Positions 1 to 19,383 of a DNA stretch of 19,383 bases are shown piece by piece. Positions within the stretch are counted from its first letter, which is position 1; the number at the start of each line of letters is the position of its first letter. The stretch comes from a virus. The DNA is taken from UHGV virus genome UHGV-1344012; one strand, written 5' to 3'. The notes under the pieces were generated by a model. The model did no database searches and was not told the DNA's origin. It saw nothing but the letters and a program-made list of their open reading frames with translations. The position numbers and the translations under genes are program-made.

Positions 1-73
1 ACAACCTCGGGTTTCGGCAGGGCGTAAAGCGTGGTGTTGCCCTCCACGCAGTTAACATGACGGGCGTTAGTGG

Positions 74-1387
74 TTAACTTACTGATTTTAATAATCCTCC
101 CGTACTGCTCTCGTGGCTATGGGGCATCAATGGGGCAAAATCTGCCAGCTTCTGATTCAGCATTGCGATCTGCTCTGCGCTGCTGTCAGCCATCCATGCA
201 CCGTAAACATTGAACACCATCTGCGCGCTCGCATGCCCCATCTGACTGGCAATAAAACTCGGGTTTGCACCAGCAGATAATGACCAGCACGCATAGGTAT
301 GTCGTGACTGGTACGCCTTTCTGTGTCTGATCCCCGCGCGCTTTAGTGCAGCTTCCCATGAGTCGCCTACTGAATCGACCCGGTAGATAAATCCGACCTG
401 CTTACTGCGTCTGACCACATGCGGGTTAAAGACGAATGTACACTCATGGTTCACCGAACGACCGTACTCACGTAACTGCACTTCAATGTGATATTGCCTG
501 CCCAGCCTTGTCATTTCAGCCTGATTTTTCAGGATACTGATTGCGGGCTGGATAAGATGCACCACTCGATCTGTACTTGCCTCGGTTTTCGGTAGAGTGA
601 ACTCACCAAGTTTCGTATAATTACGCCTGACGGTAATTGTTCCCGCCTTCAGGTCGATATCTTCCCAGGCCAGGGAGACCAGTTCCCCGTGACGCATTCC
701 TGTGTACACTGCTAATGACCACAGGTTTTTCGTCTGCTGATGCCGGCATGCATCTATCAGGCGAATAAATTCATCACGAGACAGAGGATCTGGTTCTGCC
801 CTGGCTTTTTTCAGAGGTTTAATTCCCTCGAATGGGTTCACCTCTAAGTAACCGTGATCCGCAGCAAACTGAAACATTCCGGCCATTGTCGTCATGTAAT
901 AGTTCACAGTAACAACGCTTCGCCCTTTTGCCGGGGCTTTATTTTTCGTCGGACTCTGATAACCAGTTAGCAAATCTTTCCTAAGATACAGCAATTCCTC
1001 TTTGGTTACTGCTGACACCAGGCGATTACCTCCGATCCTCGGCACCATATTCCTTGCGACAGATTCATAGCGATTGAATGCGTTCGCGCAGATTTCCATC
1101 CGTTTCAGATCCAGCCATTTTTCTTCAAGTTCTTTCACTGTAATGTCTTTTTTACTTACACCAAAAGCCTTGAGGTTAGGGGAGTCAGGAAACTGGGTTG
1201 CATAATCAAAGGTTCCTGTGCGGATGGCAAAACATACTGATGTCCGCAGTTCCCCGGCTACCTTTCTGTTCTTAGCGGTGTCAGGGACACCGAGACTTTC
1301 CCTGACACGCTTACCTTTAAAATTAAACCAGATGCGTAATGTGCCACCGTGGTTTTCGACGCCTGTTGGATATGTGACTTTATCCAT
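74..1387 (-). CDS. int: Tyrosine-type site-specific integrase (phage integrase family)
   Basis: 437-aa ORF with a C-terminal region typical of tyrosine recombinases (...SRHTYACWSL..., downstream H/Y residues) and an N-terminal arm-binding-like region. Strong RBS (GGAGGT) upstream of ATG at 1385-1387; TAA stop at 74-76. Sits next to an excisionase-like gene. Confidence 0.9.
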   Translation of the reverse strand: MDKVTYPTGVENHGGTLRIWFNFKGKRVRESLGVPDTAKNRKVAGELRTSVCFAIRTGTFDYATQFPDSPNLKAFGVSKKDITVKELEEKWLDLKRMEICANAFNRYESVARNMVPRIGGNRLVSAVTKEELLYLRKDLLTGYQSPTKNKAPAKGRSVVTVNYYMTTMAGMFQFAADHGYLEVNPFEGIKPLKKARAEPDPLSRDEFIRLIDACRHQQTKNLWSLAVYTGMRHGELVSLAWEDIDLKAGTITVRRNYTKLGEFTLPKTEASTDRVVHLIQPAISILKNQAEMTRLGRQYHIEVQLREYGRSVNHECTFVFNPHVVRRSKQVGFIYRVDSVGDSWEAALKRAGIRHRKAYQSRHTYACWSLSAGANPSFIASQMGHASAQMVFNVYGAWMADSSAEQIAMLNQKLADFAPLMPHSHESSTGGLLKSVS

Positions 1388-1445
1388 TGGTGTTACCTCC
1401 AGACGCCCAAGAGCGATACGAGCTTACCTTTTTCATGGCATCAAA

Positions 1446-1682
1446 TCACCCTGGCTGCTTGCTTTTCATTGAAGCGACCCAGGCATCTACAGCCTTTCTG
1501 TTATACATGCACTCACTGGAAGGTTTGGGATTTCCGTCAGGCGATACGTGGATATACTCCCTCCCAATCATCCAGCATTCTTTTCTGGCACGGGTGATGG
1601 TTCCGGGTTTGAGCCCGGTAACCGCGATCAGAACGCTTTCACAAACCCAATCGTTGGGAGCTAACTGGAAAATATTGCTCAT
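1446..1682 (-). CDS. xis: Excisionase-like small DNA-binding protein
   Basis: 78-aa ORF immediately upstream of int on the same strand, with GGAG RBS 8 nt before ATG at 1680-1682. Size, position and sequence character (…LTGLKPGTITRARKECWMIGREYIH…) fit lambdoid Xis-like proteins; family recalled, not searched. Confidence 0.6.
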   Translation of the reverse strand: MSNIFQLAPNDWVCESVLIAVTGLKPGTITRARKECWMIGREYIHVSPDGNPKPSSECMYNRKAVDAWVASMKSKQPG

Positions 1683-1722
1683 AGTTATTTCTCCATTATC
1701 CCGGCTGCACCCGGGGAAAATT

Positions 1723-2301
1723 TTAGTTGTTGCTGGTGGTTGGGATTAGTTTCTGCCAAATCGCTGAAACATATTTCGCCTGGTGGCGGGCATCAGCCAG
1801 TGCGTTATGTGCAACCCCATCAAATGGCATATCACGCTTAGGATCGAAACCTACAACTCTGCCTAATGTGACGATGGTTCTGACGTCGTGATCATTCCAA
1901 AATTGCCACGGGCAAACCTGGCCGGCACGCTCATATGCGCCGCGCAATATAACGTTGTCGAAAGTAGCTCCATTGCCCCAAACTTTTAAATATTTAGGGT
2001 TATCAGAATGCCGATTAATGAAATGGCTCAGTTCAGATAGGGCAGATGATATCGGCATCGCATCATCAACACAGATTGCTGATCGTGCTTCTGAGCTTTG
2101 TCTTAACCACCACAGAATAGTGTCACCGTCCGGCACCGCTCCCTGCTCCATAGCGCTTTCAAGGTTAACGGCGCTGTAAAACTCCTGACCCAGTTCACCG
2201 CTTTGCGGATCGAAGAACACGGCACCTATGGAGACGATAGGGGCATTTGGTTTTTTGCCCATGGATTCGAGGTCGATCATTAAATTGTTCACGTTATACA
2301 T
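1723..2301 (-). CDS. DnaQ-like (DEDDh) 3'-5' exonuclease
   Basis: Exonuclease motifs visible: IDLESMG (Exo I, D-x-E), later acidic motif, and H-x4-D (HNALADA) near the C-terminus. Start placed at the internal ATG 2299-2301 (MYNVNNLMIDLE...) because it has an AGGAGAA RBS and abuts the stop of the upstream gene; the track ORF extends to 2493 by overlap. Confidence 0.75.
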   Translation of the reverse strand: MYNVNNLMIDLESMGKKPNAPIVSIGAVFFDPQSGELGQEFYSAVNLESAMEQGAVPDGDTILWWLRQSSEARSAICVDDAMPISSALSELSHFINRHSDNPKYLKVWGNGATFDNVILRGAYERAGQVCPWQFWNDHDVRTIVTLGRVVGFDPKRDMPFDGVAHNALADARHQAKYVSAIWQKLIPTTSNN

Positions 2302-3076
2302 TCTCCTGCTGCGGTGCTGCTGCCTGCTCAGCTGCCATAGCTGCATCGATTTGCTCACGTAATTTGGTCGCGTGATAATCGTCATCTTCATCCGTGATGG
2401 TCTGCGACCAGAAAATGCTATGGCTTCCGTAAACCATAGGCTCACGAACATCAACGGTTTTAGATACCAGCCAGTCCATGCGGAGTACGTCATCCGGAGT
2501 TACCGGAGAGTTGCCAGCCTGGAGAATAGATTTCAGCGCTGCCCTTGGCATTGCCGACCAGGCAAGGAATACGTCTGGCCTGTCGACATCTTCTGTCGGG
2601 AGAGTGTTTTCTATTTCGTCCAGCGCATCACTTAGCTTCTGAAATGCGTCGTCTGGAACAACGTGGCACTCTTCGCCATCAACATCTTGCTGACAGCTAT
2701 CATCTGCGAGTTCGAATGCGGCCCAGCAAACATTGAGCAGCATTTCAATAACGCGACGGTGTTCTGCTGTTACGCAATTCTCCGGCACTACCTGCGCTGG
2801 CGTGGCAGTGTAGAGCGGAATTACCGCATCTCCCATTGGCTGAGACAGGCACTTAAGGTGAAGATCACCCATCTTTGCATAAGCCAGAGTTTCCTCAGCG
2901 GCATAAAGCACAGGCTCAGCATTCAGGACTTCATCAATCACCTTGACAGCATCAGCCATTGCGTAGCCGAGATTACCGCCGTCACTTTGCGCTGCTGCTT
3001 TGCTGAGTATTTCGCTTATCTGGTGCAGGCGATCGAGTGATACAGGACCGTGCGCCGGGTGGTTGTTAGTTGTCAT
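2294..3076 (-). CDS. Hypothetical acidic phage early protein
   Basis: 260-aa ORF in the tightly packed leftward operon; its stop lies 2 nt from the exonuclease start. No motif recognised by eye. Confidence 0.6.
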   Translation of the reverse strand: MTTNNHPAHGPVSLDRLHQISEILSKAAAQSDGGNLGYAMADAVKVIDEVLNAEPVLYAAEETLAYAKMGDLHLKCLSQPMGDAVIPLYTATPAQVVPENCVTAEHRRVIEMLLNVCWAAFELADDSCQQDVDGEECHVVPDDAFQKLSDALDEIENTLPTEDVDRPDVFLAWSAMPRAALKSILQAGNSPVTPDDVLRMDWLVSKTVDVREPMVYGSHSIFWSQTITDEDDDYHATKLREQIDAAMAAEQAAAPQQENV

Positions 3077-3079
3077 GGG

Positions 3080-3265
3080 TTAGTCCCTCTCCACATTGAG
3101 AATGTCATCGTAATCATATTCAGTTTCATAACCGTCAGTGCCGAACAGAGTTACGACACCATCCTCTTCCCAGAACGTCTTCACTGTGTAACGTTTGCCG
3201 TGAAAGGTGATAACTACATCGCCAGGCTCAACGTCTTCTGCTCGAATTTTCAGTTTATCGACCAT
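3080..3265 (-). CDS. Small hypothetical protein (61 aa)
   Basis: Compact acidic ORF filling the gap between flanking genes in the operon, with stop/start spacing of 1-3 nt to its neighbours. Confidence 0.5.
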   Translation of the reverse strand: MVDKLKIRAEDVEPGDVVITFHGKRYTVKTFWEEDGVVTLFGTDGYETEYDYDDILNVERD

Positions 3266-3266
3266 C

Positions 3267-3920
3267 TCATTCCCCCTTCACGCCAATGCCAGCGGCGGCA
3301 CGTTCGGCTTCACTTTGTTCCCAAAACCACTTGTGAAGCGCCATAAGCTCTTCGTCAATCGGTGCATATTTGCGGTCAAAGTAGGCCTGAGCATCTTTCT
3401 CAGATTCGTCAGGCAATTCACCAGGCCCAAACAGCGTGTTATAAATCCATGCCAGTCCGCTCTTAGCGTCGCCAGTTGCCTGCCATTCGATAATCGCAGC
3501 CTGCATGACCAGAATGTTTTTCCCGATTAATAGGTCCAGTTCTTTGAACCGGTTGCGGATGTATGCATTCTCGCTTTGTAATTTTGCGTTGCGCTTCTCT
3601 GCGGCTTCTCTTCGGTTATTTGCACTATCGTACCGTTGCATCCATGACTTAATTTCAGCTTCAAGAAGGTCTTCCAGCTCCGCATTACGCTTGTCTTTAG
3701 TTTCCAGCTCATCCAGCAGCGCCAGCACAGTGGCGGGGTTGGATGCGGCGATGAATTCTGCATCAACCTTGAGGCAGTGCTGGGCGATTGCTTTTACCCC
3801 TACCTTGACCTCGTGGCCCCGCGCGCCTTTGTGTGGATGATATGATTCCCAACGGCCCCACGAGGCTTTGTTTGCTGCATCCGCCGTTTCACGCAGCGCC
3901 TGTTTGTTGATGTTGCTCAT
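3267..3920 (-). CDS. Hypothetical coiled-coil protein, possibly ead/Ea22-like
   Basis: 217-aa ORF with a central charged, helical segment (…NAELEDLLEAEIKSWMQRYDSANNRREAAEKRNAKLQSEN…). Start overlaps the upstream stop (translational coupling). Ea22-like assignment is from memory only. Confidence 0.55.
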   Translation of the reverse strand: MSNINKQALRETADAANKASWGRWESYHPHKGARGHEVKVGVKAIAQHCLKVDAEFIAASNPATVLALLDELETKDKRNAELEDLLEAEIKSWMQRYDSANNRREAAEKRNAKLQSENAYIRNRFKELDLLIGKNILVMQAAIIEWQATGDAKSGLAWIYNTLFGPGELPDESEKDAQAYFDRKYAPIDEELMALHKWFWEQSEAERAAAGIGVKGE

Positions 3921-4675
3921 TGTGCTGCCTCCTGGCGGTCTATGCGTTCAATTTCAGCCAGAATAAGCGCGCCAGCTTTCACCAGGTCACGGCGCGGGCC
4001 TGTCGGCTTCCACCATTCGGGTGCCCACGGCCAGTCCATCGGAATGCGGTTAAACGGCTGGATGGTGTTCAGGACGTAGCATGAGGATGCCCACAACAAC
4101 TGCGATTTTCCGTATTTGTCGTCATGCTCAGACGTCCAGCCCTCAACGGCTTTCTGCCGCTGGCGCTCTGCTATCACATCTAGAATTGCAGGATTGAACG
4201 TCCGCGCCTCCAGTTCTGCTATTTGATTCTCTGCTGCGTAGAGTTTGCGCTTCAGTTCTACGTTTTCCTCAGAAAGAGATACCGCTGCCTCCCAATTAAC
4301 GATCCCCTCATGGCAGGCCTCCTGATATGCCGTCAGCACAACATCAAACAGATTGCCATCCTGTAGCAGCTTAGCCAGTTCAGGCTTCCAGGCTACGCAG
4401 TCATCATCAGGGTCCTGCATGTTGTAGACGTAAGTATCAAAGGCACCCATCAAGCGCCCGAATCCACCTTTGTCGTCTACCAGCACTTGCCAGGCACGGA
4501 GAAGAAACAGTTTTTGATTACGATCTAAATCCGTCCGGGATAGTTCATCGGCGATAATGCTGATTTCACTACCGTGCCAGCGAGCGTCATTCCGTTGTGC
4601 CGCATGAAACAACTTCCAGAAATACTCGGTTTCTTCTTGGTCCGGGCGGCATTGCTTCAGTGTATGGACTGTCAT
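3917..4675 (-). CDS. Hypothetical protein with a C-terminal DUF550-like segment (tentative)
   Basis: 252-aa ORF; C-terminal W-rich segment (…EGWTSEHDDKYGKSQLLW…WPWAPEWWKPTGPRRDL…) resembles phage DUF550-type domains as recalled. ATGA overlap with the upstream gene. Confidence 0.55.
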   Translation of the reverse strand: MTVHTLKQCRPDQEETEYFWKLFHAAQRNDARWHGSEISIIADELSRTDLDRNQKLFLLRAWQVLVDDKGGFGRLMGAFDTYVYNMQDPDDDCVAWKPELAKLLQDGNLFDVVLTAYQEACHEGIVNWEAAVSLSEENVELKRKLYAAENQIAELEARTFNPAILDVIAERQRQKAVEGWTSEHDDKYGKSQLLWASSCYVLNTIQPFNRIPMDWPWAPEWWKPTGPRRDLVKAGALILAEIERIDRQEAAQ

Positions 4676-4998
4676 GCTGCACCGCCTTCAACGTTACGTA
4701 ACCAGATGCATACCGCGCCATCTTCGGTGTTGTGAATTGAACCGACAAACCAACCTTCACCGGCTGGCGATTCTGGCTGCCAGGCTGAAATATCGTAACC
4801 ATCAACTTCAGGATCGATGTCTTCTTCATCCCGGTAAACTACCGTCCATTCGAGGCCGTTTTTATCCAGCCAGGCGTTGAACTCATCAGGTGAGATAAAT
4901 TCACGACCATCGCAAAATTGCTCATAGACGGGGTGAGTCCANNNNNNNNNNTAGCCGTATTGGTCGCGTTCTACTGGTAATGCCGTAAATTTGCTCAT
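4672..4998 (-). CDS. Hypothetical protein (interrupted by a 10-nt N run)
   Basis: 108-aa ORF in operon context with overlapping stop/start to its neighbours; N run at 4942-4951 lies inside it, so the sequence and frame there are unverified. Confidence 0.45.
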   Translation of the reverse strand: MSKFTALPVERDQYGXXXXWTHPVYEQFCDGREFISPDEFNAWLDKNGLEWTVVYRDEEDIDPEVDGYDISAWQPESPAGEGWFVGSIHNTEDGAVCIWLRNVEGGAA

Positions 4999-5240
4999 TG
5001 GGCTGCTCCTTTGCGGACGTTTCGCAGAAGCTGGTTAAATATCAGCGTTAAGTTATTGCTGCATCCAAACGGCAGATCATTGACGCGGTATGTCGGTATC
5101 CCACCGCGTGCGCCAGACTTAACAATTCTCCCTGTTGCATAAAGCTGAGATAGTGCGCTGGCTACGGCTGGCGTCTTTTTACCCATCGCCCTTGCGATGG
5201 TGGCGTTCGGGTGGCCCTGGAGATATTCAAATACGGTCAT
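4995..5240 (-). CDS. Small hypothetical protein, possible winged-helix DNA-binding
   Basis: 81-aa ORF; start overlaps the stop of the upstream small ORF (ATGA-type overlap). Basic helical character suggests nucleic-acid binding, which is inference. Confidence 0.5.
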   Translation of the reverse strand: MTVFEYLQGHPNATIARAMGKKTPAVASALSQLYATGRIVKSGARGGIPTYRVNDLPFGCSNNLTLIFNQLLRNVRKGAAQ

Positions 5241-5404
5241 TGCGTTTTACCTTTACGTTCCTGTTCCAGTTGCGCCAATGATTCGGTTAATGCTGCGAAC
5301 GTAGCTTCAAGCCTGGTAGCGACTTCGCGCATAAGCGATGCATGCTTTGGTGGCAATTCAGCCACGGAGGCAAACGCCTCCGCCACGAGTTCTTTTACCT
5401 TCAT
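5237..5404 (-). CDS. Small helical ORF (55 aa), not in the ORF track
   Basis: Hand translation of the minus strand gives MKVKELVAEAFASVAELPPKHASLMREVATRLEATFAALTESLAQLEQERKGKTQ. Its ATG overlaps the stop of the HD gene and its TGA overlaps the ATG of the downstream gene, filling an otherwise unexplained 160-nt gap in a tightly coupled operon. Confidence 0.35.
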   Translation of the reverse strand: MKVKELVAEAFASVAELPPKHASLMREVATRLEATFAALTESLAQLEQERKGKTQ

Positions 5405-5940
5405 GCGGCGCATTGACGCTGCTCCATCAACTCATTAAAGCGATTTATGAACATGCCGTATGACTGGCCTGGACGAACTGGATTGATGATGAATAGGTCC
5501 GTCGGGACAACGCCATCGAGGCATGGCCACACGGAACCTTCGTCAATCTCAAAATCGCGGCGTTCGCTGGCGAGCATCACCAGATCGGCATATTTCACTG
5601 TTGGGTGTTGCTCCGTCGGTAGGCCAAATTTCTGGCGAATAGCAGCGTCTACGCGAGCTTCGATCACCTGGTAATCCGGTAACAGGCGCTTAAGCGGTGA
5701 GGGAATATCTTGCAGGTAGGCTTCGGCGGCATCATGAAGCAGTGCTTCTAAGGCAAACTCCTGCGGAACGAGATGGCTGGTTAAAACGCTATGCTGGCCG
5801 ACGCTGTAAAACTCAGGAAGATGCCCAGCAAAACGGCAGATATGAGACAGCGCAGTAGCAATATCCTCGATGACGATATCGTCCTGTTGGATATCGAGGT
5901 AATTAAAGTGTTTGCCGGATAATGTCTGAATGTAGCTCAT
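5401..5940 (-). CDS. HD-domain phosphohydrolase (YfbR/YfdR-like 5'-deoxynucleotidase family)
   Basis: Contains an HD motif (…LLHDAAEAY…) and upstream His residues typical of HD metal-dependent phosphohydrolases. Start set at ATG 5938-5940 (MSYIQTLSGKHF…) with GGAG RBS; the track ORF begins further upstream. Confidence 0.8.
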   Translation of the reverse strand: MSYIQTLSGKHFNYLDIQQDDIVIEDIATALSHICRFAGHLPEFYSVGQHSVLTSHLVPQEFALEALLHDAAEAYLQDIPSPLKRLLPDYQVIEARVDAAIRQKFGLPTEQHPTVKYADLVMLASERRDFEIDEGSVWPCLDGVVPTDLFIINPVRPGQSYGMFINRFNELMEQRQCAA

Positions 5941-6068
5941 GGTTTTCTCCATATTGGCGCGCTGCACCGCGCAGATTTTGGTTGCACGAATCCCTCGCCG
6001 GATGGCGATAATTAATGGAATTACGCTTCAATAAATCCCCGCGGCGCCGGGGATTTAATGCAGAGCAA

Positions 6069-6896
6069 TTAGGCTTTAAAGTTACCGATGAAAGTTTCCA
6101 CTGATTCACCGTCGAACTTGCTGATCAGTAAATCGCGGAATTCGTTGGCGATTGCTTCTTCCTGGGCTTCAAGTTGGACGATGCGCAGAACAAAGCAGGG
6201 TTCATCGCTGGTCAGCAGGCTGTTACGCAAGCTAAAGCGGCGTTCGCCCAGACCTTCATACGGCACACATTTGAATTCGAACGCTACCGGCATTACGTCT
6301 TTGCTGCTTGCTTCGACGCTTTGCATGAGTGATTTTTTACCAGCGAAATCACCAGTTTCATGATCCTGCTGGGTTGCTTGTTGGATAGTGATACGACGCA
6401 CGGCCTGAGCCGCCTGAGAAATCTCCATCGTCTTACCATCAGCGTCAAACGCCAGCAGGTAATCACTCCAGTCTTCCAGCCATTCAGCGATTTGCTTTTG
6501 TTTCAGACGCTGACCATCGATCTGTAGTAGCGCGCGAAACGGGGCGGTTTTCTTCAGAGTGATTGAAGCAACGTTATCGGCGTGACCGGGGTTATCCAGG
6601 GTGCCGATGTTGAACACTGAACGGGCGGTCATGTTGTCAGCGTCAATGAAGCAACGAGCTGGCTCGCTGGCGCTGGCATAACCTTTAGAATAACGTGCGA
6701 AGTCGTCAATACTGGTTGTGGTCATTGCGCCACGAAAGCGGAAACGTTCCAGAGAAAAGCGCTCAAGGCTTTCAACGCCAGTACCCTCTGGCAGTAATGC
6801 GGTCGGGCAAGCCAGGCCATGAATATCATTCAGGTGATAACCGGAAAGGACCAGGTCTTTGACCTGCTTGAAGGTGCCGCTGTCTAACTGAGACAT
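6069..6896 (-). CDS. DUF2303 family protein (YfdQ-like prophage protein)
   Basis: 275-aa ORF whose size, position next to the HD gene and sequence character match the YfdQ/DUF2303 family of CPS-53-like prophages as recalled; not verified by search. Confidence 0.65.
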   Translation of the reverse strand: MSQLDSGTFKQVKDLVLSGYHLNDIHGLACPTALLPEGTGVESLERFSLERFRFRGAMTTTSIDDFARYSKGYASASEPARCFIDADNMTARSVFNIGTLDNPGHADNVASITLKKTAPFRALLQIDGQRLKQKQIAEWLEDWSDYLLAFDADGKTMEISQAAQAVRRITIQQATQQDHETGDFAGKKSLMQSVEASSKDVMPVAFEFKCVPYEGLGERRFSLRNSLLTSDEPCFVLRIVQLEAQEEAIANEFRDLLISKFDGESVETFIGNFKA

Positions 6897-6952
6897 AAAA
6901 ATTCCTTATTAACTGATGATCAAAGTGGTATCAGTGAGTTTGTTGTTGCGGA

Positions 6953-7324
6953 TCACTGAGCCGCTTTAAGCTTTCCGTCCACCGCGCCGGTGATCCCGAA
7001 CAGTTGCCCCTGATCCTCCTGGAGGATGGTTAGCTTCCCGCCTTTGTTAACCCACATAGGGGTTTCGGTTGTGTCCTCTTCGGAGGCTTTACCGCGCGGG
7101 GTTGGGGTGCTGTAGTTCAGCTTGTGCTTGATCTTGACGCGCTTCTCTTCAACGGAATTACCCATACGCTCAAAATCAAAGGTGAGGACTACTTTGCCTT
7201 TGTTGCCGTTGTTCAGAACGCCAAGCGCGGTGGTGTTAAGTGCTGCCGCGATTTTGTTCATGAACACACCGGCATCCAGCTCGCCCAAAAAGTCGGGCAC
7301 TACGGTCATGCGGTCATTACTCAT
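6953..7324 (-). CDS. Hypothetical protein, first gene of the leftward early operon
   Basis: 123-aa ORF starting at ATG 7322-7324 with GAGGG RBS. The track ORF extends to 7603 only because a 10-nt N run (7347-7356) masks the upstream frame; that upstream part looks non-coding. Confidence 0.55.
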   Translation of the reverse strand: MSNDRMTVVPDFLGELDAGVFMNKIAAALNTTALGVLNNGNKGKVVLTFDFERMGNSVEEKRVKIKHKLNYSTPTPRGKASEEDTTETPMWVNKGGKLTILQEDQGQLFGITGAVDGKLKAAQ

Positions 7325-7486
7325 GGTTTTACCCTCGTTATGGCGGNNNNNNNNNNCTGCCACCGCCGAACTTTCTCCATACACAACAGAGAAGGGCACC
7401 TGCATTTGTCGGCGACTGCAATCGCTATCCTCTTGCCCGGGTGGATTGGGGAATGAGCCCGTCGCCCGGTGATGCCCTTGTCTCTT

Positions 7487-7518
7487 GTGTAAAAAAGGTG
7501 CCCACCGATGTGATGGGC
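7487..7518 (-). terminator. Candidate intrinsic terminator in the pL leader (tL-like)
   Basis: On the minus strand: GCCCAUC-ACAUC-GGUGGGC hairpin (7 bp incl. one G-U), then ACC and UUUUUU. The 3-nt spacer before the U-tract weakens the call. Confidence 0.35.
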
Positions 7519-7878
7519 AAAGACTACACACAGCAATGATGTTGTTGTGGCGGTGGTGCCTCCACCTGCCGGACCGGCCAGAACCGGCGACGCTACACCA
7601 CAAGAAACGTATTCATTTCAAAAGTTGAAATAAAAACTTGTTGGCCTCGTCACGTGCGCAGAGCCGCATTACCACAACGGTGAGAGCACTGTTTACCTGC
7701 TTTACCGCGTCGCGTCTCACGCAGTCCGATAATCAGCAATGCTCTCGCCTGTTGTGCCCTTAAAAAGCTGGCTGTCACCCTCAAGGGGAAAGAGAGCAGC
7801 CAGAACAGGGAACACGTCTTATTGCTTTGGCCTGCTTTTAACCACATCAGGCGCGGTGGTTTGGTGTCGACAGAAAAA

Positions 7879-7945
7879 AATCTAACTTAACTTAGTTTTC
7901 TGGTCAAGTGAAAACATCAAACTAAACTTAGCTTGATGCTTAGAG
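7879..7945 (-). promoter_or_regulatory. Candidate pL promoter with OL operator cluster
   Basis: Minus-strand -35 TTGACC (complement of 7902-7907), 17-bp spacer, -10 TAGATT (complement of 7879-7884). Near-palindromes with CTAAG/CTTAG half-sites overlap it (ctaacttaacttag at 7882-7895; ctaaacttag at 7922-7931). Confidence 0.45.
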
Positions 7946-7961
7946 GAAGAGTGGGAAGGGA

Positions 7962-8588
7962 TTAGAGTTCGTACTGAACGCCTTTAACAACGCCAATAAT
8001 GAGGCAGTTACCATTGATCGGGATGTTGGGGTAGCGAGGATTTAGTGGCACTAAAAATTTTTGTGGGCCATCAATGACAAGTTTTTTAACAGTCGCTTCA
8101 TTAGTGCCATCAAGACGCGCAACCACAATCTTGCCATGAAGGGGTTCGGCATCTGGATCAACAATAACGGTTGCCCCTTCAGGGATTGTTGGGAGGCCAT
8201 TTGGATTGGTCATTGAATCCCCTTTGACCTCTAAAGCGAACGAGTTATCCCCAATGCGAAGTGATGTTTCAACCCATTTATCGACATCACTGAACAAATC
8301 AGCGGCTTTACATTCCGTGAACTGCCCAGCTTGAACCCATGAAATCACCGGGACACGCCTCATTTTAGTTATGAGGGTGCCTTCAAATTCAGTGCCGTAA
8401 AGAATGTAATCTATTGATGTGTTAAAGAATTTCGCCAGCTTAACCAGCGATTCACCGTTTGGGATATTCACATCCTTTTCCCAATAACCCACCGCTACGT
8501 CACTAACCCCGCAGAACTTACCCAGTTCTTTTTGAGAGGTTCTTGTAACCCTACGTAGGGCTTTAATGCGCTGACCAACCGTTTCCAT
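7962..8588 (-). CDS. cI: CI-type prophage repressor (P22 C2-like; N-terminal HTH, C-terminal S24 LexA-like peptidase)
   Basis: 208-aa ORF with an N-terminal HTH (…QKELGKFCGVSDVAVGYWEK…) and C-terminal S24 catalytic dyad context (…EVKGDSMTNP… Ser; …EATVKKLV… Lys). Divergent from cro across an operator-rich intergenic region. Confidence 0.9.
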   Translation of the reverse strand: METVGQRIKALRRVTRTSQKELGKFCGVSDVAVGYWEKDVNIPNGESLVKLAKFFNTSIDYILYGTEFEGTLITKMRRVPVISWVQAGQFTECKAADLFSDVDKWVETSLRIGDNSFALEVKGDSMTNPNGLPTIPEGATVIVDPDAEPLHGKIVVARLDGTNEATVKKLVIDGPQKFLVPLNPRYPNIPINGNCLIIGVVKGVQYEL

Positions 8589-8610
8589 GAAAGCACCAAG
8601 TTTAAAAAAG

Positions 8611-8681
8611 ACTAAGTAATCTTAGTTTTTATTGACCAAAGTTAGATTGGTTATTAATATCTAACCAAACTTAGCTAAGGA
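8611..8681 (+). promoter_or_regulatory. OR operator cluster with candidate pR promoter and cro RBS
   Basis: Perfect palindrome ACTAAGTAATCTTAGT (8611-8626); -35 TTGACC (8632-8637), 17-bp spacer, -10 TAATAT (8655-8660); inverted repeat GTTAGAT…ATCTAAC (8641-8665); palindrome CTTAGCTAAG (8670-8679); AGGAGG RBS before cro. Confidence 0.55.
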
Positions 8682-8687
8682 GGCTTC

Positions 8688-8879
8688 ATGACAACCGACG
8701 AGATTGAACAACATTTCGGCAGCACTGAAAAAGTTGCCGAATTTTTTGGCATCACCAGTGAGGCCGTTTACCAGTGGCGTAACCGCCCCGCTGCTGAAGC
8801 TGCGTATCGAACTGCTGGTGAACTGGAATTTAACCCAGAACGTTATGGCAAGAATACATCGCCAAGCGATCAGAAATAA
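8688..8879 (+). CDS. cro: Cro-like repressor (P22 Cro family)
   Basis: 63-aa ORF immediately right of OR with AGGAGG RBS. Sequence (…IEQHFGSTEKVAEFFGITSEAVYQW…) resembles P22 Cro as recalled. Confidence 0.8.
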   Translation: MTTDEIEQHFGSTEKVAEFFGITSEAVYQWRNRPAAEAAYRTAGELEFNPERYGKNTSPSDQK

Positions 8880-8901
8880 CCACAGAAGGGAGGACCTAGC
8901 C

Positions 8902-9450
8902 GTGGGTATAGAACCTGAATGGAAAGTAGATAAGCAGCCAGCCTGGCTGGTGGCCGCAATCAAAAAAACGATCACCGAGCTGCCTGGCGGATATTCAGAA
9001 GCTGCTGAGTGGTTGGGTGTGACCGAGAACGCGCTGTTTAACCGGCTGCGTACCGATGGCGATCAGATCTTCCCGCTCGGTTGGGCGATGGTGCTTCAAC
9101 GTGCTGGTGGTTCAAACCACATAGCGAACGCTATTGCACGTCACTCGAACGGTGTTTTCGTGCCATTGGCTGACGTTGAAGAAATAGAGAACGGTGACAT
9201 CAACCAGCGTCTTATGGAGTCAGTGGAGTGGATCGGCAGGCATTCGCAATACGTTCGCAAAGCTACCGCTGACGGCGTTATTGATGCTCAGGAACGCGCC
9301 CAGATTGAAGAGAACAGCTATCAGGTGATGGCTAAGTGGCAGGAACATTTGACGCTGCTTTTCCGTGTGTTTTGTGCGCCGGAAAAAGGTGACGCCCGCG
9401 AGTGTGCAGCTCCGGGCGTCGTGGCAGACAAATCTTGTATGGAGAAGTAA
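8902..9450 (+). CDS. CII-like regulatory protein (Phage_CP76-like, tentative)
   Basis: 182-aa ORF starting at GTG 8902-8904, 8 nt after a GGGAGG RBS and just after the cro stop. The track's ATG at 8704 would overlap cro in another frame. CII-like assignment rests on position and recalled family resemblance. Confidence 0.5.
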   Translation: MGIEPEWKVDKQPAWLVAAIKKTITELPGGYSEAAEWLGVTENALFNRLRTDGDQIFPLGWAMVLQRAGGSNHIANAIARHSNGVFVPLADVEEIENGDINQRLMESVEWIGRHSQYVRKATADGVIDAQERAQIEENSYQVMAKWQEHLTLLFRVFCAPEKGDARECAAPGVVADKSCMEK

Positions 9451-9622
9451 TCCGCATGACCAGTTTAACGGCTTTTAACCGTTTGCCGCAACTCAGGATG
9501 ATCCCGGTACCGGGCGCTCCGTTGTTTCGGTATGAACGCAGAATAGCAAACCGCTGGGTGCCATGTAACCACAGTCGGGCGGTCGCAATTGTGGGGGTTT
9601 ACTACAGGAAGGCGAAACGCTT

Positions 9623-9802
9623 ATGCGCGAAGTTAACCGAAGGTTCAAAGACCACAGAGGGATCCCCGTTCGGGTTATCAGGTGGGAGCCAGAGACTCAA
9701 CGAGTTATCTACCTGCGGGATGGATATGACCACGAATGTTTCAGCCCGCTCGAACAATTCAAGCGCAAGTTTACAGAGTTAAAGGACGACCATGAGCACT
9801 AA
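9623..9802 (+). CDS. Small hypothetical protein (59 aa), translationally coupled to the replication gene
   Basis: Hand translation: MREVNRRFKDHRGIPVRVIRWEPETQRVIYLRDGYDHECFSPLEQFKRKFTELKDDHEH. Its TAA overlaps the ATG of the O-like gene (ATGAGCACTAA). It competes with a track ORF (9402-9782) in another frame, so this is uncertain. Confidence 0.35.
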   Translation: MREVNRRFKDHRGIPVRVIRWEPETQRVIYLRDGYDHECFSPLEQFKRKFTELKDDHEH

Positions 9803-10646
9803 ATTAACGGGTTACGTTTGGGATGCTTGTGCCGCTTCTGGCATGAAGCTATCCAGCGTTGCCATCATGGCGCGTCTGGCAGACTTCAGCAGTGATGAAG
9901 GGGTTAGCTGGCCTTCCATCGCTACCATCGCGCGCCAGATTGGTGCTGGTGAGAGCACGGTTCGTACAGCCATATCTCAGCTGGAAAAAGATGGTTGGTT
10001 AACCCGCCAGCAGCGCCGTAAAGGCAACCGAAATGCATCGAACGTTTACCAGCTCAATGTTGCTAAATTGCAGGCTGCTGCCTTTTCTCACCTGTCAGAT
10101 TCTGACGCATCAAAATCTGATGCCTCAAAAACCGACGCGTCAAAATCTGAGGCATCAAAAAACGATGAAAAAGGCGGTTTTCACCCGTCAGAATCTGGGG
10201 GGGATCCGTCAGTAAATACAACTACTGATCCATCAGTTAAAAAACCTTCTTGTCCGGTTGCGCCGCAACCAGACCCTGAAGTGATGATCACCGATAACGC
10301 CATCCTGGTTCTGAATCATCTGAACCTGGTTAGTGGCTCACGATACCAAAAATCAAAAACTTCTCTGGAAAACATCCGTGCTCGTCTGCGTGAAGGTTAC
10401 ACCGTTAGCGACTTACAGCTGGTGATCGACCTTAAGCATGAGCACTGGAACGGCAATGACGTGCAGTACCAGTACATGCGTCCTGAAACGCTCTTCGGTC
10501 CGAAAAAATTTGAAGGTTATCTGCAAAGCGGGATCCGCTGGGACAAGAAGGGGCGGCCACCGCGTGACAGCTGGGGTGAAAAGAAACATGACCCGATGAA
10601 GTTCGGTCCGGTTGATAGCAAGATTCCAGAGGGGTTCAGAGGATGA
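9792..10646 (+). CDS. Replication initiation protein (O-like; N-terminal winged-HTH, low-complexity linker, conserved phage C-terminal domain)
   Basis: 284-aa ORF with an N-terminal HTH-like region and a conserved C-terminus (…LNHLNLVSGSRYQKSKTSLENIRARLREGYT…). The central DASKS-type repeats are encoded by tandem 15-bp DNA repeats that look like origin iterons, as in lambda O. Confidence 0.65.
   Translation: MSTKLTGYVWDACAASGMKLSSVAIMARLADFSSDEGVSWPSIATIARQIGAGESTVRTAISQLEKDGWLTRQQRRKGNRNASNVYQLNVAKLQAAAFSHLSDSDASKSDASKTDASKSEASKNDEKGGFHPSESGGDPSVNTTTDPSVKKPSCPVAPQPDPEVMITDNAILVLNHLNLVSGSRYQKSKTSLENIRARLREGYTVSDLQLVIDLKHEHWNGNDVQYQYMRPETLFGPKKFEGYLQSGIRWDKKGRPPRDSWGEKKHDPMKFGPVDSKIPEGFRG
10101..10160. 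repeat. Four tandem 15-bp direct repeats (candidate origin iterons) inside the O-like gene
   Basis: tctgacgcatcaaaa / tctgatgcctcaaaa / accgacgcgtcaaaa / tctgaggcatcaaaa, each with a short internal dyad (e.g. GACGCGTC), followed by an A-rich stretch (aaaaacgatgaaaaagg). Confidence 0.6.
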
Positions 10647-11196
10647 TGGAAAATAAATACTGCCGTGCACTGGCTGAACTCCGTTCAAAACCAGCACACG
10701 AGTTGAAAGAGGTCGGTGATCAATGGCGCACTCCGGATCTGTTGTTTTGGGGGATCAATGCGATGTTCGGCCCTCTGGTGTTGGACCTTTTTGCCGACGA
10801 CAGCAACGCGAAGTGCCCAGCATGGTACACGGCTGAAGATAATGCCCTGACGCAGGATTGGTCAGAGCGGCTGGCAGAACTCGGTGGTGCCGGGTTTGGC
10901 AACCCGCCTTACAGCCGCTCTCAGTACCACGACAAGCAGGCCGTTACCGGAATGACCCACATCATTAACCACGCTATGGCCATGCGAGAAAAGGGTGGTC
11001 GGTACGTTTTTCTCATTAAGTCTGCGACGAGTGAAACGTGGTGGCCGGTAGAGGCAGATCACGTCACATTCATCCGTGGCCGAATTGGTTTCGATCTTCC
11101 TACATGGTTCGTGCCGAAAGACGAAAAGCAGCAGCCCACCAGCGCATTTTTTGCTGGCGCTATCGTGGTCTTCGACAAAACATGGTGGGGTGAGCG
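10643..11196 (+). CDS. Phage Dam-type DNA N6-adenine methyltransferase (3' end lost in an N run)
   Basis: Motifs typical of the phage N6-adenine methyltransferase family: …QWRTPDLLF…, …NAKCPAWYTAED…, and catalytic NPPY (…GFGNPPYSRS…). ATG overlaps the O-like stop. A 46-nt N run (11197-11242) truncates the visible ORF, so the true end is unknown. Confidence 0.8.
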
Positions 11197-11253
11197 NNNN
11201 NNNNNNNNNNNNNNNNNNNNNNNNNNNNNNNNNNNNNNNNNNCCCAATTTGCC

Positions 11254-11961
11254 GTGGGAAGAACGCAAACTGATGCGGCGCCGGAGCTGGACGCTGAGGT
11301 AGTGCCGGAGAAATCAGAGGCAGAACTGCCATTAACCCAAAAAGCCATTCTGGAAACCAGCGGTGTAGAGGCTTGGGCCTGTGTTGTCGCGGCGGTCGGC
11401 AAGAAAGACGAGTACACCTTCAGCGCGTCAAAGTTTGGTCATACCTGGGCTGCCGACTCTCTGGAAAACCCTGAATTTACCAATGTTTCACCGCTGACGA
11501 TCGACAGAGCGAAAAAGCTGATCAGCGAGAGCATCCTGGTGGGTGTTAATGCATGGCTGGAAACATTGCCCTTTGATAGCGATGACGTGAAACAAGACAT
11601 GTCAGAGCGGTTACGCACGGTTGCCGTTGAGTCTGCGAAAGAATACGGCATTAACCACAGTGAATTCATCGCGACCATGGAAAGCCTGGATAAAGCCAAA
11701 TGGTCAAATATTCGGGGGATCCGCGCCCATGTCCGTGAGACGCAGGAATCAAAGGACAAGGCGTTAAACGAATCGCGCGTTTGGCCTCTTGAGGTTGGAC
11801 TGGTGTTTAACCAGATTGAAGGGGCTGACGCTCTACCTGTTTCGCAGCAGAACAAGCTGAAAGCCAACATCAATCAACTCTGGCTGGAACGAACGGCCAC
11901 CAGCGAAATCATTACTGCCGCTTCTGAACTTGTTCGCAATATGCGGGGAGAGGCCGCGTGA
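11254..11961 (+). CDS. Hypothetical protein (true start unresolved because of the upstream N run)
   Basis: 235-aa ORF from the first in-frame GTG after the gap; the real start may lie within the gap. Its stop overlaps the rusA start. No motif recognised. Confidence 0.5.
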   Translation: MGRTQTDAAPELDAEVVPEKSEAELPLTQKAILETSGVEAWACVVAAVGKKDEYTFSASKFGHTWAADSLENPEFTNVSPLTIDRAKKLISESILVGVNAWLETLPFDSDDVKQDMSERLRTVAVESAKEYGINHSEFIATMESLDKAKWSNIRGIRAHVRETQESKDKALNESRVWPLEVGLVFNQIEGADALPVSQQNKLKANINQLWLERTATSEIITAASELVRNMRGEAA

Positions 11962-12344
11962 AACTGATCCTGCCTTTTCCTCCGAGCGTGAACACTTACT
12001 GGCGCGCCCCTAATAAGGGGCCGCTGGCCGGTCGTCACCTCATTAGCGCTGATGGTCGTAAATACCAGAGCGCTGCCTGCGTGGCGATCATTGAGCAATT
12101 ACGACGTCTCCCGAAGCCATCGACTGAACTGGCAGCGGTTGAAATCACTCTGTACCCGCCGGATGCGCGCCGCCGGGATATCGATAATTACAACAAAGCC
12201 CTGTTTGACGCGCTGACGCATGCGGGTGTCTGGGAAGACGACAGCCAGATTAAGCGCATGCTGGTGGAATGGGGACCCGTAGTGCCGAAAGGTCGGGTAG
12301 AGATAACGATCAGCAGATATGAACCGGCGGGTGCAGCCGCCTGA
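11958..12344 (+). CDS. rusA: RusA-family Holliday junction resolvase
   Basis: 128-aa ORF with RusA-like conserved residues (…RRRDIDNYNKALFDALTHAGVWEDDSQI…) and typical lambdoid nin-region position. Confidence 0.85.
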   Translation: MKLILPFPPSVNTYWRAPNKGPLAGRHLISADGRKYQSAACVAIIEQLRRLPKPSTELAAVEITLYPPDARRRDIDNYNKALFDALTHAGVWEDDSQIKRMLVEWGPVVPKGRVEITISRYEPAGAAA

Positions 12345-12357
12345 TATGGAGAAAAGT

Positions 12358-13041
12358 ATGAGCCAATTAGCAACAACAGCATTAACCATGTCCAGCAGCG
12401 ATATTGCTGAGCTGGTGGAATCACGACATGACCATGTTAAACGGTCCATTGAACGCCTGGCAGAGCGCGGTGTTATTGAACTCCCCCCAATGGGGGAAGT
12501 TAAAAATCACCTCAATCAGTCGGTATCGGTTTATCTGATAGGGAAGCGGGACAGTTATATCGTTGTCGCGCAGCTGTCGCCGGAGTTTACCGCGCGTCTG
12601 GTTGATCGCTGGCAGGAGCTTGAGCAGGCACAGCAGCAGACGATTCCTCAATCATTCTCTGAAGCCCTACGTCTTGCAGCTGACCTTGCAGAACAAAAAC
12701 AACAGTTGACTAACGAACTGGCTGCCGCTGCGCCGAAGGTAGCGTTTGTTGATCGGTACTGTACAGCCAGTGGGTCAATGTCATTCCGCCAGGTGGCAAA
12801 ACTGCTTAAGGCCAAAGAGCCAGATCTGCGGTTATTCCTCCTTGAGAACGACATCATGTATCGCCTTGGCGGAACGATGACCCCACGGCATCAGCATATT
12901 GATGCGGGCCGTTTTGAAATGAAAACCGGCACATCCGTAACCTCAAATCATGCATTCAGCCAGGCACGTTTCACGGCGAAAGGCGTGCGCTGGATTGGTG
13001 GACTGTGGGCAGAACACATTGCCAGGGGGCAGGTCGCGTGA
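12358..13041 (+). CDS. Antirepressor-like protein (Rha-like N-terminus, KilA-C/ANT-like C-terminus)
   Basis: Start placed at ATG 12358 (MSQLATT…) with GGAG RBS just after the rusA stop. N-terminal region resembles phage Rha regulatory proteins and the C-terminal region (…AFVDRYCTASGSMSFRQVAKLL…) resembles KilA-C/ANT domains, as recalled. Confidence 0.6.
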   Translation: MSQLATTALTMSSSDIAELVESRHDHVKRSIERLAERGVIELPPMGEVKNHLNQSVSVYLIGKRDSYIVVAQLSPEFTARLVDRWQELEQAQQQTIPQSFSEALRLAADLAEQKQQLTNELAAAAPKVAFVDRYCTASGSMSFRQVAKLLKAKEPDLRLFLLENDIMYRLGGTMTPRHQHIDAGRFEMKTGTSVTSNHAFSQARFTAKGVRWIGGLWAEHIARGQVA

Positions 13042-14033
13042 GAGCTCTGCTTACCCCCGAGATCGCCCATCGTATGGGGATTGTGCTGTTCCGTCCCGGT
13101 ACGGAACTGATGCACCTCTTCATGCGTGGTCGCGTTCTGCTCGAGCCTGAACCAGAAGAAATGGCGTCATTCAGTACCGGGGCTGTTCCGGCAGCCATTC
13201 AGCCGCTAGCTGATGATCCGGTAATGCGTCAGGTCTTCGAGAATGAGAGGGTTATTCAGCGTGCCGGTGGGCTTCCTTCCCTTGAGCAATGGTTGAGTAA
13301 TCGGTTTGAATGCCAGTGGCCACATTCAACGTGGCACGACAAGAACTTCACAACAATGCGGCACCCACCAGGAAGTATTCGCCTGTGCTGGCATTGCGAT
13401 CACACTTTGTCGGGGCAGCATACCGAACAGCTTGCAGGTATAGCGGCCGGAAACCTGGTATCCTGGATTCTGGAAGTCATTCGGCGTGATTCTGGTTTTC
13501 CCGAGTCGCATATCCTGACGCTTCCTGAACTGTGCTGGTGGATGGTCAGAAACGACCTGGCTGATGTTATTCCGGAAAGCGTTGCGCACAAAGGGTTGCG
13601 CCTTCCGGATGAGAAGATCCGTTCTGTCATGAGGGAAAGCGACATAGTGCCTTCCTCGTCAGCAACCAGACTCGTGCAGGAGAAGGCGAAGAAGATCCTC
13701 ACGCTCTCTGTTGATCCGGAGTCGCCAGAGTCTTTTATGCTCAGGCCAAAACGTCGCCGCTGGATAAATGAGACGTACACCCGCTGGGTTAAAACACAAC
13801 CCTGTGAGTGTTGCCGACGGCCAGCAGATGATCCGCACCATATCGTAGGGCACGGTATGGGTGGTACAGCAACAAAAGCCCATGACCTCTTCGTGATCCC
13901 TCTGTGCAGAGAGTGCCACGACGAGTTACACGCCGATGTACCAGCATTCGAGCAGAAGCATGGTACGCAGCTTGAGCTGCTACTGCGTTTTATTGATCGA
14001 GCACTGGCGATCGGCGTAATTGCGACAGCTTAA
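13038..14033 (+). CDS. DUF968 family protein (YdfU-like), Cys/His-rich C-terminus
   Basis: 331-aa ORF starting at GTG 13038 (GTGA overlap with the upstream stop; AGGGGG RBS). C-terminal Cys/His cluster (…CECCRRPADDPHHIVGHG…CRECHDELH…) and position just upstream of Q match YdfU-like proteins as recalled. Confidence 0.6.
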   Translation: MRALLTPEIAHRMGIVLFRPGTELMHLFMRGRVLLEPEPEEMASFSTGAVPAAIQPLADDPVMRQVFENERVIQRAGGLPSLEQWLSNRFECQWPHSTWHDKNFTTMRHPPGSIRLCWHCDHTLSGQHTEQLAGIAAGNLVSWILEVIRRDSGFPESHILTLPELCWWMVRNDLADVIPESVAHKGLRLPDEKIRSVMRESDIVPSSSATRLVQEKAKKILTLSVDPESPESFMLRPKRRRWINETYTRWVKTQPCECCRRPADDPHHIVGHGMGGTATKAHDLFVIPLCRECHDELHADVPAFEQKHGTQLELLLRFIDRALAIGVIATA

Positions 14034-14049
14034 GAAGTATGGAGACCGT

Positions 14050-14880
14050 ATGAATCTGGACAATGTTTTAAAGTTTTTTGCGCCTAAAGGCATGCACATC
14101 TCAGATACCAGCAGAGCGACAGCAAGTGAGCAACTTACTGTGACTGATGTAATGGCTGCACTGGGGATGACTCAGGCTGATGCAGGCATCGGGCTGGCAA
14201 TGTTTCTAGGTAAAGCTGGTATCAGCAGCAAGGACAGGGAGATGTCAATTGCCTGGCTAACGGAGTACGCGAAAGAGCATGCGCCCATGGCTATTCGTAA
14301 AGCATCAGGGAAAAAGTTTCCCCTCTGCATGCGTATCCTTGCCCGGTTTGCCTATAACGATTATTCCTCATCAGCAGCTGATTGTGTGGCATGCCCAAAA
14401 TGTAGTGGTAAAGGGTTGCTTACAACCACTAAAACCGTGACTAAAAGCCATTACACAATGCGATTGCCACAATGGGCAAAAGACCTGAGACAGTCACCAT
14501 CTGACTTTGAGGTAAAGCGAGAAGTAACTGACTCCGAGCAAAGTTTATGTTCGCGATGCCATGGTACCGGAAAGTTAAGTAAGCGATGCCAGTGTGGCGG
14601 AACTGGCAAGACGGTTGACCGTAAAGCGACAGAACTGCAGGGCGTACCAGTTTACAAAGAATGTAAGCGCTGCGAAGGGCGGGGATACAGCAGGCCAAAA
14701 TCATCGGTTGCCTATCGAGGTGTTTTTTCTGAGTTGCCGAGTCTGCCTGACCGAACGTGGCGTTATAGCTGGAAACCATTCTATGAAAGCCTGGTGACCA
14801 AATGTTTCCAGGAGGAGAGTTATTCAAGCTCTCAACTGAATCGGGTGACTAAAAGTGAAGATGTGATAAATATCGCGTAA
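14050..14880 (+). CDS. Late-gene antiterminator Q-like protein (phage 82 Q / QuuQ-type, Zn-finger-like), copy 1
   Basis: Start set at ATG 14050 (MNLDNVLKFF…) with GGAG RBS, by alignment to the paralog at 17269. Cys-rich motifs (CPKCSGKG; CSRCHGTGK…CQCGGTGK; CKRCEGRG). Followed immediately by a consensus-like promoter and intrinsic terminator, the classic Q-pR'-tR' arrangement. Confidence 0.7.
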   Translation: MNLDNVLKFFAPKGMHISDTSRATASEQLTVTDVMAALGMTQADAGIGLAMFLGKAGISSKDREMSIAWLTEYAKEHAPMAIRKASGKKFPLCMRILARFAYNDYSSSAADCVACPKCSGKGLLTTTKTVTKSHYTMRLPQWAKDLRQSPSDFEVKREVTDSEQSLCSRCHGTGKLSKRCQCGGTGKTVDRKATELQGVPVYKECKRCEGRGYSRPKSSVAYRGVFSELPSLPDRTWRYSWKPFYESLVTKCFQEESYSSSQLNRVTKSEDVINIA

Positions 14881-14923
14881 TTTAGCGTCATGATGTTTGC
14901 AATGTTGCCGTATTTGTGTATAT

Positions 14924-14951
14924 TTGACATCAATGATGGGCTTTGTATAAC
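14924..14951 (+). promoter_or_regulatory. Candidate late promoter pR' (Q utilisation region)
   Basis: -35 TTGACA (14924-14929), 16-bp spacer, -10 TATAAC (14946-14951), located 44 nt after the Q1 stop. The predicted start site falls in the N run at 14958-14974. Confidence 0.5.
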
Positions 14952-14979
14952 TATCGANNNNNNNNNNNNNNNNNGATAA

Positions 14980-15002
14980 CCTCACCTCGGTGGGGTTTTT
15001 TT
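14980..15002 (+). terminator. Intrinsic terminator (tR'-like) downstream of pR'
   Basis: Hairpin CCTCAC-CTCG-GTGGGG (one G-U pair) followed by seven T (14996-15002). Confidence 0.6.
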
Positions 15003-15013
15003 ATGGTGATAGT

Positions 15014-15550
15014 ATGGAACTGACTAAAGAAAATGTTGCATTAATTGCTGCTTTGGGGATTTTTGTGGGTACATTGATAACTTCTCTTACAAGTTACCTC
15101 CAGAACAGTAGTAGGCAGTCGCATGAGTGGCGCTCAGAAAGAAATAGAAGGAAAATTGAAAAGGGTGAACAGCTTTATGAGGCATTAATACTTTATAAAA
15201 AATTGCTTTTTGCCAATCATATGAGCTGGATAAATTGTATTGATGGGTGTTTTAAATCTGAGGACATTGGCGATAAATCAGACGAAATTCTCAGTAAAAA
15301 CCCTGAGTATAAAGGAGTTGGTGATAGAATTATTTTAATCTCTGGTGTTTATTTTCCTGAGATTAGCGTTATGTTTGATGAATCTAGAAAATTGCTGAAA
15401 CCAGCCAATTCTGTTTTCTTCAAAATACAGTCAGGTGAAGTTGACGATAAGAAGTTGGCGAAGAATATAATTCTAAACGCTGGTCATAATTTTGATAAGG
15501 AGGCTAATAAAATGTTGGACTGTTTATCGAAAGAGATTAGATCGTTGTAA
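15014..15550 (+). CDS. AT-rich cargo (moron) gene: membrane-anchored protein of unknown function
   Basis: 178-aa ORF from ATG 15014 (MELTKENV…) with one N-terminal hydrophobic helix (ALIAALGIFVGTLITSLTSYL) and a Lys/Glu-rich soluble domain. Visibly much more AT-rich than the flanking phage genes; bracketed by two intrinsic terminators. The track's GTG start at 14990 lies inside the terminator hairpin. Confidence 0.6.
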   Translation: MELTKENVALIAALGIFVGTLITSLTSYLQNSSRQSHEWRSERNRRKIEKGEQLYEALILYKKLLFANHMSWINCIDGCFKSEDIGDKSDEILSKNPEYKGVGDRIILISGVYFPEISVMFDESRKLLKPANSVFFKIQSGEVDDKKLAKNIILNAGHNFDKEANKMLDCLSKEIRSL

Positions 15551-15568
15551 CAACTCAAAATTAACGAA

Positions 15569-15592
15569 GGTCACCAGATGGTGGCCTTTTTT
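15569..15592 (+). terminator. Intrinsic terminator after the cargo gene
   Basis: Hairpin GGTCACC-AGAT-GGTGGCC (one G-U pair) followed by TTTTTT (15587-15592), then TATT. Confidence 0.6.
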
Positions 15593-15638
15593 ATTCCCCT
15601 CGTTCTGAGAGGACTCACAGCAATAAAGAGGGGGCTAA

Positions 15639-16025
15639 ATGTCCGATCCGATTTCCGGTACTGGGCTGGCTGGTGGTGTCCTGACGGGAGCTAGCGTCTA
15701 TGGATTTCTGTCCGGAACCGATTACGGCGTGGTGTTTGGCGCATTTGCCGGAGCTGTATTTTACATTGCAACAGCTGCGGACCTTAGTGCAACGCGTCGG
15801 CTGGCGTATTTTGTCGTGTCCTACATCGCCGGGATCATCTGCTCAGGGCTGGTGGGTTCAAAGCTGGCTGACTGGACTGGTTACAGTGATAAGCCTCTGG
15901 ATGCCATCGGTGCCGTAATCGTTTCGGCTTTAGCTGTCAAAATCCTGACGTTCCTGAATAACCAGGATGTCGGCTCTTTGGTGGCGCTGATAACGCGCCG
16001 GGGAGGTTCTGGTGGTACTAAATGA
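15639..16025 (+). CDS. Holin-like membrane protein (about 4 predicted TM segments)
   Basis: 128-aa Gly/Ala-rich ORF with several hydrophobic stretches, GAGGGGG RBS, first gene of the lysis cassette upstream of the endolysin. Confidence 0.6.
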   Translation: MSDPISGTGLAGGVLTGASVYGFLSGTDYGVVFGAFAGAVFYIATAADLSATRRLAYFVVSYIAGIICSGLVGSKLADWTGYSDKPLDAIGAVIVSALAVKILTFLNNQDVGSLVALITRRGGSGGTK

Positions 16026-16293
16026 CCCATCGGCAACAATCAACGCTCTTCTATGCGTCGGGGTGGTGATTACCCTGATGTTTTATCGTCGTGGTGATTC
16101 ACGCCATCGTCCGTGGGTTTCGCGTTTAGCCTGGCTAATTACTGTCACGTACAGCGCTGTGCCTCTGGCCTACCTGTGCGGGATTTATCCTCATTCGTCA
16201 TGGGCCACTATTGGGGCCAACATTATTTTCCTTTCCGTGCTAGTGGCCGTCAGAGGCAACGTTGCGCGCCTGGTTGATCATCTGAGGCACTAA
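16012..16293 (+). CDS. Second holin-like membrane protein (3 predicted TM segments)
   Basis: 93-aa ORF starting at GTG 16012 with GGGAGG RBS 5 nt upstream; overlaps the end of the preceding gene and ends at the endolysin start (TAATG). Three hydrophobic helices. Confidence 0.5.
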   Translation: MVLNDPSATINALLCVGVVITLMFYRRGDSRHRPWVSRLAWLITVTYSAVPLAYLCGIYPHSSWATIGANIIFLSVLVAVRGNVARLVDHLRH

Positions 16294-16907
16294 TGAACCA
16301 ATCACAATTTCAAAAGGCGGCTGGCATTAGCGCCGGGTTAGCTGCGCGCTGGTTTCCGCACATTGATGCTGCAATGAAAGAGTTTGGAATCACAGCAGTT
16401 AACGATCAGGCCATGTTCATTGCACAAGTTGGGCATGAATCTGCTGGTTTTACCTCGCTGGTGGAAAGCTTCAACTACTCGGTAGACGGGCTGAAGAAAA
16501 CCTTTAGTAAACGCCTGACGCCTTATCAGTGTGAAATGCTGGGGCGTGTCGATGGTAAGCAGGTAGCCCACCAGCCGCAAATAGCCAATCTGGTTTATGG
16601 TGACCGCATGGGGAATAACAGCCAGGGTGACGGCTGGAAATATCGCGGTCGTGGCCTGCTGCAAATCACTGGTCGTGAGAACTACACCAAATGCGGTACG
16701 GCGCTGAAGCTTGACCTTGTGAGCACTCCGGAACTATTGACGCAAGAGCGACACGCGGCCCGTTCGGCGGCATGGTACTTCACGTTACGCGGTTGTCTCC
16801 TCTATTCGGGGGATGTGGAACGCGTCACGCAGATTATTAACGGCGGGCAGAACGGCATTAAAGACCGCCGTGAACGTTACGCCAAAGCTAAAGCCGCACT
16901 GGTGTGA
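16293..16907 (+). CDS. Endolysin, glycoside hydrolase family 19 (chitinase-like lysozyme)
   Basis: 204-aa ORF with GH19-like conserved regions (…QAMFIAQVGHESAGFTSLVESFNYS…, …GWKYRGRGLLQITGRENY…) as in Salmonella/E. coli phage GH19 endolysins; follows the holin-like genes. Confidence 0.8.
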   Translation: MNQSQFQKAAGISAGLAARWFPHIDAAMKEFGITAVNDQAMFIAQVGHESAGFTSLVESFNYSVDGLKKTFSKRLTPYQCEMLGRVDGKQVAHQPQIANLVYGDRMGNNSQGDGWKYRGRGLLQITGRENYTKCGTALKLDLVSTPELLTQERHAARSAAWYFTLRGCLLYSGDVERVTQIINGGQNGIKDRRERYAKAKAALV

Positions 16908-16914
16908 GGTCACT

Positions 16915-17265
16915 ATGGGACTTGAAATGATTATCGGCCTGATTGTTGCCGCGCTGGCAGCAATTGCAGGTGCCTTTGGTCTGGGTAAATCTCGCGGTAC
17001 CAGTATCGCAGAAACAAAAGCGGACCGTATGGGTTATGAGAGCCTCGACAAAGACGAACAGGCCGCAATCAATCTTCCTGCCTCAATGATTCGCTTGTTG
17101 AAGCAACGAGAGGGCGAAGGGTGGATCGGTGACATCGGAGCTAATTTCGACTCTCGCTCTCACCAGTTCCTGGAAGGCGAGAAAAAACCATTTAACTACC
17201 TGGTCGGTAAGCCGCAAAGCGAGTTTGATCTCGAGTGGGAAGCCAGCAACGTAACGAGGGTTTGA
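16915..17265 (+). CDS. Small membrane-anchored protein in the spanin position (function unknown)
   Basis: 116-aa ORF from ATG 16915 (GAGG RBS) with one N-terminal TM helix (MIIGLIVAALAAIAGAFGL). It lacks the long coiled coil expected of an Rz-type i-spanin, so the spanin role is not supported. Confidence 0.45.
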   Translation: MGLEMIIGLIVAALAAIAGAFGLGKSRGTSIAETKADRMGYESLDKDEQAAINLPASMIRLLKQREGEGWIGDIGANFDSRSHQFLEGEKKPFNYLVGKPQSEFDLEWEASNVTRV

Positions 17266-17268
17266 GAT

Positions 17269-18101
17269 ATGAAACTTGAAGCTTCACTAAAACACTTTAG
17301 CCCTCAGGGTATGCACATCAGCGACGACGTGAAAGGAACCTCTCCGGACCGCCTTACAGGAACAGATGTAATGGCGGCAATTGGCACCACCANNNNNNNN
17401 NNNNNNNNNNNNNNNNNNNNNNNNNNNNNNNNNNNATCAGCAAAACGGATGAACAGCTCGCAGTTCAGGCGCTGGCGCGATATGCGATGGATGTCGCACC
17501 GAAGAATGTTCGCAAAGCAGCTGGTGGGCAGTTCGGATGGTGCATGCAGATGTTGGCACAATTTGCCTTTGCTGATTATTCACGTTCGGCGGCTACAAGC
17601 GTGACGTGTCACAGCTGCAGTGGTACCGGACGAACAACCCGCGAACAGATTACCCGCAAGGTTTCGTACCCATGGGGTAAAGCTCCATACTGGGCCTGCC
17701 GCTCTCGTGCTGTTCGACCGTCTGACTGGGAGCAGTGGATGGAGGTAACAGAGGTTGTACCGGCGGTCTGTGATGCTTGCGAAGGCAAGGGAACGATCAG
17801 CGCCCGTTGTCGTTGCGGCGGTAAAGGCGAGGTTCTAGACCGCAAGGCCACAAGCGAGCGCGGCGCGCCGGTGTTTAAAACCTGCGAGCGCTGCAGCGGA
17901 AATGGATTTTCTGCGGTGCCGTCTACCGCAGCCTATAAAGTGATACTGAAGCGCGTTCCGGATCTGCACGTCAGAACATGGACTCGCAACTGGAAACCGT
18001 TTCTTGAGGCGCTGGTAAGCATTTGTCAGCAGGAGGAGGGAAACGCCGCAAGAGAATTTCAATCTGCAACCAGTTTAGGCGAAGAAGGTGACGAAATTTA
18101 G
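17269..18101 (+). CDS. Second Q-like antiterminator paralog (interrupted by a 43-nt N run)
   Basis: N-terminus (MKLEASLKHFSPQGMHISD…TGTDVMAAIG) and C-terminal Cys-rich region (CHSCSGTG…; CDACEGKG…CRCGGKG…; CERCSGNG; …RTWTRNWKPF…) align with Q1. Span is not a multiple of 3, so the N run (17393-17435) does not reflect true length. GAGGG RBS before ATG 17269. Confidence 0.65.
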
Positions 18102-18190
18102 CATTATTACGACATAAGGCTTGATTTTGTCCGAAGTTGTCGTGTATGCTTCTAATCATGCGGAGTAACGCCTGAAAGATTTCAACAATA

Positions 18191-18211
18191 AGCCCCTTGC
18201 GGGGCTTTTTT
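18191..18211. terminator. Bidirectional intrinsic terminator between Q2 and the convergent orphan gene
   Basis: Perfect hairpin AGCCCC-TTGC-GGGGCT followed by a T-tract on the plus strand and preceded by an A-rich run (T-rich for the minus-strand transcript). The minus-strand gene's stop codon (18210-18212) overlaps the T-tract. Confidence 0.65.
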
Positions 18212-19160
18212 ATGGCAGCGAGTTAACGAAAGAACTGAAAAGGGCCTTATCTTTATTGCTAATTGATTTTTTCAAATGTAGTTGATGATTTAAAGGTTTA
18301 AAGTTTTCCTTTGTGAGATATATACATGCTTTCTCAAAACGATCCTGAAGGAATTGAAATCTTTCATTCAGCCTGGAAACTTTTAATCCTAATGACATGA
18401 CCTTCTTCTCAGGAATATCGTCAGGATTGCAATTATTGAGTTCTTCCAGCACAAGGCGAATATCTCTTTCGAAGATTAGCGCTATGTTATAATCGTTGAG
18501 GAGGCATTCAGGATTACGAACAATGCCAATTACTTCGTCGATGAATTGTGGTTTTACATTATCCTCAGCATTTTCATCTTCGTTATCGGAAGGTTTTTGA
18601 GACATAACATTCGACAACTGCATTTCTTCCTTGGTTTTCCTTCTGGGAAGTAAAACTTTTCCATCTCCTAAAGCAGCCATACGTTTCAAAGCTTGACTCC
18701 CGGCTCGGCCAACTACTTTAGAATCTCTTAAATCTAAAATTTTATGTGCGACCCATTCTAATGATGGTTCACTGGCTTCGATTTTGGCTTTTGCTTGGTA
18801 ATGGAGAAAAATATTTTTCTTGGCTTCCTTGAGGGCTGTTAGATATCTGTGGAAATTTGCCTTTTTCTCGAGGTCAGTGGCTAGGTTTTCAAATGCTATA
18901 CCGAAGACTTTTGTACCGCAAACGTGACCCAGGTTCGTCTCCAGACCATCCTCAGTAAGAACAAGAAACCCTTTTTTATGGCCTGTTCGACAGCTCGACT
19001 TGCCACACGGGATTTCTTCCGGGAGGTCATCATAATAACCAAAAACATCGGATAATTGTTGATCGGTCAGTTCCAGCCTGGAATGATAGCTTTCCCGAGC
19101 TTGAATTTCTGTCCAGTCATTAATGCGATCAAAGCTATTGCCGTTTTTAATAAAAATCAT
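18210..19160 (-). CDS. AT-rich orphan protein of unknown function (316 aa)
   Basis: Long uninterrupted ORF with a GGGA-type RBS before ATG 19158-19160. Visibly AT-rich relative to the phage backbone, with an acidic low-complexity stretch (SDNEDENAEDN) and a Cys/His cluster (PCGKSSCRTGHKKG…GHVCG). No recognisable family by eye. Confidence 0.6.
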   Translation of the reverse strand: MIFIKNGNSFDRINDWTEIQARESYHSRLELTDQQLSDVFGYYDDLPEEIPCGKSSCRTGHKKGFLVLTEDGLETNLGHVCGTKVFGIAFENLATDLEKKANFHRYLTALKEAKKNIFLHYQAKAKIEASEPSLEWVAHKILDLRDSKVVGRAGSQALKRMAALGDGKVLLPRRKTKEEMQLSNVMSQKPSDNEDENAEDNVKPQFIDEVIGIVRNPECLLNDYNIALIFERDIRLVLEELNNCNPDDIPEKKVMSLGLKVSRLNERFQFLQDRFEKACIYLTKENFKPLNHQLHLKKSISNKDKALFSSFVNSLP

Positions 19161-19285
19161 ATCTTCCCTTGCTCTGGTTAGATTGAAAGCACTGCCGCTT
19201 GATATTTAACCATTTCCCTGATTGTTTTTCATCATAAAACCATATTATTGCAAGGGTAGTTTTACCTATGTATCTTCTTGCTCCC

Positions 19286-19362
19286 GGCCCTTTAGCTCAG
19301 TTGGTTAGAGCGTGCGACTCATAATCGCCCGGTCGCTGGTTCAAGTCCAGCAAGGGCCACCA
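19286..19362 (+). tRNA. tRNA with CAU anticodon (Ile2-lysidine type or Met; ileX/ileZ-like)
   Basis: Cloverleaf readable by eye: acceptor GGCCCTT/AAGGGCC, D-arm GCTC-AGTTGGTTA-GAGC, anticodon loop CTCATAA (CAT), T-arm GCTGG-TTCAAGT-CCAGC, discriminator A and encoded CCA. A candidate promoter (TTGCAA 19248-19253, 17-bp spacer, TATCTT) and GC-rich discriminator lie upstream. Confidence 0.85.
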
Positions 19363-19383
19363 GACCGCCACTAGCTCATCGGG

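What the first reader, a model, noticed from the sequence alone, without database searches (positions are those of the whole stretch)
1..73. Attachment site and element boundaries are unresolved
The integrase 3' end points at the window start, so attL should lie within or left of 1-73, where I see no obvious repeat or tRNA fragment. The only tRNA is at the far right with its 3' end pointing away from the prophage, so it cannot be the integration target of this integrase in the usual geometry. With no structural genes present, the element may be a defective remnant, a mosaic of two prophages, or only part of a larger element.
Basis: inference. Interest (0 to 1): 0.35.

Follow-up and report, generated by a model that had tools for sequence, protein, structure and literature searches.

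The report
Known φP27-type attL in yecE
The "missing" attachment site is the already described 11-base φP27-type phage attachment site inside the E. coli gene yecE, at window positions 45-55, and the window is the left 19 kb of an ordinary lambda-like prophage of about 45 kb.

Summary

- **Left boundary.** Window 1-55 is E. coli yecE, identical to K-12. Phage DNA starts at position 56.
- **attL.** The common core is CACGCAGTTAA at window 45-55. The same 11 bases are annotated as attL and attR in the GenBank record of Stx2e phage φP27. The window integrase (74-1387, minus strand) is 90% identical to φP27 Int.
- **Right boundary.** It lies outside the window. Relatives with near-identical window ends have attR with the same core beside yecD, 38-47 kb away, after a full lambda-like set of head and tail genes. 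Joining the outer flanks of attL and attR rebuilds intact yecE.
- **The tRNA.** The tRNA at 19286-19362 is phage cargo. It is the first gene of a tRNA cluster (CAU, a tRNA-like gene, Thr, Gly) downstream of antiterminator Q, and the same module occurs in prophages at other chromosomal sites. No tRNA fragment lies left of the window.
- **Mosaic.** This reading is partly right. Window 1-17024 matches one phage lineage through Q and its lysis cassette. From about 17025 a second module follows (a primase-gene remnant, a second Q, orf316 and the tRNAs).
- **Defective remnant.** This is not supported in the closest relatives.

The finding is ordinary and of low interest.

The parts
1..55 (-). Host chromosome: the part of yecE (DUF72) from about codon 29 onward, read on the minus strand and continuing left of the window. 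It is the bacterial arm of attL.
   Evidence: 55/55 identical to K-12 MG1655 yecE. Genomes without the prophage match the junction query only up to window position 65.
45..55 (.). attL common core CACGCAGTTAA. The strand-exchange region probably lies within it.
   Evidence: It is the only block shared by attL, attB of K-12 and attR of the relative NZ_LR536430.1. It is identical to the features annotated attL and attR in φP27 record AJ298298. It occurs once in the window.
39..65 (.). Candidate core-type Int binding sites: imperfect inverted 9-mers (39-47 and 57-65) around the 9-base spacer GCAGTTAAC (48-56).
   Evidence: Read directly from the sequence. The dyad in attB, GCCCTCCAC / GTGGCGGGC, matches at 8 of 9 positions, the reconstructed attP at 6 of 9 and φP27 attP at 5 of 9. 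The function is inferred.
56..19383 (.). Prophage DNA: the left arm, the early region, the first late module, and the start of a second late module. It continues beyond the window.
   Evidence: Divergence from yecE begins at 56. φP27 homology starts exactly at window 56, which is φP27 base 12. Relatives continue with tRNAs, lysis genes, terminase, head and tail genes.
74..1387 (-). Tyrosine integrase, 437 aa, φP27 type.
   Evidence: Pfam Arm-DNA-bind_2 (2e-24) and Phage_integrase (8e-18). 90% identical to φP27 Int over 436 aa with no gaps.
119..138 (+). Two direct ATGGGGCA repeats 11 bases apart, candidate arm-type Int sites of the P' arm. They lie inside the 3' end of int.
   Evidence: the same positions in φP27 read ATGGGACAT and TTGGGACAT. 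The matching TGGGRCA repeats in the P arm are conserved in six attR arms from four genera. The function is inferred.
1446..1682 (-). Excisionase (DUF1233).
   Evidence: Pfam 3.7e-32 and PHROG 539 excisionase.
14020..14880 (+). Q-type antiterminator number 1.
   Evidence: Pfam Antiterm 5e-46 and phrog_127.
15639..16907 (+). Lysis cassette A: holin, holin and a GH19 endolysin.
   Evidence: Phage_holin_8, Phage_holin_3_7, Glyco_hydro_19 and PHROG endolysin.
16813..17265 (+). Fusion ORF across the mosaic junction near 17024. It joins an Rz-like spanin N-terminal part to a remnant of the 3' end of a primase gene.
   Evidence: PHROG hits are split: aa 34-72 match an Rz-like spanin and aa 76-149 match a 'DNA primase' family. 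Homology to the L019-type phage ends at 17024, and 17017-17259 is 76% identical to the region upstream of Q in L013.
17265..18101 (+). Q-type antiterminator number 2. It is interrupted by the masked run 17393-17435.
   Evidence: Pfam Antiterm 7e-35. It is annotated as a 278-aa antitermination protein in relatives.
18210..19160 (-). 316-aa protein of unknown function (phrog_7003), part of the Q2-tRNA module.
   Evidence: The identical protein sits between Q and the tRNA cluster in prophages at other chromosomal sites.
19286..19362 (+). Phage-borne tRNA with anticodon CAU, the first gene of a tRNA cluster. It is not an att target.
   Evidence: ARAGORN. The 100% identical sequence is annotated tRNA-Ile in relatives. 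It is followed by a tRNA-like gene, tRNA-Thr(UGU) and tRNA-Gly(UCC) in relatives and in unrelated prophages.

Best explanation
Window 1-73 holds the left junction (attL) of a lambdoid prophage that integrated by tyrosine-recombinase site-specific recombination into the protein-coding gene yecE. It used the same attachment site as Stx2e phage φP27. The crossover happened inside the 11-base common core CACGCAGTTAA (window 45-55), which lies in yecE codons 29-32. Bases 1-55 are host DNA and bases from 56 on are phage DNA. The integrase stop codon is 19 bases inside the phage arm. Int probably binds imperfect inverted core-type sites flanking the core, and TGGGRCA arm-type repeats in the P' arm (window 119-138) and in the P arm at the far end of the element. 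That binding model is inferred, not shown. The second junction, attR, is not in the window. In relatives it lies 38-47 kb to the right, beside yecD, after a complete lambda-like late region. The tRNA at the right edge is phage cargo in the late operon downstream of Q. The window itself is a recombinant of two lambdoid lineages joined near 17024, which is why it carries two Q genes.
For: - **Host flank.** Window 1-55 is identical to K-12 yecE and diverges from position 56. Genomes with an uninterrupted yecE match the junction query only up to window 65.
- **attR in a relative.** NZ_LR536430.1 is 99.9% identical over window 1-1500 and 100% over 17436-19383. Its attR beside yecD carries the same 11-mer, and its flank is 40/40 identical to K-12. 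attL-left plus core plus attR-right therefore rebuilds attB exactly.
- **φP27.** Record AJ298298 annotates attL (1-11) and attR (42565-42575) as cacgcagttaa. Its homology to the window begins at window 56. Int is 90% identical to φP27 Int, and the excisionase is adjacent.
- **Recurrence.** attL-attR pairs 38-47 kb apart occur in several further complete E. coli genomes. About 8% of complete E. coli genomes (423-431 of 5426) carry this int-yecE junction.
- **P arm.** It is conserved to about -175 from the core, with four TGGGRCA repeats, in E. coli, φP27, Citrobacter, Kluyvera and an unnamed enterobacterium. Sequence further out is unrelated.
- **Late region in relatives.** tRNAs, holin, lysozyme, terminase, portal, capsid and tail genes lie right of the window end.
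- **Literature.** yecE is a listed Stx-phage insertion site, citing the φP27 paper (PMC8065619; PMC8112680).
Against: - The window's own genome was not found in the collections. The best complete E. coli genome covers 73% of the window. The position of attR and the completeness of the element are therefore taken from relatives that share both window ends, not from the same molecule.
- The binding-site assignments (core-type dyad, arm-type repeats) are read from sequence only. The window-wide count of the arm motif is not above chance (4 found against 1.7 expected). Only its clustering and its conservation across phages are suggestive, and the P' copies lie in coding sequence.
- Nakamura et al. 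report a 21-bp att for some yecE Stx2a phages. I did not compare that sequence with this core.
Confidence: 0.93

Rival explanations
1. This is a conventional tRNA-targeted integration. The tRNA at 19286-19362 would be the att target and a copy of its 3' end would lie just left of the window.
For: None found. The only support is the general rule that many integrases target tRNA genes.
Against: The 4 kb left of the junction in a 99.9% identical relative holds yecE, yecN, cmoA and cmoB. Its longest match to the tRNA is 8 bases on either strand. The tRNA is followed by more tRNAs and about 28 kb of further phage genes. The same Q-orf316-tRNA module sits in prophages at other chromosomal sites. A complete attL/attB/attR set in yecE explains the junction.
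Confidence: 0.01
2. In the window's own genome the element is a truncated, defective remnant that lacks structural genes.
For: The right side of the window's own genome was not seen. Deleted or rearranged yecE prophages do exist. In NZ_OZ510750.1 attL and attR are only about 19.6 kb apart. In KL53 they are about 685 kb apart on opposite strands. The spanin gene of the first lysis cassette is truncated at the mosaic junction.
Against: The window ends inside the tRNA cluster, not at an attR, and is 100% identical there to relatives that continue with a full late region. Complete genomes sharing both window ends, such as NZ_LR536430.1, NZ_CM129885.1, NZ_LR536431.1 and NZ_CP017220.1, have attR 45-47 kb from attL.
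Confidence: 0.08
3. The two Q genes and the extra lysis cassette mean that two separate prophages sit in tandem or nested, with a second att site and integrase between them.
For: There are two antiterminators of the same family with a lysis cassette between them. Prophage-in-prophage integration is documented for yecE-type att sequences (PMC8112680).
Against: The window has no second integrase and no second copy of the core. The junction near 17024 joins a truncated spanin gene to the 3' remnant of a primase gene. That is the signature of recombination between phage genomes, not of site-specific insertion. In the relative NZ_LR536430.1 I found a single attL/attR pair bounding the whole element.
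Confidence: 0.04

Closest known systems
Stx2e-converting phage φP27 (AJ298298 / NC_003356; Recktenwald & Schmidt 2002) and its yecE attachment site
   Same: The 11-base att core CACGCAGTTAA is identical. The insertion point in yecE is the same. Int has the same 437-aa length and is 90% identical, and Xis is adjacent. The P and P' arms are conserved, including the TGGGRCA repeats.
   Different: Only the int-xis and att regions are related at the DNA level (about 85%). The rest of the window did not appear as φP27 homology in the megablast searches I ran. No stx genes are annotated in the closest relative. φP27 is 42.6 kb, while the relatives here are 45-47 kb with lambda-like virion genes.
Other yecE-integrated lambdoid prophages of E. 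coli (the Nissle 1917 prophage at yecE; Stx1a, Stx2a and Stx2d phages of O145:H28 and O80:H2)
   Same: They have the same int-yecE junction, with 98% identity over window 1-1500 in Nissle 1917, and an attR beside yecD about 44 kb away. yecE is described as a variable prophage hotspot (PMC8112680, PMC9751135).
   Different: The early, immunity and late modules differ. Nissle covers only 37% of the window. Nakamura et al. define a 21-bp att for their O145:H28 phages, which I did not compare base by base.
Phage lambda Int/attP architecture
   Same: It is a tyrosine integrase with an N-terminal arm-binding domain and an adjacent xis. The short common core is flanked by inverted core-type sites. 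Repeated arm-type motifs lie in a P arm of about 175 bp and in a P' arm that overlaps the int end.
   Different: The target differs (inside an ORF, not the gal-bio intergenic region), as do the core and the arm motif. The arm-binding domain belongs to a different family (Arm-DNA-bind_2). No binding was tested here.
tRNA clusters downstream of Q in lambdoid and Stx phages (for example ileZ-argN-argO of 933W; from my own knowledge)
   Same: The position between Q and the lysis genes, the orientation with the late operon, and a first tRNA with a CAU anticodon annotated as tRNA-Ile.
   Different: The tRNA set differs (CAU, an aberrant tRNA-like gene, Thr-UGU, Gly-UCC). A 316-aa gene on the opposite strand lies between Q and the tRNAs.

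Membership tests
φP27-type yecE-integrating prophage (att/Int system) | Tyrosine integrase closely related to φP27 Int, with an arm-binding domain and a catalytic domain | tested here: met
   Pfam Arm-DNA-bind_2 and Phage_integrase. 392/436 identical to φP27 Int with no gaps.
φP27-type yecE-integrating prophage (att/Int system) | attL core identical to the annotated φP27 att (CACGCAGTTAA), directly beside the int 3' end | tested here: met
   Window 45-55 against the AJ298298 misc_feature attL 1-11 and attR 42565-42575.
φP27-type yecE-integrating prophage (att/Int system) | Bacterial arm is yecE, interrupted at the conserved ARHFNCVEG-coding stretch | tested here: met
   Window 1-55 is identical to K-12 yecE, and the core covers codons 29-32.
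φP27-type yecE-integrating prophage (att/Int system) | Second copy of the core at the other end (attR), joined to the 5' remnant of yecE beside yecD | not testable with these tools
   It lies outside the window and the source genome was not found. The feature is met in relatives that share both window ends.
φP27-type yecE-integrating prophage (att/Int system) | Excisionase gene next to int | tested here: met
   DUF1233 excisionase at 1446-1682.
φP27-type yecE-integrating prophage (att/Int system) | Demonstrated integration and excision at this site | not testable with these tools
   This needs induction followed by attB/attP junction PCR.
tRNA-targeting integrative element (att = 3' end of a tRNA gene) | Direct repeat of the tRNA 3' end at the integrase-proximal boundary | tested here: not met
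   The longest match between the tRNA and the 4.1 kb covering the left flank and junction of the relative L001 is 8 bases on either strand.
Lambdoid phage-borne tRNA cluster in the late operon | tRNA genes between Q and the lysis genes, co-oriented with late transcription, travelling with the phage module whatever the insertion site | tested here: met
   The same Q-orf316-tRNA(x4)-holin order occurs in prophages with other integrases and at other loci.
Shiga-toxin-converting phage | stx operon between Q or the tRNAs and the lysis genes | tested here: not met
   The window ends before this region. The relative NZ_LR536430.1 has about 740 unannotated bases between tRNA-Gly and the holin and no stx annotation.

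The most novel reading that the evidence does not exclude
The most novel reading still open concerns the recombinant architecture, not the att site. A complete Q1-lysis module is followed by a second Q2-tRNA-lysis-virion module, joined by illegitimate recombination inside the spanin gene. This could be a still-inducible phage with two tiers of late antitermination and two lysis systems. If so, it would be a natural test of how lambdoid late regulation tolerates duplicated control modules. A smaller possibility is that the phage P' arm supplies a working replacement 5' end for yecE. PGAP calls a 257-aa chimeric ORF that starts at an ATT codon in phage DNA.
Probability: 0.1. Interest if true: 0.35.

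Novelty: already known. Interest (0 to 1): 0.08.

Why it matters
It matters little beyond correct annotation. The result fixes the left boundary of the prophage at window 45-55 and names the insertion target, yecE. It shows that excision would restore yecE exactly, and it removes the tRNA as a candidate att site. yecE is a recognised hotspot for lambdoid and Stx phages. About 8% of complete E. coli genomes carry this junction, and the 25-base attB is conserved in more than a dozen enterobacterial genera. This is one more non-Stx member of a well-known group. The duplicated Q and lysis modules are a tidy example of lambdoid mosaicism and raise no new question.

Tried and rejected
I searched for repeats between 1-100 and 18101-end. 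Only a 9-mer, TTTTAATAA, turned up, which is chance.
- **The stated refutation test.** I looked for a copy of the tRNA 3' end left of the window. Nothing longer than 8 bases occurs in 4 kb of flank in a 99.9% identical relative.
- **Finding the window's own genome.**
  - The best complete E. coli genome covers only 73% of the window.
  - Exact-protein look-ups with orf316 and with the cI repressor returned relatives, not the source.
  - A degenerate att pattern scanned over the species-representative genomes returned 37 empty attB sites and 4 attR junctions in other genera. It returned no E. coli record and no attL. The right boundary of this particular copy therefore stays inferred.
- **The φP27 paper.** PMC127862 is not held, so I relied on the feature table of its GenBank record instead.
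- **Arm-type motif.** The count of WTGGGRCAW over the whole window is not above chance. I keep it only as a clustered, conserved candidate.
- **Tandem or nested prophage.** Rejected for lack of a second integrase or a second core copy in the window.

Full report
**1. What is at 1-73 and around it**

The ORF list shows a 437-aa ORF at 74..1387 on the minus strand. It carries an Arm-DNA-bind_2 domain and a Phage_integrase catalytic domain, and a DUF1233 excisionase lies at 1446..1682. ARAGORN finds one tRNA in the window, at 19286-19362 on the plus strand, with anticodon CAT.

The window also holds five masked N runs: 4942-4951, 7347-7356, 11197-11242, 14958-14974 and 17393-17435.

**2. The left flank is yecE**

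Window 1-1500 matches complete E. coli chromosomes at up to 99.9% identity. The annotated features under the match are a DUF72 protein (yecE), a tyrosine integrase and an excisionase. In the relative NZ_LR536430.1 the genes left of the junction are yecE, yecN, cmoA, cmoB and torZ.

A query spanning this junction hits all 5426 genomes:
- 431 genomes continue into the integrase.
- Genomes with an uninterrupted yecE, such as K-12 MG1655, stop at the base that corresponds to window 65.

Direct reading of K-12 shows window 1-55 is identical to yecE (55/55). Divergence starts at position 56, apart from a short shared CGGGC.

**3. The core and the other end**

In NZ_LR536430.1 the 5' remnant of yecE lies beside yecD. 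PGAP annotates it as an incomplete 32-codon hypothetical protein. I read the junction and lined up attL, attB and attR. The three share exactly one block, CACGCAGTTAA.
- The 40 bases left of the core in attL are identical to attB.
- The 40 bases right of the core in attR are identical to attB.

Excision would therefore restore yecE precisely.

The 11-mer occurs once in the window (45-55) and once at each junction of the relative. About 0.01 occurrences are expected by chance in 19 kb counting both strands. It falls in yecE codons 29-32, F-N-C-V.

**4. It is the φP27 site**

A search of the phage collection with window 56-1700 finds φP27 at 85% identity. The alignment starts at φP27 base 12. 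The φP27 record annotates bases 1-11 as attL and 42565-42575 as attR. Both read cacgcagttaa. The two integrases are 392/436 identical without gaps.

Reviews list yecE as a Stx-phage insertion site on the basis of φP27 (PMC8065619). yecE is also described as a variable prophage hotspot in O145:H28 and O80:H2 (PMC8112680; PMC9751135).

**5. Anatomy of the site (sequence reading; function inferred)**

- **Core-type sites.** attB carries a dyad, GCCCTCCAC-GCAGTTAAA-GTGGCGGGC, matching at 8 of 9 positions. The reconstructed attP and φP27 attP keep a weaker dyad at the same spacing. This fits inverted core-type Int sites around a central exchange region.
- **P' arm.** Two ATGGGGCA repeats 11 bases apart lie at 119-138.
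- **P arm.** In the relative, all four matches to the same motif in 19 kb fall in a 51-base stretch 117-167 bases from the core.
- **Conservation.** I aligned six attR arms: E. coli, φP27, two Citrobacter, Kluyvera cryocrescens and a gut enterobacterium. Similarity begins about 175 bases from the core. It includes the four TGGGRCA repeats and a strongly conserved block next to the core. Sequence further out is unrelated.

This looks like a lambda-style attP of about 270 bases.

**6. Right boundary and completeness**

These come from relatives only. In NZ_LR536430.1 the element runs from attR at about 853.84 kb to attL at about 901.24 kb, roughly 47.4 kb. Right of the window end it carries the following genes:
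- tRNA-Thr and tRNA-Gly;
- a class II holin and a lysozyme;
- Nu1/A-type terminase, gpW, portal, an S49 protease, decoration and major capsid proteins;
- a full lambda-like tail set through J, plus tail fibres;
- an invertase and DinI.

The attL-attR distances in other genomes are:

| Genome | attL-attR distance |
|---|---|
| MB06232 | 47.4 kb |
| NZ_LR536431.1 | 45.5 kb |
| FAM21845 | 45.2 kb |
| MEI4O1-23 | 44.5 kb |
| Nissle 1917 (EcN_Sk) | 43.9 kb |
| ET5 | 41.9 kb |
| strain 1943 | 37.6 kb |

Two exceptions show that decay and rearrangement happen. NZ_OZ510750.1 has about 19.6 kb between the sites. KL53 has them about 685 kb apart on opposite strands.

I could not find the window's own genome. 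Its right end is therefore inferred.

**7. The tRNA**

The identical sequence is annotated tRNA-Ile in relatives. That is the usual call for a CAU tRNA of the lysidine type (my own knowledge). It is followed at once by an aberrant tRNA-like gene, tRNA-Thr(UGU) and tRNA-Gly(UCC).

The same Q-orf316-tRNA cluster precedes the lysis and packaging genes in prophages with other replication modules, other integrases and other insertion sites. It is phage cargo in the late operon.

No tRNA-derived repeat lies left of the junction.

**8. Mosaicism**

- Window 1-17024 aligns at 95-99% to a yecE prophage on contig DAJNWA010000003.1 (L019), apart from a divergent stretch at about 3609-4994. In that prophage the Q1-holin-holin-GH19 cassette is followed directly by HNH and small-terminase genes.
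- Window 17269-19383 aligns at 97% to the Q2 module of otherwise different prophages.
- Window 17017-17259 resembles (76%) the region just upstream of Q in one of them, L013: a 103-aa ORF and the 3' end of a primase/helicase gene.
- The ORF across the junction is a spanin-primase fusion.

The window is therefore a recombinant with two Q genes. It has one integrase, one core copy and no internal att.

Compared with NZ_LR536430.1, the early and immunity regions also differ in blocks. This is standard for lambdoid phages.

**9. Verdict**

The att site is the known φP27-type site in yecE, so this is not novel and is of low interest.

Noticed in passing
window 14020-18101: Two Q-family antiterminators (14020-14880 and about 17265-18101) bracket a holin/holin/GH19 lysis cassette. 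The spanin ORF 16813-17265 is a fusion to a primase-gene remnant, which marks a recombination junction near 17024.
   Followed up: partly
window 19365-19383; L002 21930-22003: Directly after the CAU tRNA, relatives carry a tRNA-like gene that ARAGORN reports with an abnormal anticodon loop ('tRNA-???', ag) and that PGAP does not annotate. The window ends 19 bases into it. It is conserved in every prophage examined that carries this module.
   Followed up: no
window 1-95 (minus strand); L001 3322-4095: PGAP annotates a 257-aa chimeric yecE whose first 13 or so codons come from phage DNA overlapping the int 3' end, starting at an ATT codon. The phage side of the core also keeps the A-R-H codons of native yecE. 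Whether this truncated yecE is expressed is unknown.
   Followed up: no
L019 17319-19366 (DAJNWA010000003.1): In this relative, yecE is cut a second time, leaving a 149-aa DUF72 fragment. The cut is made by another element with a 507-aa large serine recombinase and tail genes. yecE can therefore host two different integrative elements side by side.
   Followed up: no
NZ_CP030919.1 (KL53) and NZ_OZ510750.1: In KL53, attL and attR of the yecE prophage are about 685 kb apart on opposite strands, which suggests a chromosomal inversion through the prophage. In NZ_OZ510750.1 they are only about 19.6 kb apart, which suggests a deleted prophage.
   Followed up: no
L023-L063 (species-representative genomes): The 25-base attB stretch of yecE is conserved, exactly or with one or two changes allowed by the degenerate search pattern, in 37 representatives. 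They include Salmonella, Klebsiella, Citrobacter, Enterobacter, Kluyvera, Atlantibacter and others. Four further representatives carry attR junctions with the same P arm. No E. coli representative was returned, which I cannot explain.
   Followed up: partly
window 4942-4951, 7347-7356, 11197-11242, 14958-14974, 17393-17435: Runs of N (10-46 bases) interrupt several genes, for example the Dam methylase at 10643-11961 and Q2. They look like masking rather than assembly gaps, because relatives align straight through them.
   Followed up: partly

Follow-up and report, generated by a model that had tools for sequence, protein, structure and literature searches.

The 19,383-nt window, by which is meant the whole stretch of DNA analysed here, is the early region of an Escherichia coli lambdoid prophage, running from the int-xis end to Q and the lysis genes, and the last gene of its leftward early operon encodes what is, on its sequence, an intact DEDDh 3'-5' exonuclease of the DexA/Rv2179c family. 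By gene content and gene order, the prophage itself belongs to the LLS type of phage, which is lambdoid and possesses no recombination module of its own. The most likely reading, to which we give about even confidence, is that the phage depends on RecBCD and that the exonuclease serves it in an accessory role, trimming the 3' ends of DNA. The missing module is already known as a property of the class, where it is compensated by Chi sites and host RecBCD, and the window bears that signature. The element is in this sense an ordinary one, with a known enzyme family placed in a known genome arrangement that was described in 2025.

The window follows the lambdoid architecture, with int-xis at one end and, beyond the early-left genes, the repressor, cro, a cII-like gene, replication genes, RusA, Q and the lysis genes, and with no gene of a recombination module among them. 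A tyrosine integrase gene (74..1387, minus strand) marks the prophage end. It is followed by the gene of a DUF1233-type excisionase (1446..1682, minus strand; PF06806, 3.7e-32; phrog_539), which lies 40 nt downstream of the exonuclease stop codon. Over positions 1400-3200 the window is matched at 100% identity by a RefSeq E. coli chromosome, which has the same genes annotated beside a yecE-type (DUF72) insertion site; in the identical relative with this yecE-type insertion (L001), the integrase is annotated as a tyrosine-type recombinase beside the DUF72 gene. The exonuclease gene (1723..2292, with an alternative start at 2301, minus strand; PF16473, phrog_255) is the last of the leftward early operon before xis-int. 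Upstream of it on the same strand is ORF260 (2294..3076), encoding a variable Ea-type accessory protein without a Pfam or NCBIfam family, and then two Ead/Ea22-like genes (3267-3920 and 3917-4675, together spanning 3267..4675), the first of which matches PF13935 (1.6e-20) and the second only PHROGs that Ea22-type proteins also match. Several small or Ea22-type genes in all sit between ORF260 and the gene for an HD-domain deoxyribonucleoside 5'-monophosphate phosphatase like YfdR and T5 Dmp (5401..5967, minus strand; phrog_318, 3.7e-98), for which the YfbR-like Pfam match is weak and under the gathering cutoff. The operon further contains the genes for YfdQ (DUF2303; 6069..6896, minus strand; PF10065, 1.9e-65) and for a YfdP-like protein (6953..7324, minus strand; phrog_204, 1e-41), the LLS counterpart of the latter being annotated as a member of the yfdP family. 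A candidate pL-like promoter, found as a consensus match only (7879..7907, minus strand; TTGACC-17-TAGATT, 9/12 consensus positions), precedes the gene for a CI/LexA-type repressor with helix-turn-helix and S24 peptidase domains (7962..8588, minus strand; PF01381, PF00717). Read from 7907 to 7879, this candidate would drive the early-left operon, and a consensus scan found no promoter-like site nearer the exonuclease. A RusA Holliday-junction resolvase is encoded in the early-right, nin-like region (11958..12344, plus strand; PF05866, 4.3e-16).

The first-pass annotation had proposed a DnaQ-like 3'-5' exonuclease in the early-left region, and on this Pfam, PHROGs and the alignment with DexA agree. 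The ORF matches PF16473, the "Rv2179c-like 3'-5' exoribonuclease" family of Pfam, along its full length (profile positions 1-177 of 177; E 1e-74; 250.5 bits, with a cutoff of 27), and PHROG 255, "exonuclease", at 3e-90. The Pfam family founder, Rv2179c, is described as an RNA exonuclease, which leaves a DNA substrate short of certain. The predicted catalytic DEDDh set consists of D10 and E12 in the D-x-E of Exo I, D115 in Exo II, and H165 and D170 in the H-x4-D of Exo III (192-aa numbering). All five residues are invariant across six homologues, i.e. in an alignment of the window protein with five phage homologues, and in T4 DexA (PDB 8KEL/8KEN) it is catalytic residues that align with them; both the DexA residues and the identity of the two entries as the T4 exonuclease DexA are documented (PMC12153337). 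The two DexA entries were the only solved structures found by PDB sequence search (E about 3e-10), making DexA the best solved-structure match by sequence, with the equivalent of its W152 conserved alongside the DEDDh residues. Despite this likeness, the two proteins are only about 27% identical (tblastn, T-even phage genomes). DexA is a 227-aa protein of a lytic phage, whereas the window protein has 189 aa, belongs to a temperate phage and lacks the DexA loops, and the equivalents of D90 and D169 are not conserved in it. Two starts are available to the gene, a GTG at 2292 that gives 189 aa and an ATG at 2301 that gives 192 aa. The GTG is probably the true start, because it is the one called by RefSeq in the 100%-identical prophage, yields the MNNLMIDLE N-terminus of the homologues, and lies 1 nt after the ORF260 stop. 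RefSeq names the protein "3'-5' exonuclease" in that E. coli prophage, and the same catalogued entry is present in hundreds of enterobacterial prophages.

It had also been claimed that no recognisable annealing protein or lambda-Exo-type nuclease lies nearby, and this proved correct. In Pfam, PHROGs and NCBIfam scans of all early-left ORFs (1446-7324), none matched Red-beta, RecT, Erf, Sak, Sak4, YqaJ/lambda-Exo, RecE, SSB, Gam or Abc2. Similarly, no family match to an anti-RecBCD protein (Gam, GamL, Abc2 or MuGam) was found in the window with Pfam and PHROGs, GamL and MuGam being looked for there through family libraries only. The exonuclease is not immediately adjacent to an SSB, a Rad52-type annealing protein or Abc2, all three being absent from the window. 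The further claim, that the gene occupies the place where lambdoid phages usually carry their recombination module, does not hold. Counted from int, the lambda order is int, xis, ea8.5, ea22, three small ORFs and then exo-bet-gam; the window exonuclease abuts xis and has Ea-type neighbours, which is the lambda ea8.5 position at the ea8.5/ea22 end and not that of exo-bet-gam. The slot beside the repressor is taken by YfdP, YfdQ and the HD phosphatase. Among the 80 IMG/VR contigs whose exonuclease shares at least 80% identity with that of the window, most end 1-4 kb past the gene, and thus the gene typically lies near the prophage end. The observation itself is accordingly confirmed, and the interpretation first placed on it is supported in part.

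The arrangement has a published precedent in phage LLS, which is the prototype of the lambdoid phages that are devoid of a Rec module and rich in Chi (Zheng, Casjens, Davidson, Amundsen, Smith, Genome Res 2025; PMC12315714). Within the panel of lambdoid phages from Enterobacteriales examined in that study, 68 of 314 were without a recombination module, most of them with many Chi sites on the top strand, and these sites let host RecBCD supply recombination in such phages. The same authors noted sporadic DnaQ-type nuclease genes very near int and outside any module, and did not count them as module genes (PMC12315714). The LLS gene 34, annotated "DnaQ-like exonuclease," encodes a protein 86% identical to the window exonuclease. 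LLS and the window share the order repressor-YfdP-YfdQ-HD phosphatase-...-exonuclease-xis-int, the lack of any annealing protein, nuclease, SSB or anti-RecBCD gene at the module position, and the strong enrichment of Chi on the top strand; the gene order recurs in Eeyore, mEp460, phiSTEC1575-Stx2k and Lys8385Vzw. LLS differs from the window in its integrase and attachment site, and also in which Ea-type genes separate the HD phosphatase from the exonuclease. It is also without a recombination gene in the nin region (PMC12315714), whereas the window has RusA in its right arm. Further marks of the LLS class are a clustering of Chi sites towards the right end of the genome and growth that RecBCD enhances; as the window does not include genome ends, the Chi likeness rests on number and strand.

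Thirteen Chi sites (GCTGGTGG) were counted in the 19.4 kb of the window, between 1732 and 17527. Ten are on the plus strand (1732, 8946, 9103, 12260, 12411, 13534, 15669, 15848, 16457 and 17520) and three on the minus strand (11136, 11897 and 16568). The expectation from dinucleotide-preserving shuffles (n=200) is 0.66, and not one of the 200 shuffles reached 13. The plus strand of the window is the equivalent of the lambda top strand, for which the class criterion is at least four Chi sites. With its DNA loaded with Chi, mostly on one strand, and with RusA encoded in the right arm, the phage most likely hands recombination over to host RecBCD and RecA.

The relatives of the exonuclease fall into two contexts, which were compared using two sets of 80 IMG/VR contigs: a window-type set with the exonuclease at least 80% identical, and an epsilon34-type set whose exonuclease is about 60% identical to the window protein. 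The ORFs of both sets were searched by phmmer (E below 1e-5) with seeds from the window, lambda, Rac, epsilon34, Vibrio phage H188 and one related prophage; the seed set did not contain GamL, MuGam, P22 Erf or Sak, and its Sak4 seed was the AAA_24 protein of H188. In the epsilon34-type set, a Rad52-type annealing protein was found in 70/80 loci, SSB in 79/80 and Abc2 in 71/80, with the full trio within 3 kb of the exonuclease in 66/80. The corresponding window-type counts are 1/80, 0/80 and 1/80, and the annealing protein and Abc2 come from one and the same locus (L058), which has a P22-like Rec module. Conversely, the HD phosphatase (74/80), YfdQ (59/80), YfdP (56/80) and RdgC (12/80, never together with YfdQ) occur among the window-type loci, and each was found in 0/80 of the epsilon34-type loci. 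Homologues of the lambda Exo, Bet and Gam, RecT and RecE seeds were found in none of the 160 loci. Chi sites divide the sets in the same way, for the window-type contigs hold 429 and 117 on their two strands in 0.98 Mb and the epsilon34-type contigs 12 and 2 in 1.0 Mb, where about 15 per strand per 1 Mb are expected by chance. The epsilon34 gp34 protein is of the same family and length as the window protein, with about 60% identity and the same catalytic residues. Its gene differs from the window gene, which adjoins xis, in standing beside SSB, usually between the Rad52-type annealing protein and Abc2, in genomes with no Chi enrichment. The first-pass annotation had made its reading depend on whether a standard annealing protein next door has this exonuclease as its usual partner. 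The window provides no such neighbour, but the 60%-identical sister clade does, with a Rad52-type protein, SSB and Abc2 adjacent. The phages of the window-type clade are close relatives of one another, and common ancestry, not function, may account for the occurrence of their exonuclease in genomes that are rich in Chi and devoid of a Rec module.

As an accessory nuclease, the enzyme would remove nucleotides from the 3' ends of DNA, with a chemistry that is probably the same as that of its 60%-identical relatives inside Rad52-type/SSB/Abc2 modules. It would most plausibly aid recombination or replication that depends on host RecBCD, and its trimming of 3' tails may, to judge from genetic context, provide ends onto which RecBCD can load. 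It would not stand in for lambda Red or RecET, and would have no dedicated partner next door. The contexts in which the family recurs are those of recombination at DNA ends. In epsilon34 and phiKp_30, a member is found inside annealing-protein/SSB/Abc2 modules; in Vibrio phage H188, one belongs to a replication/recombination cluster along with a Sak4-type ATPase, a Cas4-like nuclease and a helicase. Phage Tritos presents a fusion, an 823-aa protein encoded right before xis-int, in which a RecE scaffold ends in a C-terminal DEDDh domain with 57% identity to the window protein. The middle region of the Tritos protein is 40% identical to RecE 278-591 (E 2e-62), and the DEDDh domain occupies the place that the nuclease domain has in RecE. 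Compared with this "exonuclease VIII" of the Rac RecE/Tritos kind, the window protein is a bare DEDDh domain, whereas that of Tritos carries the RecE middle region; in true RecE the nuclease domain is of another kind, with 5'-3' polarity, and RecT is encoded alongside. T4 DexA, for its part, acts in intron homing and in the scavenging of host DNA (PMC12153337). From the recurrence of such contexts, a 3'-end exonuclease acting on DNA is taken as the likely activity. Weighing against a contribution to recombination, 3'-5' single-strand exonucleases usually lower rather than promote it (PMC12315714).

Both lambdoid contexts among the 160 contigs keep host RecBCD in use, one via Chi sites and the other via Abc2. 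A more specific proposal is that the DexA-type exonuclease is a phage factor working with host RecBCD, one that removes 3' tails and so prepares phage DNA ends onto which the host enzyme can load on its way to Chi. In this narrower form the proposal is unlikely; if true, a RecBCD-helper exonuclease would add to host-dependent phage recombination an accessory step not recognised before.

Two rivals to an accessory role in RecBCD-dependent recombination are each decidedly improbable. The first is that the enzyme serves in superinfection exclusion or defence as a nuclease of the "HREX" kind, which would protect the lysogen by digesting DNA that contains 5-hydroxymethylcytosine, as that of infecting T-even phages does, while leaving unmodified DNA intact. 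The model is EcD, an E. coli homologue of DexA that digested T4 5hmC DNA in vitro and protected cells when supplied from a plasmid (Kang et al., NAR 2025; PMC12153337). The window protein is of the same family as DexA and EcD. The DexA residue W152, which recognises 5hmC, is conserved as W135 and is invariant in the homologue alignment, and the tetramer residue D90 of DexA is replaced by Ser86, as expected for a dimer-only, EcD-like enzyme; these equivalences, and that of D169, rest on an alignment to DexA of roughly 27% identity. However, D169 aligns with Val149, with Asp153 nearby, and the LLS and mEp460 homologues retain Asp at the D90 position. Furthermore, the gene is start/stop-coupled within a repressor-controlled leftward operon and has no promoter-like site of its own, and therefore its expression in the lysogen is not expected.

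The EcD gene was recovered from the published primers in six IMG/VR contigs (L095-L100), by a search with the forward primer lengthened to take in the conserved ETxG motif; it encodes 189 aa with Ala78, as reported (PMC12153337). The reverse primer alone gave one match, a chance one. Like the window enzyme, EcD is a stand-alone 189-aa member of the family encoded in a prophage early operon. It is, however, only 36-37% identical to the window protein, and it resides in a P2-like and not a lambdoid prophage, with a Dam-type methylase gene and not xis-int for a neighbour. Its location in the early operon of a P2-like prophage makes the label of "bacterial defence gene" doubtful for EcD, and cautions against treating the published "bacterial" EcD as a host defence gene. 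A PADLOC scan for defence-system membership gave the window protein only a marginal DEDDh match (2e-4), and literature searches turned up no further studies of HREX or of DnaQ-like exonucleases in prophages. A defence role for the window exonuclease is thus possible, if weakly supported.

The second rival, just as doubtful, places the exonuclease in a module for DNA degradation and the nucleotide pool, in which it would free dNMPs from host or competitor DNA for the HD phosphatase to dephosphorylate. Such a module may be likened to scavenging by T4 DexA and to the A1/Dmp pair of phage T5. The HD phosphatase is found upstream in 74/80 loci and is retained even where RdgC replaces YfdP/YfdQ, but this co-occurrence is confined to one set of syntenic relatives, and the HD gene is missing from at least five loci that have the exonuclease, among them L058 with its P22-like Rec module instead. 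The name of PHROG 318, deoxyribonucleoside 5'-monophosphate phosphatase, fits the proposed chemistry, as does the dATP/dGTP pyrophosphohydrolase domain in the commonest upstream neighbour among relatives; the role of DexA in scavenging host DNA is likewise documented (PMC12153337). Against this, no endonuclease to open host DNA is evident, and a temperate phage that needs host RecBCD and host replication gains little by destroying host DNA. In addition, the E. coli K-12 yfdQRST cluster slows the initiation of replication, and the one YfdR tested binds DnaA and acts in this way instead (PMC4776307).

It is less probable still, and by our estimate very unlikely, that the enzyme is an RNA exonuclease like Rv2179c, with RNAs of the host or the phage, or the small nucleic-acid signals of defence systems, as the molecules it would trim or destroy. 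The Pfam family is named after a 3'-5' exoribonuclease, many database entries say exoribonuclease, and there is a weak match (2e-4) to a CRISPR-associated DEDDh model in PADLOC. The closest studied or solved relatives by sequence are nonetheless the DNA exonucleases DexA and EcD, Rv2179c was not retrieved in the PDB sequence search, and the conserved gene contexts are all ones of DNA recombination or replication.

The remaining proposal follows from the suggestion, made at first, of an unrecognised partner among the neighbouring proteins: a cryptic Rec module with the exonuclease as its nuclease arm and ORF260, an Ea22-like protein, YfdQ or YfdP as its annealing protein. The ORF260 stop does lie 1 nt before the exonuclease start, in start/stop coupling, the epsilon34-type sister clade does sit beside an annealing protein, and YfdQ, YfdP and ORF260 are without assigned functions. 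Nevertheless, no neighbour matches an annealing-protein family in Pfam, PHROGs or NCBIfam, and ORF260-like matches occur in only 25/80 of the relatives' loci. The gene immediately upstream of the exonuclease varies, being ORF260, DUF551, DUF550/PF04447 or tgt-like, with the DUF550 domain (dATP/dGTP pyrophosphohydrolase) in the commonest of these neighbours, and such variation between relatives makes a hidden fixed partner unlikely. ORF260 homologues have about the first 195 residues in common and differ in their C-termini (e.g., DUF551, DUF550). When 28 representatives of the unassigned upstream ORFs (140 aa or longer) of the 80 relatives were scanned with Pfam, none matched an annealing-protein, YqaJ or SSB family. 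Alignments of YfdQ and ORF260 compared by hhalign with Bet, RecT, Rad52-type proteins, Sak4, lambda Exo and RecE gave probabilities of at most 3%, and the same limit applied to SSB, Gam, Abc2 and RdgC. The AF2 model of YfdQ (pLDDT 73, pTM 0.62) had no neighbour in a fold search of the PDB (best E 0.024, TM below 0.2), and the only BFVD matches of its predicted fold were phage proteins that are either unnamed or themselves DUF2303. For ORF260 the AF2 model is poor (pLDDT 45, pTM 0.25), and the structure accordingly says nothing on this protein. The idea of an annealing protein among the neighbours was rejected on the negative outcomes of the Pfam, PHROGs, NCBIfam and PADLOC scans, the hhalign comparisons and the YfdQ fold searches. 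DUF2303 also occurs with RecT and YqaJ in Burkholderia phage JC1, and the yfdP/yfdQ/phosphatase cluster was judged unlikely to be a hidden module by Zheng et al. because ArgO145 carries this yfdPQR cluster alongside a complete Rec module (PMC12315714). A dedicated or cryptic partner encoded next door is thus unlikely and largely refuted, and the cryptic module is the least credible of all the readings, with very little probability left to it.

In itself, the finding adds little to what is known of these phages, as the 2025 description of the class already covers both the missing module and the stray nuclease of DnaQ type near int. What the comparison does bring out is a clean split of one exonuclease family into two clades, one residing inside annealing-protein/SSB/Abc2 modules and one standing alone in phages that are rich in Chi and devoid of Rec genes. 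This split offers a simple handle on how phages that depend on host recombination process their DNA ends.

In phage Tritos, the gene directly preceding xis-int encodes an 823-aa 'exonuclease VIII' (L094:6084-8555), the C-terminal part of which is the DEDDh domain. The middle region of this protein shares 40% identity with residues 278-591 of Rac RecE, and no RecT accompanies it. The Tritos protein looks like a RecE scaffold with a swapped nuclease domain. EcD is the E. coli DexA homologue published as a bacterial anti-T4 nuclease, 'HREX'. Its gene sits within the early operon of P2-like prophages (L099:5679-6269 and L100:6401-6991), flanked by small early genes on one side and a Dam-type methylase on the other, and the natural ORF seems to begin MNHLMIDTET, upstream of the MIDTET start that was used for cloning.

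Among the 80 relatives, in which the exonuclease is at least 80% identical to that of the window, the repressor-adjacent slot is filled by YfdP and YfdQ in 59 (window 6069-7324) and by RdgC in 12 (compared at L001:23484-24401, in a related E. coli prophage). The two versions never occur together in this set, and the downstream HD phosphatase is present with either. The fold of YfdQ/DUF2303 (6069-6896) is uncharacterised, since its AlphaFold2 model (pLDDT 73) matched nothing beyond further DUF2303 proteins and phage proteins without a name, and found no neighbour among the solved structures searched.

The right arm of the window has a holin-holin-GH19 endolysin cassette (15639-16907) with a Q-type antiterminator gene on either side (14020-14880 and 17487-18101); in the L001 prophage, a second lysis cassette follows that prophage's own second Q gene. 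GC content falls to about 0.40 at 14500-15600 and 18000-19200, versus 0.50-0.54 elsewhere. The first patch holds an ORF (14990-15550, plus strand) with no family match and the second an ORF (18210-19160, minus strand) matching phrog_7003, of unknown function; these patches with their ORFs look like morons. Five N runs break the window, lying within a 108-aa ORF (4942-4951), upstream of YfdP (7347-7356), within an adenine methyltransferase gene (11197-11242), between the first Q gene and the ORF at 14990-15550 (14958-14974), and within the second Q gene (17393-17435).

Among the relatives, the gene found most often directly upstream of the window-type exonuclease (L054:8861-9997 and 26 further loci within L011-L090) bears a PF04447 dATP/dGTP pyrophosphohydrolase (DUF550) domain, which together with the HD phosphatase lends the operon end a nucleotide-metabolism flavour. 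The PADLOC DpdH model matches residues 104-204 of an Ea22-like protein (window 3267-3920; 1.8e-36), and phage Eeyore has, immediately upstream of its exonuclease, a gene annotated as queuine tRNA-ribosyltransferase. This could be a hint of a connection with 7-deazaguanine DNA-modification systems.

Follow-up and report, generated by a model that had tools for sequence, protein, structure and literature searches.

The yfdP-yfdQ-yfdR region of a lambdoid Escherichia coli prophage: an optional HD-domain gene behind a conserved structured RNA element

The yfdP-yfdQ-yfdR trio has been noted as common in the early-left operons of lambdoid phages (PMC12315714), and the copy in E. coli K-12 has been studied experimentally. 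YfdR binds domain I of DnaA in a Phe46-dependent manner and competes with DiaA and DnaB, and multicopy yfdQ and yfdR, together with either yfdS or yfdT, inhibit initiation both in vivo and in vitro (PMC4776307). In that work yfdQ was required, yfdQ and yfdR alone gave no initiation-inhibition phenotype, and the authors warn that the effect may be an artefact of overexpression; the deletion had no replication phenotype (PMC4776307). In structure YfdR is homologous to the dNMPase YfbR, but its affinities for nucleotides are far lower (Zimmerman 2008, as cited in PMC4776307). It is reported to have weak 5'-dNMPase activity, and its function was called elusive (PMC4776307). Deletion of yfdQ confers weak MMS sensitivity, according to work cited in PMC4776307. 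The K-12 operon annotation gives "yfdPQ" as an operon separate from yfdR (PMC9181523).

The window analyzed here, the whole 19,383-nucleotide stretch of UHGV virus genome UHGV-1344012, belongs to a lambdoid E. coli prophage and looks like an intact lambdoid early region (Table 1). A preliminary description of this DNA had placed an HD-domain phosphohydrolase gene and a DUF2303/YfdQ-like gene next to each other and co-oriented in the early operon. That arrangement was confirmed: both reading frames lie on the minus strand, separated by a structured spacer of 128 nt, downstream of an S24/LexA-type repressor gene (7962-8588) and within a leftward early operon that ends at xis/int. The position of the candidate leftward promoter fits a divergent PL/PR-type layout with a plus-strand site at 8632-8660. 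The replication gene of the window is DnaD_N/Phg_2220_C-like, and no phage helicase was seen in the window. The 58-aa open reading frame (ORF) that overlaps the end of the HD gene matches phrog_12248 (E = 2e-32). Read by eye, the translations suggest that in loci lacking the HD gene, the gene after the RNA element opens with an N-terminal sequence related to this ORF.

Table 1. Features of the early-left region, in the order of leftward transcription
Position	Strand	Feature	Basis or remark
7879..7907	-	Candidate PL-like sigma-70 promoter, TTGACC-17-TAGATT	Consensus scan only; between repressor gene and leftward operon
7499..7519	-	Terminator-like hairpin with T-run, within the untranslated yfdP leader	Consensus scan: 8-bp stem, then CCTTTTTTAC
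6953..7324	-	yfdP homologue, 123 aa; obligate upstream partner of the DUF2303 gene	
6069..6896	-	DUF2303/YfdQ-family protein, 275 aa	
5941..6068	-	Structured, conserved RNA element between yfdQ and the HD gene	Covariance model, folding, covariation
5401..5940	-	Probable HD-superfamily phosphohydrolase, YfdR type, 179 aa	YfdR identity, phrog_318, PDB 2gz4, invariant ligands
5237..5413	-	58-aa ORF with 13-nt overlap with the HD stop; opens a run of overlapping downstream genes	ORF list, spacing

The predicted proteins are 59, 57, and 63% identical over their full lengths to YfdP, YfdQ, and YfdR, respectively, of the K-12 prophage CPS-53 (KpLE1), where these three genes share the order and orientation seen here. 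The yfdQ-yfdR spacer of CPS-53 holds the same structured element, scoring 97 bits against our covariance model. The region is a prophage copy of an already described yfdP-yfdQ-yfdR cluster, and the neighbourhood of HD and DUF2303 genes is not new. There are two differences: CPS-53 continues into yfdS and yfdT, whereas no homologue of either was found in the window by a search in which YfdR served as positive control, and CPS-53 is a decayed remnant whereas the window is an apparently intact lambdoid early region. The trio also heads the early-left operon and adjoins the repressor gene in phages ST64B (sb37-sb36-sb35), phiNP (046-048), LLS (gp39-38-37), and Eeyore; the same order next to the repressor was seen in ST64B, phiNP, and Eeyore, and the trio was present in 80/80 close viral loci. 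The DNA of these four phages is about 75 to 81% identical to the window and, as expected for mosaic lambdoid phages, they carry other downstream early genes. None of their copies has been characterized biochemically.

The assignment of the larger protein to the DUF2303/YfdQ class was borne out by matches to Pfam PF10065 (E = 1.9e-65; 221.2 bits against a cut-off of 26.6; residues 31-273 covering profile positions 28-269 of 269) and to phrog_210 (E = 1e-103). Family-wide residues were checked in the RxRFRG, PGH, and EDW motifs and at the C-terminal glycine; the protein has R51, R55, and G56, P103-G104-H105, E141-D142-W143, and G271, all at positions where 82% or more of the 137 diverse members compared agree. 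For the predicted folds of YfdQ and YfdP we found no solved relative apart from PDB 9o7m ("YfdQ Protein"), which was itself absent from the fold-search matches. That entry, which contains 36 chains of a single sequence, is of the same DUF2303 family and aligns with residues 34-273 of the window protein (E = 1.5e-39). It is distant within the family, however, since none of the DUF2303 sequences compared was more than 48% identical to it. Literature searches found no publication for it.

The partner of the DUF2303 gene is the small upstream gene yfdP, not the HD enzyme gene, which is an optional neighbour. At 50% identity the DUF2303 family forms about 1,400 clusters, and its genes are accompanied by yfdP nearly without exception. 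Upstream of yfdQ, yfdP was found in 79/80 close viral loci, in all 43 loci of a second set, and in 78 of the 80 Pseudomonas-type loci, whereas an HD gene follows yfdQ in 80/80, 33/43, and only 13/80 of these, respectively. HD alleles of the close viral loci (58 to 100% identity) recombine independently of yfdQ (81 to 100%), and in sibling prophages an identical HD gene lies behind rdgC, which sits in exactly the yfdPQ slot. Because the HD gene is optional beside yfdPQ and is found behind rdgC as well, the genomics does not require a joint YfdQ-HD mechanism. These counts, the rdgC arrangement, and the terminator-like hairpin described below, behind which the HD gene lies, weaken the earlier view of the HD and DUF2303 proteins as a pair.

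RdgC is a recombination-associated DNA-binding protein, and its presence in the slot of yfdPQ, upstream of an identical HD gene, would suit a reading in which yfdP-yfdQ is a recombination- or RecA-modulating module, interchangeable with RdgC, that fills the recombination gap of a Chi-rich phage with no Rec module. Chi sites number 13 in the window, where 0.66 would be expected, and profile searches of its ORFs found no Red/Erf/RecT/Gam-type gene; the weak MMS sensitivity of the yfdQ deletion, as cited in PMC4776307, points the same way. YfdQ shows no sequence or fold similarity to RdgC, and we think it very unlikely that the module acts in this way.

The spacer proved to be structured, as the preliminary description had said. 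Hairpin 1 is a long stem-loop of terminator-like appearance, with its core at 6033-6056 and an extended stem at 6021-6068; it starts at the yfdQ stop codon and has a folding energy of -23.9 kcal/mol (z = -4.2; 0/200 shuffles as stable). Hairpin 2 lies at 5995-6008, and hairpin 3, with the conserved loop GUGCAG, at 5957-5972. The covariance model recovered the full-length element from 75 enterobacterial loci, six lacking the HD gene among them. Covariation was evident, with 92.1% of cells paired compared to 84.2% in shuffles and double, compensatory changes at 13 pairs. The element goes with the 3' side of yfdQ, since it also occurs in loci that lack the HD gene. In hairpin 1, AUUUAUU comes directly after the stem CCCCG/CGGGG, which has an A-tract upstream; we attribute its absence from the hits of the consensus terminator scan to pairing of the U-tract with the A-tract in the extended stem. 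Hairpin 1 looks like an intrinsic terminator or an RNA-processing and stabilising hairpin, and termination there agrees with the separate yfdPQ operon annotated in K-12 (PMC9181523).

Other roles for the spacer were considered and rejected. As a known RNA family, it gave only a sub-threshold match to RsmY, on the opposite strand, at 18 versus 57 bits. A CsrA decoy was dropped, as the GGA loop is not conserved (the loops vary), and is also contradicted by G-U wobble pairs that, on a by-eye reading, fit the gene strand only. For an internal promoter of the HD gene, the consensus scan found no sigma-70-like site in the spacer.

A broader proposal is that yfdP-yfdQ is an uncharacterised two-protein early phage system for host takeover or counter-defence. 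Such a system would be linked obligately from enterobacteria to Pseudomonas and Xanthomonas prophages, with a constant place at the head of the leftward early operon. In enterobacterial phages, a conserved three-hairpin RNA element not described before would tie the system to an accessory HD nucleotidase supplying or removing its nucleotide substrate. On the whole we hold this to be unlikely.

The HD ORF spans 5401-5967 (minus strand) from a GTG codon, and its likely start is the ATG at 5940, preceded by GGAGAAAACC; with that start the protein has 179 aa, and RefSeq annotates an identical 540-nt HD gene in sibling genomes. The phosphohydrolase class given to it earlier stands, as YfdR/YfbR type: the protein carries the metal-binding motif H50...H69-D70...D119, matches phrog_318 ("dNMP phosphatase," E = 3.7e-98), aligns over residues 5-171 with the solved HD protein Atu1052 (PDB 2gz4, E = 2.8e-13), and is 63% identical to K-12 YfdR over 178/178 residues (E = 7e-90). 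Atu1052 is the closest solved structure by sequence, but it is a structural-genomics entry deposited as a hypothetical protein, so no function can be transferred from it. The E. coli 5'-deoxynucleotidase YfbR is of the same HD superfamily, and its HD...E...D core aligns with 36% identity over 39 residues. It is not an orthologue, however: the window protein falls below the cut-offs of the YfbR equivalog NCBIfam NF003009 (16.7 bits, cut-off 122) and of the curated Pfam family YfbR-like (20.6 to 20.7 versus 25.9 bits), and the N- and C-terminal regions differ. The Pfam HD_3 profile also scored below its cut-off (12.7 versus 22.5 bits); homology to the HD superfamily is supported instead by the matches to PDB 2gz4 and YfdR.

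Residues H40, H50, H69, D70, D78, and D119 are invariant in 98 distinct HD homologues, across which the catalytic-region residues E73 and D78 are conserved. Inactivating substitutions of the metal ligands, looked for as evidence against the enzyme hypothesis, were not found, and with the ligands invariant that hypothesis survives and an active enzyme is likely. Judged from its sequence, the HD protein most likely works as a metal-dependent phosphohydrolase like YfdR, which would make it a 5'-deoxynucleotidase of low affinity. The family is present in 281 phage records, Bacillus, Caulobacter, and Vibrio phages included, which argues for a conserved enzymatic role more general than contact with E. 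coli DnaA.

Such an enzyme could simply serve nucleotide metabolism, as a dNMP/NMP phosphatase or pool-sanitising hydrolase adjusting precursor pools for phage DNA synthesis, in which case YfdR-DnaA binding would be an overexpression artefact and the DUF2303 protein functionally unrelated. The invariant active site, the spread of the family over unrelated phages and hosts, the optional place of the HD gene beside yfdPQ and its occurrence beside rdgC, the independent recombination of its alleles, and the artefact caution of the K-12 authors (PMC4776307) are all consistent with this. [quoted passage not shown] We consider a purely metabolic role rather unlikely.

The counter-defence role put forward in the preliminary description received no direct support: PADLOC gave no match for the HD protein, YfdQ, or YfdP, and the sole experimental literature on a homologous cluster reports weak dNMPase activity, DnaA binding, and inhibition of initiation (PMC4776307). 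A precedent is T5 Dmp, the one dNMPase demonstrated to act against a defence system. It is an early-expressed phage dNMP 5'-phosphatase whose reported activity, turning dNMP into deoxynucleoside, is like that reported for YfdR; it inhibits Kongming via dAMP degradation and requires its catalytic residue to do so (bioRxiv 10.1101/2024.12.20.629578). By analogy, an HD dNMPase that is expressed early and is probably active might lower dAMP or other dNMPs and thereby block a nucleotide-derived immune signal. T5 Dmp, however, has no sequence similarity to the HD protein (BLASTP best E = 0.88); from a DLDGT motif seen in the alignment we take it to be of the HAD type. The relationship suggested by the PHROG name was accordingly rejected, since the name reflects activity and not homology. 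T5 is lytic, degrades host DNA, and carries a dNMP kinase, whereas the window belongs to a temperate lambdoid prophage. Dmps occur mainly in phages with a dNMP kinase, the Kongming trigger (bioRxiv 10.1101/2024.12.20.629578), and none was found among the ORFs of the window, which is 19 kb of the prophage. The affinities of YfdR are weak (PMC4776307), and no experiment ties any YfdR-type protein to defence. Counter-defence by precursor depletion is, in our estimate, distinctly unlikely.

A further reading has the HD protein degrade the cyclic (oligo)nucleotides that serve CBASS, Thoeris, or Pycsar as second messengers, and no result supports this. Some HD-superfamily enzymes are phosphodiesterases, and that general fact speaks for the proposal, together with the early position and likely activity of the protein. 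Against it, the best family matches are of the monoesterase type (YfbR-like and phrog "dNMP phosphatase"), the sole other Pfam match is the sub-threshold generic HD_3, and the libraries searched yielded no homology to known anti-signalling enzymes. We regard it as extremely improbable.

The explanation we prefer, to which we give about an even chance, is that the region is a yfdP-yfdQ / yfdR module in two units whose HD protein, an active YfdR-type enzyme, may bind DnaA and damp oriC on induction. Unit 1 would be yfdP-yfdQ, an obligately linked pair that lies ahead of all other translated genes in the leftward early operon and ends in the conserved long stem-loop, whether terminator-like or RNA-processing and stabilising. 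Unit 2 would start with the HD gene, behind which overlapping early genes, probably coupled in translation, follow one another; transcription would enter this unit by readthrough of the hairpin. By homology to YfdR, the HD protein may bind the Phe46 surface of host DnaA domain I and compete with DiaA and DnaB. Once the prophage is induced, the cluster would then hold back initiation at oriC of the host, and the phage, with its DnaD-like replication protein and no helicase seen in the window, would meanwhile rely on the host for replication proteins. What this analysis contributes to the module reading is the homology, the synteny, the intact active site, and the RNA structure. The dNMPase activity, the DnaA binding, and the yfdQ requirement are properties of the K-12 homologue described in the literature, and we infer that the properties of YfdR transfer to the 63%-identical HD protein and are relevant in lytic growth. 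The window lacks yfdS and yfdT, while K-12 yfdQ and yfdR alone gave no phenotype (PMC4776307), which weighs against the DnaA reading, as do the K-12 authors' warning of an overexpression artefact and the normal replication of the deletion (PMC4776307).

The neighbourhood of HD and DUF2303 genes in the early-left operon was already in the literature and its K-12 homologue had been studied, so the finding as originally posed adds little. The point worth knowing is the true function of the very widespread yfdP-yfdQ module, which is switched on first when lytic growth begins in temperate phages of enterobacteria and pseudomonads. Experimental handles on it are offered by the conserved spacer RNA and by the yfdPQ/rdgC swap. 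Should the HD protein counter defence by way of nucleotide pools, phages would have a second route, non-homologous to the first, to the effect of T5 Dmp; should a YfdR-type enzyme restrain host DnaA, it would give the phage a means of taking over replication.

The window is the immunity, early and lysis portion of a lambdoid prophage. The preliminary description was accurate, in its coordinates too, in placing an HD-domain enzyme gene and a DUF2303/yfdQ gene side by side and co-oriented in the early operon, and its protein classes are borne out by PF10065, phrog_318, 2gz4 and YfdR matches. Both genes are on the minus strand, and the spacer between them (5941-6068) measures 128 nt. The 275-residue protein is a DUF2303/YfdQ member along its full length (PF10065, E=1.9e-65; also phrog_210), and the HD protein matches phrog_318 (E=3.7e-98) and the solved HD protein Atu1052 (2gz4, E=2.8e-13). 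The HD reading frame as listed begins at a GTG at 5967; the start adopted is the ATG at 5940, which is preceded by GGAGAAAACC; sibling E. coli genomes carry an identical 540-nt gene for which RefSeq uses that start. Full-length identities to the K-12 CPS-53 proteins are 59% (YfdP), 57% (YfdQ) and 63% (YfdR), and the yfdP-yfdQ-HD trio adjoins the repressor gene in ST64B (sb37-36-35), phiNP and Eeyore.

Features of the window, with coordinates and strand
Feature	Coordinates	Strand	Remark
LexA/S24-type repressor gene	7962-8588	-	Peptidase_S24 + HTH_3
Leader, ~640 nt	7325-7961	-	between repressor gene and yfdP; no convincing ORF
PL-like promoter match	7907-7879	-	consensus-type, in leader
Terminator-like hairpin with T-run	7519-7499	-	in leader, upstream of yfdP
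yfdP homologue, 123 aa	6953-7324	-	
DUF2303/yfdQ gene, 275 aa	6069-6896	-	
Hairpin 1, extended stem	6021-6068	-	starts at yfdQ stop codon; G+C-rich core with A and U flanking tracts, 6033-6056
Hairpin 2	5995-6008	-	followed by GGGAUU
Hairpin 3	5957-5972	-	conserved loop GUGCAG; immediately upstream of HD ribosome-binding site
HD gene, 179 aa	5401-5940	-	540 nt
Overlapping small genes		-	after HD gene; overlaps 13, 4, 4, 4, 4 nt
Ea22-like gene, DEDDh exonuclease, xis, int		-	after the small genes
P22-type cro, cII, DnaD_N/Phg_2220_C replication gene		+	
Methyltransferases, RusA, Ant, DUF968, Q, holin, endolysin		+	
Chi sites	1732, 8946, 9103, 11136, 11897, 12260, 12411, 13534, 15669, 15848, 16457, 16568, 17520		

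The length of the leader and its terminator-like hairpin suggest antitermination or an RNA element acting before yfdP. The leader also carries a 10-base N-run (7347-7356), one of five masked runs in the window (with 4942-4951, 11197-11242, 14958-14974 and 17393-17435), and these give X stretches in several translations, as in the spurious 216-aa extension given to the ORF of yfdP. Two antiterminator matches of the Q-like kind lie on the plus strand, Pfam Antiterm at 14020-14880 and phrog_127 'Q-like' at 17487-18101, the latter downstream of the lysis genes. A 316-aa ORF in reverse orientation (phrog_7003, 18210-19160) precedes a tRNA-Met (CAU; 19286-19362, +) that lies past the lysis genes, close to the window end. 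Residues 104-204, the C-terminal half of the Ead/Ea22-like protein (3267-3920, -), match the PADLOC model 'DpdH' (E=1.8e-36); the match may come from a domain in common, or that defence model may include a captured prophage gene.

The YfdP-YfdQ-HD order is kept in all 80 close viral loci, across which identity is 58 to 100% for the HD allele and 81 to 100% for YfdQ; the wide range of the one and the narrow range of the other indicate that HD and YfdQ recombine independently. The HD alleles behind near-constant yfdQ (L008-L087) show about 58 to 62%, 67 to 73%, 84 to 87% or 96 to 100% identity to the window HD, a variety which suggests that exchange has taken place repeatedly at the conserved spacer. 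In a second viral set YfdP and YfdQ occur together in 43 of 43 loci, with HD next in 33; where HD is missing, the following gene starts directly after the spacer. A third set held 80 loci, one genome per species and mostly Pseudomonas, with YfdQ at roughly 35 to 48% identity. There YfdP is directly upstream of YfdQ in 78, an HD homologue lies downstream in only 13, often non-adjacent, and no other gene is consistently conserved downstream of YfdQ. Sibling E. coli prophages carry the identical HD gene (WP_001515610) after rdgC and lack yfdP and yfdQ; in one of them, L003 (NZ_CP061758), rdgC at 4450-5367 replaces yfdP and yfdQ (window 6069-7324) directly upstream of the HD gene. Taken together, the locus counts and the rdgC siblings identify yfdP-yfdQ as the conserved unit. 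The HD gene often accompanies this unit, a trait of the enterobacterial lineage specifically, and is optional rather than the partner of DUF2303 that it had been taken for.

An RdgC-like recombination role for yfdPQ ranks third among four rival explanations. A 2025 paper in Genome Research (PMC12315714) describes the trio as a fairly frequent component of lambdoid early-left operons, assigns no function to it and considers a hidden recombination module improbable. Chi (GCTGGTGG) is strongly enriched over window positions 1-19383 (13 sites versus 0.66 expected; 10 of 13 on the plus strand), and no Red/Erf/RecT/Gam-type gene is visible in the window. Chi-rich and without a Rec module, the window matches the 'LLS functional type' of lambdoid phages (PMC12315714).

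The intergenic region is structured, as had been described, fold and covariation being in agreement. The spacer is conserved in K-12, ST64B, phiNP and Eeyore, and hairpin 1 folds at -23.9 kcal/mol (z=-4.2), with none of 200 shuffles equally stable. Its stem takes many sequence versions, with complementarity kept in all (82 distinct spacers); the stem of hairpin 3 is variable and covaries, and its loop is kept. In the model-fitted alignment, which is biased towards structure because it was fitted to structure, 92.1% of cells are paired versus 84.2% in shuffles (none of 500 gets as high), both partners change in 13 of 28 pairs, and pairing in slid controls does not exceed 46%. On our inspection of the spacers, G-U wobbles occur only on the gene-strand reading, which places the structure in the mRNA. 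No Rfam family matching the element was found. A covariance model located the full-length element in 75 loci, six of them without an HD gene (L089, L090, L094, L109, L110 and L117), and did not find it in the rdgC sibling or in the Pseudomonas-type loci searched. Since HD-less loci also have it, the element belongs to the yfdQ 3' side, where its most likely role is to end or punctuate the transcript of yfdPQ, in agreement with a K-12 operon listing of 'yfdPQ' (PMC9181523). The rdgC sibling becomes homologous to the window again from hairpin 3, the GGTGCAGC hairpin, and the spacer is thus also a mosaic junction.

In the HD protein, H69-D70, E73, D78 and D119 are invariant columns in an alignment with YfdR, the ST64B copy, a Pseudomonas copy and YfbR, and H50 is the upstream histidine of the motif. 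H40, H50, H69, D70, D78 and D119 do not vary in 98 distinct homologues drawn from 120 loci. The check for inactivating substitutions in the metal ligands, proposed with the preliminary description, is thus negative, and most probably the protein is catalytically active. Orthology to YfbR was rejected (only 36% identity across 39 residues); the Pfam YfbR-like score is 20.6 bits, below the 25.9 cut-off, and the NCBIfam YfbR equivalog score is 16.7 bits against a cut-off of 122. Relationship to T5 Dmp was also rejected (best E=0.88), the Dmp motif being one that we read as HAD-type; 'dNMP phosphatase', the name given in PHROG, labels an activity and is no sign of descent from Dmp.

T5 Dmp blocks Kongming via dAMP degradation, and Dmps are found together with dNMP kinases of phages (bioRxiv 10.1101/2024.12.20.629578), a relevant precedent for the counter-defence role proposed for the HD gene. 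Counter-defence by precursor depletion on the Dmp model ranks second among the rivals and second-messenger degradation fourth, but positive evidence for either is absent from this analysis, and the proposal is not supported. The first-ranked rival is that the HD protein is a purely metabolic nucleotidase. In PMC4776307, with Zimmerman et al. 2008 as the source, YfdR is presented as structurally homologous to the dNMPase YfbR, with far lower affinities for nucleotides.

In K-12, multicopy yfdQ and yfdR plus yfdS or yfdT suppressed over-initiation and inhibited normal initiation (Noguchi and Katayama, PMC4776307), a view repeated in later reviews; deletion gave no replication phenotype, and the authors cannot exclude an overexpression artefact (PMC4776307). 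We propose two units, in which yfdPQ would be expressed first, ending at hairpin 1, and the HD gene would head the next block. The HD protein would be an active YfdR-type phosphohydrolase whose best documented properties, by homology, would be weak 5'-dNMPase activity and DnaA domain I binding, and this binding would restrain host oriC initiation in lytic growth. The present analysis supplies the homology, the synteny, the RNA structure and the conservation of the active site; the literature supplies the enzymatic activity, the binding to DnaA and the need for yfdQ, and we infer that these literature properties extend to the window HD protein and matter in the phage cycle. This mechanism has three weak points: yfdS and yfdT are absent from the window, HD is dispensable beside yfdPQ, and the HD family reaches far beyond E. 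coli phages, with homologues in 281 phage records, Bacillus, Caulobacter, Vibrio and Pseudomonas phages among them.

Because the gene arrangement was already known and the K-12 homologue had been studied, little in the cluster is new. The residual interest lies in what the very widespread yfdP-yfdQ pair does, in the conserved spacer RNA, and in the alternation of yfdPQ with rdgC.

Follow-up and report, generated by a model that had tools for sequence, protein, structure and literature searches.

A candidate RprA-like small RNA with an STnc100-type domain in the early-left leader of a lambdoid prophage

Results

Layout of the Early-Left Region

The window analyzed here is a stretch of 19,383 nucleotides from a virus (UHGV virus genome UHGV-1344012). 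Its neighboring genes place the element described below in a lambdoid prophage immunity region, behind an operator-controlled pL. On the minus strand, a gap of about 640 bp (7325 to 7961) lies between the cI-like repressor gene and the first leftward gene, of the yfdP family (Table 1). The original prediction had a pL promoter facing this gap. The hexamer score of that promoter is by itself at chance level (2 in the region vs 1.9 expected); the call is supported because the operator-like repeat tCTAACttAACTTAGtt occurs in four copies (69 to 100% identity to the reference copy, by repeat search) and because homology between phages of differing immunity starts at 7861/7860, just 3′ of the pL −10, a mosaic boundary. 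Terminator scans found no terminator between the cI-like stop codon and the leader.

Table 1. Features of the immunity region and early-left leader (window coordinates)
Feature	Position	Strand	Description and basis
First leftward gene, yfdP family (phrog_204)	6953..7324	−	PHROGs E = 1e-41; LLS annotation
10-N run, inserted mask	7347..7356		Contig L015, otherwise identical here, has no bases at the site
M5, long-hairpin 5′ UTR upstream of yfdP	7357..7490	−	ACACAAGAGACAAGGGCA.../...UGCCCUUCUCUGUUGUGU
Intrinsic terminator	7489..7519	−	8-bp stem UGCCCAUC/GGUGGGCA, 5-nt loop, CC, U6
RprA-identical seed	7512..7537	−	26/26 nt identical to E. coli K-12 rprA, AUUGCUGUGUGUAGUCUUUGCCCAUC; alignment
M3, 135-nt pseudoknotted RNA domain	7544..7678	−	Helices P1-P5; RNAalifold and covariation
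M2, variable indel-prone spacer	7691..7829	−	Extra hairpin and U-run, ~7803-7757
M1, opening 32 nt of transcribed module	7830..7861	−	AACCAC-CGCGCCUGAU-GUGGUU hairpin, then AAAAGCAGGC
pL-like σ70 promoter	7879..7907	−	TTGACC-17 bp-TAGATT; consensus scan
Operator-like repeats at pL-like promoter	7874-7899, 7910-7935		Overlap/flank the promoter
cI-like repressor	7962..8588	−	ORF list; LLS annotation
Operator-like repeats, divergent pR/pRM region	8604-8629, 8653-8678		

Downstream of the promoter the leader is built of modules. M1 is kept across immunity types, is also present in SfV and e14, and lies directly 5′ of the RprA core described below in loci L029, L046, L105, and L112 (97% identity). 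Two readings of M1, as a hairpin of the boxB kind or as one of unusual stability, were rejected (fold z = +0.26 against shuffled sequences). M2 is swapped or lost in many homologs and has fold z-scores of −0.7 and −1.8. M5, next to yfdP, folds with ΔG = −50.9 kcal/mol (z = −1.95); part of it (7498 through 7435) is kept ahead of the yfdP-like genes of SfV, Stx phages, and mEp460, and the SfV counterpart shows compensatory differences.

The gap had been described as free of credible genes, and this description holds: about 550 nt past pL contain no conserved ORF. The 65-aa ORF (7847..7650) is interrupted by stops in 21 of 22 distinct homologs and the 71-aa ORF (7536..7321) in 13 of 30; the frame of yfdP, used as a control, is intact in all 42 of its homologs. 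Several leader ORFs of 31 to 35 aa are intact in the close homologs, which are few, and divergent homologs are too few to judge. Lambda encodes the arginine-rich N protein just downstream of pL. The predicted absence of such a gene was confirmed, as no N-like family was found among the 29 larger ORFs scanned in the window (the cI-like and cro-like ORFs, named via the LLS annotation, were excluded) and the leader has no conserved ORF. Q-like proteins (14020-14880 and 17269-18101) were the only antitermination proteins found in the scanned left- and right-operon ORFs. The possibility that an N-like ORF was hidden by the run of Ns is ruled out: the near-identical contig L015 reads ggcggtggcag joined directly to ccgccataacg at this site.

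An RprA-Identical Segment Ends in an Intrinsic Terminator

The hairpin and U-tract noted earlier at 7487-7518 were recovered by both terminator scan and folding (stem 7519..7499, tail CCTTTTTTAC; ΔG = −18.6 kcal/mol, z = −3.3). This is the sole strong minus-strand terminator that the scan found in the left operon. Its U-run begins 2 nt off the stem, which suggests that termination may be leaky. The terminator is homologous to that of the host small RNA (sRNA) RprA, with a different loop, and it overlaps the 3′ end of a 26-nt stretch identical to E. coli K-12 rprA.

This stretch, the seed, starts one base within RprAproc, the 47-nt processed form of RprA (PMC9262595), and its bases from ~7537 to 7520 are single stranded. 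The RprA 3′ processed module (the last 47 nt, comprising seed and terminator) is present in the window; the 5′ stem-loop and the part pairing with rpoS, csgD, and hdeD (nt ~31-62) are gone, and M3 stands in their place. From the pairing part (..CCCCUGAGUGAAACAACGAAUU) the window keeps just CAACAAC, and other phage classes retain CCCCUGAAUCAUCC. The Rfam RprA model (RF00034) gave the only notable family match (41.5 bits; E = 4e-4 to 1.6e-3), below its gathering score of 70 bits; at gathering thresholds, the whole window yielded only a tRNA at its end. The setting is not that of the core-genome locus, ydiK-rprA-ydiL. No complementary target for the seed was found inside the window, where only the element's own gene matched. 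A literature search turned up no relevant account of RprA-like or RprA-homologous phage RNAs, nor of ymfH acting as an sRNA.

At the RprA-like site there is also a weak match to AgvB (14.9 bits). It prompted us to consider mimicry of GcvB targets through CACAACA; since CCACAAC forms the 3′ side of M3 helix P1 and is paired there, this idea was rejected.

A Pseudoknotted STnc100-Type Domain Precedes the Seed

The covariation analysis across relatives that had been proposed as a check supports the M3 fold, pseudoknot included. Of the alignment cells, 99.2% are paired, with compensatory change at 13 pairs; in slid controls the paired share is 30 to 52%. The pseudoknot covaries from GGCCA/UGGCC to AGCCA/UGGCU, and P5 covaries from GGUGG/CCACC to CCGGG/CCCGG around an unchanged AGGCA loop. 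The topology is cloverleaf-like (7-bp closing helix, UA, four arms). ARAGORN made no tRNA call in M3 or its counterparts in eleven related loci, and M3 as a tRNA was rejected; the one call among those loci is the adjacent tRNA-Arg in ZX1.

A covariance model built from the window's M3 class (R1) matched SfV (51.1 bits), locus L059 (50.0 bits), and e14 (42.3 bits), with E values of ~1e-11 to 1e-12. Scored against the Rfam family STnc100 (RF02076; gathering score 47 bits), the same regions reach 39.5 bits in SfV, 48.9 bits in L059 (at or above gathering), and 29.2 bits in e14; L059 also carries the exact RprA core. These comparisons identify M3 as a homolog of the 5′ domain found in STnc100/PasD, a family of prophage sRNAs. 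The link is transitive because the STnc100 model does not report the window itself even at E up to 10. The window copy, though too divergent for the Rfam model, shares with the family the fold of the 5′ domain, in which P1 closes a junction of several helices and the P5 hairpin has the loop AGGCA. The order of parts is shared too: in a lambdoid prophage, a structured domain comes first, then a single-stranded seed, then an intrinsic terminator. The window copy differs in that its seed is RprA's rather than the canonical STnc100 or PasD seed, and in lying right after pL in the N position, whereas the family members lie in the late region near Q, stx, or lysis genes. PasD, which shares the STnc100 fold, has been detected by Northern blotting and RIL-seq; it is Hfq-dependent and has many RIL-seq partners (PMC8550237; bioRxiv 10.64898/2026.05.13.724894).

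Scaffold and seed need not act as one unit because the scaffold occurs without any seed or terminator, directly before yfdP, in Kluyvera loci L134 and L138, and directly (2 nt) before tRNA-Arg in Lastavirus phages (ZX1, LASTA).

The Seed Is Widespread and Conserved at a Fixed Spacing

An exact 23-mer of the RprA sequence is present in at least 120 IMG/VR viral contigs, in 33 unrelated upstream contexts and with varying terminators, whose stems and loops after the 23-mer vary compensatorily among contigs. Among the 89 loci with enough flanking sequence, 67 have a cI-like gene no more than 2.2 kb upstream on the same strand, and these neighbors include immunity types that are just 25 to 47% identical. 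The 5′ end of the scaffold alone retrieved 120 further loci, of which 89 carry GCUGUGUGUAGUC, placed 129 nt away in 87 of the 89 and followed by a longer, quite different terminator. The spread of the 23-mer, the variable stems, and the fixed distance of GCUGUGUGUAGUC show selection on the seed rather than on the hairpin.

A related composite is found in 39% of complete E. coli genomes, including prophage e14 of K-12, where it is annotated as the coding sequence ymfH. The svsR gene of prophage NC-SV was rejected as the same element, since it lies at the 3′ end of cI (PMC12803456).

The Leader Contains No Match to put or boxA

The put sites are early-promoter-proximal RNAs, upstream of terminators, that act on RNA polymerase via the β′ zinc-binding domain and suppress termination in cis; HK022 has putL and putR, and HK639 has putL only. 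Put-like antitermination by this leader, one of the two possibilities raised in the original prediction, was not borne out. A covariance model built from HK022 putL, HK022 putR, and HK639 putL (R2) scores true put sites at 47 to 96 bits; run with filters off over the whole window, it gave no leader match to the two-stem signature (CGAACGGC..GUCGG..GGCGGG..AGGAUGA..CAAU), and its best match (9.9 bits, E = 0.5) lies outside the leader at 406-450. In lambda nut sites a boxA precedes a boxB hairpin. No boxA (CGCTCTTTA-like, one mismatch) was found in 7325-7961, and the window as a whole contains 5 matches vs 8 expected by chance. A matching copy of the structured RNA on the pR side, for which a search had been suggested, was not found in the pR operon. 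M3, a structured RNA with no put match, sits between pL and the first terminator, and a genuine put-type RNA precedes the same terminator module in 19 of the 100 related loci scanned. For the close relative phage LLS, Casjens and colleagues have suggested put as a proposal (PMC12315714).

Discussion

The second possibility raised in the original prediction, another untranslated regulatory RNA, is the one supported: the leader is conserved, structured, and non-coding, and the hairpin in its path is the terminator of an sRNA-like module. On anatomy, homology, covariation, and distribution, we judge it somewhat probable that the ~640-bp gap is a non-coding RNA gene in lambda's N slot, encoding an immediate-early, terminator-defined candidate sRNA that mimics RprA. 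The composite of an RprA seed joined to an STnc100-type scaffold and its own terminator, within a pL leader, appears to be a new variant. The stop signal noted earlier would most likely be the end of this viral mimic of a host regulator.

When the repressor leaves its operators, the pL-like promoter would start a transcript at ~7872 that runs through the M1 hairpin, the M2 spacer, and the M3 domain. Six bases past M3 it would expose the single strand corresponding to the 5′ part of processed RprA, and it would end at ~7490 at its own hairpin and U-run, giving a terminated primary RNA of ~380 nt. Processing of the RNase E type may then yield a ~190-nt species of scaffold, seed, and terminator, or a ~50-nt species resembling RprAproc. 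Seed, terminator hairpin, and U-tail together give the build of an Hfq-dependent sRNA, and the kinship of the scaffold with experimentally validated Hfq-dependent members of the STnc100 family favors the sRNA reading. Such an RNA would act in trans on the targets of processed RprA. It would be the virus's imitation of a host regulator of envelope stress, produced from the very outset of lytic development. Lysogens may make the RNA too because no terminator parts cI from the leader. Readthrough transcripts would carry expression on into yfdP, yfdQ, and the remaining genes of the left operon.

Several observations weigh against the RprA-mimic reading. The window falls under the Rfam gathering scores of RprA and STnc100, the CCCCUGAGUGAAACAACGAAUU part that pairs with rpoS, csgD, and hdeD is lost, and the window holds no complementary site; the scaffold is also found without seed and terminator or before tRNA-Arg. 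A widely shared terminator could, in addition, be a recombination linker between phage modules. One rival reading is a purely cis-acting leader, an attenuator and stabilizing 5′ UTR for the yfdP operon, in which recombination between phage modules has spread the RprA-like stretch as a terminator cassette with no role in trans. The high mosaicism of the leader, the location of the module at junctions of unrelated sequences, the long M5 hairpin beside the yfdP ribosome-binding site, and an SfV/e14 version with a DicF-like terminator, which implies that cassettes are shuffled, all fit such a leader. A linker or terminator, though, predicts that the hairpin and U-run be kept, not 17 single-stranded bases upstream of variable stems, and it leaves the identity to the active processed form of a host sRNA unexplained. 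We consider a leader acting only in cis unlikely.

It is less likely still that M3, alone or with M1, is a cis processive antiterminator, a functional analog of HK022 put that binds the elongating polymerase and carries it through 7519-7489 and later terminators in place of N. The position is suggestive: M3 lies where a genuine put lies in 19 of the sister loci, after pL and ahead of the shared terminator module, the phage lacks N, the domain is strongly structure-constrained and always co-oriented with its neighbors, and for LLS put-like antitermination was proposed in the genome paper (PMC12315714). The window resembles HK022 and HK639 in having an untranslated structured RNA just past pL and before the first terminator of an N-less lambdoid phage; it differs in lacking the put sequence and structure and a pR-side copy, there being one M3 copy and none in the pR operon. 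M3 also occurs with no terminator to follow, both before yfdP in L134/L138 and 2 nt before tRNA-Arg in ZX1 and LASTA; the related STnc100 and PasD act in trans as Hfq-dependent sRNAs, and the left operon presents just one strong terminator to pass. The same low probability attaches to the broader proposal that M3 represents a new class of antiterminator RNAs that work in cis and stand in for put across one large branch of N-less lambdoid phages, the pL leader then being a dual-output device. Here polymerase lacking the folded scaffold would stop at the hairpin and free the RprA-mimic sRNA, and polymerase carrying it would read on to the early genes; we regard this combination as equally doubtful. 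If it were true, it would also supply a function for STnc100, PasD, and the ymfH region of e14.

A decoy role is more improbable again. An RNA with the RprA 3′ module would compete for Hfq, RNase E, or a partner RNA and dampen the RprA response; it shares the Hfq-binding and RNase E-proximal region with RprA, the prophage anti-sRNAs AgvB and AsxR offer a precedent (PMC4104026), and an indirect mode of action, perhaps titration of another RNA, has been put forward for RprAproc itself (PMC9262595). Sponging of RprA by pairing is excluded because the sequence is same-sense, not complementary. A missed small protein, N-like or other, is scarcely credible: several 31- to 35-aa ORFs are unbroken in the few close homologs and others have called the homologous region coding (ymfH in K-12, four hypothetical proteins in phage Eeyore), but the two longest ORFs are disrupted in most homologs, ORF35 falls within covarying M3 helices, the N-run conceals no sequence, and no leader ORF is arginine-rich or N-like.

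Under the RprA-mimic reading, the element invites comparison with known regulatory RNAs. The host rprA promoter depends on RcsB/CpxR, whereas the window element is under a repressor-controlled phage promoter. The two RNAs share 26 identical bases that start one base within RprAproc, and in both an analogous hairpin with a U-tail comes next; they differ in the 2-nt offset of the window's U-run and in the replacement of the 5′ stem-loop and rpoS-pairing region by an STnc100-type scaffold. StxS is a short pR′-tR′ transcript of Stx phages reported to act as an sRNA, and the principle is the same: early termination yields a regulatory sRNA, and antiterminated or readthrough transcripts express the operon (PMC7547250). 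It differs in sequence and in arising from pR′ rather than pL. StxS is not known to mimic a host sRNA. AgvB and AsxR, likewise short RNAs of prophages, combine a conserved terminator module at the 3′ end with 5′ ends that vary, and they disturb core-genome sRNA networks (PMC4104026); they mimic host sRNA targets and are complementary to the sRNA, whereas the window element copies the host sRNA itself.

For the LLS-type phages, the present results narrow down the possible seat of early antitermination: one fifth of the scanned relatives' loci have a true put, and in the rest of the window's class the put slot is filled by a structured RNA. They also connect STnc100 and PasD with the doubtful K-12 gene ymfH of prophage e14, so that the reading is testable in E. 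coli K-12 without a new phage. Should this RNA prove to be made and active, the first lytic transcript of many enterobacterial prophages would be a copy of the processed, active end of a host sRNA of envelope stress. This would be mimicry of a host sRNA itself, as against the target mimicry known for AgvB and AsxR, and the phage copy would offer a second route to the direct targets of RprAproc.

Setting of the leader

The window is a lambdoid prophage. It carries two Q-like antiterminator genes, the second of which lies past the lysis cassette and is split into two ORFs, and structural genes are absent between this second gene and tRNA-Met. This layout resembles a prophage that was truncated or recombined, or a pair of remnants lying side by side.

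The repressor stop and yfdP are separated by 637 bp. The original prediction described this interval as a pL-like promoter, a hairpin with a U-run and a leader devoid of a credible ORF or N-like gene, and our analysis bears it out. As bare consensus matches, neither the promoter nor the hairpin with its U-run reaches significance; the promoter gains support from an operator-like repeat (four copies, two at the pL-like promoter and two at pR/pRM) and from phages with unrelated immunity regions, in which homology to the window starts at 7861/7860, a short way downstream from the -10. Both of the leader's long minus-strand ORFs are broken in most homologues and yfdP is intact in all. The N-run, suspected of hiding an ORF, is a mask that was inserted and covers no sequence, and N-like protein families were not found among the scanned window ORFs.

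Compared by BLAST with the related loci collected, the leader resolves into five blocks. Within M2, a second hairpin (CUGGCUG...CAGCCAG, then CUUUUUAA; 7757-7803, minus strand) may be a weak additional terminator; it folds no better than shuffled sequence. M5, from the terminator to yfdP, forms a single long hairpin (ACACAAGAGACAAGGGCA.../...UGCCCUUCUCUGUUGUGU; fold of 7500-7357); its version in Shigella phage SfV (L003 about 2505-2600) shows compensatory differences, and part of M5 is conserved in front of the yfdP-like genes of Stx phages, mEp460 and SfIV.

Features of the prophage and its leader, with M3 copies lacking a seed in other elements
Feature	Coordinates	Strand or direction	Basis or remark
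Integrase	74-1387	leftward	PHROGs
Excisionase		leftward	PHROGs
dNMP phosphatase, end of early operon	5401-5967	leftward	PHROGs
yfdQ, early operon	6069-6896	leftward	PHROGs
yfdP, early operon	6953-7324	leftward	PHROGs
M5, yfdP 5' untranslated region	7498-7357	minus	BLAST
Seed and terminator, RprA-like module	7537-7489	minus	BLAST
Hairpin and U-run	stem 7519..7499	minus	terminator scan
M3, conserved structured RNA	7690-7540	minus	BLAST
M2, variable spacer, prone to indels	7829-7691	minus	BLAST
M1, conserved 5' hairpin module	7861-7830	minus	BLAST
Promoter TTGACC-17-TAGATT	7907..7879	minus	consensus scan
cI-like repressor	7962-8588	leftward	ORF list and LLS (close relative) annotation
cro-like gene	8688-8879		ORF list and LLS annotation
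cII	8902-9450		PHROGs
O-like replication gene	after cII		PHROGs
Q-like gene, complete	14020-14880		PHROGs; then pR'-like promoter and terminator
Lysis genes	after first Q-like gene		PHROGs
Q-like gene, split	17269-18101		PHROGs
tRNA-Met	19286-19362		window's end
M3 copy, L145 (Klebsiella phage LASTA)	2399-2526
M3 copy, L147 (phage ZX1)	1511-1645
M3 copies, two, L146 (E. coli P1-like plasmid)	1191-1296, 3004-3141

An RprA-identical stretch leads into the leader terminator

RprA was the one notable match in a permissive Rfam scan (41.5 bits, below the gathering score of 70; E about 1e-3; 7627..7490 minus). Against E. coli K-12 rprA, 26 of 26 bases are identical (AUUGCUGUGUGUAGUCUUUGCCCAUC, 7537..7512), and this identity leads into a hairpin with a loop unlike that of RprA, then a U-run. 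RprAproc, the RNase E-processed species comprising the last 47 nt of RprA, starts with AAUUGCUG... (PMC9262595); the phage identity thus begins one base inside it. RprAproc alone suffices for one regulatory activity of RprA, by a probably indirect route (PMC9262595). The window does not keep the RprA segment responsible for pairing with rpoS, csgD and hdeD. Judged by this identity, the leader hairpin is the predicted end of an RprA-like module.

At least 120 viral contigs of IMG/VR contain an exact copy of the RprA 23-mer. Among the matches listed, every copy is followed by a GCCC...GGGC-type hairpin and T-run, with stem and loop sequences that differ between copies, and is preceded by one of 33 different sequence classes; in many of these classes CCCCUGAAUCAUCC, which resembles CCCCUGAGUG of RprA, stands directly before the 23-mer. 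The seed is under selection. A cI/LexA-like repressor gene lies within 2.2 kb upstream on the same strand in 67 of the 89 loci with enough upstream DNA (34 of 51 outside the window's own class) and on the opposite strand in 0 of 89, making the module a recurrent early-left element soon after pL. Exact copies of the module are infrequent among complete E. coli genomes (about 160 places besides chromosomal rprA); the window's class is found in Kluyvera, Enterobacter, Klebsiella, Raoultella, Scandinavium, Silvania, Buttiauxella and Pseudocitrobacter. Straight after the RprA-like terminator, many non-class-A loci encode a conserved 48-49-aa protein (MKPEH[FL]HRLTGRDVL...; L033 3601-3750, L013 3379-3525) with a hydrophobic C-terminal segment.

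M3 is a covarying scaffold related to STnc100

The M3 core (7678-7544, minus) is closed by a helix of 7-8 bp, GUUGUGG(U)/(G)CCACAAC, and comprises three hairpins and an internal helix around a variable hairpin; GGCCA (7645-7641) forms a pseudoknot with UGGCC in the P4 loop. Covariation across related prophages, proposed earlier as a check, backs every variable helix. In a 35-sequence alignment, which was fitted to the model and hence biased towards structure, 99.2% of cells are paired and 13 of 27 pairs show compensatory changes; sliding the partners by 1-3 columns leaves 30-52% of cells paired. Covariation in P3 and P4 is already visible in a MAFFT alignment, and the pseudoknot was found independently. 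The latter changes to AGCCA/UGGCU in nine sequences, and P5 changes from GGUGG/CCACC to CCGGG/CCCGG around an unchanged AGGCA loop. The topology is cloverleaf-like, yet ARAGORN calls no tRNA in the scaffold. T-arm-like minihelices (e.g. GUCCGUUCAAUUCGGAC, GGUUCGAUUCCGG) lie ahead of the scaffold in comparison loci L155, L089 and L144, and upstream of the RprA core in L012/L086 and L034; ARAGORN found no tRNA in L012, L034, L086, L089 or L144.

A covariance model of M3 (R1) finds diverged copies in SfV, where the copy takes the corresponding place in the leader ahead of the yfdP homologue, in locus L059 and in the E. coli K-12 prophage e14. These regions score 39.5, 48.9 and 29.2 bits, respectively, against Rfam STnc100 (RF02076; gathering score 47), so that L059 is a threshold-level STnc100 member; its seed is the exact RprA 23-mer. 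The STnc100 consensus shares P1, the internal hairpins and the CCGGGAGGCACCCGG hairpin with M3, and then has a single-stranded stretch before its terminator. STnc100 is a prophage sRNA (PMC12370729). Its fold, though not its seed, recurs in PasD (2026 Storz laboratory preprint, bioRxiv 10.64898/2026.05.13.724894), an Hfq-dependent EPEC prophage sRNA documented by Northern blot and RIL-seq (PMC8550237; bioRxiv 10.64898/2026.05.13.724894). In the window element, a distant scaffold of the STnc100 type is joined to an RprA seed; no mention of an RprA link to STnc100/PasD was found in the literature, including that preprint.

The scaffold carries other seeds elsewhere

SfV has the order M1-like block, M3, UUUAU-GCUGUGUGUAGUC, long hairpin, CUUUUU, M5, yfdP. 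At least 120 additional viral contigs share the 5' end of SfV-type M3; GCUGUGUGUAGUC follows at a fixed distance in 89 (129 nt in 87), and the remaining listed contigs hold variant seeds, tRNA-like sequence or other modules. A survey of 5426 complete E. coli genomes shows the SfV-type composite in 2115. That of K-12 e14 (M1-like block, STnc100-type scaffold, GCUGUGUGUAGUC seed, terminator; L268 about 5190-5460 minus, chromosome about 1201190-1201460, NC_000913.3) lies under the annotated CDS ymfH (b1142), whose GTG start is inside the first helix of the scaffold; the ymfH call is probably an annotation error that covers an sRNA gene. Seed and terminator give sub-threshold DicF matches in e14 (L268 5201-5254 minus; 28.5 bits, E 4e-4) and SfV (L003 2446-2500; 15.7 bits). 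The likeness of their long terminator to that of DicF suggests that seeds and terminators are exchanged as cassettes between prophage sRNAs.

Other copies of M3 lack a seed. In Kluyvera loci L134 and L138, M3 stands immediately ahead of yfdP. It also occurs outside lambdoid leaders: in Lastavirus phages ZX1 and LASTA it ends 2 nt before tRNA-Arg(UCU), beside the integrase, and the phage-plasmid L146 has two copies around a cluster of tRNAs, ahead of a Tad2 anti-Thoeris gene.

Antitermination and a proposed mode of action

Of the original prediction's interpretation, the untranslated regulatory RNA stands and the put-like element does not: a model built from HK022 putL, HK022 putR and HK639 putL finds nothing in the whole window. 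Nor is there a matching element downstream of pR, R1 finding a single M3 copy in the window. Among 100 other loci with the RprA core, the put model does find strong elements (47-75 bits) in 19 (L010, L013, L022, L025, L030, L031, L035, L038, L043, L045, L047, L070, L071, L073, L088, L092, L093, L097, L104). All 19 are on the same strand and precede the RprA-like terminator by 200-1400 nt, with the layout cI - pL - put - small ORF - terminator. There, the shared module is thus a terminator that put-modified polymerase must pass. These elements follow cI-like genes in IMG/VR prophage contigs that carry no annotation, which suggests that put-type antitermination is much commoner than its two characterised phages imply.

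In the window's class, M1-M3 fill the slot of put. M3 might by analogy be an antiterminator; this position is the sole evidence for it, and several facts speak against it. Apart from the hairpin at 7519..7499, the left operon has no strong intrinsic terminator on the minus strand. A CC separates the U-run of this hairpin from its stem, so simple leakiness is a sufficient alternative to antitermination.

From the anatomy, homology, covariation and distribution observed, we propose a course of transcription, processing, Hfq binding, targets and readthrough for an sRNA. Derepressed pL would transcribe M1-M2-M3-seed, with termination at about 7490; the product, probably 5'-trimmed, would be an Hfq-type sRNA displaying the seed of processed RprA, and transcripts reading through would express yfdP and the genes beyond. 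Since terminator scans of the window found none between cI and the leader, pRM transcripts could also supply the RNA in lysogens. In SfV, cI is followed by a terminator, so this supply would not be general. We place the window element among the STnc100-type prophage sRNAs, a known kind; previously unrecognised are its seed identical to RprA(proc) and its predicted position as an immediate-early pL product in place of N.

Follow-up and report, generated by a model that had tools for sequence, protein, structure and literature searches.

A 15-bp repeat array within a phage replication-initiator-like gene, with the constrained block to its right, as a probable replication origin

The 15-bp tandem repeats embedded in the replication-initiator-like gene at positions 9792-10646 of the viral genome UHGV-1344012 are proposed to be iterons bound by the product of that same gene which, together with the block to their right, would form the replication origin, at approximately 10083-10274. 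A probability of about 70 % is given to this reading. Positions refer to the whole stretch of 19,383 nucleotides that was analysed (the window). An earlier, sequence-only reading of the window had placed initiator-binding iterons, and hence the likely origin, in the linker-coding part of the gene, and this proposal fits the island of synonymous-site constraint, the helix-repeat covariation, the 23-bp array of a sister gene and the SfII-type fusion presented in this work. The element had been taken as 70 bp long, but the constrained element extends over approximately 190 bp and includes a degenerate fifth unit and additional dyad-like sites.

Four tandem 15-bp iterons occupy positions 10101-10160 (TCTGACGCATCAAAA, TCTGATGCCTCAAAA, ACCGACGCGTCAAAA and TCTGAGGCATCAAAA, in this order). 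They were recognised in the sequence, by Tandem Repeats Finder (10101-10160, period 15, 4.0 copies, 77 % matches, with an alternative solution of period 30 at 10104-10165) and by a lag-15 test, in which self-identity from position 10101 reached 35 of 45 positions in comparison to a mean of 22.5 and a maximum of 26 in 300 first-order Markov simulations of the window. The array is confirmed as far beyond chance, and the count of four consecutive repeats given before holds. The same is true of the short dyad ascribed to each repeat: TGA-N4-TCA is present in every unit and unit 3 contains a perfect 10-bp palindrome, TGACGCGTCA. The full unit is a 14-bp hyphenated dyad, TCTGA-N4-TCARA, with one A as the joiner. 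The array is in frame with the 9792-10646 ORF (the distance from 9792 to 10101 is divisible by 3) and the four units encode SDASK, SDASK, TDASK and SEASK, that is, the linker of the DASKS type that had been described.

A degenerate leading (fifth) iteron, TCTCACCTGTCAGAT, was found at 10086-10100 by the dyad scan, with one mismatch to TCTGA-N4-TCARA; its codons TCT, CAC, CTG, TCA and GAT show conservation of 0.81-1.0 among 82 loci. With this unit included the array (4-5 units, 10086-10160) corresponds to codons 99-123 of 284. On the other side, a decayed sixth unit with a short A-rich stretch, AACGATGAAAAAGGC, was recognised in the sequence at 10161-10175, with a conservation of merely 0.5-0.8. 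The A-rich stretch reported to follow the repeats is indeed present (10155-10176, 55 % A), but it is short and only moderately conserved, and the conserved AT-rich part is a different segment, 10205-10250, with 35 % GC. The dyad scan returned 22 matches in the window, 8 of which, all three perfect ones included, fall within 240 bp at this locus.

The gene, on the plus strand, was defined by the ORF list and by Pfam and PHROGs matches. It encodes a protein of 284 aa composed of an N-terminal winged-helix DNA-binding domain of the HTH_36 type (aa 23-70, E=1.9e-9; coding part 9792-10085), a repeat-bearing linker and a C-terminal, DnaD-like Phg_2220_C domain (aa 173-245, E=4.7e-23; coding part 10275-10646), both domains being assigned by Pfam. 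The scores for PF09524 (Phg_2220_C; 81.5 bits, cut-off 27) and TIGR02220 (70.3 bits, cut-off 66.65) exceed the curated thresholds. Weak Pfam matches to DnaD_N and RP-C were also obtained, and the PHROGs matches were to 'primosomal protein' and 'replication initiation' families. The recognition helix of the N-domain putatively includes S55-T56-V57-R58-T59, and the Phg_2220_C domain is presumed to recruit host replication proteins. The AlphaFold2 model, based on a shallow alignment, had a mean pLDDT of 49 with the N-domain unresolved, too poor for conclusions on the fold or dimerisation of that domain; the linker was predicted as coil (pLDDT 30-38).

The description of the gene as 'O-like' holds for its layout, which resembles that of lambda, but not for its sequence. 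Membership in the lambda O family (Phage_rep_O, PF04492) was ruled out by Pfam (no PF04492 match in the 284-aa protein at E<=0.01), by BLASTP against lambda O (E=0.62) and by hhalign (probability 0.4 %). A lambda-O-type, P-binding C-domain followed by a P-type loader gene is absent, with Phg_2220_C in its position and a Dam gene next.

That the repeats matter as DNA is indicated by codon usage in related genes. Relatives were gathered productively by scanning genome contigs and not by protein search with the N-domain; among the results of the latter, fragments with truncations or frameshifts prevailed and distant relatives were missing. With approximately 80 Enterobacterales prophages as the comparison set, an island of synonymous-site constraint was delimited at codons 98-161 (10083-10274, the proposed whole origin region). 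In 36 loci of the same architecture the median major-codon frequency, a simple statistic that is not phylogeny-aware, was 0.99 in the island as against 0.55 in codons 4-97 and 0.59 in codons 162-284 (Mann-Whitney p=2e-19, island versus flanks); the per-column table was based on 82 loci. In the relatives both protein domains show saturation at synonymous sites, and at the 31 conserved four-fold sites of the N-domain the major allele averages 0.48 and does not exceed 0.72.

Within the units themselves (416 units from 82 loci) the serine of codon 1 is encoded by TCT in 87 % of cases and that of codon 4 by TCA in 86 %, and lysine by AAA 291 times versus AAG once, whereas in the N-domain that these genes encode 11 % of serine codons are TCA and 9 % are TCT, and the AAA:AAG ratio is 186:142. 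The middle codon of the unit varies (Ala, Pro, Thr, Gly, Ser or Arg) and has C as its second base in 85 % of the units, and the consensus, TGACGCGTCA, reads as a palindrome. Distant relatives carry other peptide repeats (SERSD, SEHSD, SKSVP or a 20-residue super-repeat) with the DNA core and the period of 15 kept. By these comparisons the repeats are constrained as DNA independently of the peptide. Because tandem units evolve in concert, conservation inside an array looks higher than it is, but this effect does not account for conservation from one genus to another.

The repeats also vary together with the putative recognition helix. In 71 loci with the helix residues STV-R (330 units) position 6 of the unit is C or T, position 9 is G or A and position 13 is A, and in 6 loci with STV-I (27 units) the respective positions are A (0.89), T (0.70) and G (0.89). 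Replacement of R by I is accompanied by a joint switch at the symmetric positions 6 and 9, from TGAC..GTCA to TGAA..TTCA, by which the dyad is kept; the covariation amounts to approximately 3-4 independent lineages. The helix residue concerned is R58, and its dyad-preserving covariation gives only indirect support to the idea that the N-domain may bind each repeat as a dimer.

The comparison of repeat number across relatives, which the sequence-only reading had called for, gave 2-9 units per array, and proteins more than 95 % identical differ in having 2, 3 or 4 units. Of the 116 arrays in viral contigs that could be assessed, 115 share the reading frame of the N-domain ORF. Stand-alone arrays outside the gene were also considered: the single exception is a truncated prophage. 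A role at the DNA level is neither supported nor refuted by this count. A sister gene in phage 118970_sal3, with another N-domain and the same C-domain, has a 23-bp direct repeat that occurs at least four times in the corresponding linker; with such a period the copies are out of frame and cannot be a peptide repeat. SfII-type proteins combine the N-domain and array described here with a true C-terminal domain of lambda O (E=7e-26), so the array occupies the place of the annotated iterons of lambda. This fits the lambda-like layout claimed for the gene. This type of initiator is common and was found in the Shigella serotype-converting phages SfII and SfIV, in a prophage of Nissle 1917 and in many prophages of Enterobacter, Klebsiella, Citrobacter, Yersinia and Providencia. 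A plasmid mini-replicon built on the gene was also looked for, and the matches, for the most part prophages carried by large replicons or excised circles of phage DNA, were uninformative.

To the right of the iterons, a dyad-like site, TTTCACCCGTCAGA, identified by the dyad scan at 10179-10192, is near-invariant across loci and sits in an invariant block. The segment 10178-10197 forms a 20-nt inverted repeat with 10096-10115, at the first iteron (85 % complementary). Two 24-bp direct repeats, GATCCGTCAGTAAATACAACTACT and GATCCATCAGTTAAAAAACCTTCT, follow at 10203-10250 (consensus; lag-24 signal at 10202), and a further dyad-like site from the dyad scan, ACTGATCCATCAGT, lies within them at 10224-10237. 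Both 24-mers begin with GATC (10203 and 10227), and the Asp codon in these sites is GAT in 82 of 82 and 71 of 71 sequences versus a GAC:GAT background of 158:143. GATC is not enriched in the window as a whole (79 sites, 76 expected); only the conservation of these two is notable. The conserved segment 10205-10250 has a GC content of 0.348, compared with 51-53 % in the rest of the gene. As the most AT-rich segment of the gene, 10203-10250 is a candidate unwinding element, although it is only moderately AT-rich and approximately 45 bp, a G7 run included, separate it from the last good iteron. The block closes with a palindrome, GTCCGGTTGCG-C-CGCAACCAGAC, found as an inverted pair at 10252-10274, at the junction where N- and C-modules are exchanged: the BLAST module boundaries (query 447-483) correspond to 10238-10274 of the window and the palindrome recurs in the sister gene of phage 118970_sal3.

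Immediately downstream, on the plus strand at 10643-11302, lies the gene of a phage Dam (N6-adenine) methyltransferase (PF05869, E=2.5e-39), broken in the window by a run of N at 11197-11242. At least 33 of 80 related loci have a Dam homologue immediately behind the initiator-like gene, and the conserved GATC pair within the proposed origin block may be a substrate of the enzyme. From the integrase gene through the lysis genes no other replication gene, helicase or loader was found. The promoter scan and inspection recognised no sigma-70 promoter in the region, inspection of the sequence revealed no DnaA box and Rfam gave no match there. In the searchable literature neither binding or replication experiments on any family member nor an origin position for these prophages was found, and the SfIV genome paper does not discuss the origin.

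From these features we infer binding, unwinding, recruitment of host factors and origin activity. The origin would lie within the coding sequence of the flexible interdomain linker, its right-hand block consisting of the dyad-like site, the G7 run, the two GATC-headed AT-rich 24-mers and the junction palindrome. Transcription from the early rightward promoter would provide the initiator, whose N-domains would occupy the array, each 14-bp dyad probably being bound by a dimer of the winged-helix domain. Since the period is 15 bp, neighbouring dimers would be placed on roughly opposite faces of the helix. The filled array would then destabilise the adjoining segment of 35 % GC and the Phg_2220_C/DnaD-like C-domain would recruit the host helicase machinery, which is proposed because the early region, integrase through lysis genes, contains no helicase or loader gene. 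A bolder and rather doubtful version is that this is a compact origin of an undescribed kind: 14-bp dyads at a period of 15 bp (approximately 1.4 turns) would alternate between helix faces, methylation of the GATC 24-mers by the syntenic Dam of the phage would license or time initiation, and a single initiator would recruit host DnaB/DnaC, or the primosome, directly through interchangeable C-domains (Phg_2220_C or lambda-O type) with no phage loader.

Alternatively, the repeats could be sites at which the protein regulates its own gene or copy number by titration, handcuffing or a transcription roadblock, with the true origin elsewhere. Iterons of plasmids and of lambda also titrate and inhibit (PMC3349717), the computed evidence does not separate a binding site from an origin, and the AT-richness is moderate (46 bp at 35 % GC). 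However, no second repeat array and no non-coding element of similar conservation was found in the neighbourhood of the gene, the position within the gene is that of the origin of lambda, and the constraint runs approximately 110 bp past the sites into AT-rich repeats and a palindrome, none of which an operator would need. This explanation is considered unlikely.

Slightly less probable still is that the right-hand block (approximately 10177-10274) has been conserved mainly as a recombination junction at which lambdoid initiator modules are shuffled, and not as a part of the origin. The module boundaries at 10238-10274 agree with it, and both the palindrome and the peptide 'PSCPVA.QPD' occur also in genes with another N-domain or another C-domain. 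It leaves unexplained, however, the fixed codons of the 15-bp array, the GATC-headed 24-mers and the AT-richness, and the block is invariant in lineages with saturated flanks. Since lambda-type origins are themselves module junctions, this role is compatible with an origin at 10083-10274 and could account for part of the conservation of the right-hand block.

Constraint imposed by an overlapping feature, either an RNA structure or a small ORF (10033-10215 on the plus strand or 10063-10221 on the minus strand), is very improbable. An RNA fold of unusual stability is predicted for 10080-10280 (-64.6 kcal/mol, z=-4.87) and the two alternative frames are largely open in relatives (median open fractions 0.64-0.81), but both properties follow from palindromic repeats. 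The dyad-preserving change of C..G to A..T would suit base pairing too, yet individual units of the window type cannot form hairpins because TCTGA and TCAAA, which are their outer halves, lack complementarity. The number of copies varies freely, the 23-bp sister array changes frame from copy to copy, the region shows neither an Rfam match nor a promoter or terminator consensus for a separate transcript, and the alternative-frame peptides have poor starts (TTG for the minus-strand ORF). The notion that (SDASK)n is a mere low-complexity, slippage-prone peptide linker with no function as DNA can be practically dismissed: a period that is a multiple of 3, units in frame, 2 to 9 copies among relatives, a predicted coil and the third-codon location of two of the variable positions in the window's own four units speak for it, but the Ser and Lys codons hardly vary at their synonymous positions from genus to genus, in contrast to the saturation of the flanking domains, the central amino acid is free and its DNA is not, the DNA core stays where the peptide repeats of distant relatives diverge, and the 23-bp repeats of the sister module are out of frame.

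An origin narrowed to approximately 190 bp offers a target for mini-replicons and for interference with prophage induction, and its location helps to interpret marker-frequency data. 'Silent' recoding or codon optimisation of this part of the gene would probably destroy the phage. More generally, islands of synonymous constraint combined with covariation of repeat and helix can locate intragenic origins without experiments. The question is also raised how host helicase is loaded by a single initiator with swappable C-domains and no phage loader.

Among the closest known systems, ori-lambda in gene O (including the variants with six iterons in Stx phages) has these features in common with the proposed origin: direct repeats joined by A, each a hyphenated inverted repeat, positioned mid-gene in the linker between a DNA-binding N-domain and a recruiting C-domain, with a segment to their right that is AT-rich in lambda and moderately so here, and a copy number that differs among relatives. 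In both, the N-domain is passed on together with its iterons as a single module (PMC6022878, PMC7466680). The iterons of lambda, according to the annotation, lie at approximately codons 117-145 of 299, compared with codons 99-123 of 284 here, and are 18 bp long and spaced 20-24 bp, whereas those of the window are 14 bp long with a strict period of 15 bp. The N-domain in lambda is Phage_rep_O and here HTH_36, with no detectable similarity; in contrast to lambda, the gene is not followed by a P-type or DnaC-type loader gene and the C-domain is Phg_2220_C. Two GATC-headed 24-mers make up the AT-rich part here, and its AT content is below that of the 38-39 bp region of lambda. DNA homology to ori-lambda, suggested by the 'CGTCAGA...TCTGG' appearance, was rejected (local alignment score 18, shuffle mean 17.7).

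The SPP1 G38P/oriL system and the lactococcal rep genes of the TP901-1/r1t type are examples of replisome-organiser initiators that have DnaD-like or Phg_2220_C C-domains and an origin located within the initiator gene itself. In the Francisella phage KIRK an origin was predicted in silico inside a Phg_2220_C gene, where KDNNK is repeated three times over DNA repeats (PMC7924643). Organisers of the KIRK type have in common with the window the Phg_2220_C C-domain and the coincidence of a short internal peptide repeat with DNA repeats. They differ in that replisome-organiser phages encode an adjacent helicase and/or loader (in KIRK a G39P-like gene), absent here, and in that their N-domain and repeat sequence are unrelated to those described in this work.

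Each of the 11- and 12-mers bound by RctB in chromosome II of Vibrio cholerae contains GATC, whose methylation is needed for binding, and the P1 plasmid origin requires methylated DNA (PMC2865523). As in the origins of iteron plasmids and RctB, the putative initiator-binding array in the window adjoins a candidate unwinding region and GATC is conserved in the elements, proposed in the case of the window, of the origin, here as two invariant GATC-headed repeats near a phage Dam gene. Unlike in those origins, the iterons lie within coding sequence and GATC is found in the flanking 24-mers, not in the 15-bp units. Classical plasmid iterons (approximately 17-22 bp, spaced by the helical repeat, with an AT-rich region and a DnaA box or IHF site) are not matched by 14-bp units at a period of 15. 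To judge from the sequence, the array would be iteron-like in its working and an atypical variant in its geometry, and the whole most likely represents a lambda-style layout carried by another protein family.

The initiator-like gene (9792-10646, plus strand) is embedded in the early region of a lambdoid prophage with the order integrase (74-1387, minus strand), exonuclease-like gene, Ead/Ea22 gene, DUF2303 gene, cI (7962-8588, minus strand), cro (8688-8879), CII/YmfL-like regulator, a small DUF4222 gene (9623-9802), the initiator gene itself and a Dam methyltransferase gene (10643-11302), followed in turn by RusA, antirepressor, DUF968 and Q genes and, after Q, by holins and endolysin. No helicase or helicase-loader gene was found among the genes of the window. 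The DUF4222 ORF overlaps the initiator start codon by 11 nt. It is found at this position in relatives from E. coli, Klebsiella and Rahnella as well, so it may belong to the replication module as an accessory. Five runs of masked bases (N) are present (4942-4951, 7347-7356, 11197-11242, 14958-14974 and 17393-17435), of which one interrupts the Dam gene, so that it is uncertain where exactly this gene ends and where the next ORF (11254-11961, with a partial DNA-methyltransferase PHROG match) begins. There are two antiterminator-Q-family genes (14020-14880 and 17487-18101), and the position of the second after the holin/endolysin cassette suggests either the remnant of a neighbouring prophage or a late region of mosaic make-up.

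The 284-aa initiator contains an HTH_36 winged-helix domain (aa 23-70), where weak DnaD_N and RP-C matches were also obtained, and a Phg_2220_C domain (aa 173-245), and falls into the PHROGs classes 'primosomal protein' and 'replication initiation protein'. The protein has no similarity to lambda O; the gene, called O-like in the sequence-only reading, resembles O in layout only.

Tandem Repeats Finder located four copies of period 15 at 10101-10160, and the lag-15 self-identity is 35/45 (300 Markov simulations: mean 22.5, maximum 26). All units keep the reading frame, encode SDASK, SDASK, TDASK and SEASK, and each constitutes a hyphenated dyad. The window was scanned for TCTGA-N4-TCARA with up to 2 mismatches; 8 of the 22 matches lay within 10086-10323 and all three perfect ones inside the array, and the scan also indicated a degenerate fifth unit at 10086-10100 and further dyad-like sites at 10179-10192 and 10224-10237. 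The four consecutive 15-bp repeats with dyads noticed in the sequence-only reading are confirmed.

Relatives comprised 13 annotated ones and 80 loci, one genome per species across Enterobacterales, the latter with N-domains 57-100 % identical to that of the window protein. In the comparison of repeat number proposed earlier, every relative with the window's N-domain carried the array, in 2 to 9 units. Codons were counted in 416 units of 82 distinct loci: the first Ser codon was TCT in 87 % and the second TCA in 86 % of Ser cases, Lys was encoded by AAA 291 times and by AAG once, and the middle codon, specifying Ala, Pro, Thr, Gly, Ser or Arg, had C as its second base in 85 % of units. Synonymous sites in the N-domain of the same genes were saturated (31 conserved four-fold sites, major allele mean 0.48, maximum 0.72), with AAA:AAG of 186:142 and only 11 % TCA and 9 % TCT among Ser codons. 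Distant relatives have other peptide repeats (SERSD, SEHSD, SKSVP, a 20-residue super-repeat) and retain the DNA core TCA-RAW-TCT-GR at period 15. Fixed DNA with a changing peptide is the opposite of what a mere low-complexity linker should display, and the codon data contradict the view that the repeats are nothing but a peptide linker, which can practically be dismissed.

In Tatumella saanichensis (L089:1501-2613) the array has grown to a super-repeat of 60 bp that is built from four sub-units, and GLKTGPSEPQGPKSGLSESE is encoded several times. The 15,977-bp circular 'plasmid' record NZ_CP148542.1 (L095) consists only of a lambdoid early/late fragment with cI, cro, a frameshifted initiator relative (units GTTGACCCGTCAAAT at period 15), DnaC-like ATPase, RusA, Q and lysis genes. 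Either a lambda-dv-like replicon or an artefact of assembly could explain this record.

The repeats also vary with the protein. In 71 loci the sequence of the putative recognition helix is STVRT, and the 330 units of these loci show C/T, G/A and A at positions 6, 9 and 13, respectively. In 6 loci it is STVIT, and their 27 units show A (0.89), T (0.70) and G (0.89) at the three positions. Since positions 6 and 9 correspond to each other in the dyad, TGAC..GTCA becomes TGAA..TTCA with the helix change; in one subfamily the unit is a perfect 14-bp palindrome, TCTGAACGTTCAGA. This covariation, drawn from few independent lineages, fits recognition by a symmetric dimer.

BLAST showed that N-domain, array and right block, together the initial 483 nt of the gene, move as a single module to which various C-terminal halves are attached; the joint lies at 10238-10274. 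In SfII-type phages (L005:2501-3442 in Shigella phage SfII; similarly L004, L006-L009 and L013) the module is fused to a C-terminal half homologous to the lambda O C-terminal domain (BLASTP E=7e-26), which puts the array at the same place as lambda's annotated iterons and upholds the lambda-like placement claimed initially. No P-like loader gene follows the initiator in the stretch examined of these loci, the next genes being PerC, Dam and RusA. Salmonella phage 118970_sal3 (KU927493.2) shares the window's C-domain but has an unrelated N-domain in front of it. The equivalent linker (L010:1314-1448) contains a 23-bp direct repeat in four or more copies, perhaps five or six, and the frame shifts from each copy to the next. 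No peptide repeat can have a period of 23, hence repeats at the DNA level do occur in the linkers of such genes; those of 118970_sal3 are probably the iterons of a second specificity type.

In the codon alignment the commonest codon was used by a fraction of about 0.3-0.7 of the sequences before codon 98, by 0.85-1.0 from there on and by fewer again after codon 161. Among 36 loci of the same domain architecture the median major-codon frequency was 0.55 for codons 4-97 (9801-10082), 0.99 for codons 98-161 (10083-10274) and 0.59 for codons 162-284 (10275-10643; island versus both flanks combined, Mann-Whitney p=2e-19). The element therefore extends over approximately 190 bp and not the 70 bp assumed before. 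Right of the array lies an almost invariant block, TTTT(C/G)ACCCGTCAGAATCTGG.GGGGATCCGTCAGTAAAT..., and two GATC-headed 24-bp direct repeats (10203-10226 and 10227-10250), nearly invariant across genera, make up the part of the gene that is richest in AT (35 % GC). A palindrome at 10252-10274 completes the right-hand part of the element. The GATC-forming Asp codons are GAT in 82/82 and 71/71 sequences (background GAC:GAT 158:143), and a Dam homologue is encoded directly downstream of the initiator in at least 33 of the 80 loci. Database protein P0213 has a third copy of the 24-bp repeat (DPSVNTTT duplication). The island also includes the homopolymer runs A6 (10157-10162), read as A AAA AAC in a slippery-heptamer-like context, and G7 (10197-10203). 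A frameshift at these runs or just upstream is seen in the database proteins P0003 (ending ...ESGGIRQ) and P0016/P0029/P0030 (140 aa, with the repeats read in the +1 frame), which could reflect hot spots of mutation, errors of sequencing or programmed shifts.

An overlapping ORF or RNA structure would account for synonymous constraint, and the RNA of the region folds stably (z=-4.87), but this stability is a consequence of the palindromic units, single window-type units cannot form hairpins, the unit copy number varies freely and an Rfam and promoter scan of the region found nothing, making such an origin of the constraint very unlikely. That the repeats serve only as binding sites for autoregulation or copy control is somewhat less improbable, though still unlikely. 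The right-hand block may be conserved partly as a recombination junction, since the BLAST module boundaries fall at 10238-10274 and a 23-bp palindrome, GTCCGGTTGCG-C-CGCAACCAGAC (10252-10274), sits at the exact exchange junction and is shared by the sister gene of 118970_sal3 with its different N-domain (L010:1515-1537).

The arrangement is of the known 'origin inside the initiator gene' type, and the candidate origin proposed here is well supported by comparative evidence. The searchable literature gives no origin for SfII/SfIV-type phages and only one in-silico proposal, for Francisella phage KIRK, of an origin inside a Phg_2220_C gene. By analogy with lambda we infer that N-domain dimers would fill the dyads, the nucleoprotein complex would melt the adjoining AT-rich 24-mers and the C-domain would bring in host helicase-loading functions.

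In lambda, gene O contains the whole arrangement: four 18-bp hyphenated inverted repeats, linked through A residues and each occupied by a dimer of O, adjoin a 38-39-bp AT-rich region (PMC6022878, PMC7466680). The proposed mechanism copies this scheme. DNA kinship with ori-lambda was rejected: CGTCAGAATCTGG (10184-10197) resembles CGTCAGAGAATTCTGG (lambda 39162-39185, L094:563-586), located just right of lambda's AT-rich region, but the local alignment was no better than shuffled. In contrast to lambda, the sites are 14 bp long at a strict 15-bp period, so that adjacent dimers would sit on nearly opposite helix faces, the phage has no loader of its own, and the AT-rich part consists of GATC-headed repeats near a phage Dam gene. 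Dam-dependent origins are known from the P1 plasmid and, with the RctB sites, from chromosome II of V. cholerae (PMC2865523); methylation may matter in the present origin candidate too.

Follow-up and report, generated by a model that had tools for sequence, protein, structure and literature searches.

The window (the whole stretch of 19,383 nucleotides that was analysed) is apparently the left 19 kb of a complete lambda-like E. coli prophage integrated in yecE. It encodes two long-form antiterminators of the lambda Q family, each of which is followed by a predicted late promoter and by an intrinsic terminator (Table 1). In between lie orf178 with a terminator of its own, a lysis cassette of two holins and a GH19 endolysin, and a fusion ORF, whereas a reverse-strand ORF and a tRNA follow the second antiterminator. 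Judged from the sequence, these are two complete Q-dependent regulatory cassettes of the lambda Q type in tandem on the same strand, the definition of a Q cassette being that of PMC9388147.

Table 1. Position, strand and supporting evidence of the features in the late region of the window.
Feature	Position	Strand	Evidence
Q1, long-form lambda-Q-family antiterminator, 276 aa	14050..14880	+	PF03589, PDB 7ubm, phrog_127
PR'1, predicted late promoter and pause element	14896..14940	+	homology with lambda PR'
tR'1, intrinsic terminator	14978..15004	+	terminator scan, folding
orf178, moron	15014..15550	+	GC content, N-terminal hydrophobic segment
Intrinsic terminator 3' of orf178	15566..15593	+	terminator scan, folding
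Lysis cassette 1	15639..16907	+	PF16931, PF05449, PF00182
Holin	15639-16025	+	part of lysis cassette 1
Second holin or antiholin	16012-16293	+	part of lysis cassette 1
GH19 endolysin	16293-16907	+	part of lysis cassette 1
In-frame fusion ORF, 116 aa	16915..17265	+	PHROGs, alignment with both parents
Recombination junction, 7-nt microhomology AAAAGCG	17016..17022		alignment with both parents
Q2, second long-form lambda-Q-family antiterminator	17269..18101	+	PF03589; 278 aa in most relatives
PR'2, predicted late promoter and -10-like element	18121..18162	+	sequence, conservation
tR'2, intrinsic terminator	18190..18213	+	terminator scan, folding
Moron travelling with the Q2 module, 316 aa	18210..19160	-	phrog_7003, 3.5e-118
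tRNA, CAU anticodon	19286..19362	+	ARAGORN, Rfam

The antiterminators, their late promoters and the lysis genes

The first-pass annotation had described the two antiterminators as paralogous, and their alignment bears this out: Q1 and the intact Q2, taken from a 99-100% identical relative, share 46% identity over 269 aa (E=1e-84), and both match PF03589 "Antiterm" (3.8e-46 for Q1 and 6.2e-54 for Q2) next to a sub-threshold match to the DnaJ CxxCxGxG domain. Q1, whose start codon agrees with the RefSeq call in the closed genome L001, matches the lambda Q structure PDB 7ubm (5.6e-44), residues 1-112 aligning with lambda Q 1-114 and residues 176-268 with lambda Q 114-207. The reading frame of Q2 as written is interrupted by a run of 43 N (17393-17435), for which a hidden frameshift or stop had been considered. 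In relatives this run corresponds to 47 in-frame nt, and Q2 has 278 aa in nine of ten relatives with the identical junction and 296 aa in one. The broken frame is uninformative, since the N-run lengths in the window do not match the real sequence (17, 43 and 46 N versus 7, 47 and 59 nt in relatives).

The predicted PR'1 consists of a -35 element TTTGCA (14896-14901) and a -10 element TATATT (14919-14924), separated by a spacer of 17 nt that holds the putative Q-binding element ATGTTGCCGTATTTGTG, and of a -10-like pause element AATGAT (14932-14937) followed by GGG. Each of these elements has its counterpart in lambda PR' (TTGACT-17-TAAATT-tgactc-AACGAT-GGG), and the promoter is conserved among Q1-type relatives. 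Promoter-like elements had been noted after each Q without coordinates, and they are present; TTGACA...TATAAC, most likely what had been seen after Q1, is misplaced, as the lambda PR' homology puts the promoter at 14896-14924. The terminator tR'1 is an 8-bp hairpin with U7 (stem 14978-14997, T run to about 15004; -16.1 kcal/mol, z about -2.4). In relatives the transcript cut off there comprises about 63 nt; the N run 14958-14974, which lies within it, corresponds to 7 nt (TCACTAT) in them. Hairpin and T run are found at 57-67 nt in 25 of the 28 motif-bearing Q1-type variants.

For PR'2, a -35 element TTGATT (18121-18126) and a -10 element TATGCT (18145-18150) enclose a spacer of 18 nt, TTGTCCGAAGTTGTCGTG, as putative Q-binding element, and a -10-like element AATCAT (18154-18159) followed by GCGG comes next. 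The motif is kept in 57/59 distinct Q2-type downstream sequences, in which A2 and T6 of the second hexamer are invariant. A role of this hexamer as pause element is uncertain, because it is placed only 3 nt past the -10 element compared to 6-7 nt in lambda and PR'1. The terminator tR'2 is a 7-bp GC-rich hairpin with U6 (stem 18190-18207, T run to about 18213; -17.0 kcal/mol, z about -2.4) cutting off a transcript of about 60 nt; hairpin and T run occur in 56/57 Q2-type variants with 35 distinct hairpin sequences. Terminator scan and folds thereby agree with the strong terminators that had been assigned at 14980-15002 and 18191-18211. The unit of promoter, pause element and terminator is kept across dozens of distinct relatives, the stem always being retained while the hairpin sequences vary, and this conservation exceeds chance expectation. 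Moreover, the putative Q-binding spacer of PR'1 is unrelated to that of PR'2, and each spacer changes together with the Q type, which holds even for the two subtypes of Q2-like proteins that differ at the C-terminus; this supports a separate putative site for each Q.

The AT-rich orf178 (GC 0.35 versus 0.50 for the window) has no match in PHROGs, PADLOC or NCBIfam, the only match being a sub-threshold one to HemY_N, and L088, L092 and L102, single-Q phages of the parent type, carry it at 100% identity. Transcription has to pass its terminator (10-bp stem, -15.7 kcal/mol, z -3.3) before it enters lysis cassette 1, the ORFs of which are intact in all ten junction-bearing relatives. The reverse-strand moron (GC 0.39) gave no match in Pfam, PADLOC or NCBIfam and is also found 3' of Q2 in the single-Q prophage L003.

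The junction between two phage genomes

As had been noted, Q2 is located downstream of the endolysin; the fusion ORF lies between them. This ORF combines the N-terminus of an Rz-like i-spanin (aa 1-37) with the C-terminal 81 aa of a primase/helicase, and in PHROGs aa 1-38 are assigned to an Rz-like spanin and aa 41-115 to a DNA primase. Lysis cassette 1 has lost the remaining i-spanin and the entire o-spanin, a pair that is intact in the parent-type phage L088. The window tracks the spanin of parent A 5' of the junction and the 3' end of the helicase of parent B 3' of it, the BLAST match boundaries converge at 17016-17026, and the heptamer AAAAGCG is common to both parental sequences. Both parental arrangements exist as single-Q phages, those of the Q1 type being L088, L092 and L102 and those of the Q2 type L003, L006 and L011; in single-Q phages the primase/helicase gene precedes Q2, and the order of helicase and then Q2 is found in phage SaltyDalty. 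The earlier suggestion of a recombinational mosaic of two late-control modules has thereby been mapped to a defined site. Many E. coli assemblies carry the fused block, the index listing its fusion protein in 121 assembly blocks.

An illegitimate crossover at AAAAGCG would have joined two phage genomes. The left arm would have supplied everything up to and including the first part of the spanin gene, with Q1, PR'1, tR'1, orf178, both holins and the GH19 endolysin. The right arm would have begun within the primase/helicase gene, 250 bp from its end, and would have supplied Q2 with PR'2 and tR'2, the reverse ORF and the tRNAs, followed by another lysis cassette and the lambda-type virion genes.

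Proposed working and rival explanations

Taken together, the window is very probably part of a complete lambda-like prophage with a hybrid late region, in which two Q-dependent regulatory cassettes are arranged in series. From sequence and homology we infer how these could work. After induction, the early rightward transcript would lead to synthesis of Q1, which, after binding to a site of its own within the PR'1 spacer, would load on RNA polymerase paused at AATGAT. The loaded, terminator-resistant polymerase would pass tR'1 and the orf178 terminator to transcribe lysis cassette 1, the fusion ORF and Q2. It was shown that Q-loaded polymerase is processive and, for thousands of base pairs, insensitive to terminators (PMC9388147), and the Q1-loaded polymerase would probably also pass tR'2 into the late genes. 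Q2 would then load at PR'2, so that the tRNAs, lysis cassette 2 and the morphogenesis genes would receive a second terminator-resistant stream. As Q2 sits behind two terminators, its expression would depend on Q1 or on another early antiterminator; the early ORFs scanned gave no Pfam match to an N-like early antiterminator. Finally, cassette 1, being devoid of spanins, would use those of cassette 2. If the Q1-loaded polymerase does read through tR'2, Q2 would be formally redundant, and one cassette or the other may be carried along as a neutral passenger.

That one cassette is a functionally silent passenger and the tandem layout a neutral by-product of a recent accident is conceivable, although we regard it as rather doubtful. 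Either Q1 and PR'1 alone would drive all late transcription with no contribution from Q2 and PR'2, or the block of Q1 and lysis cassette 1 would be decaying with Q2 as the working switch. The expected passage of PR'1 transcripts through tR'2 (PMC9388147) and the loss of the spanins from cassette 1 would fit to this, and so would the pattern among carriers. The core of the block, reaching from the fusion ORF as far as the reverse ORF, hardly varies among them although both flanks do, which points to a seemingly recent event, and for this reason intact ORFs are weak evidence for selection. Furthermore, an ISL3 insertion separates the Q1 unit from the holins in one carrier, and in one the Q2 stop is altered. 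However, the ORFs of both cassettes, i.e., Q1, both holins, the endolysin and Q2, as well as PR'1 are intact in essentially all carriers read, and the block was retained while different modules were exchanged on either side of it among E. coli carriers. Moreover, with two intrinsic terminators ahead of it, Q2 could stand in for Q1 only if there is an early antiterminator.

The preferred reading, a complete prophage with two cassettes in series, also has to be weighed against a degraded or cryptic prophage reduced to regulatory and lysis genes like DLP12 or Qin of E. coli K-12, which the first-pass annotation had proposed. It had found no structural genes, and indeed terminase, head and tail genes are absent from the 19.4-kb window, the spanin of cassette 1 being truncated in addition. 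However, the window ends 21 nt past a tRNA that relatives place in the middle of the late region, and beyond this point a second lysis cassette, an Nu1/GpA terminase and a portal are present in all ten relatives with the identical junction, the closest of which (L175) is 99.2-100% identical over 6932-19383. As relatives carry virion genes just past the window end, their absence is a window-edge effect. In relatives the phage-borne CAU tRNA opens an Ile-Thr-Gly tRNA cluster ahead of lysis cassette 2, and tRNA-Ile followed by tRNA-Thr/Gly is annotated in the three RefSeq records read (L001, L003, L005). In L001 a prophage of ~47.4 kb lies between the halves of the split yecE with integrase, both ends and head, tail, J and tail-fibre genes, i.e., the full lambda-type virion gene set. 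We infer the window's own continuation (tRNAs, lysis cassette 2, virion genes) from 99-100% identical relatives, and a degraded prophage is highly improbable. It had also been considered that structural genes follow directly in a normal single-Q prophage; they do follow in relatives, but the prophage is not single-Q. Least probable of all is an assembly artefact, for which the masked N runs might speak, or a pair of neighbouring separate prophages instead of one hybrid, since two genes are fused in frame at a microhomology, the same junction occurs in the closed E. coli chromosomes LR536430, CM129885 and CP017220, which were assembled independently, and in many drafts, and the L001 element is bounded by one split yecE with no second integrase or attachment site.

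Comparison with known systems

The closest model is the lambda cassette of Q, PR' and 6S RNA-tR'. Q1 and Q2 are homologous to lambda Q in the N-terminal segment as well as in body and zinc-ribbon arm, and as in lambda the Q gene is directly followed by a promoter with a -10-like pause element and GGG, then by an intrinsic terminator and lysis genes. In contrast to lambda, two such cassettes are placed in series in one genome, and both proteins are about 70 aa longer, Q1 having an insertion (residues 113-175) at the boundary of body and arm with two extra CxxCxGxG motifs. The terminated leader RNA comprises ~60 nt here, whereas the lambda T run lies ~190 nt downstream of AACGAT as read from the sequence. 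Moreover, the putative Q-binding spacers differ from that of lambda, and so does the distance of 3 nt between the -10 element and the second hexamer of PR'2. The long-form Q proteins of phi80 (40% identity over residues 1-261), mEp237, Stx2c phages, SaltyDalty (88% identity), LMessi and Fostie belong to the same family and length class, and the gene order of primase/helicase and Q in SaltyDalty is of the type that supplied the right side of the junction. However, these phages encode one Q each compared to two here; lambda-Q-family matches in the phage collection amount to 252 in 250 records, and none of 160 IMG/VR relatives has two Qs in one genome.

Similar fusions are found in other E. coli prophages. 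In strain AW1.7 (NZ_CP073624) the same Q2 module and helicase 3' end were independently joined to the late region of another phage by illegitimate recombination. The breakpoints differ, as 669 nt of the helicase gene are retained versus 250 here and the upstream partner is a truncated Q gene, leaving a single intact Q. Strain FAM21845 (CP017220) carries a sister hybrid, in which the lysis-1 DNA is 97% identical and the fusion ORF, Q2, the reverse ORF and the tRNAs are identical. In hybrids of this type another lysis cassette and virion genes likewise come next, but the first antiterminator, upstream of the shared block, is of a different family (DUF1133, phrog_753 "Q-like", weak PF06530 match), and the downstream lysis and terminase modules differ. 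DLP12 (quuD-essD-rrrD-rzpD) and Qin are cryptic lambdoid remnants of E. coli K-12. The window taken alone resembles them in having a Q followed by a holin-endolysin-spanin cassette with virion genes absent nearby, but the element of about 47 kb differs in that virion genes are found just past the window in all relatives. Every component belongs to an already known kind, and tandem Q switches with two lysis cassettes are an ordinary outcome of phage mosaicism by accidental fusion of two phages.

The junction between two late-control modules

The boundaries of the BLAST matches converge on window positions 17016–17026, in between the two antiterminator genes of the lambda-Q family (Q1 and Q2). 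In an alignment with both parental types, the window tracks the i-spanin gene of the GH19 lysis cassette up to ...GAAACAAAAGCG, and from AAAAGCGGACCGTATGGG... on it tracks the 3' end of a primase/helicase gene, the gene directly preceding Q2 in phage SaltyDalty as well as E. coli AW1.7. The heptamer AAAAGCG (17016–17022) is common to both parental sequences. The alignment identifies this shared heptamer as the crossover point and the junction as an illegitimate recombination at a 7-nt microhomology, with an in-frame spanin/helicase fusion as its product. The 116-aa fusion ORF just ahead of Q2 is chimeric also by PHROGs, residues 1–38 matching an Rz-like spanin and residues 41–115 a DNA primase. 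The recombinational junction of two late-control modules considered in the first-pass annotation is thereby supported and mapped.

Comparison with intact relatives (loci with L-numbers), which had been suggested to locate the junction, revealed single-Q parents of both kinds. The first parental type carries DUF968, Q1, the late promoter PR'1, orf178 (a 178-aa ORF) and lysis cassette 1 (L088, L092, L102), the second helicase, Q2, the late promoter PR'2, a reverse-strand ORF, tRNAs, a lysis cassette and a lambda-type terminase (L003, L006, L011 and others). In L088 the start shared with the fusion ORF (MGLEMIIG...ETKAD) runs on as an 89-aa i-spanin, overlapped by an o-spanin with a lipoprotein signal. 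Both spanins of the L088 type are lost from the window and therefore its cassette 1 consists of holins and endolysin without spanins. In AW1.7 (NZ_CP073624; L004 7156–9090) a truncated Q of another type is followed by a 669-nt 3' fragment of the same helicase gene and then by Q2. This join is an independent illegitimate event and thus the helicase-Q2 module was captured at least twice.

Features of the window and of its relatives (window coordinates unless a locus is named; PR' and tR' are the late promoter and intrinsic terminator after each Q)
Feature	Coordinates	Strand	Remarks
Integrase	74–1387	minus	
Leftward early operon			between integrase and repressor in gene order
cI-like S24 repressor	7962–8588	minus	
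cro	8688–8879		
Replication/nin-type genes			Phg_2220_C, Dam, RusA, Ant/KilAC, DUF968; between cro and Q1
Q1	14050–14880		
Q1 insertion	14386–14575		residues 113–175; matching part exists in Q2
PR'1 (predicted)	14896–14924		TTTGCA-17-TATATT; also listed by promoter scanner
PR'1 -10-like pause element (predicted)	14932–14937		AATGAT, then GGG; position matches lambda AACGAT-GGG
tR'1	14978–14997 (stem)		plus T run; fold -16.1 kcal/mol; terminator scan
orf178	15014–15550		AT-rich, 178 aa
Two holins	15639–16025, 16012–16293		
GH19 endolysin	16293–16907		
Fusion ORF	16915–17265		116 aa
Q2	17269–18101		
PR'2 (putative)	18121–18126 (-35), 18145–18150 (-10)		TTGATT, 18-nt spacer, TATGCT; sequence and conservation
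PR'2 second hexamer	18154–18159		AATCAT after tct; then GCGG
tR'2	18190–18207 (stem)		plus T run; fold -17.0 kcal/mol; terminator scan
Reverse-strand ORF	18210–19160	minus	316 aa
tRNA	19286–19362		CAU anticodon
Five N runs	4942–4951, 7347–7356, 11197–11242, 14958–14974, 17393–17435		
Integration in yecE	1–1387; L001 7362–9427; L179 5757–5852		
L001 past window end			tRNA-Thr, tRNA-Gly; class II holin, lysozyme, Rz-like protein (second lysis cassette)
L001 further on			Nu1/GpA-type terminase, portal, protease, decoration, major capsid; lambda-type tail, J, tail fibres

The Q proteins and their late-control elements

Both Q proteins match PF03589, the Q-lambda family (PMC9388147), with E-values of 3.8e-46 for Q1 and 6.2e-54 for Q2 (cut-off 26.7 bits), and RefSeq already labels both as antitermination proteins. 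Pairwise alignment of Q1 with Q2, taken unmasked from a near-identical relative, gave 46% identity over 269 aa (E=1e-84), which upholds the earlier claim of two related Q genes. Q1 aligns with the lambda Q structure PDB 7ubm (5.6e-44), residues 1–112 corresponding to lambda Q 1–114 and residues 176–268 to lambda Q 114–207. Compared to lambda Q, both proteins hold an insertion of ~63 aa where the body passes into the zinc-ribbon arm. Two extra CxxCxGxG motifs lie in this insertion, resulting in four per protein, the number also found in the cysteine-rich domain of DnaJ; this points to a second zinc site and to an extended arm for DNA contact. Such long forms are common: the profile phrog_127 has a length of 253 and the phi80 Q is 40% identical.

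Q2 contains one of the five N runs, and the 43 N, taken at face value, set its two halves out of frame. A frameshifted pseudogene was nevertheless rejected, as the N runs have the wrong length wherever relatives 99–100% identical on either side allowed a comparison (three runs): 46 N stand for 59 nt, 17 N for 7 nt (TCACTAT) and 43 N for 47 nt. The possibility that the run in Q2 hides a frameshift or stop was not borne out in the relatives: in 10/10 read, 47 in-frame nt take the place of the run, and Q2 has a length of 278 aa in nine of these and of 296 aa in one. Since the N runs do not reflect the real sequence length, the masks can create false frameshifts; the ORFs 10643–11302 and 11254–11961 are probably a single gene for a 443-aa Dam methylase, as in L175.

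The lambda PR' reads catgatATTGACT - 17 nt - TAAATT - tgactc - AACGAT - GGG and the sequence after Q1 reads catgatgTTTGCA - 17 nt - TATATT - tgacatc - AATGAT - GGG. Because both align element by element, PR'1 is placed at 14896–14924 as a predicted sigma-70 late promoter directly after Q1, with a predicted start near 14932 and a terminated RNA of ~63 nt. The pair TTGACA-16-TATAAC was rejected as promoter: it lies downstream of TTTGCA-17-TATATT, within the promoter/pause/terminator unit of PR'1, and its TTGACA overlaps the -10 element and start of the lambda-aligned promoter. A promoter-like element is thus present after each Q as claimed in the first-pass annotation, but this pair, likely its choice after Q1, was misplaced and the lambda alignment puts the promoter upstream.

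Directly after Q2 a putative promoter PR'2 is present, and its arrangement is kept in 57 of 59 distinct variants of Q2-type downstream sequences, A2 and T6 of the second hexamer (nATnnT) being invariant. In PR'2 and the 57 family variants this hexamer follows the -10 element after 3 nt, compared to 6–7 nt in lambda and PR'1, and therefore the register of start site and pause position is uncertain for the PR'2 type. Measured from the -35 element, the second hexamer of PR'2 is 27 nt away, a spacing close to the 29 nt of lambda and the 30 nt of PR'1.

In both Q cassettes an intrinsic terminator separates the promoter from the genes that follow, and the terminator scan found the strong terminators that had been noticed after each Q. 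For the Q2 type, a hairpin with T run lies 56–71 nt downstream in 56/57 variants, formed by 35 distinct hairpins; for the Q1 type, a terminator is found at 57–67 nt in 25 of the 28 sequences matching a strict pattern (16 distinct hairpins). The late genes following tR'1 in the window are the holins and the endolysin, and those following tR'2 in relatives are tRNAs, the second lysis cassette, terminase and portal.

Lambda Q binds to a site in the spacer between the -35 and -10 elements (PMC9388147). The spacers of PR'1 and PR'2 are unrelated, each is kept within its own Q type, and the spacer co-varies with the Q subtype, including the C-terminal subtype of Q2-like proteins. This divergence and co-variation indirectly support that each Q has its own putative binding site. 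Both cassettes show every feature of a Q-lambda-type cassette that sequence can reveal, as defined in PMC9388147, except for the pause-element register of PR'2.

The gene orf178 has a GC content of 0.35, starts 10 nt past the T run of tR'1, encodes a hydrophobic N-terminal segment, has its own strong terminator (15566–15593) and is 100% identical in single-Q phages of the parental type; it had no match in PADLOC, NCBIfam, Pfam or PHROGs. It may be a moron expressed in lysogens by leaky read-through of tR'1. The reverse-strand ORF (GC 0.39) belongs to the unknown-function family phrog_7003, without a match in PADLOC, NCBIfam or Pfam. Located between tR'2 and the tRNA cluster, it accompanies the Q2 module, and its stop codon lies right next to the tR'2 hairpin; this hairpin might act as a terminator for both strands. 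The tRNA with CAU anticodon is assigned as Met by ARAGORN versus tRNA-Ile by RefSeq in relatives, and Rfam revealed nothing besides tRNA in the whole window. In relatives this tRNA heads a group with tRNA-Thr and tRNA-Gly (L001 26281–26589), placed after the late promoter and ahead of cassette 2, the lysis cassette beyond the window. A similar tRNA position occurs in Stx phages.

Relatives beyond the window and the spread of the junction

The closed E. coli chromosome LR536430 (L001) matches 13000–19383 at 99.4%, and the closest relative, L175, is 99.2–100% identical to 6932–19383. The L001 element has a size of ~47.4 kb, carries an integrase and is flanked by the split halves of yecE, a DUF72 gene into which it is integrated: on one side a reconstituted yecE end borders the integrase, and the remaining yecE piece adjoins yecD, ~47.4 kb off. 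The second lysis cassette, terminase and portal follow the block with the fusion ORF at all ten places read, and the window itself presumably continues past 19383 as its relatives do.

The absence of structural genes is true inside the window; however, the relatives continue into terminase and portal, and L001 adds head and tail genes, so that this absence is a window-edge effect. A cryptic or defective remnant, marked by loss of morphogenesis genes or of one end, was rejected, since such a loss is only apparent in the window and terminase and portal are found in the relatives that share its exact junction; the degraded prophage considered earlier is contradicted by L001 with its integrase, virion genes and both yecE halves. 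The further alternative of structural genes lying beyond the window in a normal single-Q prophage was right about the genes, which follow in relatives, but the prophage is not a single-Q one. Window edges thus call for caution, as the picture of lysis genes without structural genes came from where the window stopped.

Two Q genes in one locus were found in none of the 160 IMG/VR loci with Q1-like or Q2-like genes, and a collection of 50,697 phage records yielded 252 lambda-Q-family matches, spread over 250 records. The combination of Q1, lysis cassette 1 and Q2 occurs in only two of 5,426 complete E. coli genomes, with the junction in one more, and public assemblies contain the exact 116-aa fusion protein in 121 indexed blocks. 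Exact-pattern scans for the junction found nothing in genome contigs or in viral contigs, although both patterns used on the latter (23 and 40 nt) are present in the IMG/VR locus L008 of that collection, and such negatives are unreliable.

Carriers hardly differ in the core, which begins with the fusion ORF and ends with the reverse-strand ORF. The module ahead of the holins contains Q1 in five of ten carriers and a DUF1133 Q-like protein in the other five, and the second lysis cassette and terminase modules differ. This looks like a recent junction later re-assorted by ordinary homologous exchange, as expected of a still-circulating phage. For the core, dN/dS among carriers was uninformative due to essentially no variation; the holin allele of one locus has been replaced, and the endolysin has a pN/pS of ~0.14, its variation having probably arrived via recombination. 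In L173 (6009–7956) an ISL3-family transposase and an extra ORF lie between the Q1 unit and the holins, and in L174 (10355–11245) Q2 is lengthened to 296 aa. Both may represent early decay or plain variation.

Possible working of the tandem arrangement

Q1 closes the early rightward operon, as it does in its parent. Q2 lies behind tR'1 and the orf178 terminator and therefore should be made only by terminator-resistant polymerase. This polymerase could be Q1-loaded from PR'1 or stem from an early N-like system; Pfam identified no N-like early antiterminator among the ten early ORFs scanned. As Q complexes are processive (PMC9388147), Q1-loaded polymerase would be expected to continue through tR'2, and the late genes would be transcribed from PR'1 and, once Q2 accumulates, additionally from PR'2.

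It is possible, although less likely than not, that one of the cassettes is a passenger and the arrangement a tolerated redundancy. The tandem Qs may also, though this appears unlikely, form a functional antitermination cascade of two steps that selection maintains, instead of being a neutral accident. The spread of the block with swapped flanking modules is compatible with a selected cascade without proving it. In case of a cascade, Q2 would be made only once Q1 opens tR'1, providing a feed-forward delay and an amplifier for the virion genes; the extra spanin-less holin-endolysin set would alter lysis timing, and the two Qs of the same family with non-overlapping DNA specificities would be a natural orthogonal pair. 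If both cassettes work, one genome would hold a natural pair of related Qs with different promoter specificities, which could aid the study of how the long-arm Q-lambda subfamily (four CxxCxGxG motifs) recognizes Q-binding elements and could serve to build orthogonal antitermination switches.

A limited literature search turned up only Q genes on separate prophages of one strain, no prophage with two Q genes or with two lysis cassettes, and no paper on a prophage in which two Q cassettes follow one another. The hybrid looks viable, with its flanks re-assorted later. As a summary, this is a case of real lambdoid mosaicism built from known parts, neither a remnant nor a new kind of system, and it provides a well-resolved example of how phage mosaics form.

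Follow-up and report, generated by a model that had tools for sequence, protein, structure and literature searches.

A low-GC gene for a 178-aa protein lies between the late-gene antiterminator gene Q1 and the holin genes of the window, which is the whole 19,383-nt stretch of viral DNA (UHGV-1344012) that was analysed. Judged from sequence and context, we regard this cargo gene as an orphan among the lambdoid late-operon morons, a kind of gene that is already known. Very probably it belongs to a mobile accessory cassette, in which the tR' hairpin, a Shine-Dalgarno sequence, the ORF and a second terminator (t2) follow each other and which is embedded at the head of the late operon in a lambdoid prophage. 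We are highly confident, too, that the cassette has no promoter of its own and takes its transcripts from a constitutive lambda-like pR' starting near 14932. As to function, our best guess, of low confidence, is that the protein acts at the inner membrane in phage exclusion or abortive infection. The explanation that takes anatomy, expression, product and conflict function together is the best one overall, with a probability that stays short of even. The features are collected in Table 1.

Table 1. Features of the late-operon region of the window (positions count from the first letter of the window)
Feature	Position	Strand	Basis or description
Q1 late-gene antiterminator, lambda-Q family	14020..14880	+	PF03589 (5e-46); 7UBM; RefSeq annotation
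pR' late promoter	14897..14924	+	Promoter scan and alignment with lambda pR'
Probable transcription start and sigma70-dependent pause element	14932..14940	+	Alignment with lambda
N run within the short pR' leader	14958..14974	.	Comparison with near-identical genomes
tR' intrinsic terminator	14978..15002	+	Terminator scan, folding, compensatory changes
Cargo Shine-Dalgarno sequence GGTGA	15005..15009	+	Sequence; 4 nt before the ATG
Cargo gene	15014..15550	+	178-aa predicted bitopic inner-membrane protein; ORF, homologues, dN/dS, AF2, topology statistics
Second intrinsic terminator (t2)	15566..15592	+	Scan, folding, compensatory changes
Lysis cassette 1 (context)	15639..16907	+	Phage_holin_8, Phage_holin_3_7, GH19 endolysin
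Phage_holin_8	15639-16025
Phage_holin_3_7	16012-16293
GH19 endolysin	16293-16907

The cargo gene is real and under selection. It reads from an ATG at 15014 to a stop codon at 15548-15550, and at 35% GC the calculated chance that a frame stays open for 178 codons is about 2e-6 per start. We found about 40 homologous protein clusters, every traced one of which is in Enterobacterales. The dN/dS is 0.20, with pN far under pS in every comparison, and over roughly 40 clusters the length stays within 167-202 aa and the motifs are kept, down to about 20% identity. The first-pass annotation had named an untranslated ORF, or a pseudogene in related prophages, among the findings that would count against its proposal; the dN/dS value and the homologous clusters speak for a real gene. 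A related reading takes the cargo as an ORF that is spurious or in decay and lies in an AT-rich interval separating two tandem terminators of the late operon. Lambda gives it a precedent, with about 400 nt from tR' to S that hold no gene of known function and also contain a second terminator-like hairpin; a hypothetical orf-64 is annotated in lambda, but upstream of tR'. However, the low dN/dS, the length and motifs kept over such divergence and the confident fold prediction make this reading extremely improbable, and as far as conservation patterns can tell it is already refuted. Longer gene models were rejected as well: a 186-aa form with a GTG start and the 216-aa forms in the databases span the terminator and the promoter, and are therefore over-extended gene calls.

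The base composition of the gene is unlike that of the surrounding phage genes, as had been noticed before. The GC content is 0.33-0.36 over positions 14850-15600 and 0.47-0.57 on either side, and the ORF itself has 35% GC inside phage DNA of about 52%. The first-pass annotation saw in the self-contained, terminator-bracketed unit a sign of horizontal acquisition. The mobility of the cassette (below) agrees with that, but the low GC is no evidence of recent acquisition, because all of the family members tested (11 of 11) have 33-39% GC between flanks of 49-55%, down to about 20-25% protein identity.

All parts of a lambda-type late control unit were found upstream of the cargo, namely a homologue of Q-lambda, a promoter, a pause element at +1 to +6 followed by GGG, and an intrinsic terminator. 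Q1 is annotated as antitermination protein in RefSeq, where its start is equivalent to window position 14050. Among PDB entries of Q-lambda it matches 7UBM (chain Q, 6.6e-44) and 4MO1 (1e-31), and it carries an inserted CXXCXGXG zinc finger (DnaJ_CXXCXGXG, 4.9e-07). The promoter scan gave a -35 hexamer TTGCAA (14897-14902) and a -10 hexamer TATATT (14919-14924) with a 16-nt spacer (9 of 12 matches), aligning position for position with lambda pR' (GCATGATATTGACT-N17-TAAATT). We placed pR' here because the TTGACA at 14924-14929 corresponds to the TTGACT that lambda has just after its -10 hexamer: lambda reads TAAATT-TGACTC-AACGAT-GGG and the window TATATT-TGACATC-AATGAT-GGG. In lambda, the pause element consists of AACGAT at +1 to +6 and a discriminator-like GGG behind it (PMC4005639). 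Its counterpart in the window is the -10-like AATGAT and then GGG, and the pattern (A/C)A(A/C)(C/T/A)(G/A)ATGGGC is kept in all Q-adjacent relatives. Diverged loci, too, have a promoter-like sequence at this position, for instance L024 with TTGCAT-17-TAAAAT. The alternative promoter TTGACA(14924)-N16-TATAAC is near-consensus in the window, but its spacing collapses in L024, and it was rejected.

The upstream tR'-like terminator of the first-pass annotation turned out to be the tR' of this lambda-like pR'. It has the sequence AACCTCAC-CTCG-GTGGGGTT with T7 (stem 14978-14997, T tract to 15002), and it closes a leader RNA that measures about 61 nt where a genome lacks the N run. The whole leader folds with -25.1 kcal/mol (z = -4.3), and compensatory changes were found in L025 (AAACTCAC/GTGAGTTT) and L026 (CCTCGT/ACGAGG). 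In genomes that are 99-100% identical around the N run, the 17 N are represented by only 7 nt, TCACTAT, with no promoter there, which disposes of the idea that the run conceals the promoter of the cargo gene. A TATGAT in the masked segment was inspected as a bypass promoter and rejected, as it lacks a usable -35 hexamer. The TCACTAT segment is predicted to pair with the Shine-Dalgarno sequence of the cargo, and an outer stem sequestering that sequence appears in the RNAalifold consensus; TTTTTTTATGGTGA-N4-ATG is present in 6 of 7 distinct leaders, while L024 has GTGGTGGAG. Rfam searches on the leader and the gene gave sub-threshold matches only (istR, 22.9 bits vs 45; Phe_leader, 23.2 bits vs 55).

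The T tract of tR' ends 11 nt before the ATG, which leaves no room for a promoter belonging to the cargo, and the promoter scan gave no promoter-like site between 14925 and 15014. The gene thus has no promoter of its own, and its transcription must come from pR'. Of the self-contained unit proposed earlier, the two bracketing terminators stand, whereas transcriptional independence does not. One relative, L011, is preceded by a promoter-like site with 10 of 12 matches, in a sequence where the count of such sites is no higher than chance.

On the other side of the gene, a second strong terminator before the lysis genes had been proposed, and t2 fits this description well. Its sequence is GAAGGTCACC-AGAT-GGTGGCCTTT with T6 (stem 15566-15589, T tract to 15592), the region folds with -15.7 kcal/mol (z = -3.3), and compensatory changes exist in L002 and L003. 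The hairpins of tR' and t2 are both kept in relatives. Over 3.5 kb, 8 sites resembled terminators in the scan (3.0 +/- 1.7 expected), and the ones with clean T tracts are tR' and t2. Homology with other lysis cassettes starts at 15568-15594, and t2 marks the junction of cargo and lysis cassette. Equivalent terminators also follow other cargos of the Q-to-holin slot. Within the family, a terminator lies at most 60 nt past the cargo stop in 8 of 11 distinct contexts, which include those beside other Q types and in another slot; three diverged Q-adjacent relatives (L024, L025 and L026) lack a clean second terminator. In an operon under Q antitermination, a terminator has an effect only on transcription that is independent of Q, which points to expression in the repressed prophage.

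The cargo occupies the Q-to-holin moron slot, just as the first-pass annotation had it, with a lambda-type Q upstream and two holins and a GH19 endolysin downstream. It turned out that six different cargos fill this slot among seven other genomes sampled. For example, the Klebsiella phage Kp4866-6 has a Q of 77.5% identity and the same pR' with different genes in the slot, and in E. coli FAM21845, D10 and B27 the same holin cassette is preceded by unrelated AT-rich cargo. Slot genes in other phages are annotated as UspF, tellurite-resistance (TerB-like) protein and TciB-like protein, and four slot cargos that we compared with Pfam, two of them also with PADLOC, matched no characterised family and no defence family. 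A kinship of our family with the D10 and FAM21845 cargos was rejected at an hhalign probability of about 1%.

The relatives of the cargo gene are always found in the late operon and on the late-gene strand, either in the Q-to-holin slot or in the spanin-to-terminase slot, and they adjoin at least three Q types and at least five holin types. Among the Q-adjacent members, cargo identity follows Q and not the holin; for instance, a cargo of 42% identity occurs with a holin of 91%, and a cargo of 70% with a holin of 58%. We also considered the gene as a core part of the Q module on the basis of strict co-divergence with Q. This is true only of Q-adjacent lineages, and it is broken by P0007 (62% identity, beside a DUF1133-type Q), by L027 (QuuD-type Q) and by the spanin-to-terminase members. 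The genomic comparisons suggest that the gene is cargo and not core, that the cassette is mobile, and that the cargo is one of many interchangeable genes in the Q-to-holin slot. Carriers are rare (2 of 5,426 complete E. coli genomes).

For the protein, we found no family in Pfam, PHROG, PADLOC, NCBIfam or PDB, and the earlier remark that it matches nothing is essentially right. Searched singly against Pfam, PHROGs and PADLOC, 20 members gave only sub-threshold matches driven by the TM segment, and so did a further 10 members against Pfam alone. The profile search of PDB sequences gave nothing under E = 0.1. No PADLOC-DB v2 model matched the window protein, with single chance-level matches (E of at least 0.01) among the 20 members; neither the protein nor the members matched a PHROG family of known function, and the family has no holin match in Pfam or PHROG. 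What's more, tblastn of the protein to 50,697 phage records and 72,556 plasmids gave nothing, a pattern scan of GTDB species representatives gave no relative (the alignment of distant members is too diverged for a locus search), and the literature search gave no result for the RefSeq accession. One distant member bears the label “DUF2489” in UniRef, which a Pfam search did not confirm. By these searches the protein belongs to no described family and is a rare orphan.

The RefSeq record names the protein differently, as “heme biosynthesis HemY N-terminal domain-containing protein” (PGAP), and a HemY-like role in haem biosynthesis would also draw on a Pfam HemY_N (PF07219) match with E = 0.0045. 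This match has 17.5 bits vs a gathering score of 31, it covers only residues 8-50, that is, the TM helix and the basic stretch behind it, and the model is matched by 1 of 20 family members; besides, the genomic context is a prophage late operon. Because the match is sub-threshold and confined to the TM region, the HemY reading can be regarded as effectively refuted by sequence comparison, with practically no chance that the name is correct.

The first-pass annotation had seen one N-terminal TM helix, and only one segment of the protein is hydrophobic, namely residues 8-26 (mean Kyte-Doolittle 2.19). The N-terminal TM stretch is single in 20 of 20 members, each of which has at least one small-xxx-small motif, and this motif is conserved in the TM helix. 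Lys and Arg number 0-2 in the N flank and 3-7 in the 20 residues after the TM helix (20 of 20 members). The structure prediction that the annotation had recommended gave an AF2 model with pLDDT 94.7, which consists of an unbroken helix over residues 5-76 and four more helices. The model and the charge distribution together predict an N-out/C-in TM helix that runs into a four-helix bundle in the cytoplasm. The structures that match the fold, de novo designs among them, are generic bundles of four helices and share 5-13% identity with the protein.

A highly unlikely alternative is a periplasmic sensor-like protein with an N-in/C-out signal anchor, whose bundle would lie in the periplasm and resemble chemoreceptor ligand-binding domains or T4 RI. 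The positive-inside rule gives the opposite orientation in all 20 members, the protein has neither TM2 nor an output domain, and de novo bundles and talin score nearly equally, so the similarity is generic. The 4HB_MCP-type bundles (Tar, PcaY, MCP2201, NarX) share only 6-11% identity with the cargo, which has no Pfam 4HB_MCP match. They are periplasmic, whereas the cargo bundle is predicted to be cytoplasmic and lacks TM2 and a signalling domain; that is, the protein shows neither the sequence family nor the periplasmic site between two TM helices which define this group.

Generally, the wiring of the cassette suggests two modes of expression. In the lysogen, most pR' transcripts would stop at tR', while those leaking past it would copy the cargo and then stop at t2 before the holins; the predicted stem between leader and Shine-Dalgarno sequence may keep translation low. 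On induction, Q-modified polymerase would read through tR' and t2, and the cargo would be the first late gene expressed. The bundle might act as a binding module, and the TM helix might serve for oligomerisation or contact with a membrane partner.

We tentatively propose that the cargo is a prophage conflict factor against other phages at the cytoplasmic face of the inner membrane, a reading to which we give rather less than an even chance. Such a factor could keep incoming genomes from entering productively; alternatively, it could detect an infection and damage the membrane, which would be abortive infection. The patchy distribution, with so few carriers among E. coli genomes, is typical of conflict genes and supports this role, and so does the slot just upstream of packaging, where prophage defence genes such as Tai in phi80 are documented (PMC11364771). 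Against it stand several points. The cargo has no homology to defence proteins and no PADLOC model in 20 members, and the other slot cargos match no defence family either. A soluble domain that is predicted to be cytoplasmic argues against periplasm-acting exclusion mechanisms and fits poorly with receptor-acting ones. Since the gene lacks its own promoter and follows a good tR', the lysogen may express hardly any of it, which would make it a purely late gene; and every member lies on the late-gene strand beside the lysis cassette, which also fits a late or lysis role.

A more far-reaching form of the conflict reading, which we consider somewhat unlikely, is that the protein stands for a new family of prophage immunity proteins, each encoded by one gene and anchored in the membrane, which bring about exclusion or abortive infection from the cytoplasmic side of the inner membrane. 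The dose in the lysogen would then be set by the leak at tR', translation would be damped by the stem between leader and Shine-Dalgarno sequence, and t2 would keep leaking polymerase out of the holin genes. If this is true more broadly, AT-rich single genes bracketed by terminators would gather systematically in the Q-to-holin slot of these prophages from Enterobacterales, and the slot would be a hotspot and a source of uncharacterised conflict genes comparable to the P2/P4 hotspots.

A lysogenic-conversion or host-physiology factor unrelated to phage conflict is unlikely but deserves consideration. It might alter envelope or stress physiology (colicins, metals, membrane stress) or support the cell late in infection. 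The UspF, TerB-like and TciB-like annotations of slot genes elsewhere are in line with it, as are the downstream terminators, which imply prophage expression, and the classic cargo of the slot, which includes toxins such as Stx, not defence genes (PMC6266700, PMC7547250). However, the protein has no homology to any stress or resistance family, and the very low prevalence argues against a general fitness benefit.

Less probable still is a modulator of lysis timing, in which the TM helix or the bundle binds holin or antiholin or stabilises the membrane, as a functional analogue of T4 RIII or P1 LydB. Every member flanks the lysis cassette, before the holin or after the spanins; once Q acts, the cargo would be expressed ahead of all other late genes; the conserved small-xxx-small packing motif lies in the TM helix; and the Phage_holin_8/holin_3_7 pair occurs in seven independent contexts of the family. 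Against this, the variety of adjoining holin types means that no cognate partner is conserved, and the family is not consistently paired with one holin type. Cargo identity follows Q rather than the holin in Q-adjacent members, closely related lysis cassettes function with unrelated cargo instead of the family, and terminators immediately downstream would be senseless for a purely late gene. The conflict factor is still the preferred reading.

Shiga toxin is among the cargo of lambdoid late operons, and anti-phage systems have lately joined it. The present analysis delimits an uncharacterised protein family whose fold and topology are predicted with high confidence, and it explains how the cargo is connected to pR'/tR'. 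It also puts right a RefSeq name that misleads and gene models that extend too far. The Q-to-holin slot repeatedly holds different AT-rich single genes between similar terminators, and this diversity suggests cheap, targeted mining of new accessory and defence functions.

Among known systems, lambda late control is close to the window. The Q proteins are homologous, the -35 and -10 hexamers, TTGAC(A/T), A(A/C)(T/G)GAT at +1 to +6 and GGG align, and an intrinsic terminator closes a short leader in both, with a second terminator-like hairpin before S in lambda too. The leader has roughly 194 nt in lambda and about 61 nt in near-identical genomes of the window, the window Q has the extra zinc-finger insertion, and a 178-aa gene fills the space from first to second terminator, where lambda has no gene. 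The stx2AB genes of Stx phages occupy the same slot and are transcribed from pR' under Q antitermination (PMC6266700, PMC7547250); the latter source describes pR' as constitutively active and terminated just downstream in lysogeny. The stx2AB product is a secreted AB5 toxin, whereas the window product is a predicted membrane-anchored cytoplasmic bundle, its ATG is only 11 nt past tR', and a dedicated terminator lies between cargo and holin.

Classical morons (lambda bor and lom, HK97 gp15) are promoter-gene-terminator insertions with deviant composition. The cargo shares with them the extra, differently filled gene between conserved modules, the distinct low GC, the downstream terminator of its own and presence/absence variation among related phages; HK97 gp15 is moreover a small inner-membrane protein, like the predicted cargo product. 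It differs in having no sequence similarity to these genes and no promoter of its own here for expression from a repressed prophage. The Tai defence genes of phi80-like prophages, for which the cargo had no tblastn match in a phage collection that includes phi80, are found in late-operon moron loci, mostly just upstream of packaging (PMC11364771). They are single accessory genes in loci of the kind where distant members of the cargo family also sit.

The cargo gene lies between Q1, an antiterminator of the lambda-Q family, and the first lysis cassette (see the table). The first-pass annotation had proposed an AT-rich 178-aa ORF with two bracketing terminators and Q and holin neighbours, which proved accurate for the ORF, the GC profile, the hairpins and the domain matches. 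The GC content is 0.33-0.36 over 14850-15600 versus 0.47-0.57 on both flanks, and Q1 matches the solved structures of Q-lambda (7UBM at 6.6e-44, 4MO1 at 1e-31). The whole leader before the gene folds at -25.1 kcal/mol (z = -4.3) and the region of the second terminator, t2, at -15.7 kcal/mol (z = -3.3). The cargo region is 99-100% identical in two complete E. coli chromosomes and four IMG/VR prophage contigs, and its counterpart in LR536430 is a lambdoid prophage integrated beside yecN/cmoA.

Coordinates of the cargo locus in the window and of the cargo found in the same slot of related prophage regions (L-numbers)
Feature	Sequence	Position	Strand	Remarks
Q antiterminator (Q1)	window	14020/14050-14880	+	PF03589 at 5e-46; CXXCXGXG zinc-finger insertion
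Putative transcription start and pause element	window	about 14932-14940		by alignment with lambda
First intrinsic-terminator-like hairpin (tR')	window	stem 14978-14997, then T7, to 15002
Cargo ORF	window	15014-15550	+	ATG start, 178 aa
Second intrinsic-terminator-like hairpin (t2)	window	stem 15566-15589, then T6
Phage_holin_8, Phage_holin_3_7, GH19 endolysin	window	3' of cargo gene
N runs (five)	window	4942-4951, 7347-7356, 11197-11242, 14958-14974, 17393-17435
249-aa soluble orphan	L039	1667-2416		GC 0.33
198-aa orphan with TM helix	L040	1871-2467		GC 0.38
DUF6602 protein and small ORF	L041	1171-2465
UspF-like gene	L042	1749-2183
TerB/TciB-like genes	L043	1622-2543
wHTH gene and N6/N4 methyltransferase	L044	3542-4962

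The N runs differ in length from the real sequence (43 N stand for 47 nt in LR536430), and neither coordinates nor reading frames can be relied on across them. Sequencing across the 17 N at 14958-14974 had been suggested to see whether the gene has a promoter of its own; all 99-100% identical genomes show only the 7 nt TCACTAT there, and therefore no promoter or similar element is concealed.

In the Q-S interval of lambda, pR' reads GCATGATATTGACT-N17-TAAATT-TGACTC-AACGAT-GGG, in which AACGAT at +1 to +6, followed by the discriminator-like GGG, forms the sigma70-dependent pause element and Q loading site (PMC4005639). The window counterpart is CATGATGTTTGCAA-N16-TATATT-TGACATC-AATGAT-GGG. Because the two arrangements match, we place the putative late promoter pR' at 14897-14924, where a promoter scan gives the same match, and the hairpin at 14978-15002 is then tR', which ends the leader after about 61 nt. 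Even relatives whose Q is just 36% identical conserve the pause motif and the tR' hairpin, and the tR' stem shows compensatory changes in two of the related prophages (AAACTCAC/GTGAGTTT in L025; CCTCGT/ACGAGG in L026). Between the end of the T-tract at 15002 and the ATG at 15014 there is a Shine-Dalgarno sequence (GGTGA, 15005-15009); the scan detected no promoter in this gap, which is too short for one. For this reason the cassette is an evolutionary unit and not a transcriptional one, transcribed from pR'. The earlier description of a self-contained unit thus holds in the evolutionary sense and fails in the transcriptional sense.

RNAalifold on seven distinct leaders predicts an outer stem in which TCACTATGA, the segment masked by N in the window, pairs with TTATGGTGA, which includes the Shine-Dalgarno sequence, so the 5' part of the leader would pair with the ribosome-binding site of the cargo gene. 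This stem is well conserved in five leaders, partial in the two most diverged, and is predicted to damp translation of the cargo gene. Besides, the pR'-tR' leader (window 14932-15002; 16933-16993 in the related region L001) would be a structured, roughly 61-nt RNA that lysogens produce constitutively; Rfam gave only a sub-threshold match to istR. It can be likened to the 6S RNA of lambda and to StxS, a regulatory sRNA of Stx phages (PMC7547250).

A search of 5.8 billion proteins returned 7 clusters when a single sequence was the query and 38 when it was a profile, and a representative set of 1.84 billion contains 19. All members are 167-202 aa long, and wherever the source names an organism it belongs to Enterobacterales (Escherichia, Citrobacter, Pantoea, Enterobacter, Hafnia, Cronobacter). 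Comparison of the E. coli and Citrobacter copies gives a dN/dS of 0.20, and in all pairs compared pN lies well below pS; judging by these substitution patterns, the gene is real and under selection. Of 5,426 complete E. coli genomes, 2 carry it, and searches of 50,697 phage records and 72,556 plasmids gave no match. Versions of 186 and 216 aa in public protein sets were rejected, as their N-termini are translated terminator and promoter. RefSeq names the gene "heme biosynthesis HemY N-terminal domain-containing protein". This name should be disregarded because the Pfam match reaches 17.5 bits (gathering score 31), covers only residues 8-50 (the TM helix and the following basic stretch) and is given by 1 of 20 family members. 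The earlier remark that the protein matches nothing recognised is essentially borne out. The family is undescribed, and a HemY protein or a spurious ORF, even taken jointly, is barely credible.

AlphaFold2, run with an alignment of 20 sequences (mean pLDDT 94.7, pTM 0.79), places one unbroken helix at residues 5-76 and others at 82-95, 102-113, 115-140 and 146-177, a predicted TM helix continuing directly into a four-helix bundle. Each of the 20 members has a single hydrophobic stretch; it lies at the N-terminus, is preceded by a tail of 0-21 residues with 0-2 Lys/Arg and is followed by 20 residues with 3-7 Lys/Arg. Since Lys/Arg are sparse before the stretch and enriched after it, the positive-inside rule predicts a cytoplasmic bundle, and a periplasmic, sensor-like topology is very improbable. 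The small-xxx-small motif kept in the TM helix (G15xxxG19 in this protein, with Ser/Ala in distant members) suggests packing between helices. Conserved positions include E52 within a K-G-E-E-L-Y motif, His69 (for the most part), Y113-F114-P115 and an L-K-P-A-N motif.

Every placeable member lies on the prophage late-gene strand between Q and terminase: closer relatives (34-100% identity) directly 3' of Q and 5' of the holin, more distant ones 3' of the spanins and 5' of HNH or terminase. The gene behaves as an accessory, mobile element. Its identity tracks Q (Q/cargo pairs of 100/100, 96/100, 93/90, 78/70 and about 36/34-42 in Q-adjacent lineages), not the holin (holin 91% with cargo 42%; holin 58% with cargo 70%), and homology with Citrobacter prophages, whose lysis cassette differs, stops just past the second terminator. 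There are exceptions to the linkage with Q: one copy, 62% identical, stands between a DUF1133-type Q and a Phage_holin_3_3 gene, and a second copy is preceded by a QuuD-type Q and a reverse-strand gene. In 8 of 11 distinct contexts, among them both atypical-Q ones and two in the post-lysis slot, a clean intrinsic terminator follows the stop codon within 60 nt, and at least five holin types occur across all contexts. Modulation of lysis timing would suit the position and strand of the gene, but the varied holin partners and the terminators speak against it, and we consider it unlikely. Low GC had been read as a hint of horizontal acquisition; it is found in all 11 members tested (33-39%, surroundings 49-55%), so it is a standing property of the family and not a sign of recent arrival.

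Among the related prophages sampled, the cargo of the Q-to-holin slot differs from one to the next. For example, Klebsiella phage Kp4866-6 has a 77.5% identical Q and the same pR' and pause element, followed by a different tR' hairpin, a small winged-helix (wHTH) gene and a DNA methyltransferase (N6/N4). Other cargo is also found in E. coli prophages that share the window's holin cassette but have a DUF1133-type Q or, in B27, an "antiterminator Q family" protein. A UspF-like gene and TerB/TciB-like genes occupy the slot in phages Chris1 and LMessi. Both orphans of E. coli, in L039 and L040, are AT-rich, each between a tR'-type and a t2-type hairpin, the latter adjoining a shared TTTTTTATTCCCCTC...GAGAGG sequence. 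They have no defence-family or Pfam match, and were rejected as relatives of the cargo family (hhalign probability about 1%). In the window, TTTTTTATTCCCCTC-N5-GAGAGGACTCACAGCAATAAAGAGGGGGCTAAATG (15587-15640) joins the T-tract of t2 to the start of Phage_holin_8. It contains a small CCTC/GAGG inverted repeat, is conserved in many prophages (L039, L040, L027, L037) regardless of upstream cargo, and may be a module-boundary or recombination linker, or a holin control element.

Late-control and lysis genes of the prophage form two modules in tandem (window 14020-19383; L001 16000-23700). Module 1 comprises Q1, the cargo gene, holin_8, holin_3_7 and GH19; module 2 comprises Q2 (17269-18101), a reverse-strand orphan and tRNA genes, ending in the complete genome with a class II holin and lysozyme. 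Q2 is 46% identical to Q1, and its frameshift is only apparent, due to the N run at 17393-17435. The orphan (18210-19160, minus strand, 316 aa, GC 0.36-0.44) is also AT-rich and lies directly 3' of Q2, in the equivalent cargo slot on the opposite strand, with no match in Pfam, PADLOC or NCBIfam. The tRNA at 19286-19362 (CAT anticodon) is tRNA-Met by ARAGORN and tRNA-Ile by RefSeq in LR536430, where tRNA-Thr and tRNA-Gly follow; all three stand between Q2 and the lysis genes of module 2.

According to PMC7547250, pR' of related phages is constitutively active in lysogens, with termination a short way past it. Since terminators in a Q-antiterminated operon affect only polymerase unmodified by Q, the conserved terminator after the cargo gene implies that some Q-independent transcription reaches it. 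Leakage through tR' would supply these transcripts, which would have to stop at that terminator before the holins, and upon induction the cargo gene would be the first late gene transcribed. As for function, a conversion or physiology factor is a rather doubtful reading. We tentatively prefer, as a possibility, a role in phage conflict on the cytoplasmic side of the inner membrane, through exclusion of incoming genomes or abortive infection, because the gene is rare and patchily distributed, is built like a moron and encodes a membrane anchor bearing a packing motif, and because a neighbouring late-operon moron locus is documented for prophage defence genes (Tai of phi80; PMC11364771).

In conclusion, the slot itself, as a site where orphan AT-rich genes delimited by terminators recur, may be a more valuable lead than the gene. 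Cargo in the lambdoid Q-to-lysis slot and its control by pR' and Q are well known already; new here are the protein family, misleadingly named in databases, and the resolved wiring of the cargo, in which tR' abuts the start codon.

What the first reader, a model, noticed from the sequence alone, without database searches (positions are those of the whole stretch)
18102..19285. Convergent AT-rich 316-aa orphan gene wedged between the second Q module and a tRNA
After Q2 and its terminator one expects lysis or packaging genes on the plus strand. Instead there is a single minus-strand gene of atypical composition, with its own RBS and promoter-side region shared with the tRNA, ending in a bidirectional terminator shared with Q2. 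The protein has an acidic low-complexity stretch and a small Cys/His cluster but no domain I can name. Compositional foreignness, a tRNA-proximal location and no annotation make it a candidate anti-phage, toxin or effector gene.
Basis: partly seen in the sequence, partly recalled or inferred. Interest (0 to 1): 0.65.

Follow-up and report, generated by a model that had tools for sequence, protein, structure and literature searches.

The report
Prophage cargo gene, probable phage defence
A real, well-conserved but uncharacterised zinc-binding protein gene sits backwards as a self-contained cargo cassette inside the late-gene leader of a lambda-like prophage, and is most likely a lysogen-expressed anti-phage factor, though no experiment has tested this.

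Summary
Window 18210-19160 (minus strand) encodes a 316-aa protein. Its GC is 39% against about 50% for the window, and dN/dS is 0.07-0.08. It has a conserved Shine-Dalgarno and a conserved promoter-like motif.

It is not an orphan. It matches PHROG 7003 (unknown function) over its full length and belongs to a family of at least 568 clusters at 50% identity.

The neighbouring tRNA is phage-borne, not a chromosomal integration site. It is followed outside the window by tRNA-Thr, tRNA-Gly, a second lysis cassette and terminase genes.

The "shared terminator" lies after a conserved late-promoter-like block downstream of Q2, so it is best read as tR'. Q2-antiterminated late transcription would therefore run antisense through the gene.

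A related phage has the same promoter block and tRNA but lacks the gene. Distant homologues occupy the same Q-to-holin slot or lie beside the cI repressor.

A high-confidence AlphaFold model (pLDDT 95.8) has no informative match in PDB or BFVD. Pfam, NCBIfam and PADLOC give nothing usable, and the protein is not BstA.

A 62% homologue is listed as a "predicted novel defense gene" by DefensePredictor (log-odds 4.67) and appears untested.

Verdict: a classic moron of an uncharacterised family, with defence the leading but unproven function.

The parts
17269..18101 (+). Q2, a late-gene antiterminator (PF03589). In the window it is split into two reading frames by a masked N-run at 17393-17435.
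   Evidence: Pfam Antiterm E 7e-35. The intact 278-aa protein is seen in L045/L001. It lies tail-to-tail with the target at about 108-135 bp in about 30 loci.
18121..18158 (+). Late-promoter-like block (pR'-like): TTGATT at 18121-18126, an 18-nt spacer, TATGCT at 18145-18150, then a second -10-like hexamer TAATCA at 18153-18158.
   Evidence: Conserved as TTGAYT-N18-TAYNMT plus TAATYA across loci whose flanks diverge. A 41-nt block is 100% identical in E. coli D53-1, where the Q gene is only about 72% identical. Its function is inferred, not shown.
18190..18213 (+). Hairpin (AAGCCCC-TTGC-GGGGCTT) plus T-run. Best read as tR' of the late leader, and probably also the stop signal for the convergent target gene.
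   Evidence: Terminator scan hit on the plus strand only. The hairpin folds on both strands. The stem sequence changes in a compensatory way between loci, GCCCC/GGGGC versus CCCGC/GCGGG. The T-run overlaps the target stop codon.
18210..19160 (-). Target CDS, 316 aa. Residues 1-90 form the zinc-binding alpha/beta domain (nt 18891-19160). The CCHC cluster spans residues 52-81 (nt 18918-19007). Residues 91-316 form the helical domain (nt 18213-18890). The variable acidic loop spans residues 187-207 (nt 18540-18602).
   Evidence: ORF; dN/dS 0.07-0.08; phrog_7003; family alignments A1 and A2; AF2 model with pLDDT 95.8 and pTM 0.84.
19166..19170 (-). Shine-Dalgarno AAGGG, 5 nt upstream of the ATG.
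   Evidence: AAGGR is conserved at the same distance in all aligned homologues, including those in non-phage and tRNA-less contexts.
19204..19232 (-). The target's own promoter-like motif: -35 ATGAAA (19227-19232), a 17-nt spacer, and TG-n-TTAAAT extended -10 (hexamer 19204-19209). The predicted start is near 19197.
   Evidence: The motif is conserved upstream of homologues at 62-67% protein identity. This includes L024 (no tRNA) and L008 (plasmid-like, non-phage context). It scores 8 of 12, below the 9-of-12 threshold of the promoter scan. Expression has not been shown.
19286..19362 (+). Phage-borne tRNA with anticodon CAT, annotated tRNA-Ile in RefSeq. It is the first member of an Ile/Thr/Gly array that continues beyond the window.
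   Evidence: ARAGORN; Rfam tRNA 69 bits; RefSeq annotation and downstream array.

Best explanation
The region is a self-contained cargo cassette (a 'moron') inserted in the leader of the late operon of a lambda-like prophage.

Layout:
- Immediately after Q2 comes a late-promoter-like block.
- About 35-55 nt further on lies a hairpin/T-run terminator (tR'-like).
- The 316-aa gene then lies on the opposite strand, with its own promoter and ribosome-binding site.
- The phage tRNA array follows, then (outside the window) a second lysis cassette and the packaging genes.

Inferred expression logic: in a lysogen, late transcripts would stop at the hairpin, and the gene would be read from its own promoter towards that same hairpin. 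On induction, Q2-modified RNA polymerase would read through the hairpin and run head-on through the gene, which should shut it down.

The product is a soluble cytoplasmic protein with two parts. The N-terminal domain is a conserved CCHC zinc-binding domain. The C-terminal helical domain is more variable and carries a hypervariable acidic loop.

Most likely function (inferred): a single-protein, lysogen-expressed anti-phage factor, acting by superinfection exclusion or abortive infection. I propose that the zinc domain engages a conserved partner and that the variable helical domain and loop set specificity.

Shown: the gene is real, it has cassette anatomy, it is present or absent between related phages, and it occupies a consistent niche. 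Inferred: its expression pattern, the defence function and any mechanism.
For: Gene reality: dN/dS is 0.07-0.08.

Cassette anatomy:
- Low GC, 0.39.
- Conserved Shine-Dalgarno and promoter-like motif, kept even in non-phage context L008.
- Hairpin terminator.

Late-leader placement:
- Conserved promoter block and compensating terminator stem.
- Downstream tRNAs, holin, lysozyme and terminase.

Presence/absence and dispensability:
- D53-1 has the identical 41-nt promoter block and a 94% identical tRNA-Ile but no gene.
- Truncated copies occur in AW1.7 and L037.
- Only 5 (+2 truncated) of 5426 complete E. coli genomes hold this allele, and 22 hold the 62% allele.

Niche:
- About 30 loci carry the gene antisense between a PF03589 Q and variable tRNA and lysis modules.
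- The same slot is used next to a different Q family in Ewingella.
- The same slot is used by a homologue only 23% identical in Leclercia.
- Distant homologues lie in the cI region of Klebsiella, Serratia and Pseudomonas phages.
- In an Oceanisphaera prophage the homologue is 20 bp downstream of cI on the same strand, which is the rexAB-like position.

Independent prediction: the 62% homologue cluster WP_000576620.1 is listed as 'Predicted novel defense gene', mean log-odds 4.67 against a cutoff of 4, in DefensePredictor Table S10 (PMC13092281).

No conserved partner gene was seen in the contexts examined.
Against: - No experiment on any family member was found.
- PADLOC v2 has no match.
- The fold has no informative neighbour that would indicate an activity.
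- No catalytic motif is conserved. The invariant residues are the zinc ligands, glycines, Y43, F86 and N286.
- The DefensePredictor score is only just above the strict cutoff. That study validated 45% of tested units overall, with lower rates at low scores.
- The two niches also host non-defence cargo such as toxins, porins and regulators.
- The N-terminal domain is acidic (pI 5.0), which does not favour simple DNA binding.
- Promoter activity and lysogenic expression are inferred from sequence only.
Confidence: 0.45

Rival explanations
1. It is a lysogenic-conversion factor that acts on the host rather than on phages. Examples would be a zinc-finger regulator or adaptor that changes host physiology, stress tolerance or virulence gene expression while the prophage is dormant.
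For: The moron anatomy and niches are the same as for the defence reading. The Q-to-lysis slot is known (from established knowledge of lambdoid phages) to carry stx, porin and other conversion genes. Homologues occur in STEC prophages next to stx2. One homologue stands alone in a plasmid-like, non-phage context.
Against: No DNA-binding or regulatory domain is detectable. The zinc domain is acidic. The hypervariable loop and variable C-terminal domain look more like an arms-race pattern. Machine-learning prediction points to defence.
Confidence: 0.2
2. It controls the phage's own late switch. Convergent transcription from the gene's promoter, and/or the protein itself, would dampen leaky Q2 and late-promoter activity in the lysogen. 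This would resemble the anti-Q antisense promoter paQ of lambda. It would stabilise lysogeny and, in Stx phages, limit toxin and lysis gene expression.
For: The tail-to-tail position at a near-constant 108-135 bp from PF03589 Q genes is kept from 100% down to 23% protein identity. Every E. coli genome with the same Q2 allele has the gene (7 of 7). The minus-strand terminator tail is weak, so read-through into the late promoter and Q2 is plausible. The gene lies between Q and stx2 in STEC308 and phi467.
Against: Relatives work in places with no Q nearby, such as the cI region and a plasmid-like context. A related phage with the identical promoter block does without the gene. Strong purifying selection on the protein shows that the protein matters, not just the act of transcription.
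Confidence: 0.15
3. It is a counter-defence (anti-restriction or anti-immune) protein, or another accessory protein used by the phage during its own infection.
For: Small zinc-binding and acidic proteins are common among phage inhibitors of host systems (general knowledge). The protein carries an acidic loop. Relatives occur in early regions of Pseudomonas and Klebsiella phages.
Against: Its orientation opposes the surrounding early or late operons in nearly all loci, and it has its own promoter. In one case it sits directly behind cI. Both point to expression in the lysogen, not during infection. At 316 aa it is large for an inhibitor.
Confidence: 0.1
4. It is a secreted toxin or effector, or the toxin of a toxin-antitoxin pair.
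For: Low GC and a prophage location.
Against: There is no signal peptide or membrane segment; the maximum 19-aa hydropathy is 0.82. No toxin domain was found in Pfam, NCBIfam or PADLOC. No adjacent partner gene is conserved across contexts.
Confidence: 0.05

Closest known systems
PHROG 7003 / RefSeq WP_016240226.1 (hypothetical protein)
   Same: Full-length match to the PHROG profile (E 3.5e-118). The window protein is identical to WP_016240226.1 as annotated in FAM21845 and LR536430.1.
   Different: Neither carries any functional information, so this is a name and not an explanation.
DefensePredictor cluster WP_000576620.1 ('Predicted novel defense gene', Science 2026, PMC13092281, Table S10)
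   Same: WP_000576620.1 is the 62%-identical homologue in the same slot, in the order Q, gene, tRNA-Arg x2. It was flagged as defensive with log-odds 4.67 and has no HHblits or Foldseek hit to a known defence protein.
   Different: It is a machine-learning prediction near the cutoff. It is not among the tested units in the supplements held, and the tables were cut when stored. The window allele itself was not found in those tables.
BstA (prophage BTP1 abortive-infection protein, PMC8585504)
   Same: About 300 aa. Single gene. A conserved N-terminal domain plus a more variable C-terminal domain. Prophage-borne. Relatives lie just downstream of the cI repressor.
   Different: There is no homology: hhalign probability is 0.1% and PADLOC gives no hit. 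BstA has a KilA-N-like domain, whereas this protein has a CCHC zinc domain. In the window the gene is in the Q-to-lysis slot, not beside cI.
Classical lambdoid morons and exclusion genes (rexAB and sieB beside cI; stx, nmpC/lc porin and bor in or near the late region)
   Same: An autonomous promoter-gene-terminator unit of deviant GC, placed at operon boundaries, expressed from the prophage, and present or absent between related phages. The comparison with these named genes rests on established knowledge of lambdoid phages.
   Different: The protein is unrelated. It lies antisense within the late leader, between tR' and the tRNA array.

Membership tests
Moron (autonomous cargo cassette in a temperate phage) | Base composition differs from that of the flanking phage genes. 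| tested here: met
   GC 0.391 and GC3 0.360, against 0.52-0.55 for neighbours. The ORF ranks 4th lowest of 369 windows. Homologues have GC of 0.36-0.40.
Moron (autonomous cargo cassette in a temperate phage) | Has its own promoter and terminator, independent of the surrounding operon. | tested here: inconclusive
   A conserved ATGAAA-N17-TGnTTAAAT motif and Shine-Dalgarno travel with the gene into other contexts. A hairpin sits at the 3' end. No transcript data are available, and the motif is below the scan threshold.
Moron (autonomous cargo cassette in a temperate phage) | Present or absent between otherwise related phages at the same site. | tested here: met
   D53-1 has the identical 41-nt promoter block and a 94% identical tRNA-Ile, with about 330 bp of spacer instead of the gene. 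Truncated copies occur in AW1.7 and L037.
PHROG 7003 | Full-length match to the family profile. | tested here: met
   E 3.5e-118, residues 1-315 against profile positions 1-308 of 309.
BstA abortive-infection family | Sequence or profile homology, including the KilA-N-like N-terminal domain. | tested here: not met
   hhalign of the 60-sequence family profile against BstA of BTP1 gives probability 0.1%. PADLOC has no hit at E<=1. No KilA-N hit in Pfam for any of 60 members.
Known anti-phage systems in PADLOC-DB v2.0.0 | Match to any defence protein model. | tested here: not met
   0 families at E<=1. Systems described after 2023 were not testable with this library.
HNH / His-Me finger nucleases | A beta-beta-alpha metal motif with a conserved catalytic His at the end of strand 1 and a conserved Asn/His on the helix. 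| tested here: not met
   No HNH-type Pfam hit in 60 members. The family-invariant residues are C52, C57, H61 and C81 plus glycines. H61 precedes the hairpin at residues 64-77, and no His or Asn is conserved on helix 79-86. No coordinates were available to check the geometry.
HEPN anticodon nucleases (PrrC, RloC and HepS-like, which can be linked to phage tRNAs) | A conserved R-x4-6-H motif. | tested here: not met
   No invariant Arg in the family. Homologues lie next to different tRNA sets or none.
Toxin-antitoxin pair | A conserved adjacent partner gene. | tested here: not met
   Neighbours differ in every context examined.
Functional anti-phage defence gene | Reduces plating or burst of some phage when expressed. 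| not testable with these tools
   Only a machine-learning prediction for the 62% homologue is available.

The most novel reading that the evidence does not exclude
The gene would found a new, widespread family of single-protein anti-phage systems, with a CCHC zinc domain and a helical domain in a fold that has no solved relative. Its antisense placement in the late-operon leader would be functional: the prophage's own Q-driven late transcription would switch the defence gene off at induction, giving a transcription-based form of self-immunity. In Stx2 phages the same cassette lies between Q and stx2 and would influence toxin and lysis gene output.
Probability: 0.2. Interest if true: 0.75.

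Novelty: new member of a known kind. Interest (0 to 1): 0.5.

Why it matters
If the defence reading is right, this adds a compact single-gene immune protein with an unassigned fold. It would be common in gammaproteobacterial prophages, with at least 568 clusters at 50% identity, and easy to test.

The placement is also of practical interest. In some Shiga-toxin phages the same cassette lies between the antiterminator Q and stx2. Transcription that drives toxin production would have to cross it head-on, so it could affect toxin yield and lysogen stability.

Even if the function turns out otherwise, the family is a well-defined, structurally confident target without any Pfam or PDB coverage.

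Tried and rejected
- Pfam, NCBIfam and PADLOC scans of the protein gave nothing usable. Pfam on 60 family members gave only four single-member chance hits.
- PDB sequence searches with the single protein and with the family profile gave only chance-level hits, E >= 0.077.
- The word-indexed protein search with the diverse alignment added almost nothing.
- A genome-contig scan with A1 confirmed no locus. Alignments A2 and A3 were too diverse for pattern scans.
- BstA homology was tested and rejected.
- HNH, HEPN and TA readings were rejected on conserved-residue and context grounds.
- A functional link to the tRNA was rejected, because the adjacent tRNA sets vary or are absent.
- A spurious ORF was rejected by dN/dS. 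One comparison (L034) was mis-framed and was ignored.
- Literature searches by accession found nothing in main texts. The Brenes & Laub prophage-defence paper is not in the library.

Full report
**1. What is in the sequence**

The ORF list shows one long minus-strand ORF at 18210-19160 (ATG start, 316 aa). Upstream on the plus strand lies a PF03589 antiterminator gene that ends at 18101. Downstream lies a tRNA at 19286-19362 with anticodon CAT, which RefSeq annotates as tRNA-Ile.

The ORF has GC 0.391 and GC3 0.360. The window average is 0.50 and the adjacent genes have 0.52-0.55. The ORF ranks 4th lowest of 369 sliding windows. Comparison with copies that are 89-96% identical gives dN/dS of 0.07-0.08, so this is a protein-coding gene under strong purifying selection.

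The acidic stretch (residues 187-207) and the Cys/His cluster both exist.

**2. The surroundings change the reading**

The window carries two antiterminator genes. Q1 is at 14020-14880. Q2 is at 17269-18101. Q2 appears as two ORFs in the window only because a masked run of 43 N (17393-17435) replaces 47 real bases.

Between Q1 and Q2 lie a low-GC membrane-protein ORF and a complete lysis cassette: two holins, a GH19 endolysin and an Rz-like gene.

In the complete genomes that carry this exact arrangement, the target gene is followed by:
- tRNA-Ile, tRNA-Thr and tRNA-Gly;
- a second lysis cassette (class II holin, lysozyme, Rz-like gene);
- terminase, portal and the rest of the late genes.

So the tRNA is phage cargo within the late operon, as in Shiga-toxin phages. 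It is not a chromosomal integration site. The expected lysis and packaging genes are present but lie beyond the window.

**3. The "shared terminator" is best read as tR'**

I aligned the Q-to-target spacer from ten loci whose flanks diverge. The alignment shows these conserved elements:
- TTGAYT, an 18-nt spacer, and TAYNMT (window 18121-18150);
- a second -10-like hexamer TAATYA (18153-18158);
- a hairpin whose stem changes in a compensatory way between loci (GCCCC/GGGGC versus CCCGC/GCGGG);
- a T-run that overlaps the target's stop codon.

The terminator scan reports the hairpin only on the plus strand. It folds on both strands, with a U6 tail on the plus strand and UUAUUGUUG on the minus strand.

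This layout of promoter, promoter-proximal -10-like element, short leader and terminator directly downstream of Q matches lambdoid late promoters. That comparison rests on established knowledge of lambda, 82 and 21 late regulation. Its function here is inferred.

The consequence, also inferred, is that Q2-modified polymerase must read through the hairpin. It must then cross the whole target gene antisense to reach the tRNAs and lysis genes.

**4. The gene is a mobile cassette with its own signals**

Upstream of the ATG, AAGGR is conserved at -12 to -8 in the alignment of homologues. An ATGAAA-N17-TGnTTAAAT motif is also conserved. In the window the -35 lies at 19227-19232 and the -10 at 19204-19209.

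The motif is conserved among homologues of 62-67% protein identity. It is kept where there is no tRNA (L024) and in a plasmid-like, non-phage context (L008).

E. coli D53-1 carries a related Q gene. It has a 41-nt promoter block 100% identical to window 18120-18160, its own terminator, and a 94% identical tRNA-Ile. Between them lies about 330 bp of spacer and no gene.

AW1.7 and one IMG/VR contig retain only the 3' half of the gene.

The allele is rare in complete E. coli genomes:
- the window allele is in 5 of 5426 genomes, plus 2 truncated copies;
- a 62% protein-identity allele is in 22 of 5426;
- every genome with the same Q2 allele also has the gene (7 of 7).

**5. Not an orphan**

The protein matches phrog_7003 (unknown function) end to end, E 3.5e-118. 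A word-indexed search found 15 clusters at 56-97% identity in Enterobacterales.

An exhaustive profile search of 1.84 billion representatives found 568 clusters at E <= 1e-3 and 304 at E <= 1e-10. Most of the listed hits are about 300 aa long. The members that carry source names are all hypothetical proteins from Serratia, Leclercia, Oceanisphaera and Marinomonas.

In 60 diverse members the invariant residues are Y43, C52, C57, H61, G64, G78, C81, G82, F86 and N286. This points to a CCHC zinc site. H79, which the window protein also has, is not conserved and is Asn in phage phi467.

The N-terminal 100 residues are the most conserved part. The C-terminal domain is more variable, and the acidic loop is the most variable region.

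**6. Structure and homology**

With the 60-sequence alignment, AlphaFold gave mean pLDDT 95.8 and pTM 0.84. The model has:
- a small alpha/beta domain (residues 1-90) in which the Cys/His ligands flank a beta-hairpin followed by a helix;
- a helical domain (residues 91-316) with a two-stranded insertion that carries the acidic loop.

Pfam, NCBIfam, PADLOC and PDB sequence and profile searches were negative. The protein is soluble, with no hydrophobic segment. The zinc domain is acidic, pI 5.0.

**7. Where relatives live**

In about 30 phage or prophage loci the gene lies tail-to-tail with a PF03589 Q at 108-135 bp, antisense to the late operon. What follows varies:
- tRNA sets of Ile/degenerate/Thr/Gly, Arg/Arg, Arg/Gly, or none;
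- different lysis cassettes.

The same slot is used in two more distant cases. In Ewingella the gene lies next to a different Q family, PF06323. In Leclercia the slot is used by a homologue only 23% identical.

In STEC308 the order is Q, homologue, tRNA-Arg, stxA2, IS2, stxB2. Stx phage phi467 has a frameshifted distant homologue between Q and stxA.

Other distant relatives sit in the immunity region:
- between the early-left operon and an HTH+S24 cI repressor in a Klebsiella phage and in two Serratia prophages;
- near the repressor in a Pseudomonas phage;
- 20 bp downstream of cI on the same strand in an Oceanisphaera prophage, the position rexAB holds in lambda.

One homologue is solitary in a plasmid-like context. 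No partner gene is conserved across these contexts.

These two niches are the classical sites for genes expressed from a dormant lambdoid prophage.

**8. Comparison with what is known**

BstA resembles this protein in size, two-domain logic and position behind cI (PMC8585504). It is not related: hhalign probability is 0.1% and PADLOC gives no hit.

The conserved residues and the contexts do not support HNH, HEPN or toxin-antitoxin readings.

The only functional pointer in the literature held is DefensePredictor (PMC13092281). Its Table S10 lists WP_096111884.1, cluster WP_000576620.1. This is the accession of the 62% homologue in STEC799. It is listed as "Predicted novel defense gene" with mean log-odds 4.67 (sd 0.80), and the strict cutoff is 4. 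It has no HHblits or Foldseek hit to a known defence protein.

That study validated 45% of its tested units overall, with the rate rising with score. I found no sign that this cluster was tested, but several of the tables were cut when stored.

**9. Interpretation**

What is shown:
- a real, selected gene;
- cassette anatomy;
- presence or absence at a fixed site;
- embedding antisense in the late leader;
- a large family with a CCHC site and a confidently predicted fold that has no solved relative.

What is inferred: expression in the lysogen from its own promoter, silencing by head-on late transcription at induction, and function.

I rank a lysogen-expressed single-protein anti-phage function first, at about 0.45. 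The rivals are:
- a host-directed conversion factor, 0.2;
- a brake on the phage's own Q and late switch through convergent transcription or the protein, 0.15;
- counter-defence, 0.1;
- a toxin or effector, 0.05.

**10. Verdict**

This is an ordinary kind of object, a lambdoid moron in the Q-to-lysis slot, carrying an uncharacterised and structurally unassigned protein family. It is a good, cheap experimental target rather than a surprise.

The claims "orphan", "tRNA-proximal island" and "terminator shared with Q2" need correcting.

Noticed in passing
window 14020-18101, plus L045 13434-14735: The prophage carries two antiterminator genes in tandem, each followed by its own lysis cassette. The order is Q1, a low-GC ORF, holin, holin, GH19 endolysin, Rz-like gene, then Q2, the target, tRNAs, and a second holin, lysozyme and Rz-like gene. 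Only 2 of 5426 complete E. coli genomes have this exact arrangement. Other carriers join DUF968 directly to Q2 (L011), or begin their similarity to the window exactly at the Q2 start (MS 115-1, LR536431).
   Followed up: partly
window 14990-15550 (+): A second low-GC cargo-like ORF (GC 0.348, 186 aa) with an N-terminal membrane segment. It has only a weak HemY_N hit and lies in the equivalent slot between Q1 and the first holin. FAM21845 has a different 249-aa hypothetical gene at this position. No PADLOC or NCBIfam match.
   Followed up: partly
window 17393-17435: A masked run of 43 N replaces 47 real bases inside Q2. This shifts the frame, so ORF finders split Q2 into two pieces (17269-17604 and 17487-18101).
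   Followed up: yes
L011 4723-4796 (and the same position in about 12 other loci; outside the window, just after the tRNA-Ile): Between the tRNA-Ile-like and tRNA-Thr genes, ARAGORN reports a tRNA-like gene with a two-base anticodon loop call ('???'). One locus (L019) has a tRNA-Leu(TAA) there instead. This may be a degenerate or unusual phage tRNA.
   Followed up: no
L044 3577-5945 (STEC308) and L005 2278-4875 (phage phi467): Homologues of the target lie antisense between the antiterminator Q and the stx2 genes in Shiga-toxin prophages. In phi467 the homologue is split into 136-aa and 173-aa ORFs. In STEC308 an IS2 separates stxA2 from stxB2.
   Followed up: partly
L002 8109-8684 (E. coli AW1.7) and L037 5001-5504: Truncated copies keep only the 3' half of the gene (from about window 18717 downwards). 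They are fused to a different upstream sequence and a different tRNA pair (Asn/Arg), which indicates a recombination breakpoint inside the gene.
   Followed up: partly
L050 5516-6950 (E. coli D53-1): A related phage lacks the target gene. Its slot between the tRNA array and the holin instead holds other cargo: a KilA-N protein, a ribbon-helix-helix protein and an Ibs type I toxin.
   Followed up: no
L004 5639-6073 and L006 4952-5941: In the Klebsiella and Pseudomonas phages, the distant homologue is followed on the same strand by a second unknown ORF (144 aa and 329 aa). These ORFs have no Pfam match and are not visibly related to each other in length or annotation. A two-gene arrangement in those lineages is not excluded.
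   Followed up: partly

Follow-up and report, generated by a model that had tools for sequence, protein, structure and literature searches.

An ileZ-type tRNA-Ile2 gene as the probable first unit of a small array in the late-operon leader of a lambdoid prophage

The window analyzed here, a 19,383-nucleotide stretch of the viral genome UHGV-1344012, ends just beyond a tRNA gene with a CAU anticodon. We conclude, with a probability of roughly 80%, that this gene encodes an ileZ-type phage tRNA-Ile2 and heads a small tRNA array in the late-operon leader, where it would act as a codon supplement for prophage genes. The ileZ-type tRNA-Ile2 of lambdoid phages is an already known kind, and its RefSeq copies already carry the label tRNA-Ile.

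A single tRNA gene lies downstream of Q2

An earlier note on this DNA, made by reading the letters, had described a CAU-anticodon tRNA with an ileX-like body about 1.2 kb after the second antiterminator gene, Q2. ARAGORN found a single tRNA in the whole window, on the plus strand at 19286-19362, with the anticodon CAT beginning at nucleotide 35, and labelled it tRNA-Met on the basis of that anticodon. Rfam model RF00005 matched positions 19286-19359 over its entire length (model positions 1-71 of 71), scoring 69.2 bits where the gathering score is 29 (E = 1.5e-13). This match is far above chance, and both programs gave a canonical cloverleaf for the 77-nt molecule. The gene sequence, GGCCCUUUAGCUCAGUUGGUUAGAGCGUGCGACUCAUAAUCGCCCGGUCGCUGGUUCAAGUCCAGCAAGGGCCACCA, includes an encoded 3' CCA. 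The gene starts 1,185 nt downstream of the Q2 stop at 18101, and it is 93.5% identical to ileY and 90.9% identical to ileX of Escherichia coli K-12, in agreement with what the note had said of its distance and its body. The ARAGORN and Rfam results, the identity to ileY and ileX and the RefSeq copies together led us to enter it as an ileZ-type tRNA-Ile2 gene whose CAU anticodon is predicted to be read as lysidine-AU.

The stretch from 18100 to 19383 recurs at 100% identity in five complete E. coli chromosomes (99.9% in one of them). Of 5,426 complete E. coli genomes, only 5 have the exact tRNA allele, each time within this prophage module; among related arrays on viral contigs it is more frequent (26 of 108). 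At most 73% of the window is covered by any one complete E. coli genome, and we read the window as a mosaic relative of these E. coli prophages.

We examined the DNA downstream of the tRNA in three genomes with an identical module, MB06232, MS 115-1 and FAM21845, all of which have the order Q2, cargo ORF, tRNAs and holin/lysozyme. In MB06232, the left end carries integrase and excisionase genes adjoining a DUF72-domain gene, yecN and cmoA, and is followed by early genes, Q1, a first lysis cassette, Q2 and ORF316 on the opposite strand. Past ORF316 come tRNA-Ile, tRNA-Thr, tRNA-Gly, a class II holin, lysozyme, terminase, and head and tail genes, so that in this genome, the one viewed furthest, the late genes of the phage extend over more than 20 kb past the tRNA. 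FAM21845 is arranged in the same dual fashion, with another downstream holin and lysozyme, and MS 115-1 is an ordinary single-Q phage in which the Q/ORF316/tRNA module is again the same and the lysis cassette differs once more. Immediately after tRNA-Ile2, the identical relatives have a tRNA-like element, tRNA-Thr(UGU), tRNA-Gly(UCC) and lysis genes, and we infer that the sequence of the window would continue past 19383 in the same way.

The earlier note had left two options, a phage-encoded tRNA with a late region continuing past the window or a chromosomal tRNA, and it had suggested looking beyond 19383 for further tRNAs and lysis genes. Both were present in the three relatives, which favors the first option. 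Because the tRNA is prophage-internal in three backgrounds and lies about 18 kb from the integrase end, it is phage-encoded, and its place within the prophage is between Q2 on one side and the lysis and structural genes on the other. The window would then end within the late-operon leader of a lambdoid prophage, and the element would continue well beyond 19383.

Candidate expression signals and a variable cargo slot

The Q2 antiterminator gene was placed on the plus strand at 17269-18101 by a Pfam match (PF03589, Antiterm) and by alignment to MB06232. A frameshifted or split Q2 was considered and rejected as an artefact of a masked run of N at 17393-17435; MB06232 has an intact gene of 278 amino acids. 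Downstream of Q2 we read a candidate late promoter, pR', on the plus strand at 18121-18150 (−35 TTGATT at 18121-18126, 18-nt spacer, −10 TATGCT at 18145-18150), which the promoter scanner did not flag. About 40 nt past it is a strong intrinsic terminator, AAGCCCC-TTGC-GGGGCTT followed by a T run (18190-18211), which was found by a terminator scan of an identical sequence (locus L001, 20091-20108) and is a candidate tR'. The two signals after Q2 would make up a classic pR'/tR' arrangement.

The terminator abuts the stop codon of ORF316, an orphan cargo gene on the minus strand (18210-19160 in the ORF listing) that lies between the Q2/pR' block and the tRNA promoter. Homology with relatives that have no ORF316 extends through Q2 to about 18158, near the predicted pR' start site, and begins again at about 19233; other relatives have unrelated genes in the position of ORF316. 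Because homology is interrupted from about 18158 to about 19233 and relatives hold other genes there, ORF316 appears to occupy a variable cargo slot. It belongs to PHROG 7003, a family of unknown function, and had no match in Pfam, PADLOC, NCBIfam or the PDB sequences. Its homologues form 15 clusters, all hypothetical, and those that are named come from Enterobacterales. A Foldseek search of the PDB with an alignment-based AlphaFold model (pLDDT 71) brought up nothing significant (best E, 0.8), and a single-sequence model (pLDDT 34) was discarded. Searches by sequence, profile and fold found no link between ORF316 and tRNA biology.

The tRNA itself is preceded by a candidate sigma-70 promoter on the plus strand at 19248-19276, with a −35 element TTGCAA (19248-19253), a 17-nt spacer and a −10 element TATCTT (19271-19276), which we recognized by its conservation. 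It matches the consensus at 8 of 12 positions and falls under the scanner cut-off, and its −10 element falls one step short of the TATCAT that most relatives have. The same layout, mostly TTGCR-N17-TATCAT or TATTAT, is kept before Ile2 in about 109 arrays that have unrelated DNA further upstream. Since the layout is conserved across arrays with unrelated upstream sequence, and also in the Shiga toxin phage PA29, the array probably has a dedicated, conserved promoter, a function deduced here from conservation. Nine GC-rich nucleotides, CTTGCTCCC (19277-19285, plus strand), separate the −10 element from the start of the mature tRNA, and relatives carry CTCGCTCCC or something similar in their place; these nucleotides may be a discriminator or a very short 5' leader.

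We propose that the array would be transcribed from its own sigma-70 promoter at 19248-19276 and that, upon induction, Q2-modified RNA polymerase starting at pR' would read through the terminator at 18190-18211, then through ORF316 in antisense and the tRNAs, and on to the lysis genes. RNase P cleavage would separate the units, which are tightly packed with spacers of 2 to 3 nt. The host TilS enzyme would convert C34 to lysidine and IleRS would charge the product, giving a tRNA-Ile2 that reads AUA and not AUG. The gene would thereby raise the capacity for decoding AUA, among the scarcest decoding capacities in E. coli, and the neighboring tRNA-Thr(UGU) and tRNA-Gly(UCC) would do likewise for ACA and GGA in prophage genes.

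The second unit is a tRNA-like element with a short loop

Two nucleotides past the CCA of tRNA-Ile2, a further tRNA-like gene begins, which is cut off by the end of the window. The first 19 of its 74 nt are present (19365-19383, plus strand); the full copy at L001 (21266-21339) has an argN-type body and a 6-nt loop, CCAGGU, in place of an anticodon loop, and ARAGORN called it tRNA-??? with a 2-base anticodon. We refer to such genes as class B, a call based on ARAGORN together with comparative pairing. RefSeq has no annotation for the element, and Rfam reported nothing for it at E <= 1. Minimum-free-energy folding failed to give the full cloverleaf for these tRNAs and was left out of the evidence.

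The class-B element occupies the slot that is filled by tRNA-Arg(UCU) in CFSAN029787-type prophages and by argN (UCG) in phage PA29, and it shares their body. Among 111 second-slot genes, 64 are normal tRNA-Arg(UCU) genes with a 7-nt loop and the other 47 belong to class B. The class-B genes have a D loop of 8 nt, a GCAAC/GUUGU stem in which every position is paired, a variable loop of 4 nt and a CCA, together with an "anticodon" loop of only 5 to 6 nt that takes 14 different sequences in the 47 genes. Pairs were counted with a structure-aware parse, as MAFFT shifts the 3' strand of the anticodon stem by one column, and two-sided pair changes were found across the family at 3:70, 7:66, 27:43, 30:40 and 51:63.

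To compare loop and spacer, diversity was taken per column from a gapped alignment, an ungapped comparison of the flanks being confounded by indels. Per-column diversity in the loop was about 0.5 to 0.66, the level of the spacers between the tRNAs, and nearly all of the 68 body positions were invariant. Because the loop is as diverse as the spacers and the body hardly varies, the loop appears to be unconstrained and the fold to be under purifying selection. Diversifying selection on the loop was also considered and was rejected as unnecessary, the diversity of the loop being no different from that of the spacers.

The reading we prefer is that the class-B element is an argN-type tRNA that is dead for decoding and has been retained as a structural unit. 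RNase P requires the acceptor and T arms and the CCA, not the anticodon loop. With spacers of only 2 to 3 nt, an RNase P cut at the 5' end of the class-B element would plausibly free the 3' end of tRNA-Ile2. Besides a processing handle, the element could be a decoy or have a regulatory role. A literature search found no description of short-loop tRNA-like genes in lambdoid phages.

Codon supply is the more likely benefit of the array

Codon usage was compared between 11,341 codons of the MB06232 prophage and 36 core genes of the same genome. AUA occurred at 5.7 per 1000 codons in the prophage versus 1.8 in the core genes (odds ratio 3.2, p = 1e-7), ACA at 11.6 versus 6.3 and GGA at 10.8 versus 6.8, and in the ORFs of the window itself AUA reached 6.3 per 1000. 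Prophage genes rich in AUA include the repressor gene and the ORF at 14990-15550. The decoding tRNAs of the array (Ile2, Thr-UGU and Gly-UCC) thus correspond to enriched codons. The strongest enrichment was that of AGA (5.5 versus 0.8 per 1000, 7-fold) and AGG (4.7 versus 0.3, 17-fold), yet the Arg slot of the array holds a non-decoding element. AUA is absent from the major capsid, portal and decoration genes, the virion genes with the highest expression, and enrichment in rare codons is in general typical of horizontally acquired DNA. Codon supplementation is a moderately supported benefit of the tRNA, and we consider it more likely than counter-defence.

Counter-defence would mean that the array mainly replaces host tRNAs cut by defence nucleases, or resists cleavage itself, which we think unlikely. 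In its favor, tRNA-Thr(UGU), which takes the third position in the array, is the tRNA that the P2 Old nuclease chiefly attacks in P2-lambda interference (PMC12445682): the death of lambda-infected cells is due mainly to removal of the anticodon arm of the host tRNA-Thr(UGU) by P2-Old, phage genes for this tRNA rescue the cells, and resistance is attributed in part to a shortened anticodon stem, along with altered CNG motifs (PMC12445682). The major virion genes, moreover, do without AUA, and a non-standard 27:43 position was found in 198 of 217 phage-type Ile2 copies on viral contigs, as A.C, U.C, G.A, C.U, C.C or U.U, where ileX and ileY have G.U. This mismatch is, however, in part a trait of the lineage and not the product of many independent events; paired CNG motifs of the kind preferred by P2-Old are absent from the Ile2 stem, and the array's own tRNA-Thr retains the sensitive CUG/CAG motifs. 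Nor do we know of any nuclease that is specific for tRNA-Ile2 or aimed at it, and the literature consulted here named none.

The unpaired 27:43 position, the tRNA-Thr(UGU) gene and the kept non-decoding second unit would all fit an array whose make-up reflects a conflict with defence nucleases that cleave tRNAs and not codon supply alone, a reading to which we give about one chance in seven. The class-B element would in that case represent a kind of phage tRNA-like RNA that has yet to be described. This element and the lack of pairing at 27:43 are the only unexpected points that we encountered, and they lie mostly outside the window; both may offer handles on why temperate phages carry tRNAs.

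Considerably less probable still is an inert relic, an intact but unused tRNA hitch-hiking in the late leader. The window allele has a weakened −10 element, decayed copies of the same gene occur in a Shiga toxin phage (locus L121), and the second unit of the array is already without decoding function, all of which could be expected of a relic. The tRNA gene itself is intact, however, and its acceptor stem, anticodon loop and T arm are almost invariant in more than 200 viral-contig copies, in contrast to the spacers and the loop of its neighbor, which vary freely. The promoter, too, is kept across unrelated upstream contexts.

The CAU anticodon belongs to tRNA-Ile2 and not to tRNA-Met

The anticodon alone cannot separate Ile2 from Met, as the earlier note had remarked, and here we agree; it is the remainder of the molecule that separates them, and it points to Ile2. 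The note had also proposed a comparison with the chromosomal genes of the host. Set beside the K-12 genes, the window tRNA is nearest to ileY and ileX and has only 68.8% identity with the elongator genes metT/metU and 59.7% with the initiator gene metV. Its acceptor stem, GGCCCUU/AAGGGCC, is identical to that of ileY and provides the pairs C4:G69 and C5:G68, where elongator tRNA-Met has U4:A69 and A5:U68.

Initiator tRNA-fMet is marked by an unpaired 1:72 position and by an anticodon stem that ends at its lower side in a run of three G:C pairs. In the window tRNA, G1 is paired with C72, where metV has C1 opposite A72, and the anticodon stem is UGCGA/UCGCC. A73, U12:A23, C29:G41, A37 and A38, which we take to be identity elements for IleRS, are the same as in ileX and ileY, and so are the pairs 28:42 to 31:39. 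As for the acceptor pairs, two summaries of the work of Ikeuchi et al. describe C4:G69 and C5:G68 as sites that E. coli TilS contacts directly and as its dominant identity elements when it forms lysidine (PMC12514573, PMC11947777).

The sequence identical to the window tRNA is labelled tRNA-Ile by RefSeq in five genomes. The NCBI annotation pipeline calls tRNAs by tRNAscan-SE. In version 2 of that program, isotype-specific models tell Ile2, Met and fMet apart (PMC8450103). Because the identity of the body, the acceptor pairs for TilS, the paired G1:C72 and the RefSeq labels all point the same way, we assign the molecule, from its sequence, to tRNA-Ile2 and not tRNA-Met. At 27:43 it has a U.C mismatch, marked as non-standard by Rfam, versus the G.U of ileX and ileY, and E. 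coli TilS is reported to be impaired by anticodon-stem substitutions (PMC11947777). Lysidine at C34 and charging with isoleucine are predicted for the window tRNA.

An elongator or initiator methionine tRNA is highly improbable and largely refuted. The CAT anticodon and the ARAGORN label speak for it, as does the tRNA-Met annotation in GenBank of the gene that Yersinia phages YeP1 and YeP3 carry at 97.4% identity, and MetRS can charge unmodified tRNA-Ile2 in vitro. These Met labels depend on the anticodon alone, however, and stand against the tRNA-Ile labels of the identical copies, the low identity to metT/metU and metV, the pairs at 4:69 and 5:68, which are of the Ile2 type (PMC12514573), and the paired G1:C72, which is unlike an initiator.

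The other option of the earlier note, a chromosomal tRNA marking the right boundary (attachment site) of the element, is refuted for the relatives and has next to no probability for the window: although tRNA genes are the integration sites of many prophages and this one lies at the extreme end of the window, lysis genes follow it in 3 of 3 genomes, with terminase, head and tail genes extending more than 20 kb in MB06232; the integrase (74-1387 in the window) and excisionase are at the opposite end, about 18 kb off, beside host genes (the DUF72-domain gene, yecN and cmoA); and the exact allele, which the note would have expected to be a single-copy host gene under this option, occurs in just 5 of the 5,426 E. 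coli genomes and differs from ileX and ileY at 5 to 7 positions.

Relationship to known tRNAs and tRNA arrays

The phage-encoded tRNA-Ile2 of the window resembles the chromosomal ileY and ileX genes of K-12 in its CAU anticodon, its anticodon loop (CUCAUAA) and its T arm, in addition to the acceptor stem that it shares with ileY. It differs from them in an extra U in the D loop, in G26 (A26 in the chromosomal genes), U27.C43 (G27.U43) and C44 (U44), and in being located in a prophage and rare in the species.

CFSAN029787-type E. coli prophages, of which there are many, have Ile, Arg(UCU), Thr(UGU) and Gly(UCC) genes between Q and a class II holin. Gene order and spacing are like those of the array described here; the Ile2 gene is 96.1% and the Gly gene 100% identical, and the Thr gene is 100% identical over its 3' two-thirds, with two differences in the D arm. 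The window array differs in having the class-B element with its 6-nt loop in the Arg(UCU) slot, and in the other Q type and cargo upstream.

A CAT tRNA with 97.4% identity is also found after Q and before the holin in Yersinia phages YeP1 to YeP3, beside a tRNA-Gly(UCC). These phages differ in the genus of their host, in a pseudo-tRNA upstream and in having no Thr gene. The CAT tRNA is annotated as tRNA-Met in YeP1 and YeP3 and is without annotation in YeP2; the Met label is probably a mis-annotation based on the anticodon. The window tRNA should be annotated as tRNA-Ile2, and the same correction applies to YeP1 and YeP3.

A likeness to the ileZ-type tRNAs of Shiga toxin phages had been noticed by the earlier note, and it held up on direct comparison. 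A sensitive search of sequenced phages returned 331 records at 90 to 95% identity, many of them Stx2a-converting phages. In the Stx2 phage PA29 of Escherichia (KP682382), the order is Q, tRNA-Ile, tRNA-Arg, tRNA-Arg, stx2A, stx2B, and the three tRNA genes presumably correspond to ileZ, argN and argO of phage 933W. The PA29 ileZ lies on the same strand, after Q and before the late genes; it is 93.5% identical to the window tRNA, has the same acceptor stem, is likewise not paired at 27:43, and is preceded by a promoter of the same layout (TTGCAG-N17-TATTAT) followed by about 9 GC-rich nt. The window array thus has the features of a late-leader array of the ileZ-argN-argO type, namely a position between Q and the lysis or stx genes, the orientation of the late strand, and homology of tRNA and promoter, and the likeness to the ileZ of Stx2 phages is true homology in sequence, position and promoter.

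Related cargo is found in this setting as well. A Shiga toxin phage locus (L121) has a homologue of ORF316, with 62% identity, in the stretch from Q to stxA/stxB. Past it come the same promoter and then an Ile2 gene and a class-B element, both decayed, after which tRNA-Arg(UCU) is intact. Although this prophage is non-toxigenic, its Q/cargo/tRNA module is the same mosaic unit that carries stx in Shiga toxin phages, and recognizing the shared module helps in reading prophage architecture and in predicting where cargo is inserted. Compared with PA29, the module of the window is without stx genes and has a 1.07-kb ORF316 cargo cassette between the tRNA and Q. In place of the two tRNA-Arg genes it has the argN-type non-decoding element, tRNA-Thr(UGU) and tRNA-Gly(UCC), and its tRNA-Ile2 differs from the PA29 ileZ in one extra D-loop nucleotide and in U27, where PA29 has A27.

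The phage-type tRNA-Ile2 gene almost always lacks a standard pair at the top of the anticodon stem... Positions 27 and 43 in phage Ile2 genes

The tRNA-Ile2 gene at the head of the tRNA array (window 19286-19362, plus strand) has its tRNA positions 27 and 43 at window 19312 and 19329. We found that the standard 27:43 pair is almost never formed in phage-type Ile2 genes; 198 of the 217 copies in viral contigs carry a non-pair at these positions, the types being A.C, U.C, G.A, C.U, C.C, and U.U. A G:C pair, which is one transition away from A.C, was found in none (0) of the phage-type Ile2 copies in viral contigs. The chromosomal genes ileX and ileY, in contrast, have G.U at 27:43. The non-pair of the phage genes might be linked to discrimination by TilS or MetRS or to nuclease evasion.

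A tRNA-like element and the region beyond the window

The second unit of the array, a tRNA-like gene of 74 nt that we call class B, begins 2 nt past the Ile2 CCA. It is cut by the window end (19365-19383) but is complete at 21266-21339 of L001, an E. coli locus that is identical in sequence to the right end of the window and continues past it. Its body is of the argN/Arg(UCU) type, with CCA present, and is nearly invariant; where pairs have changed, both partners have done so and pairing is kept. The loop of its anticodon arm is just 5 to 6 nt long and has 14 different sequences among 47 copies, a diversity equal to that of the spacers. The element has no RefSeq annotation, and Rfam gave no report of it.

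The array's tRNA-Thr(UGU) gene also lies beyond the window (L001 21342-21417). The P2 Old nuclease mainly attacks a tRNA with this same anticodon, and CUG/CAG stem motifs go with sensitivity to P2 Old (PMC12445682). The array's tRNA-Thr(UGU) keeps these motifs; it would provide extra gene dosage, though probably no resistance. Between the array and a holin gene, about 400 to 600 nt past the window end, is a match to the Rfam sRNA family STnc100 (L001 21758-21964; 53.1 bits against a gathering score of 47), and three terminator-like hairpins were found in the same region.

Two Q modules and a variable cargo site

Two Q antiterminator genes, Q1 and Q2, both matching PF03589, are located within window 14020-18101 (L001 15958-20002). 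A complete holin/holin/GH19 endolysin cassette lies between them, and a second lysis cassette follows the tRNAs. The dual-Q layout is also present in E. coli FAM21845, and in E. coli MS 115-1 the module of Q2, ORF316, and tRNAs is the sole Q module. From its appearance, the dual-Q region may have arisen when recombination fused two late-control regions. Directly after Q1 on the plus strand is a very AT-rich ORF (14990-15550; GC, 0.35), which matches HemY_N weakly. Its rare-codon load is the highest of the window (5 AUA, 5 AGA, and 2 AGG in 186 codons), and it resembles a moron that would lean most on rare-codon tRNAs.

The window contains five masked N runs (4942-4951, 7347-7356, 11197-11242, 14958-14974, and 17393-17435), the last of which has 43 N where E. 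coli MB06232 has 47 nt. Because of this last run, Q2 appears as two ORFs in different frames; the two are an artefact, and we rejected a frameshift in Q2.

ORF316 (18210-19160, minus strand; PHROG 7003) encodes an orphan protein of 316 aa. Its homologues form 15 clusters, all hypothetical, with conserved residues C52, C57, H61, H79, and C81, and a fold search of the PDB with ORF316 gave no significant match. The slot that it occupies (window 18158-19233) is a variable cargo site, with the block of Q and the candidate late promoter pR' on one side and the tRNA promoter on the other, and is filled by unrelated genes in relatives. In an Stx phage, a 62% ORF316 homologue is placed between Q and stxAB.

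Comparison with related phages

An E. coli Stx phage locus (L121 2560-2760, minus strand) has the same tRNA promoter, followed by clearly decayed Ile2 and class-B copies; the tRNA-Arg(UCU) that comes next is intact and precedes a terminator and stxA. The locus shows how the module decays. In Yersinia phages YeP1 (MK733259; L006 4001-4077) and YeP3, a gene annotated as tRNA-Met-CAT is 97.4% identical to the window Ile2, with an acceptor stem of the Ile2 type; in YeP2 the corresponding tRNA is unannotated. The Met label in YeP1 and YeP3 is probably a mis-annotation.
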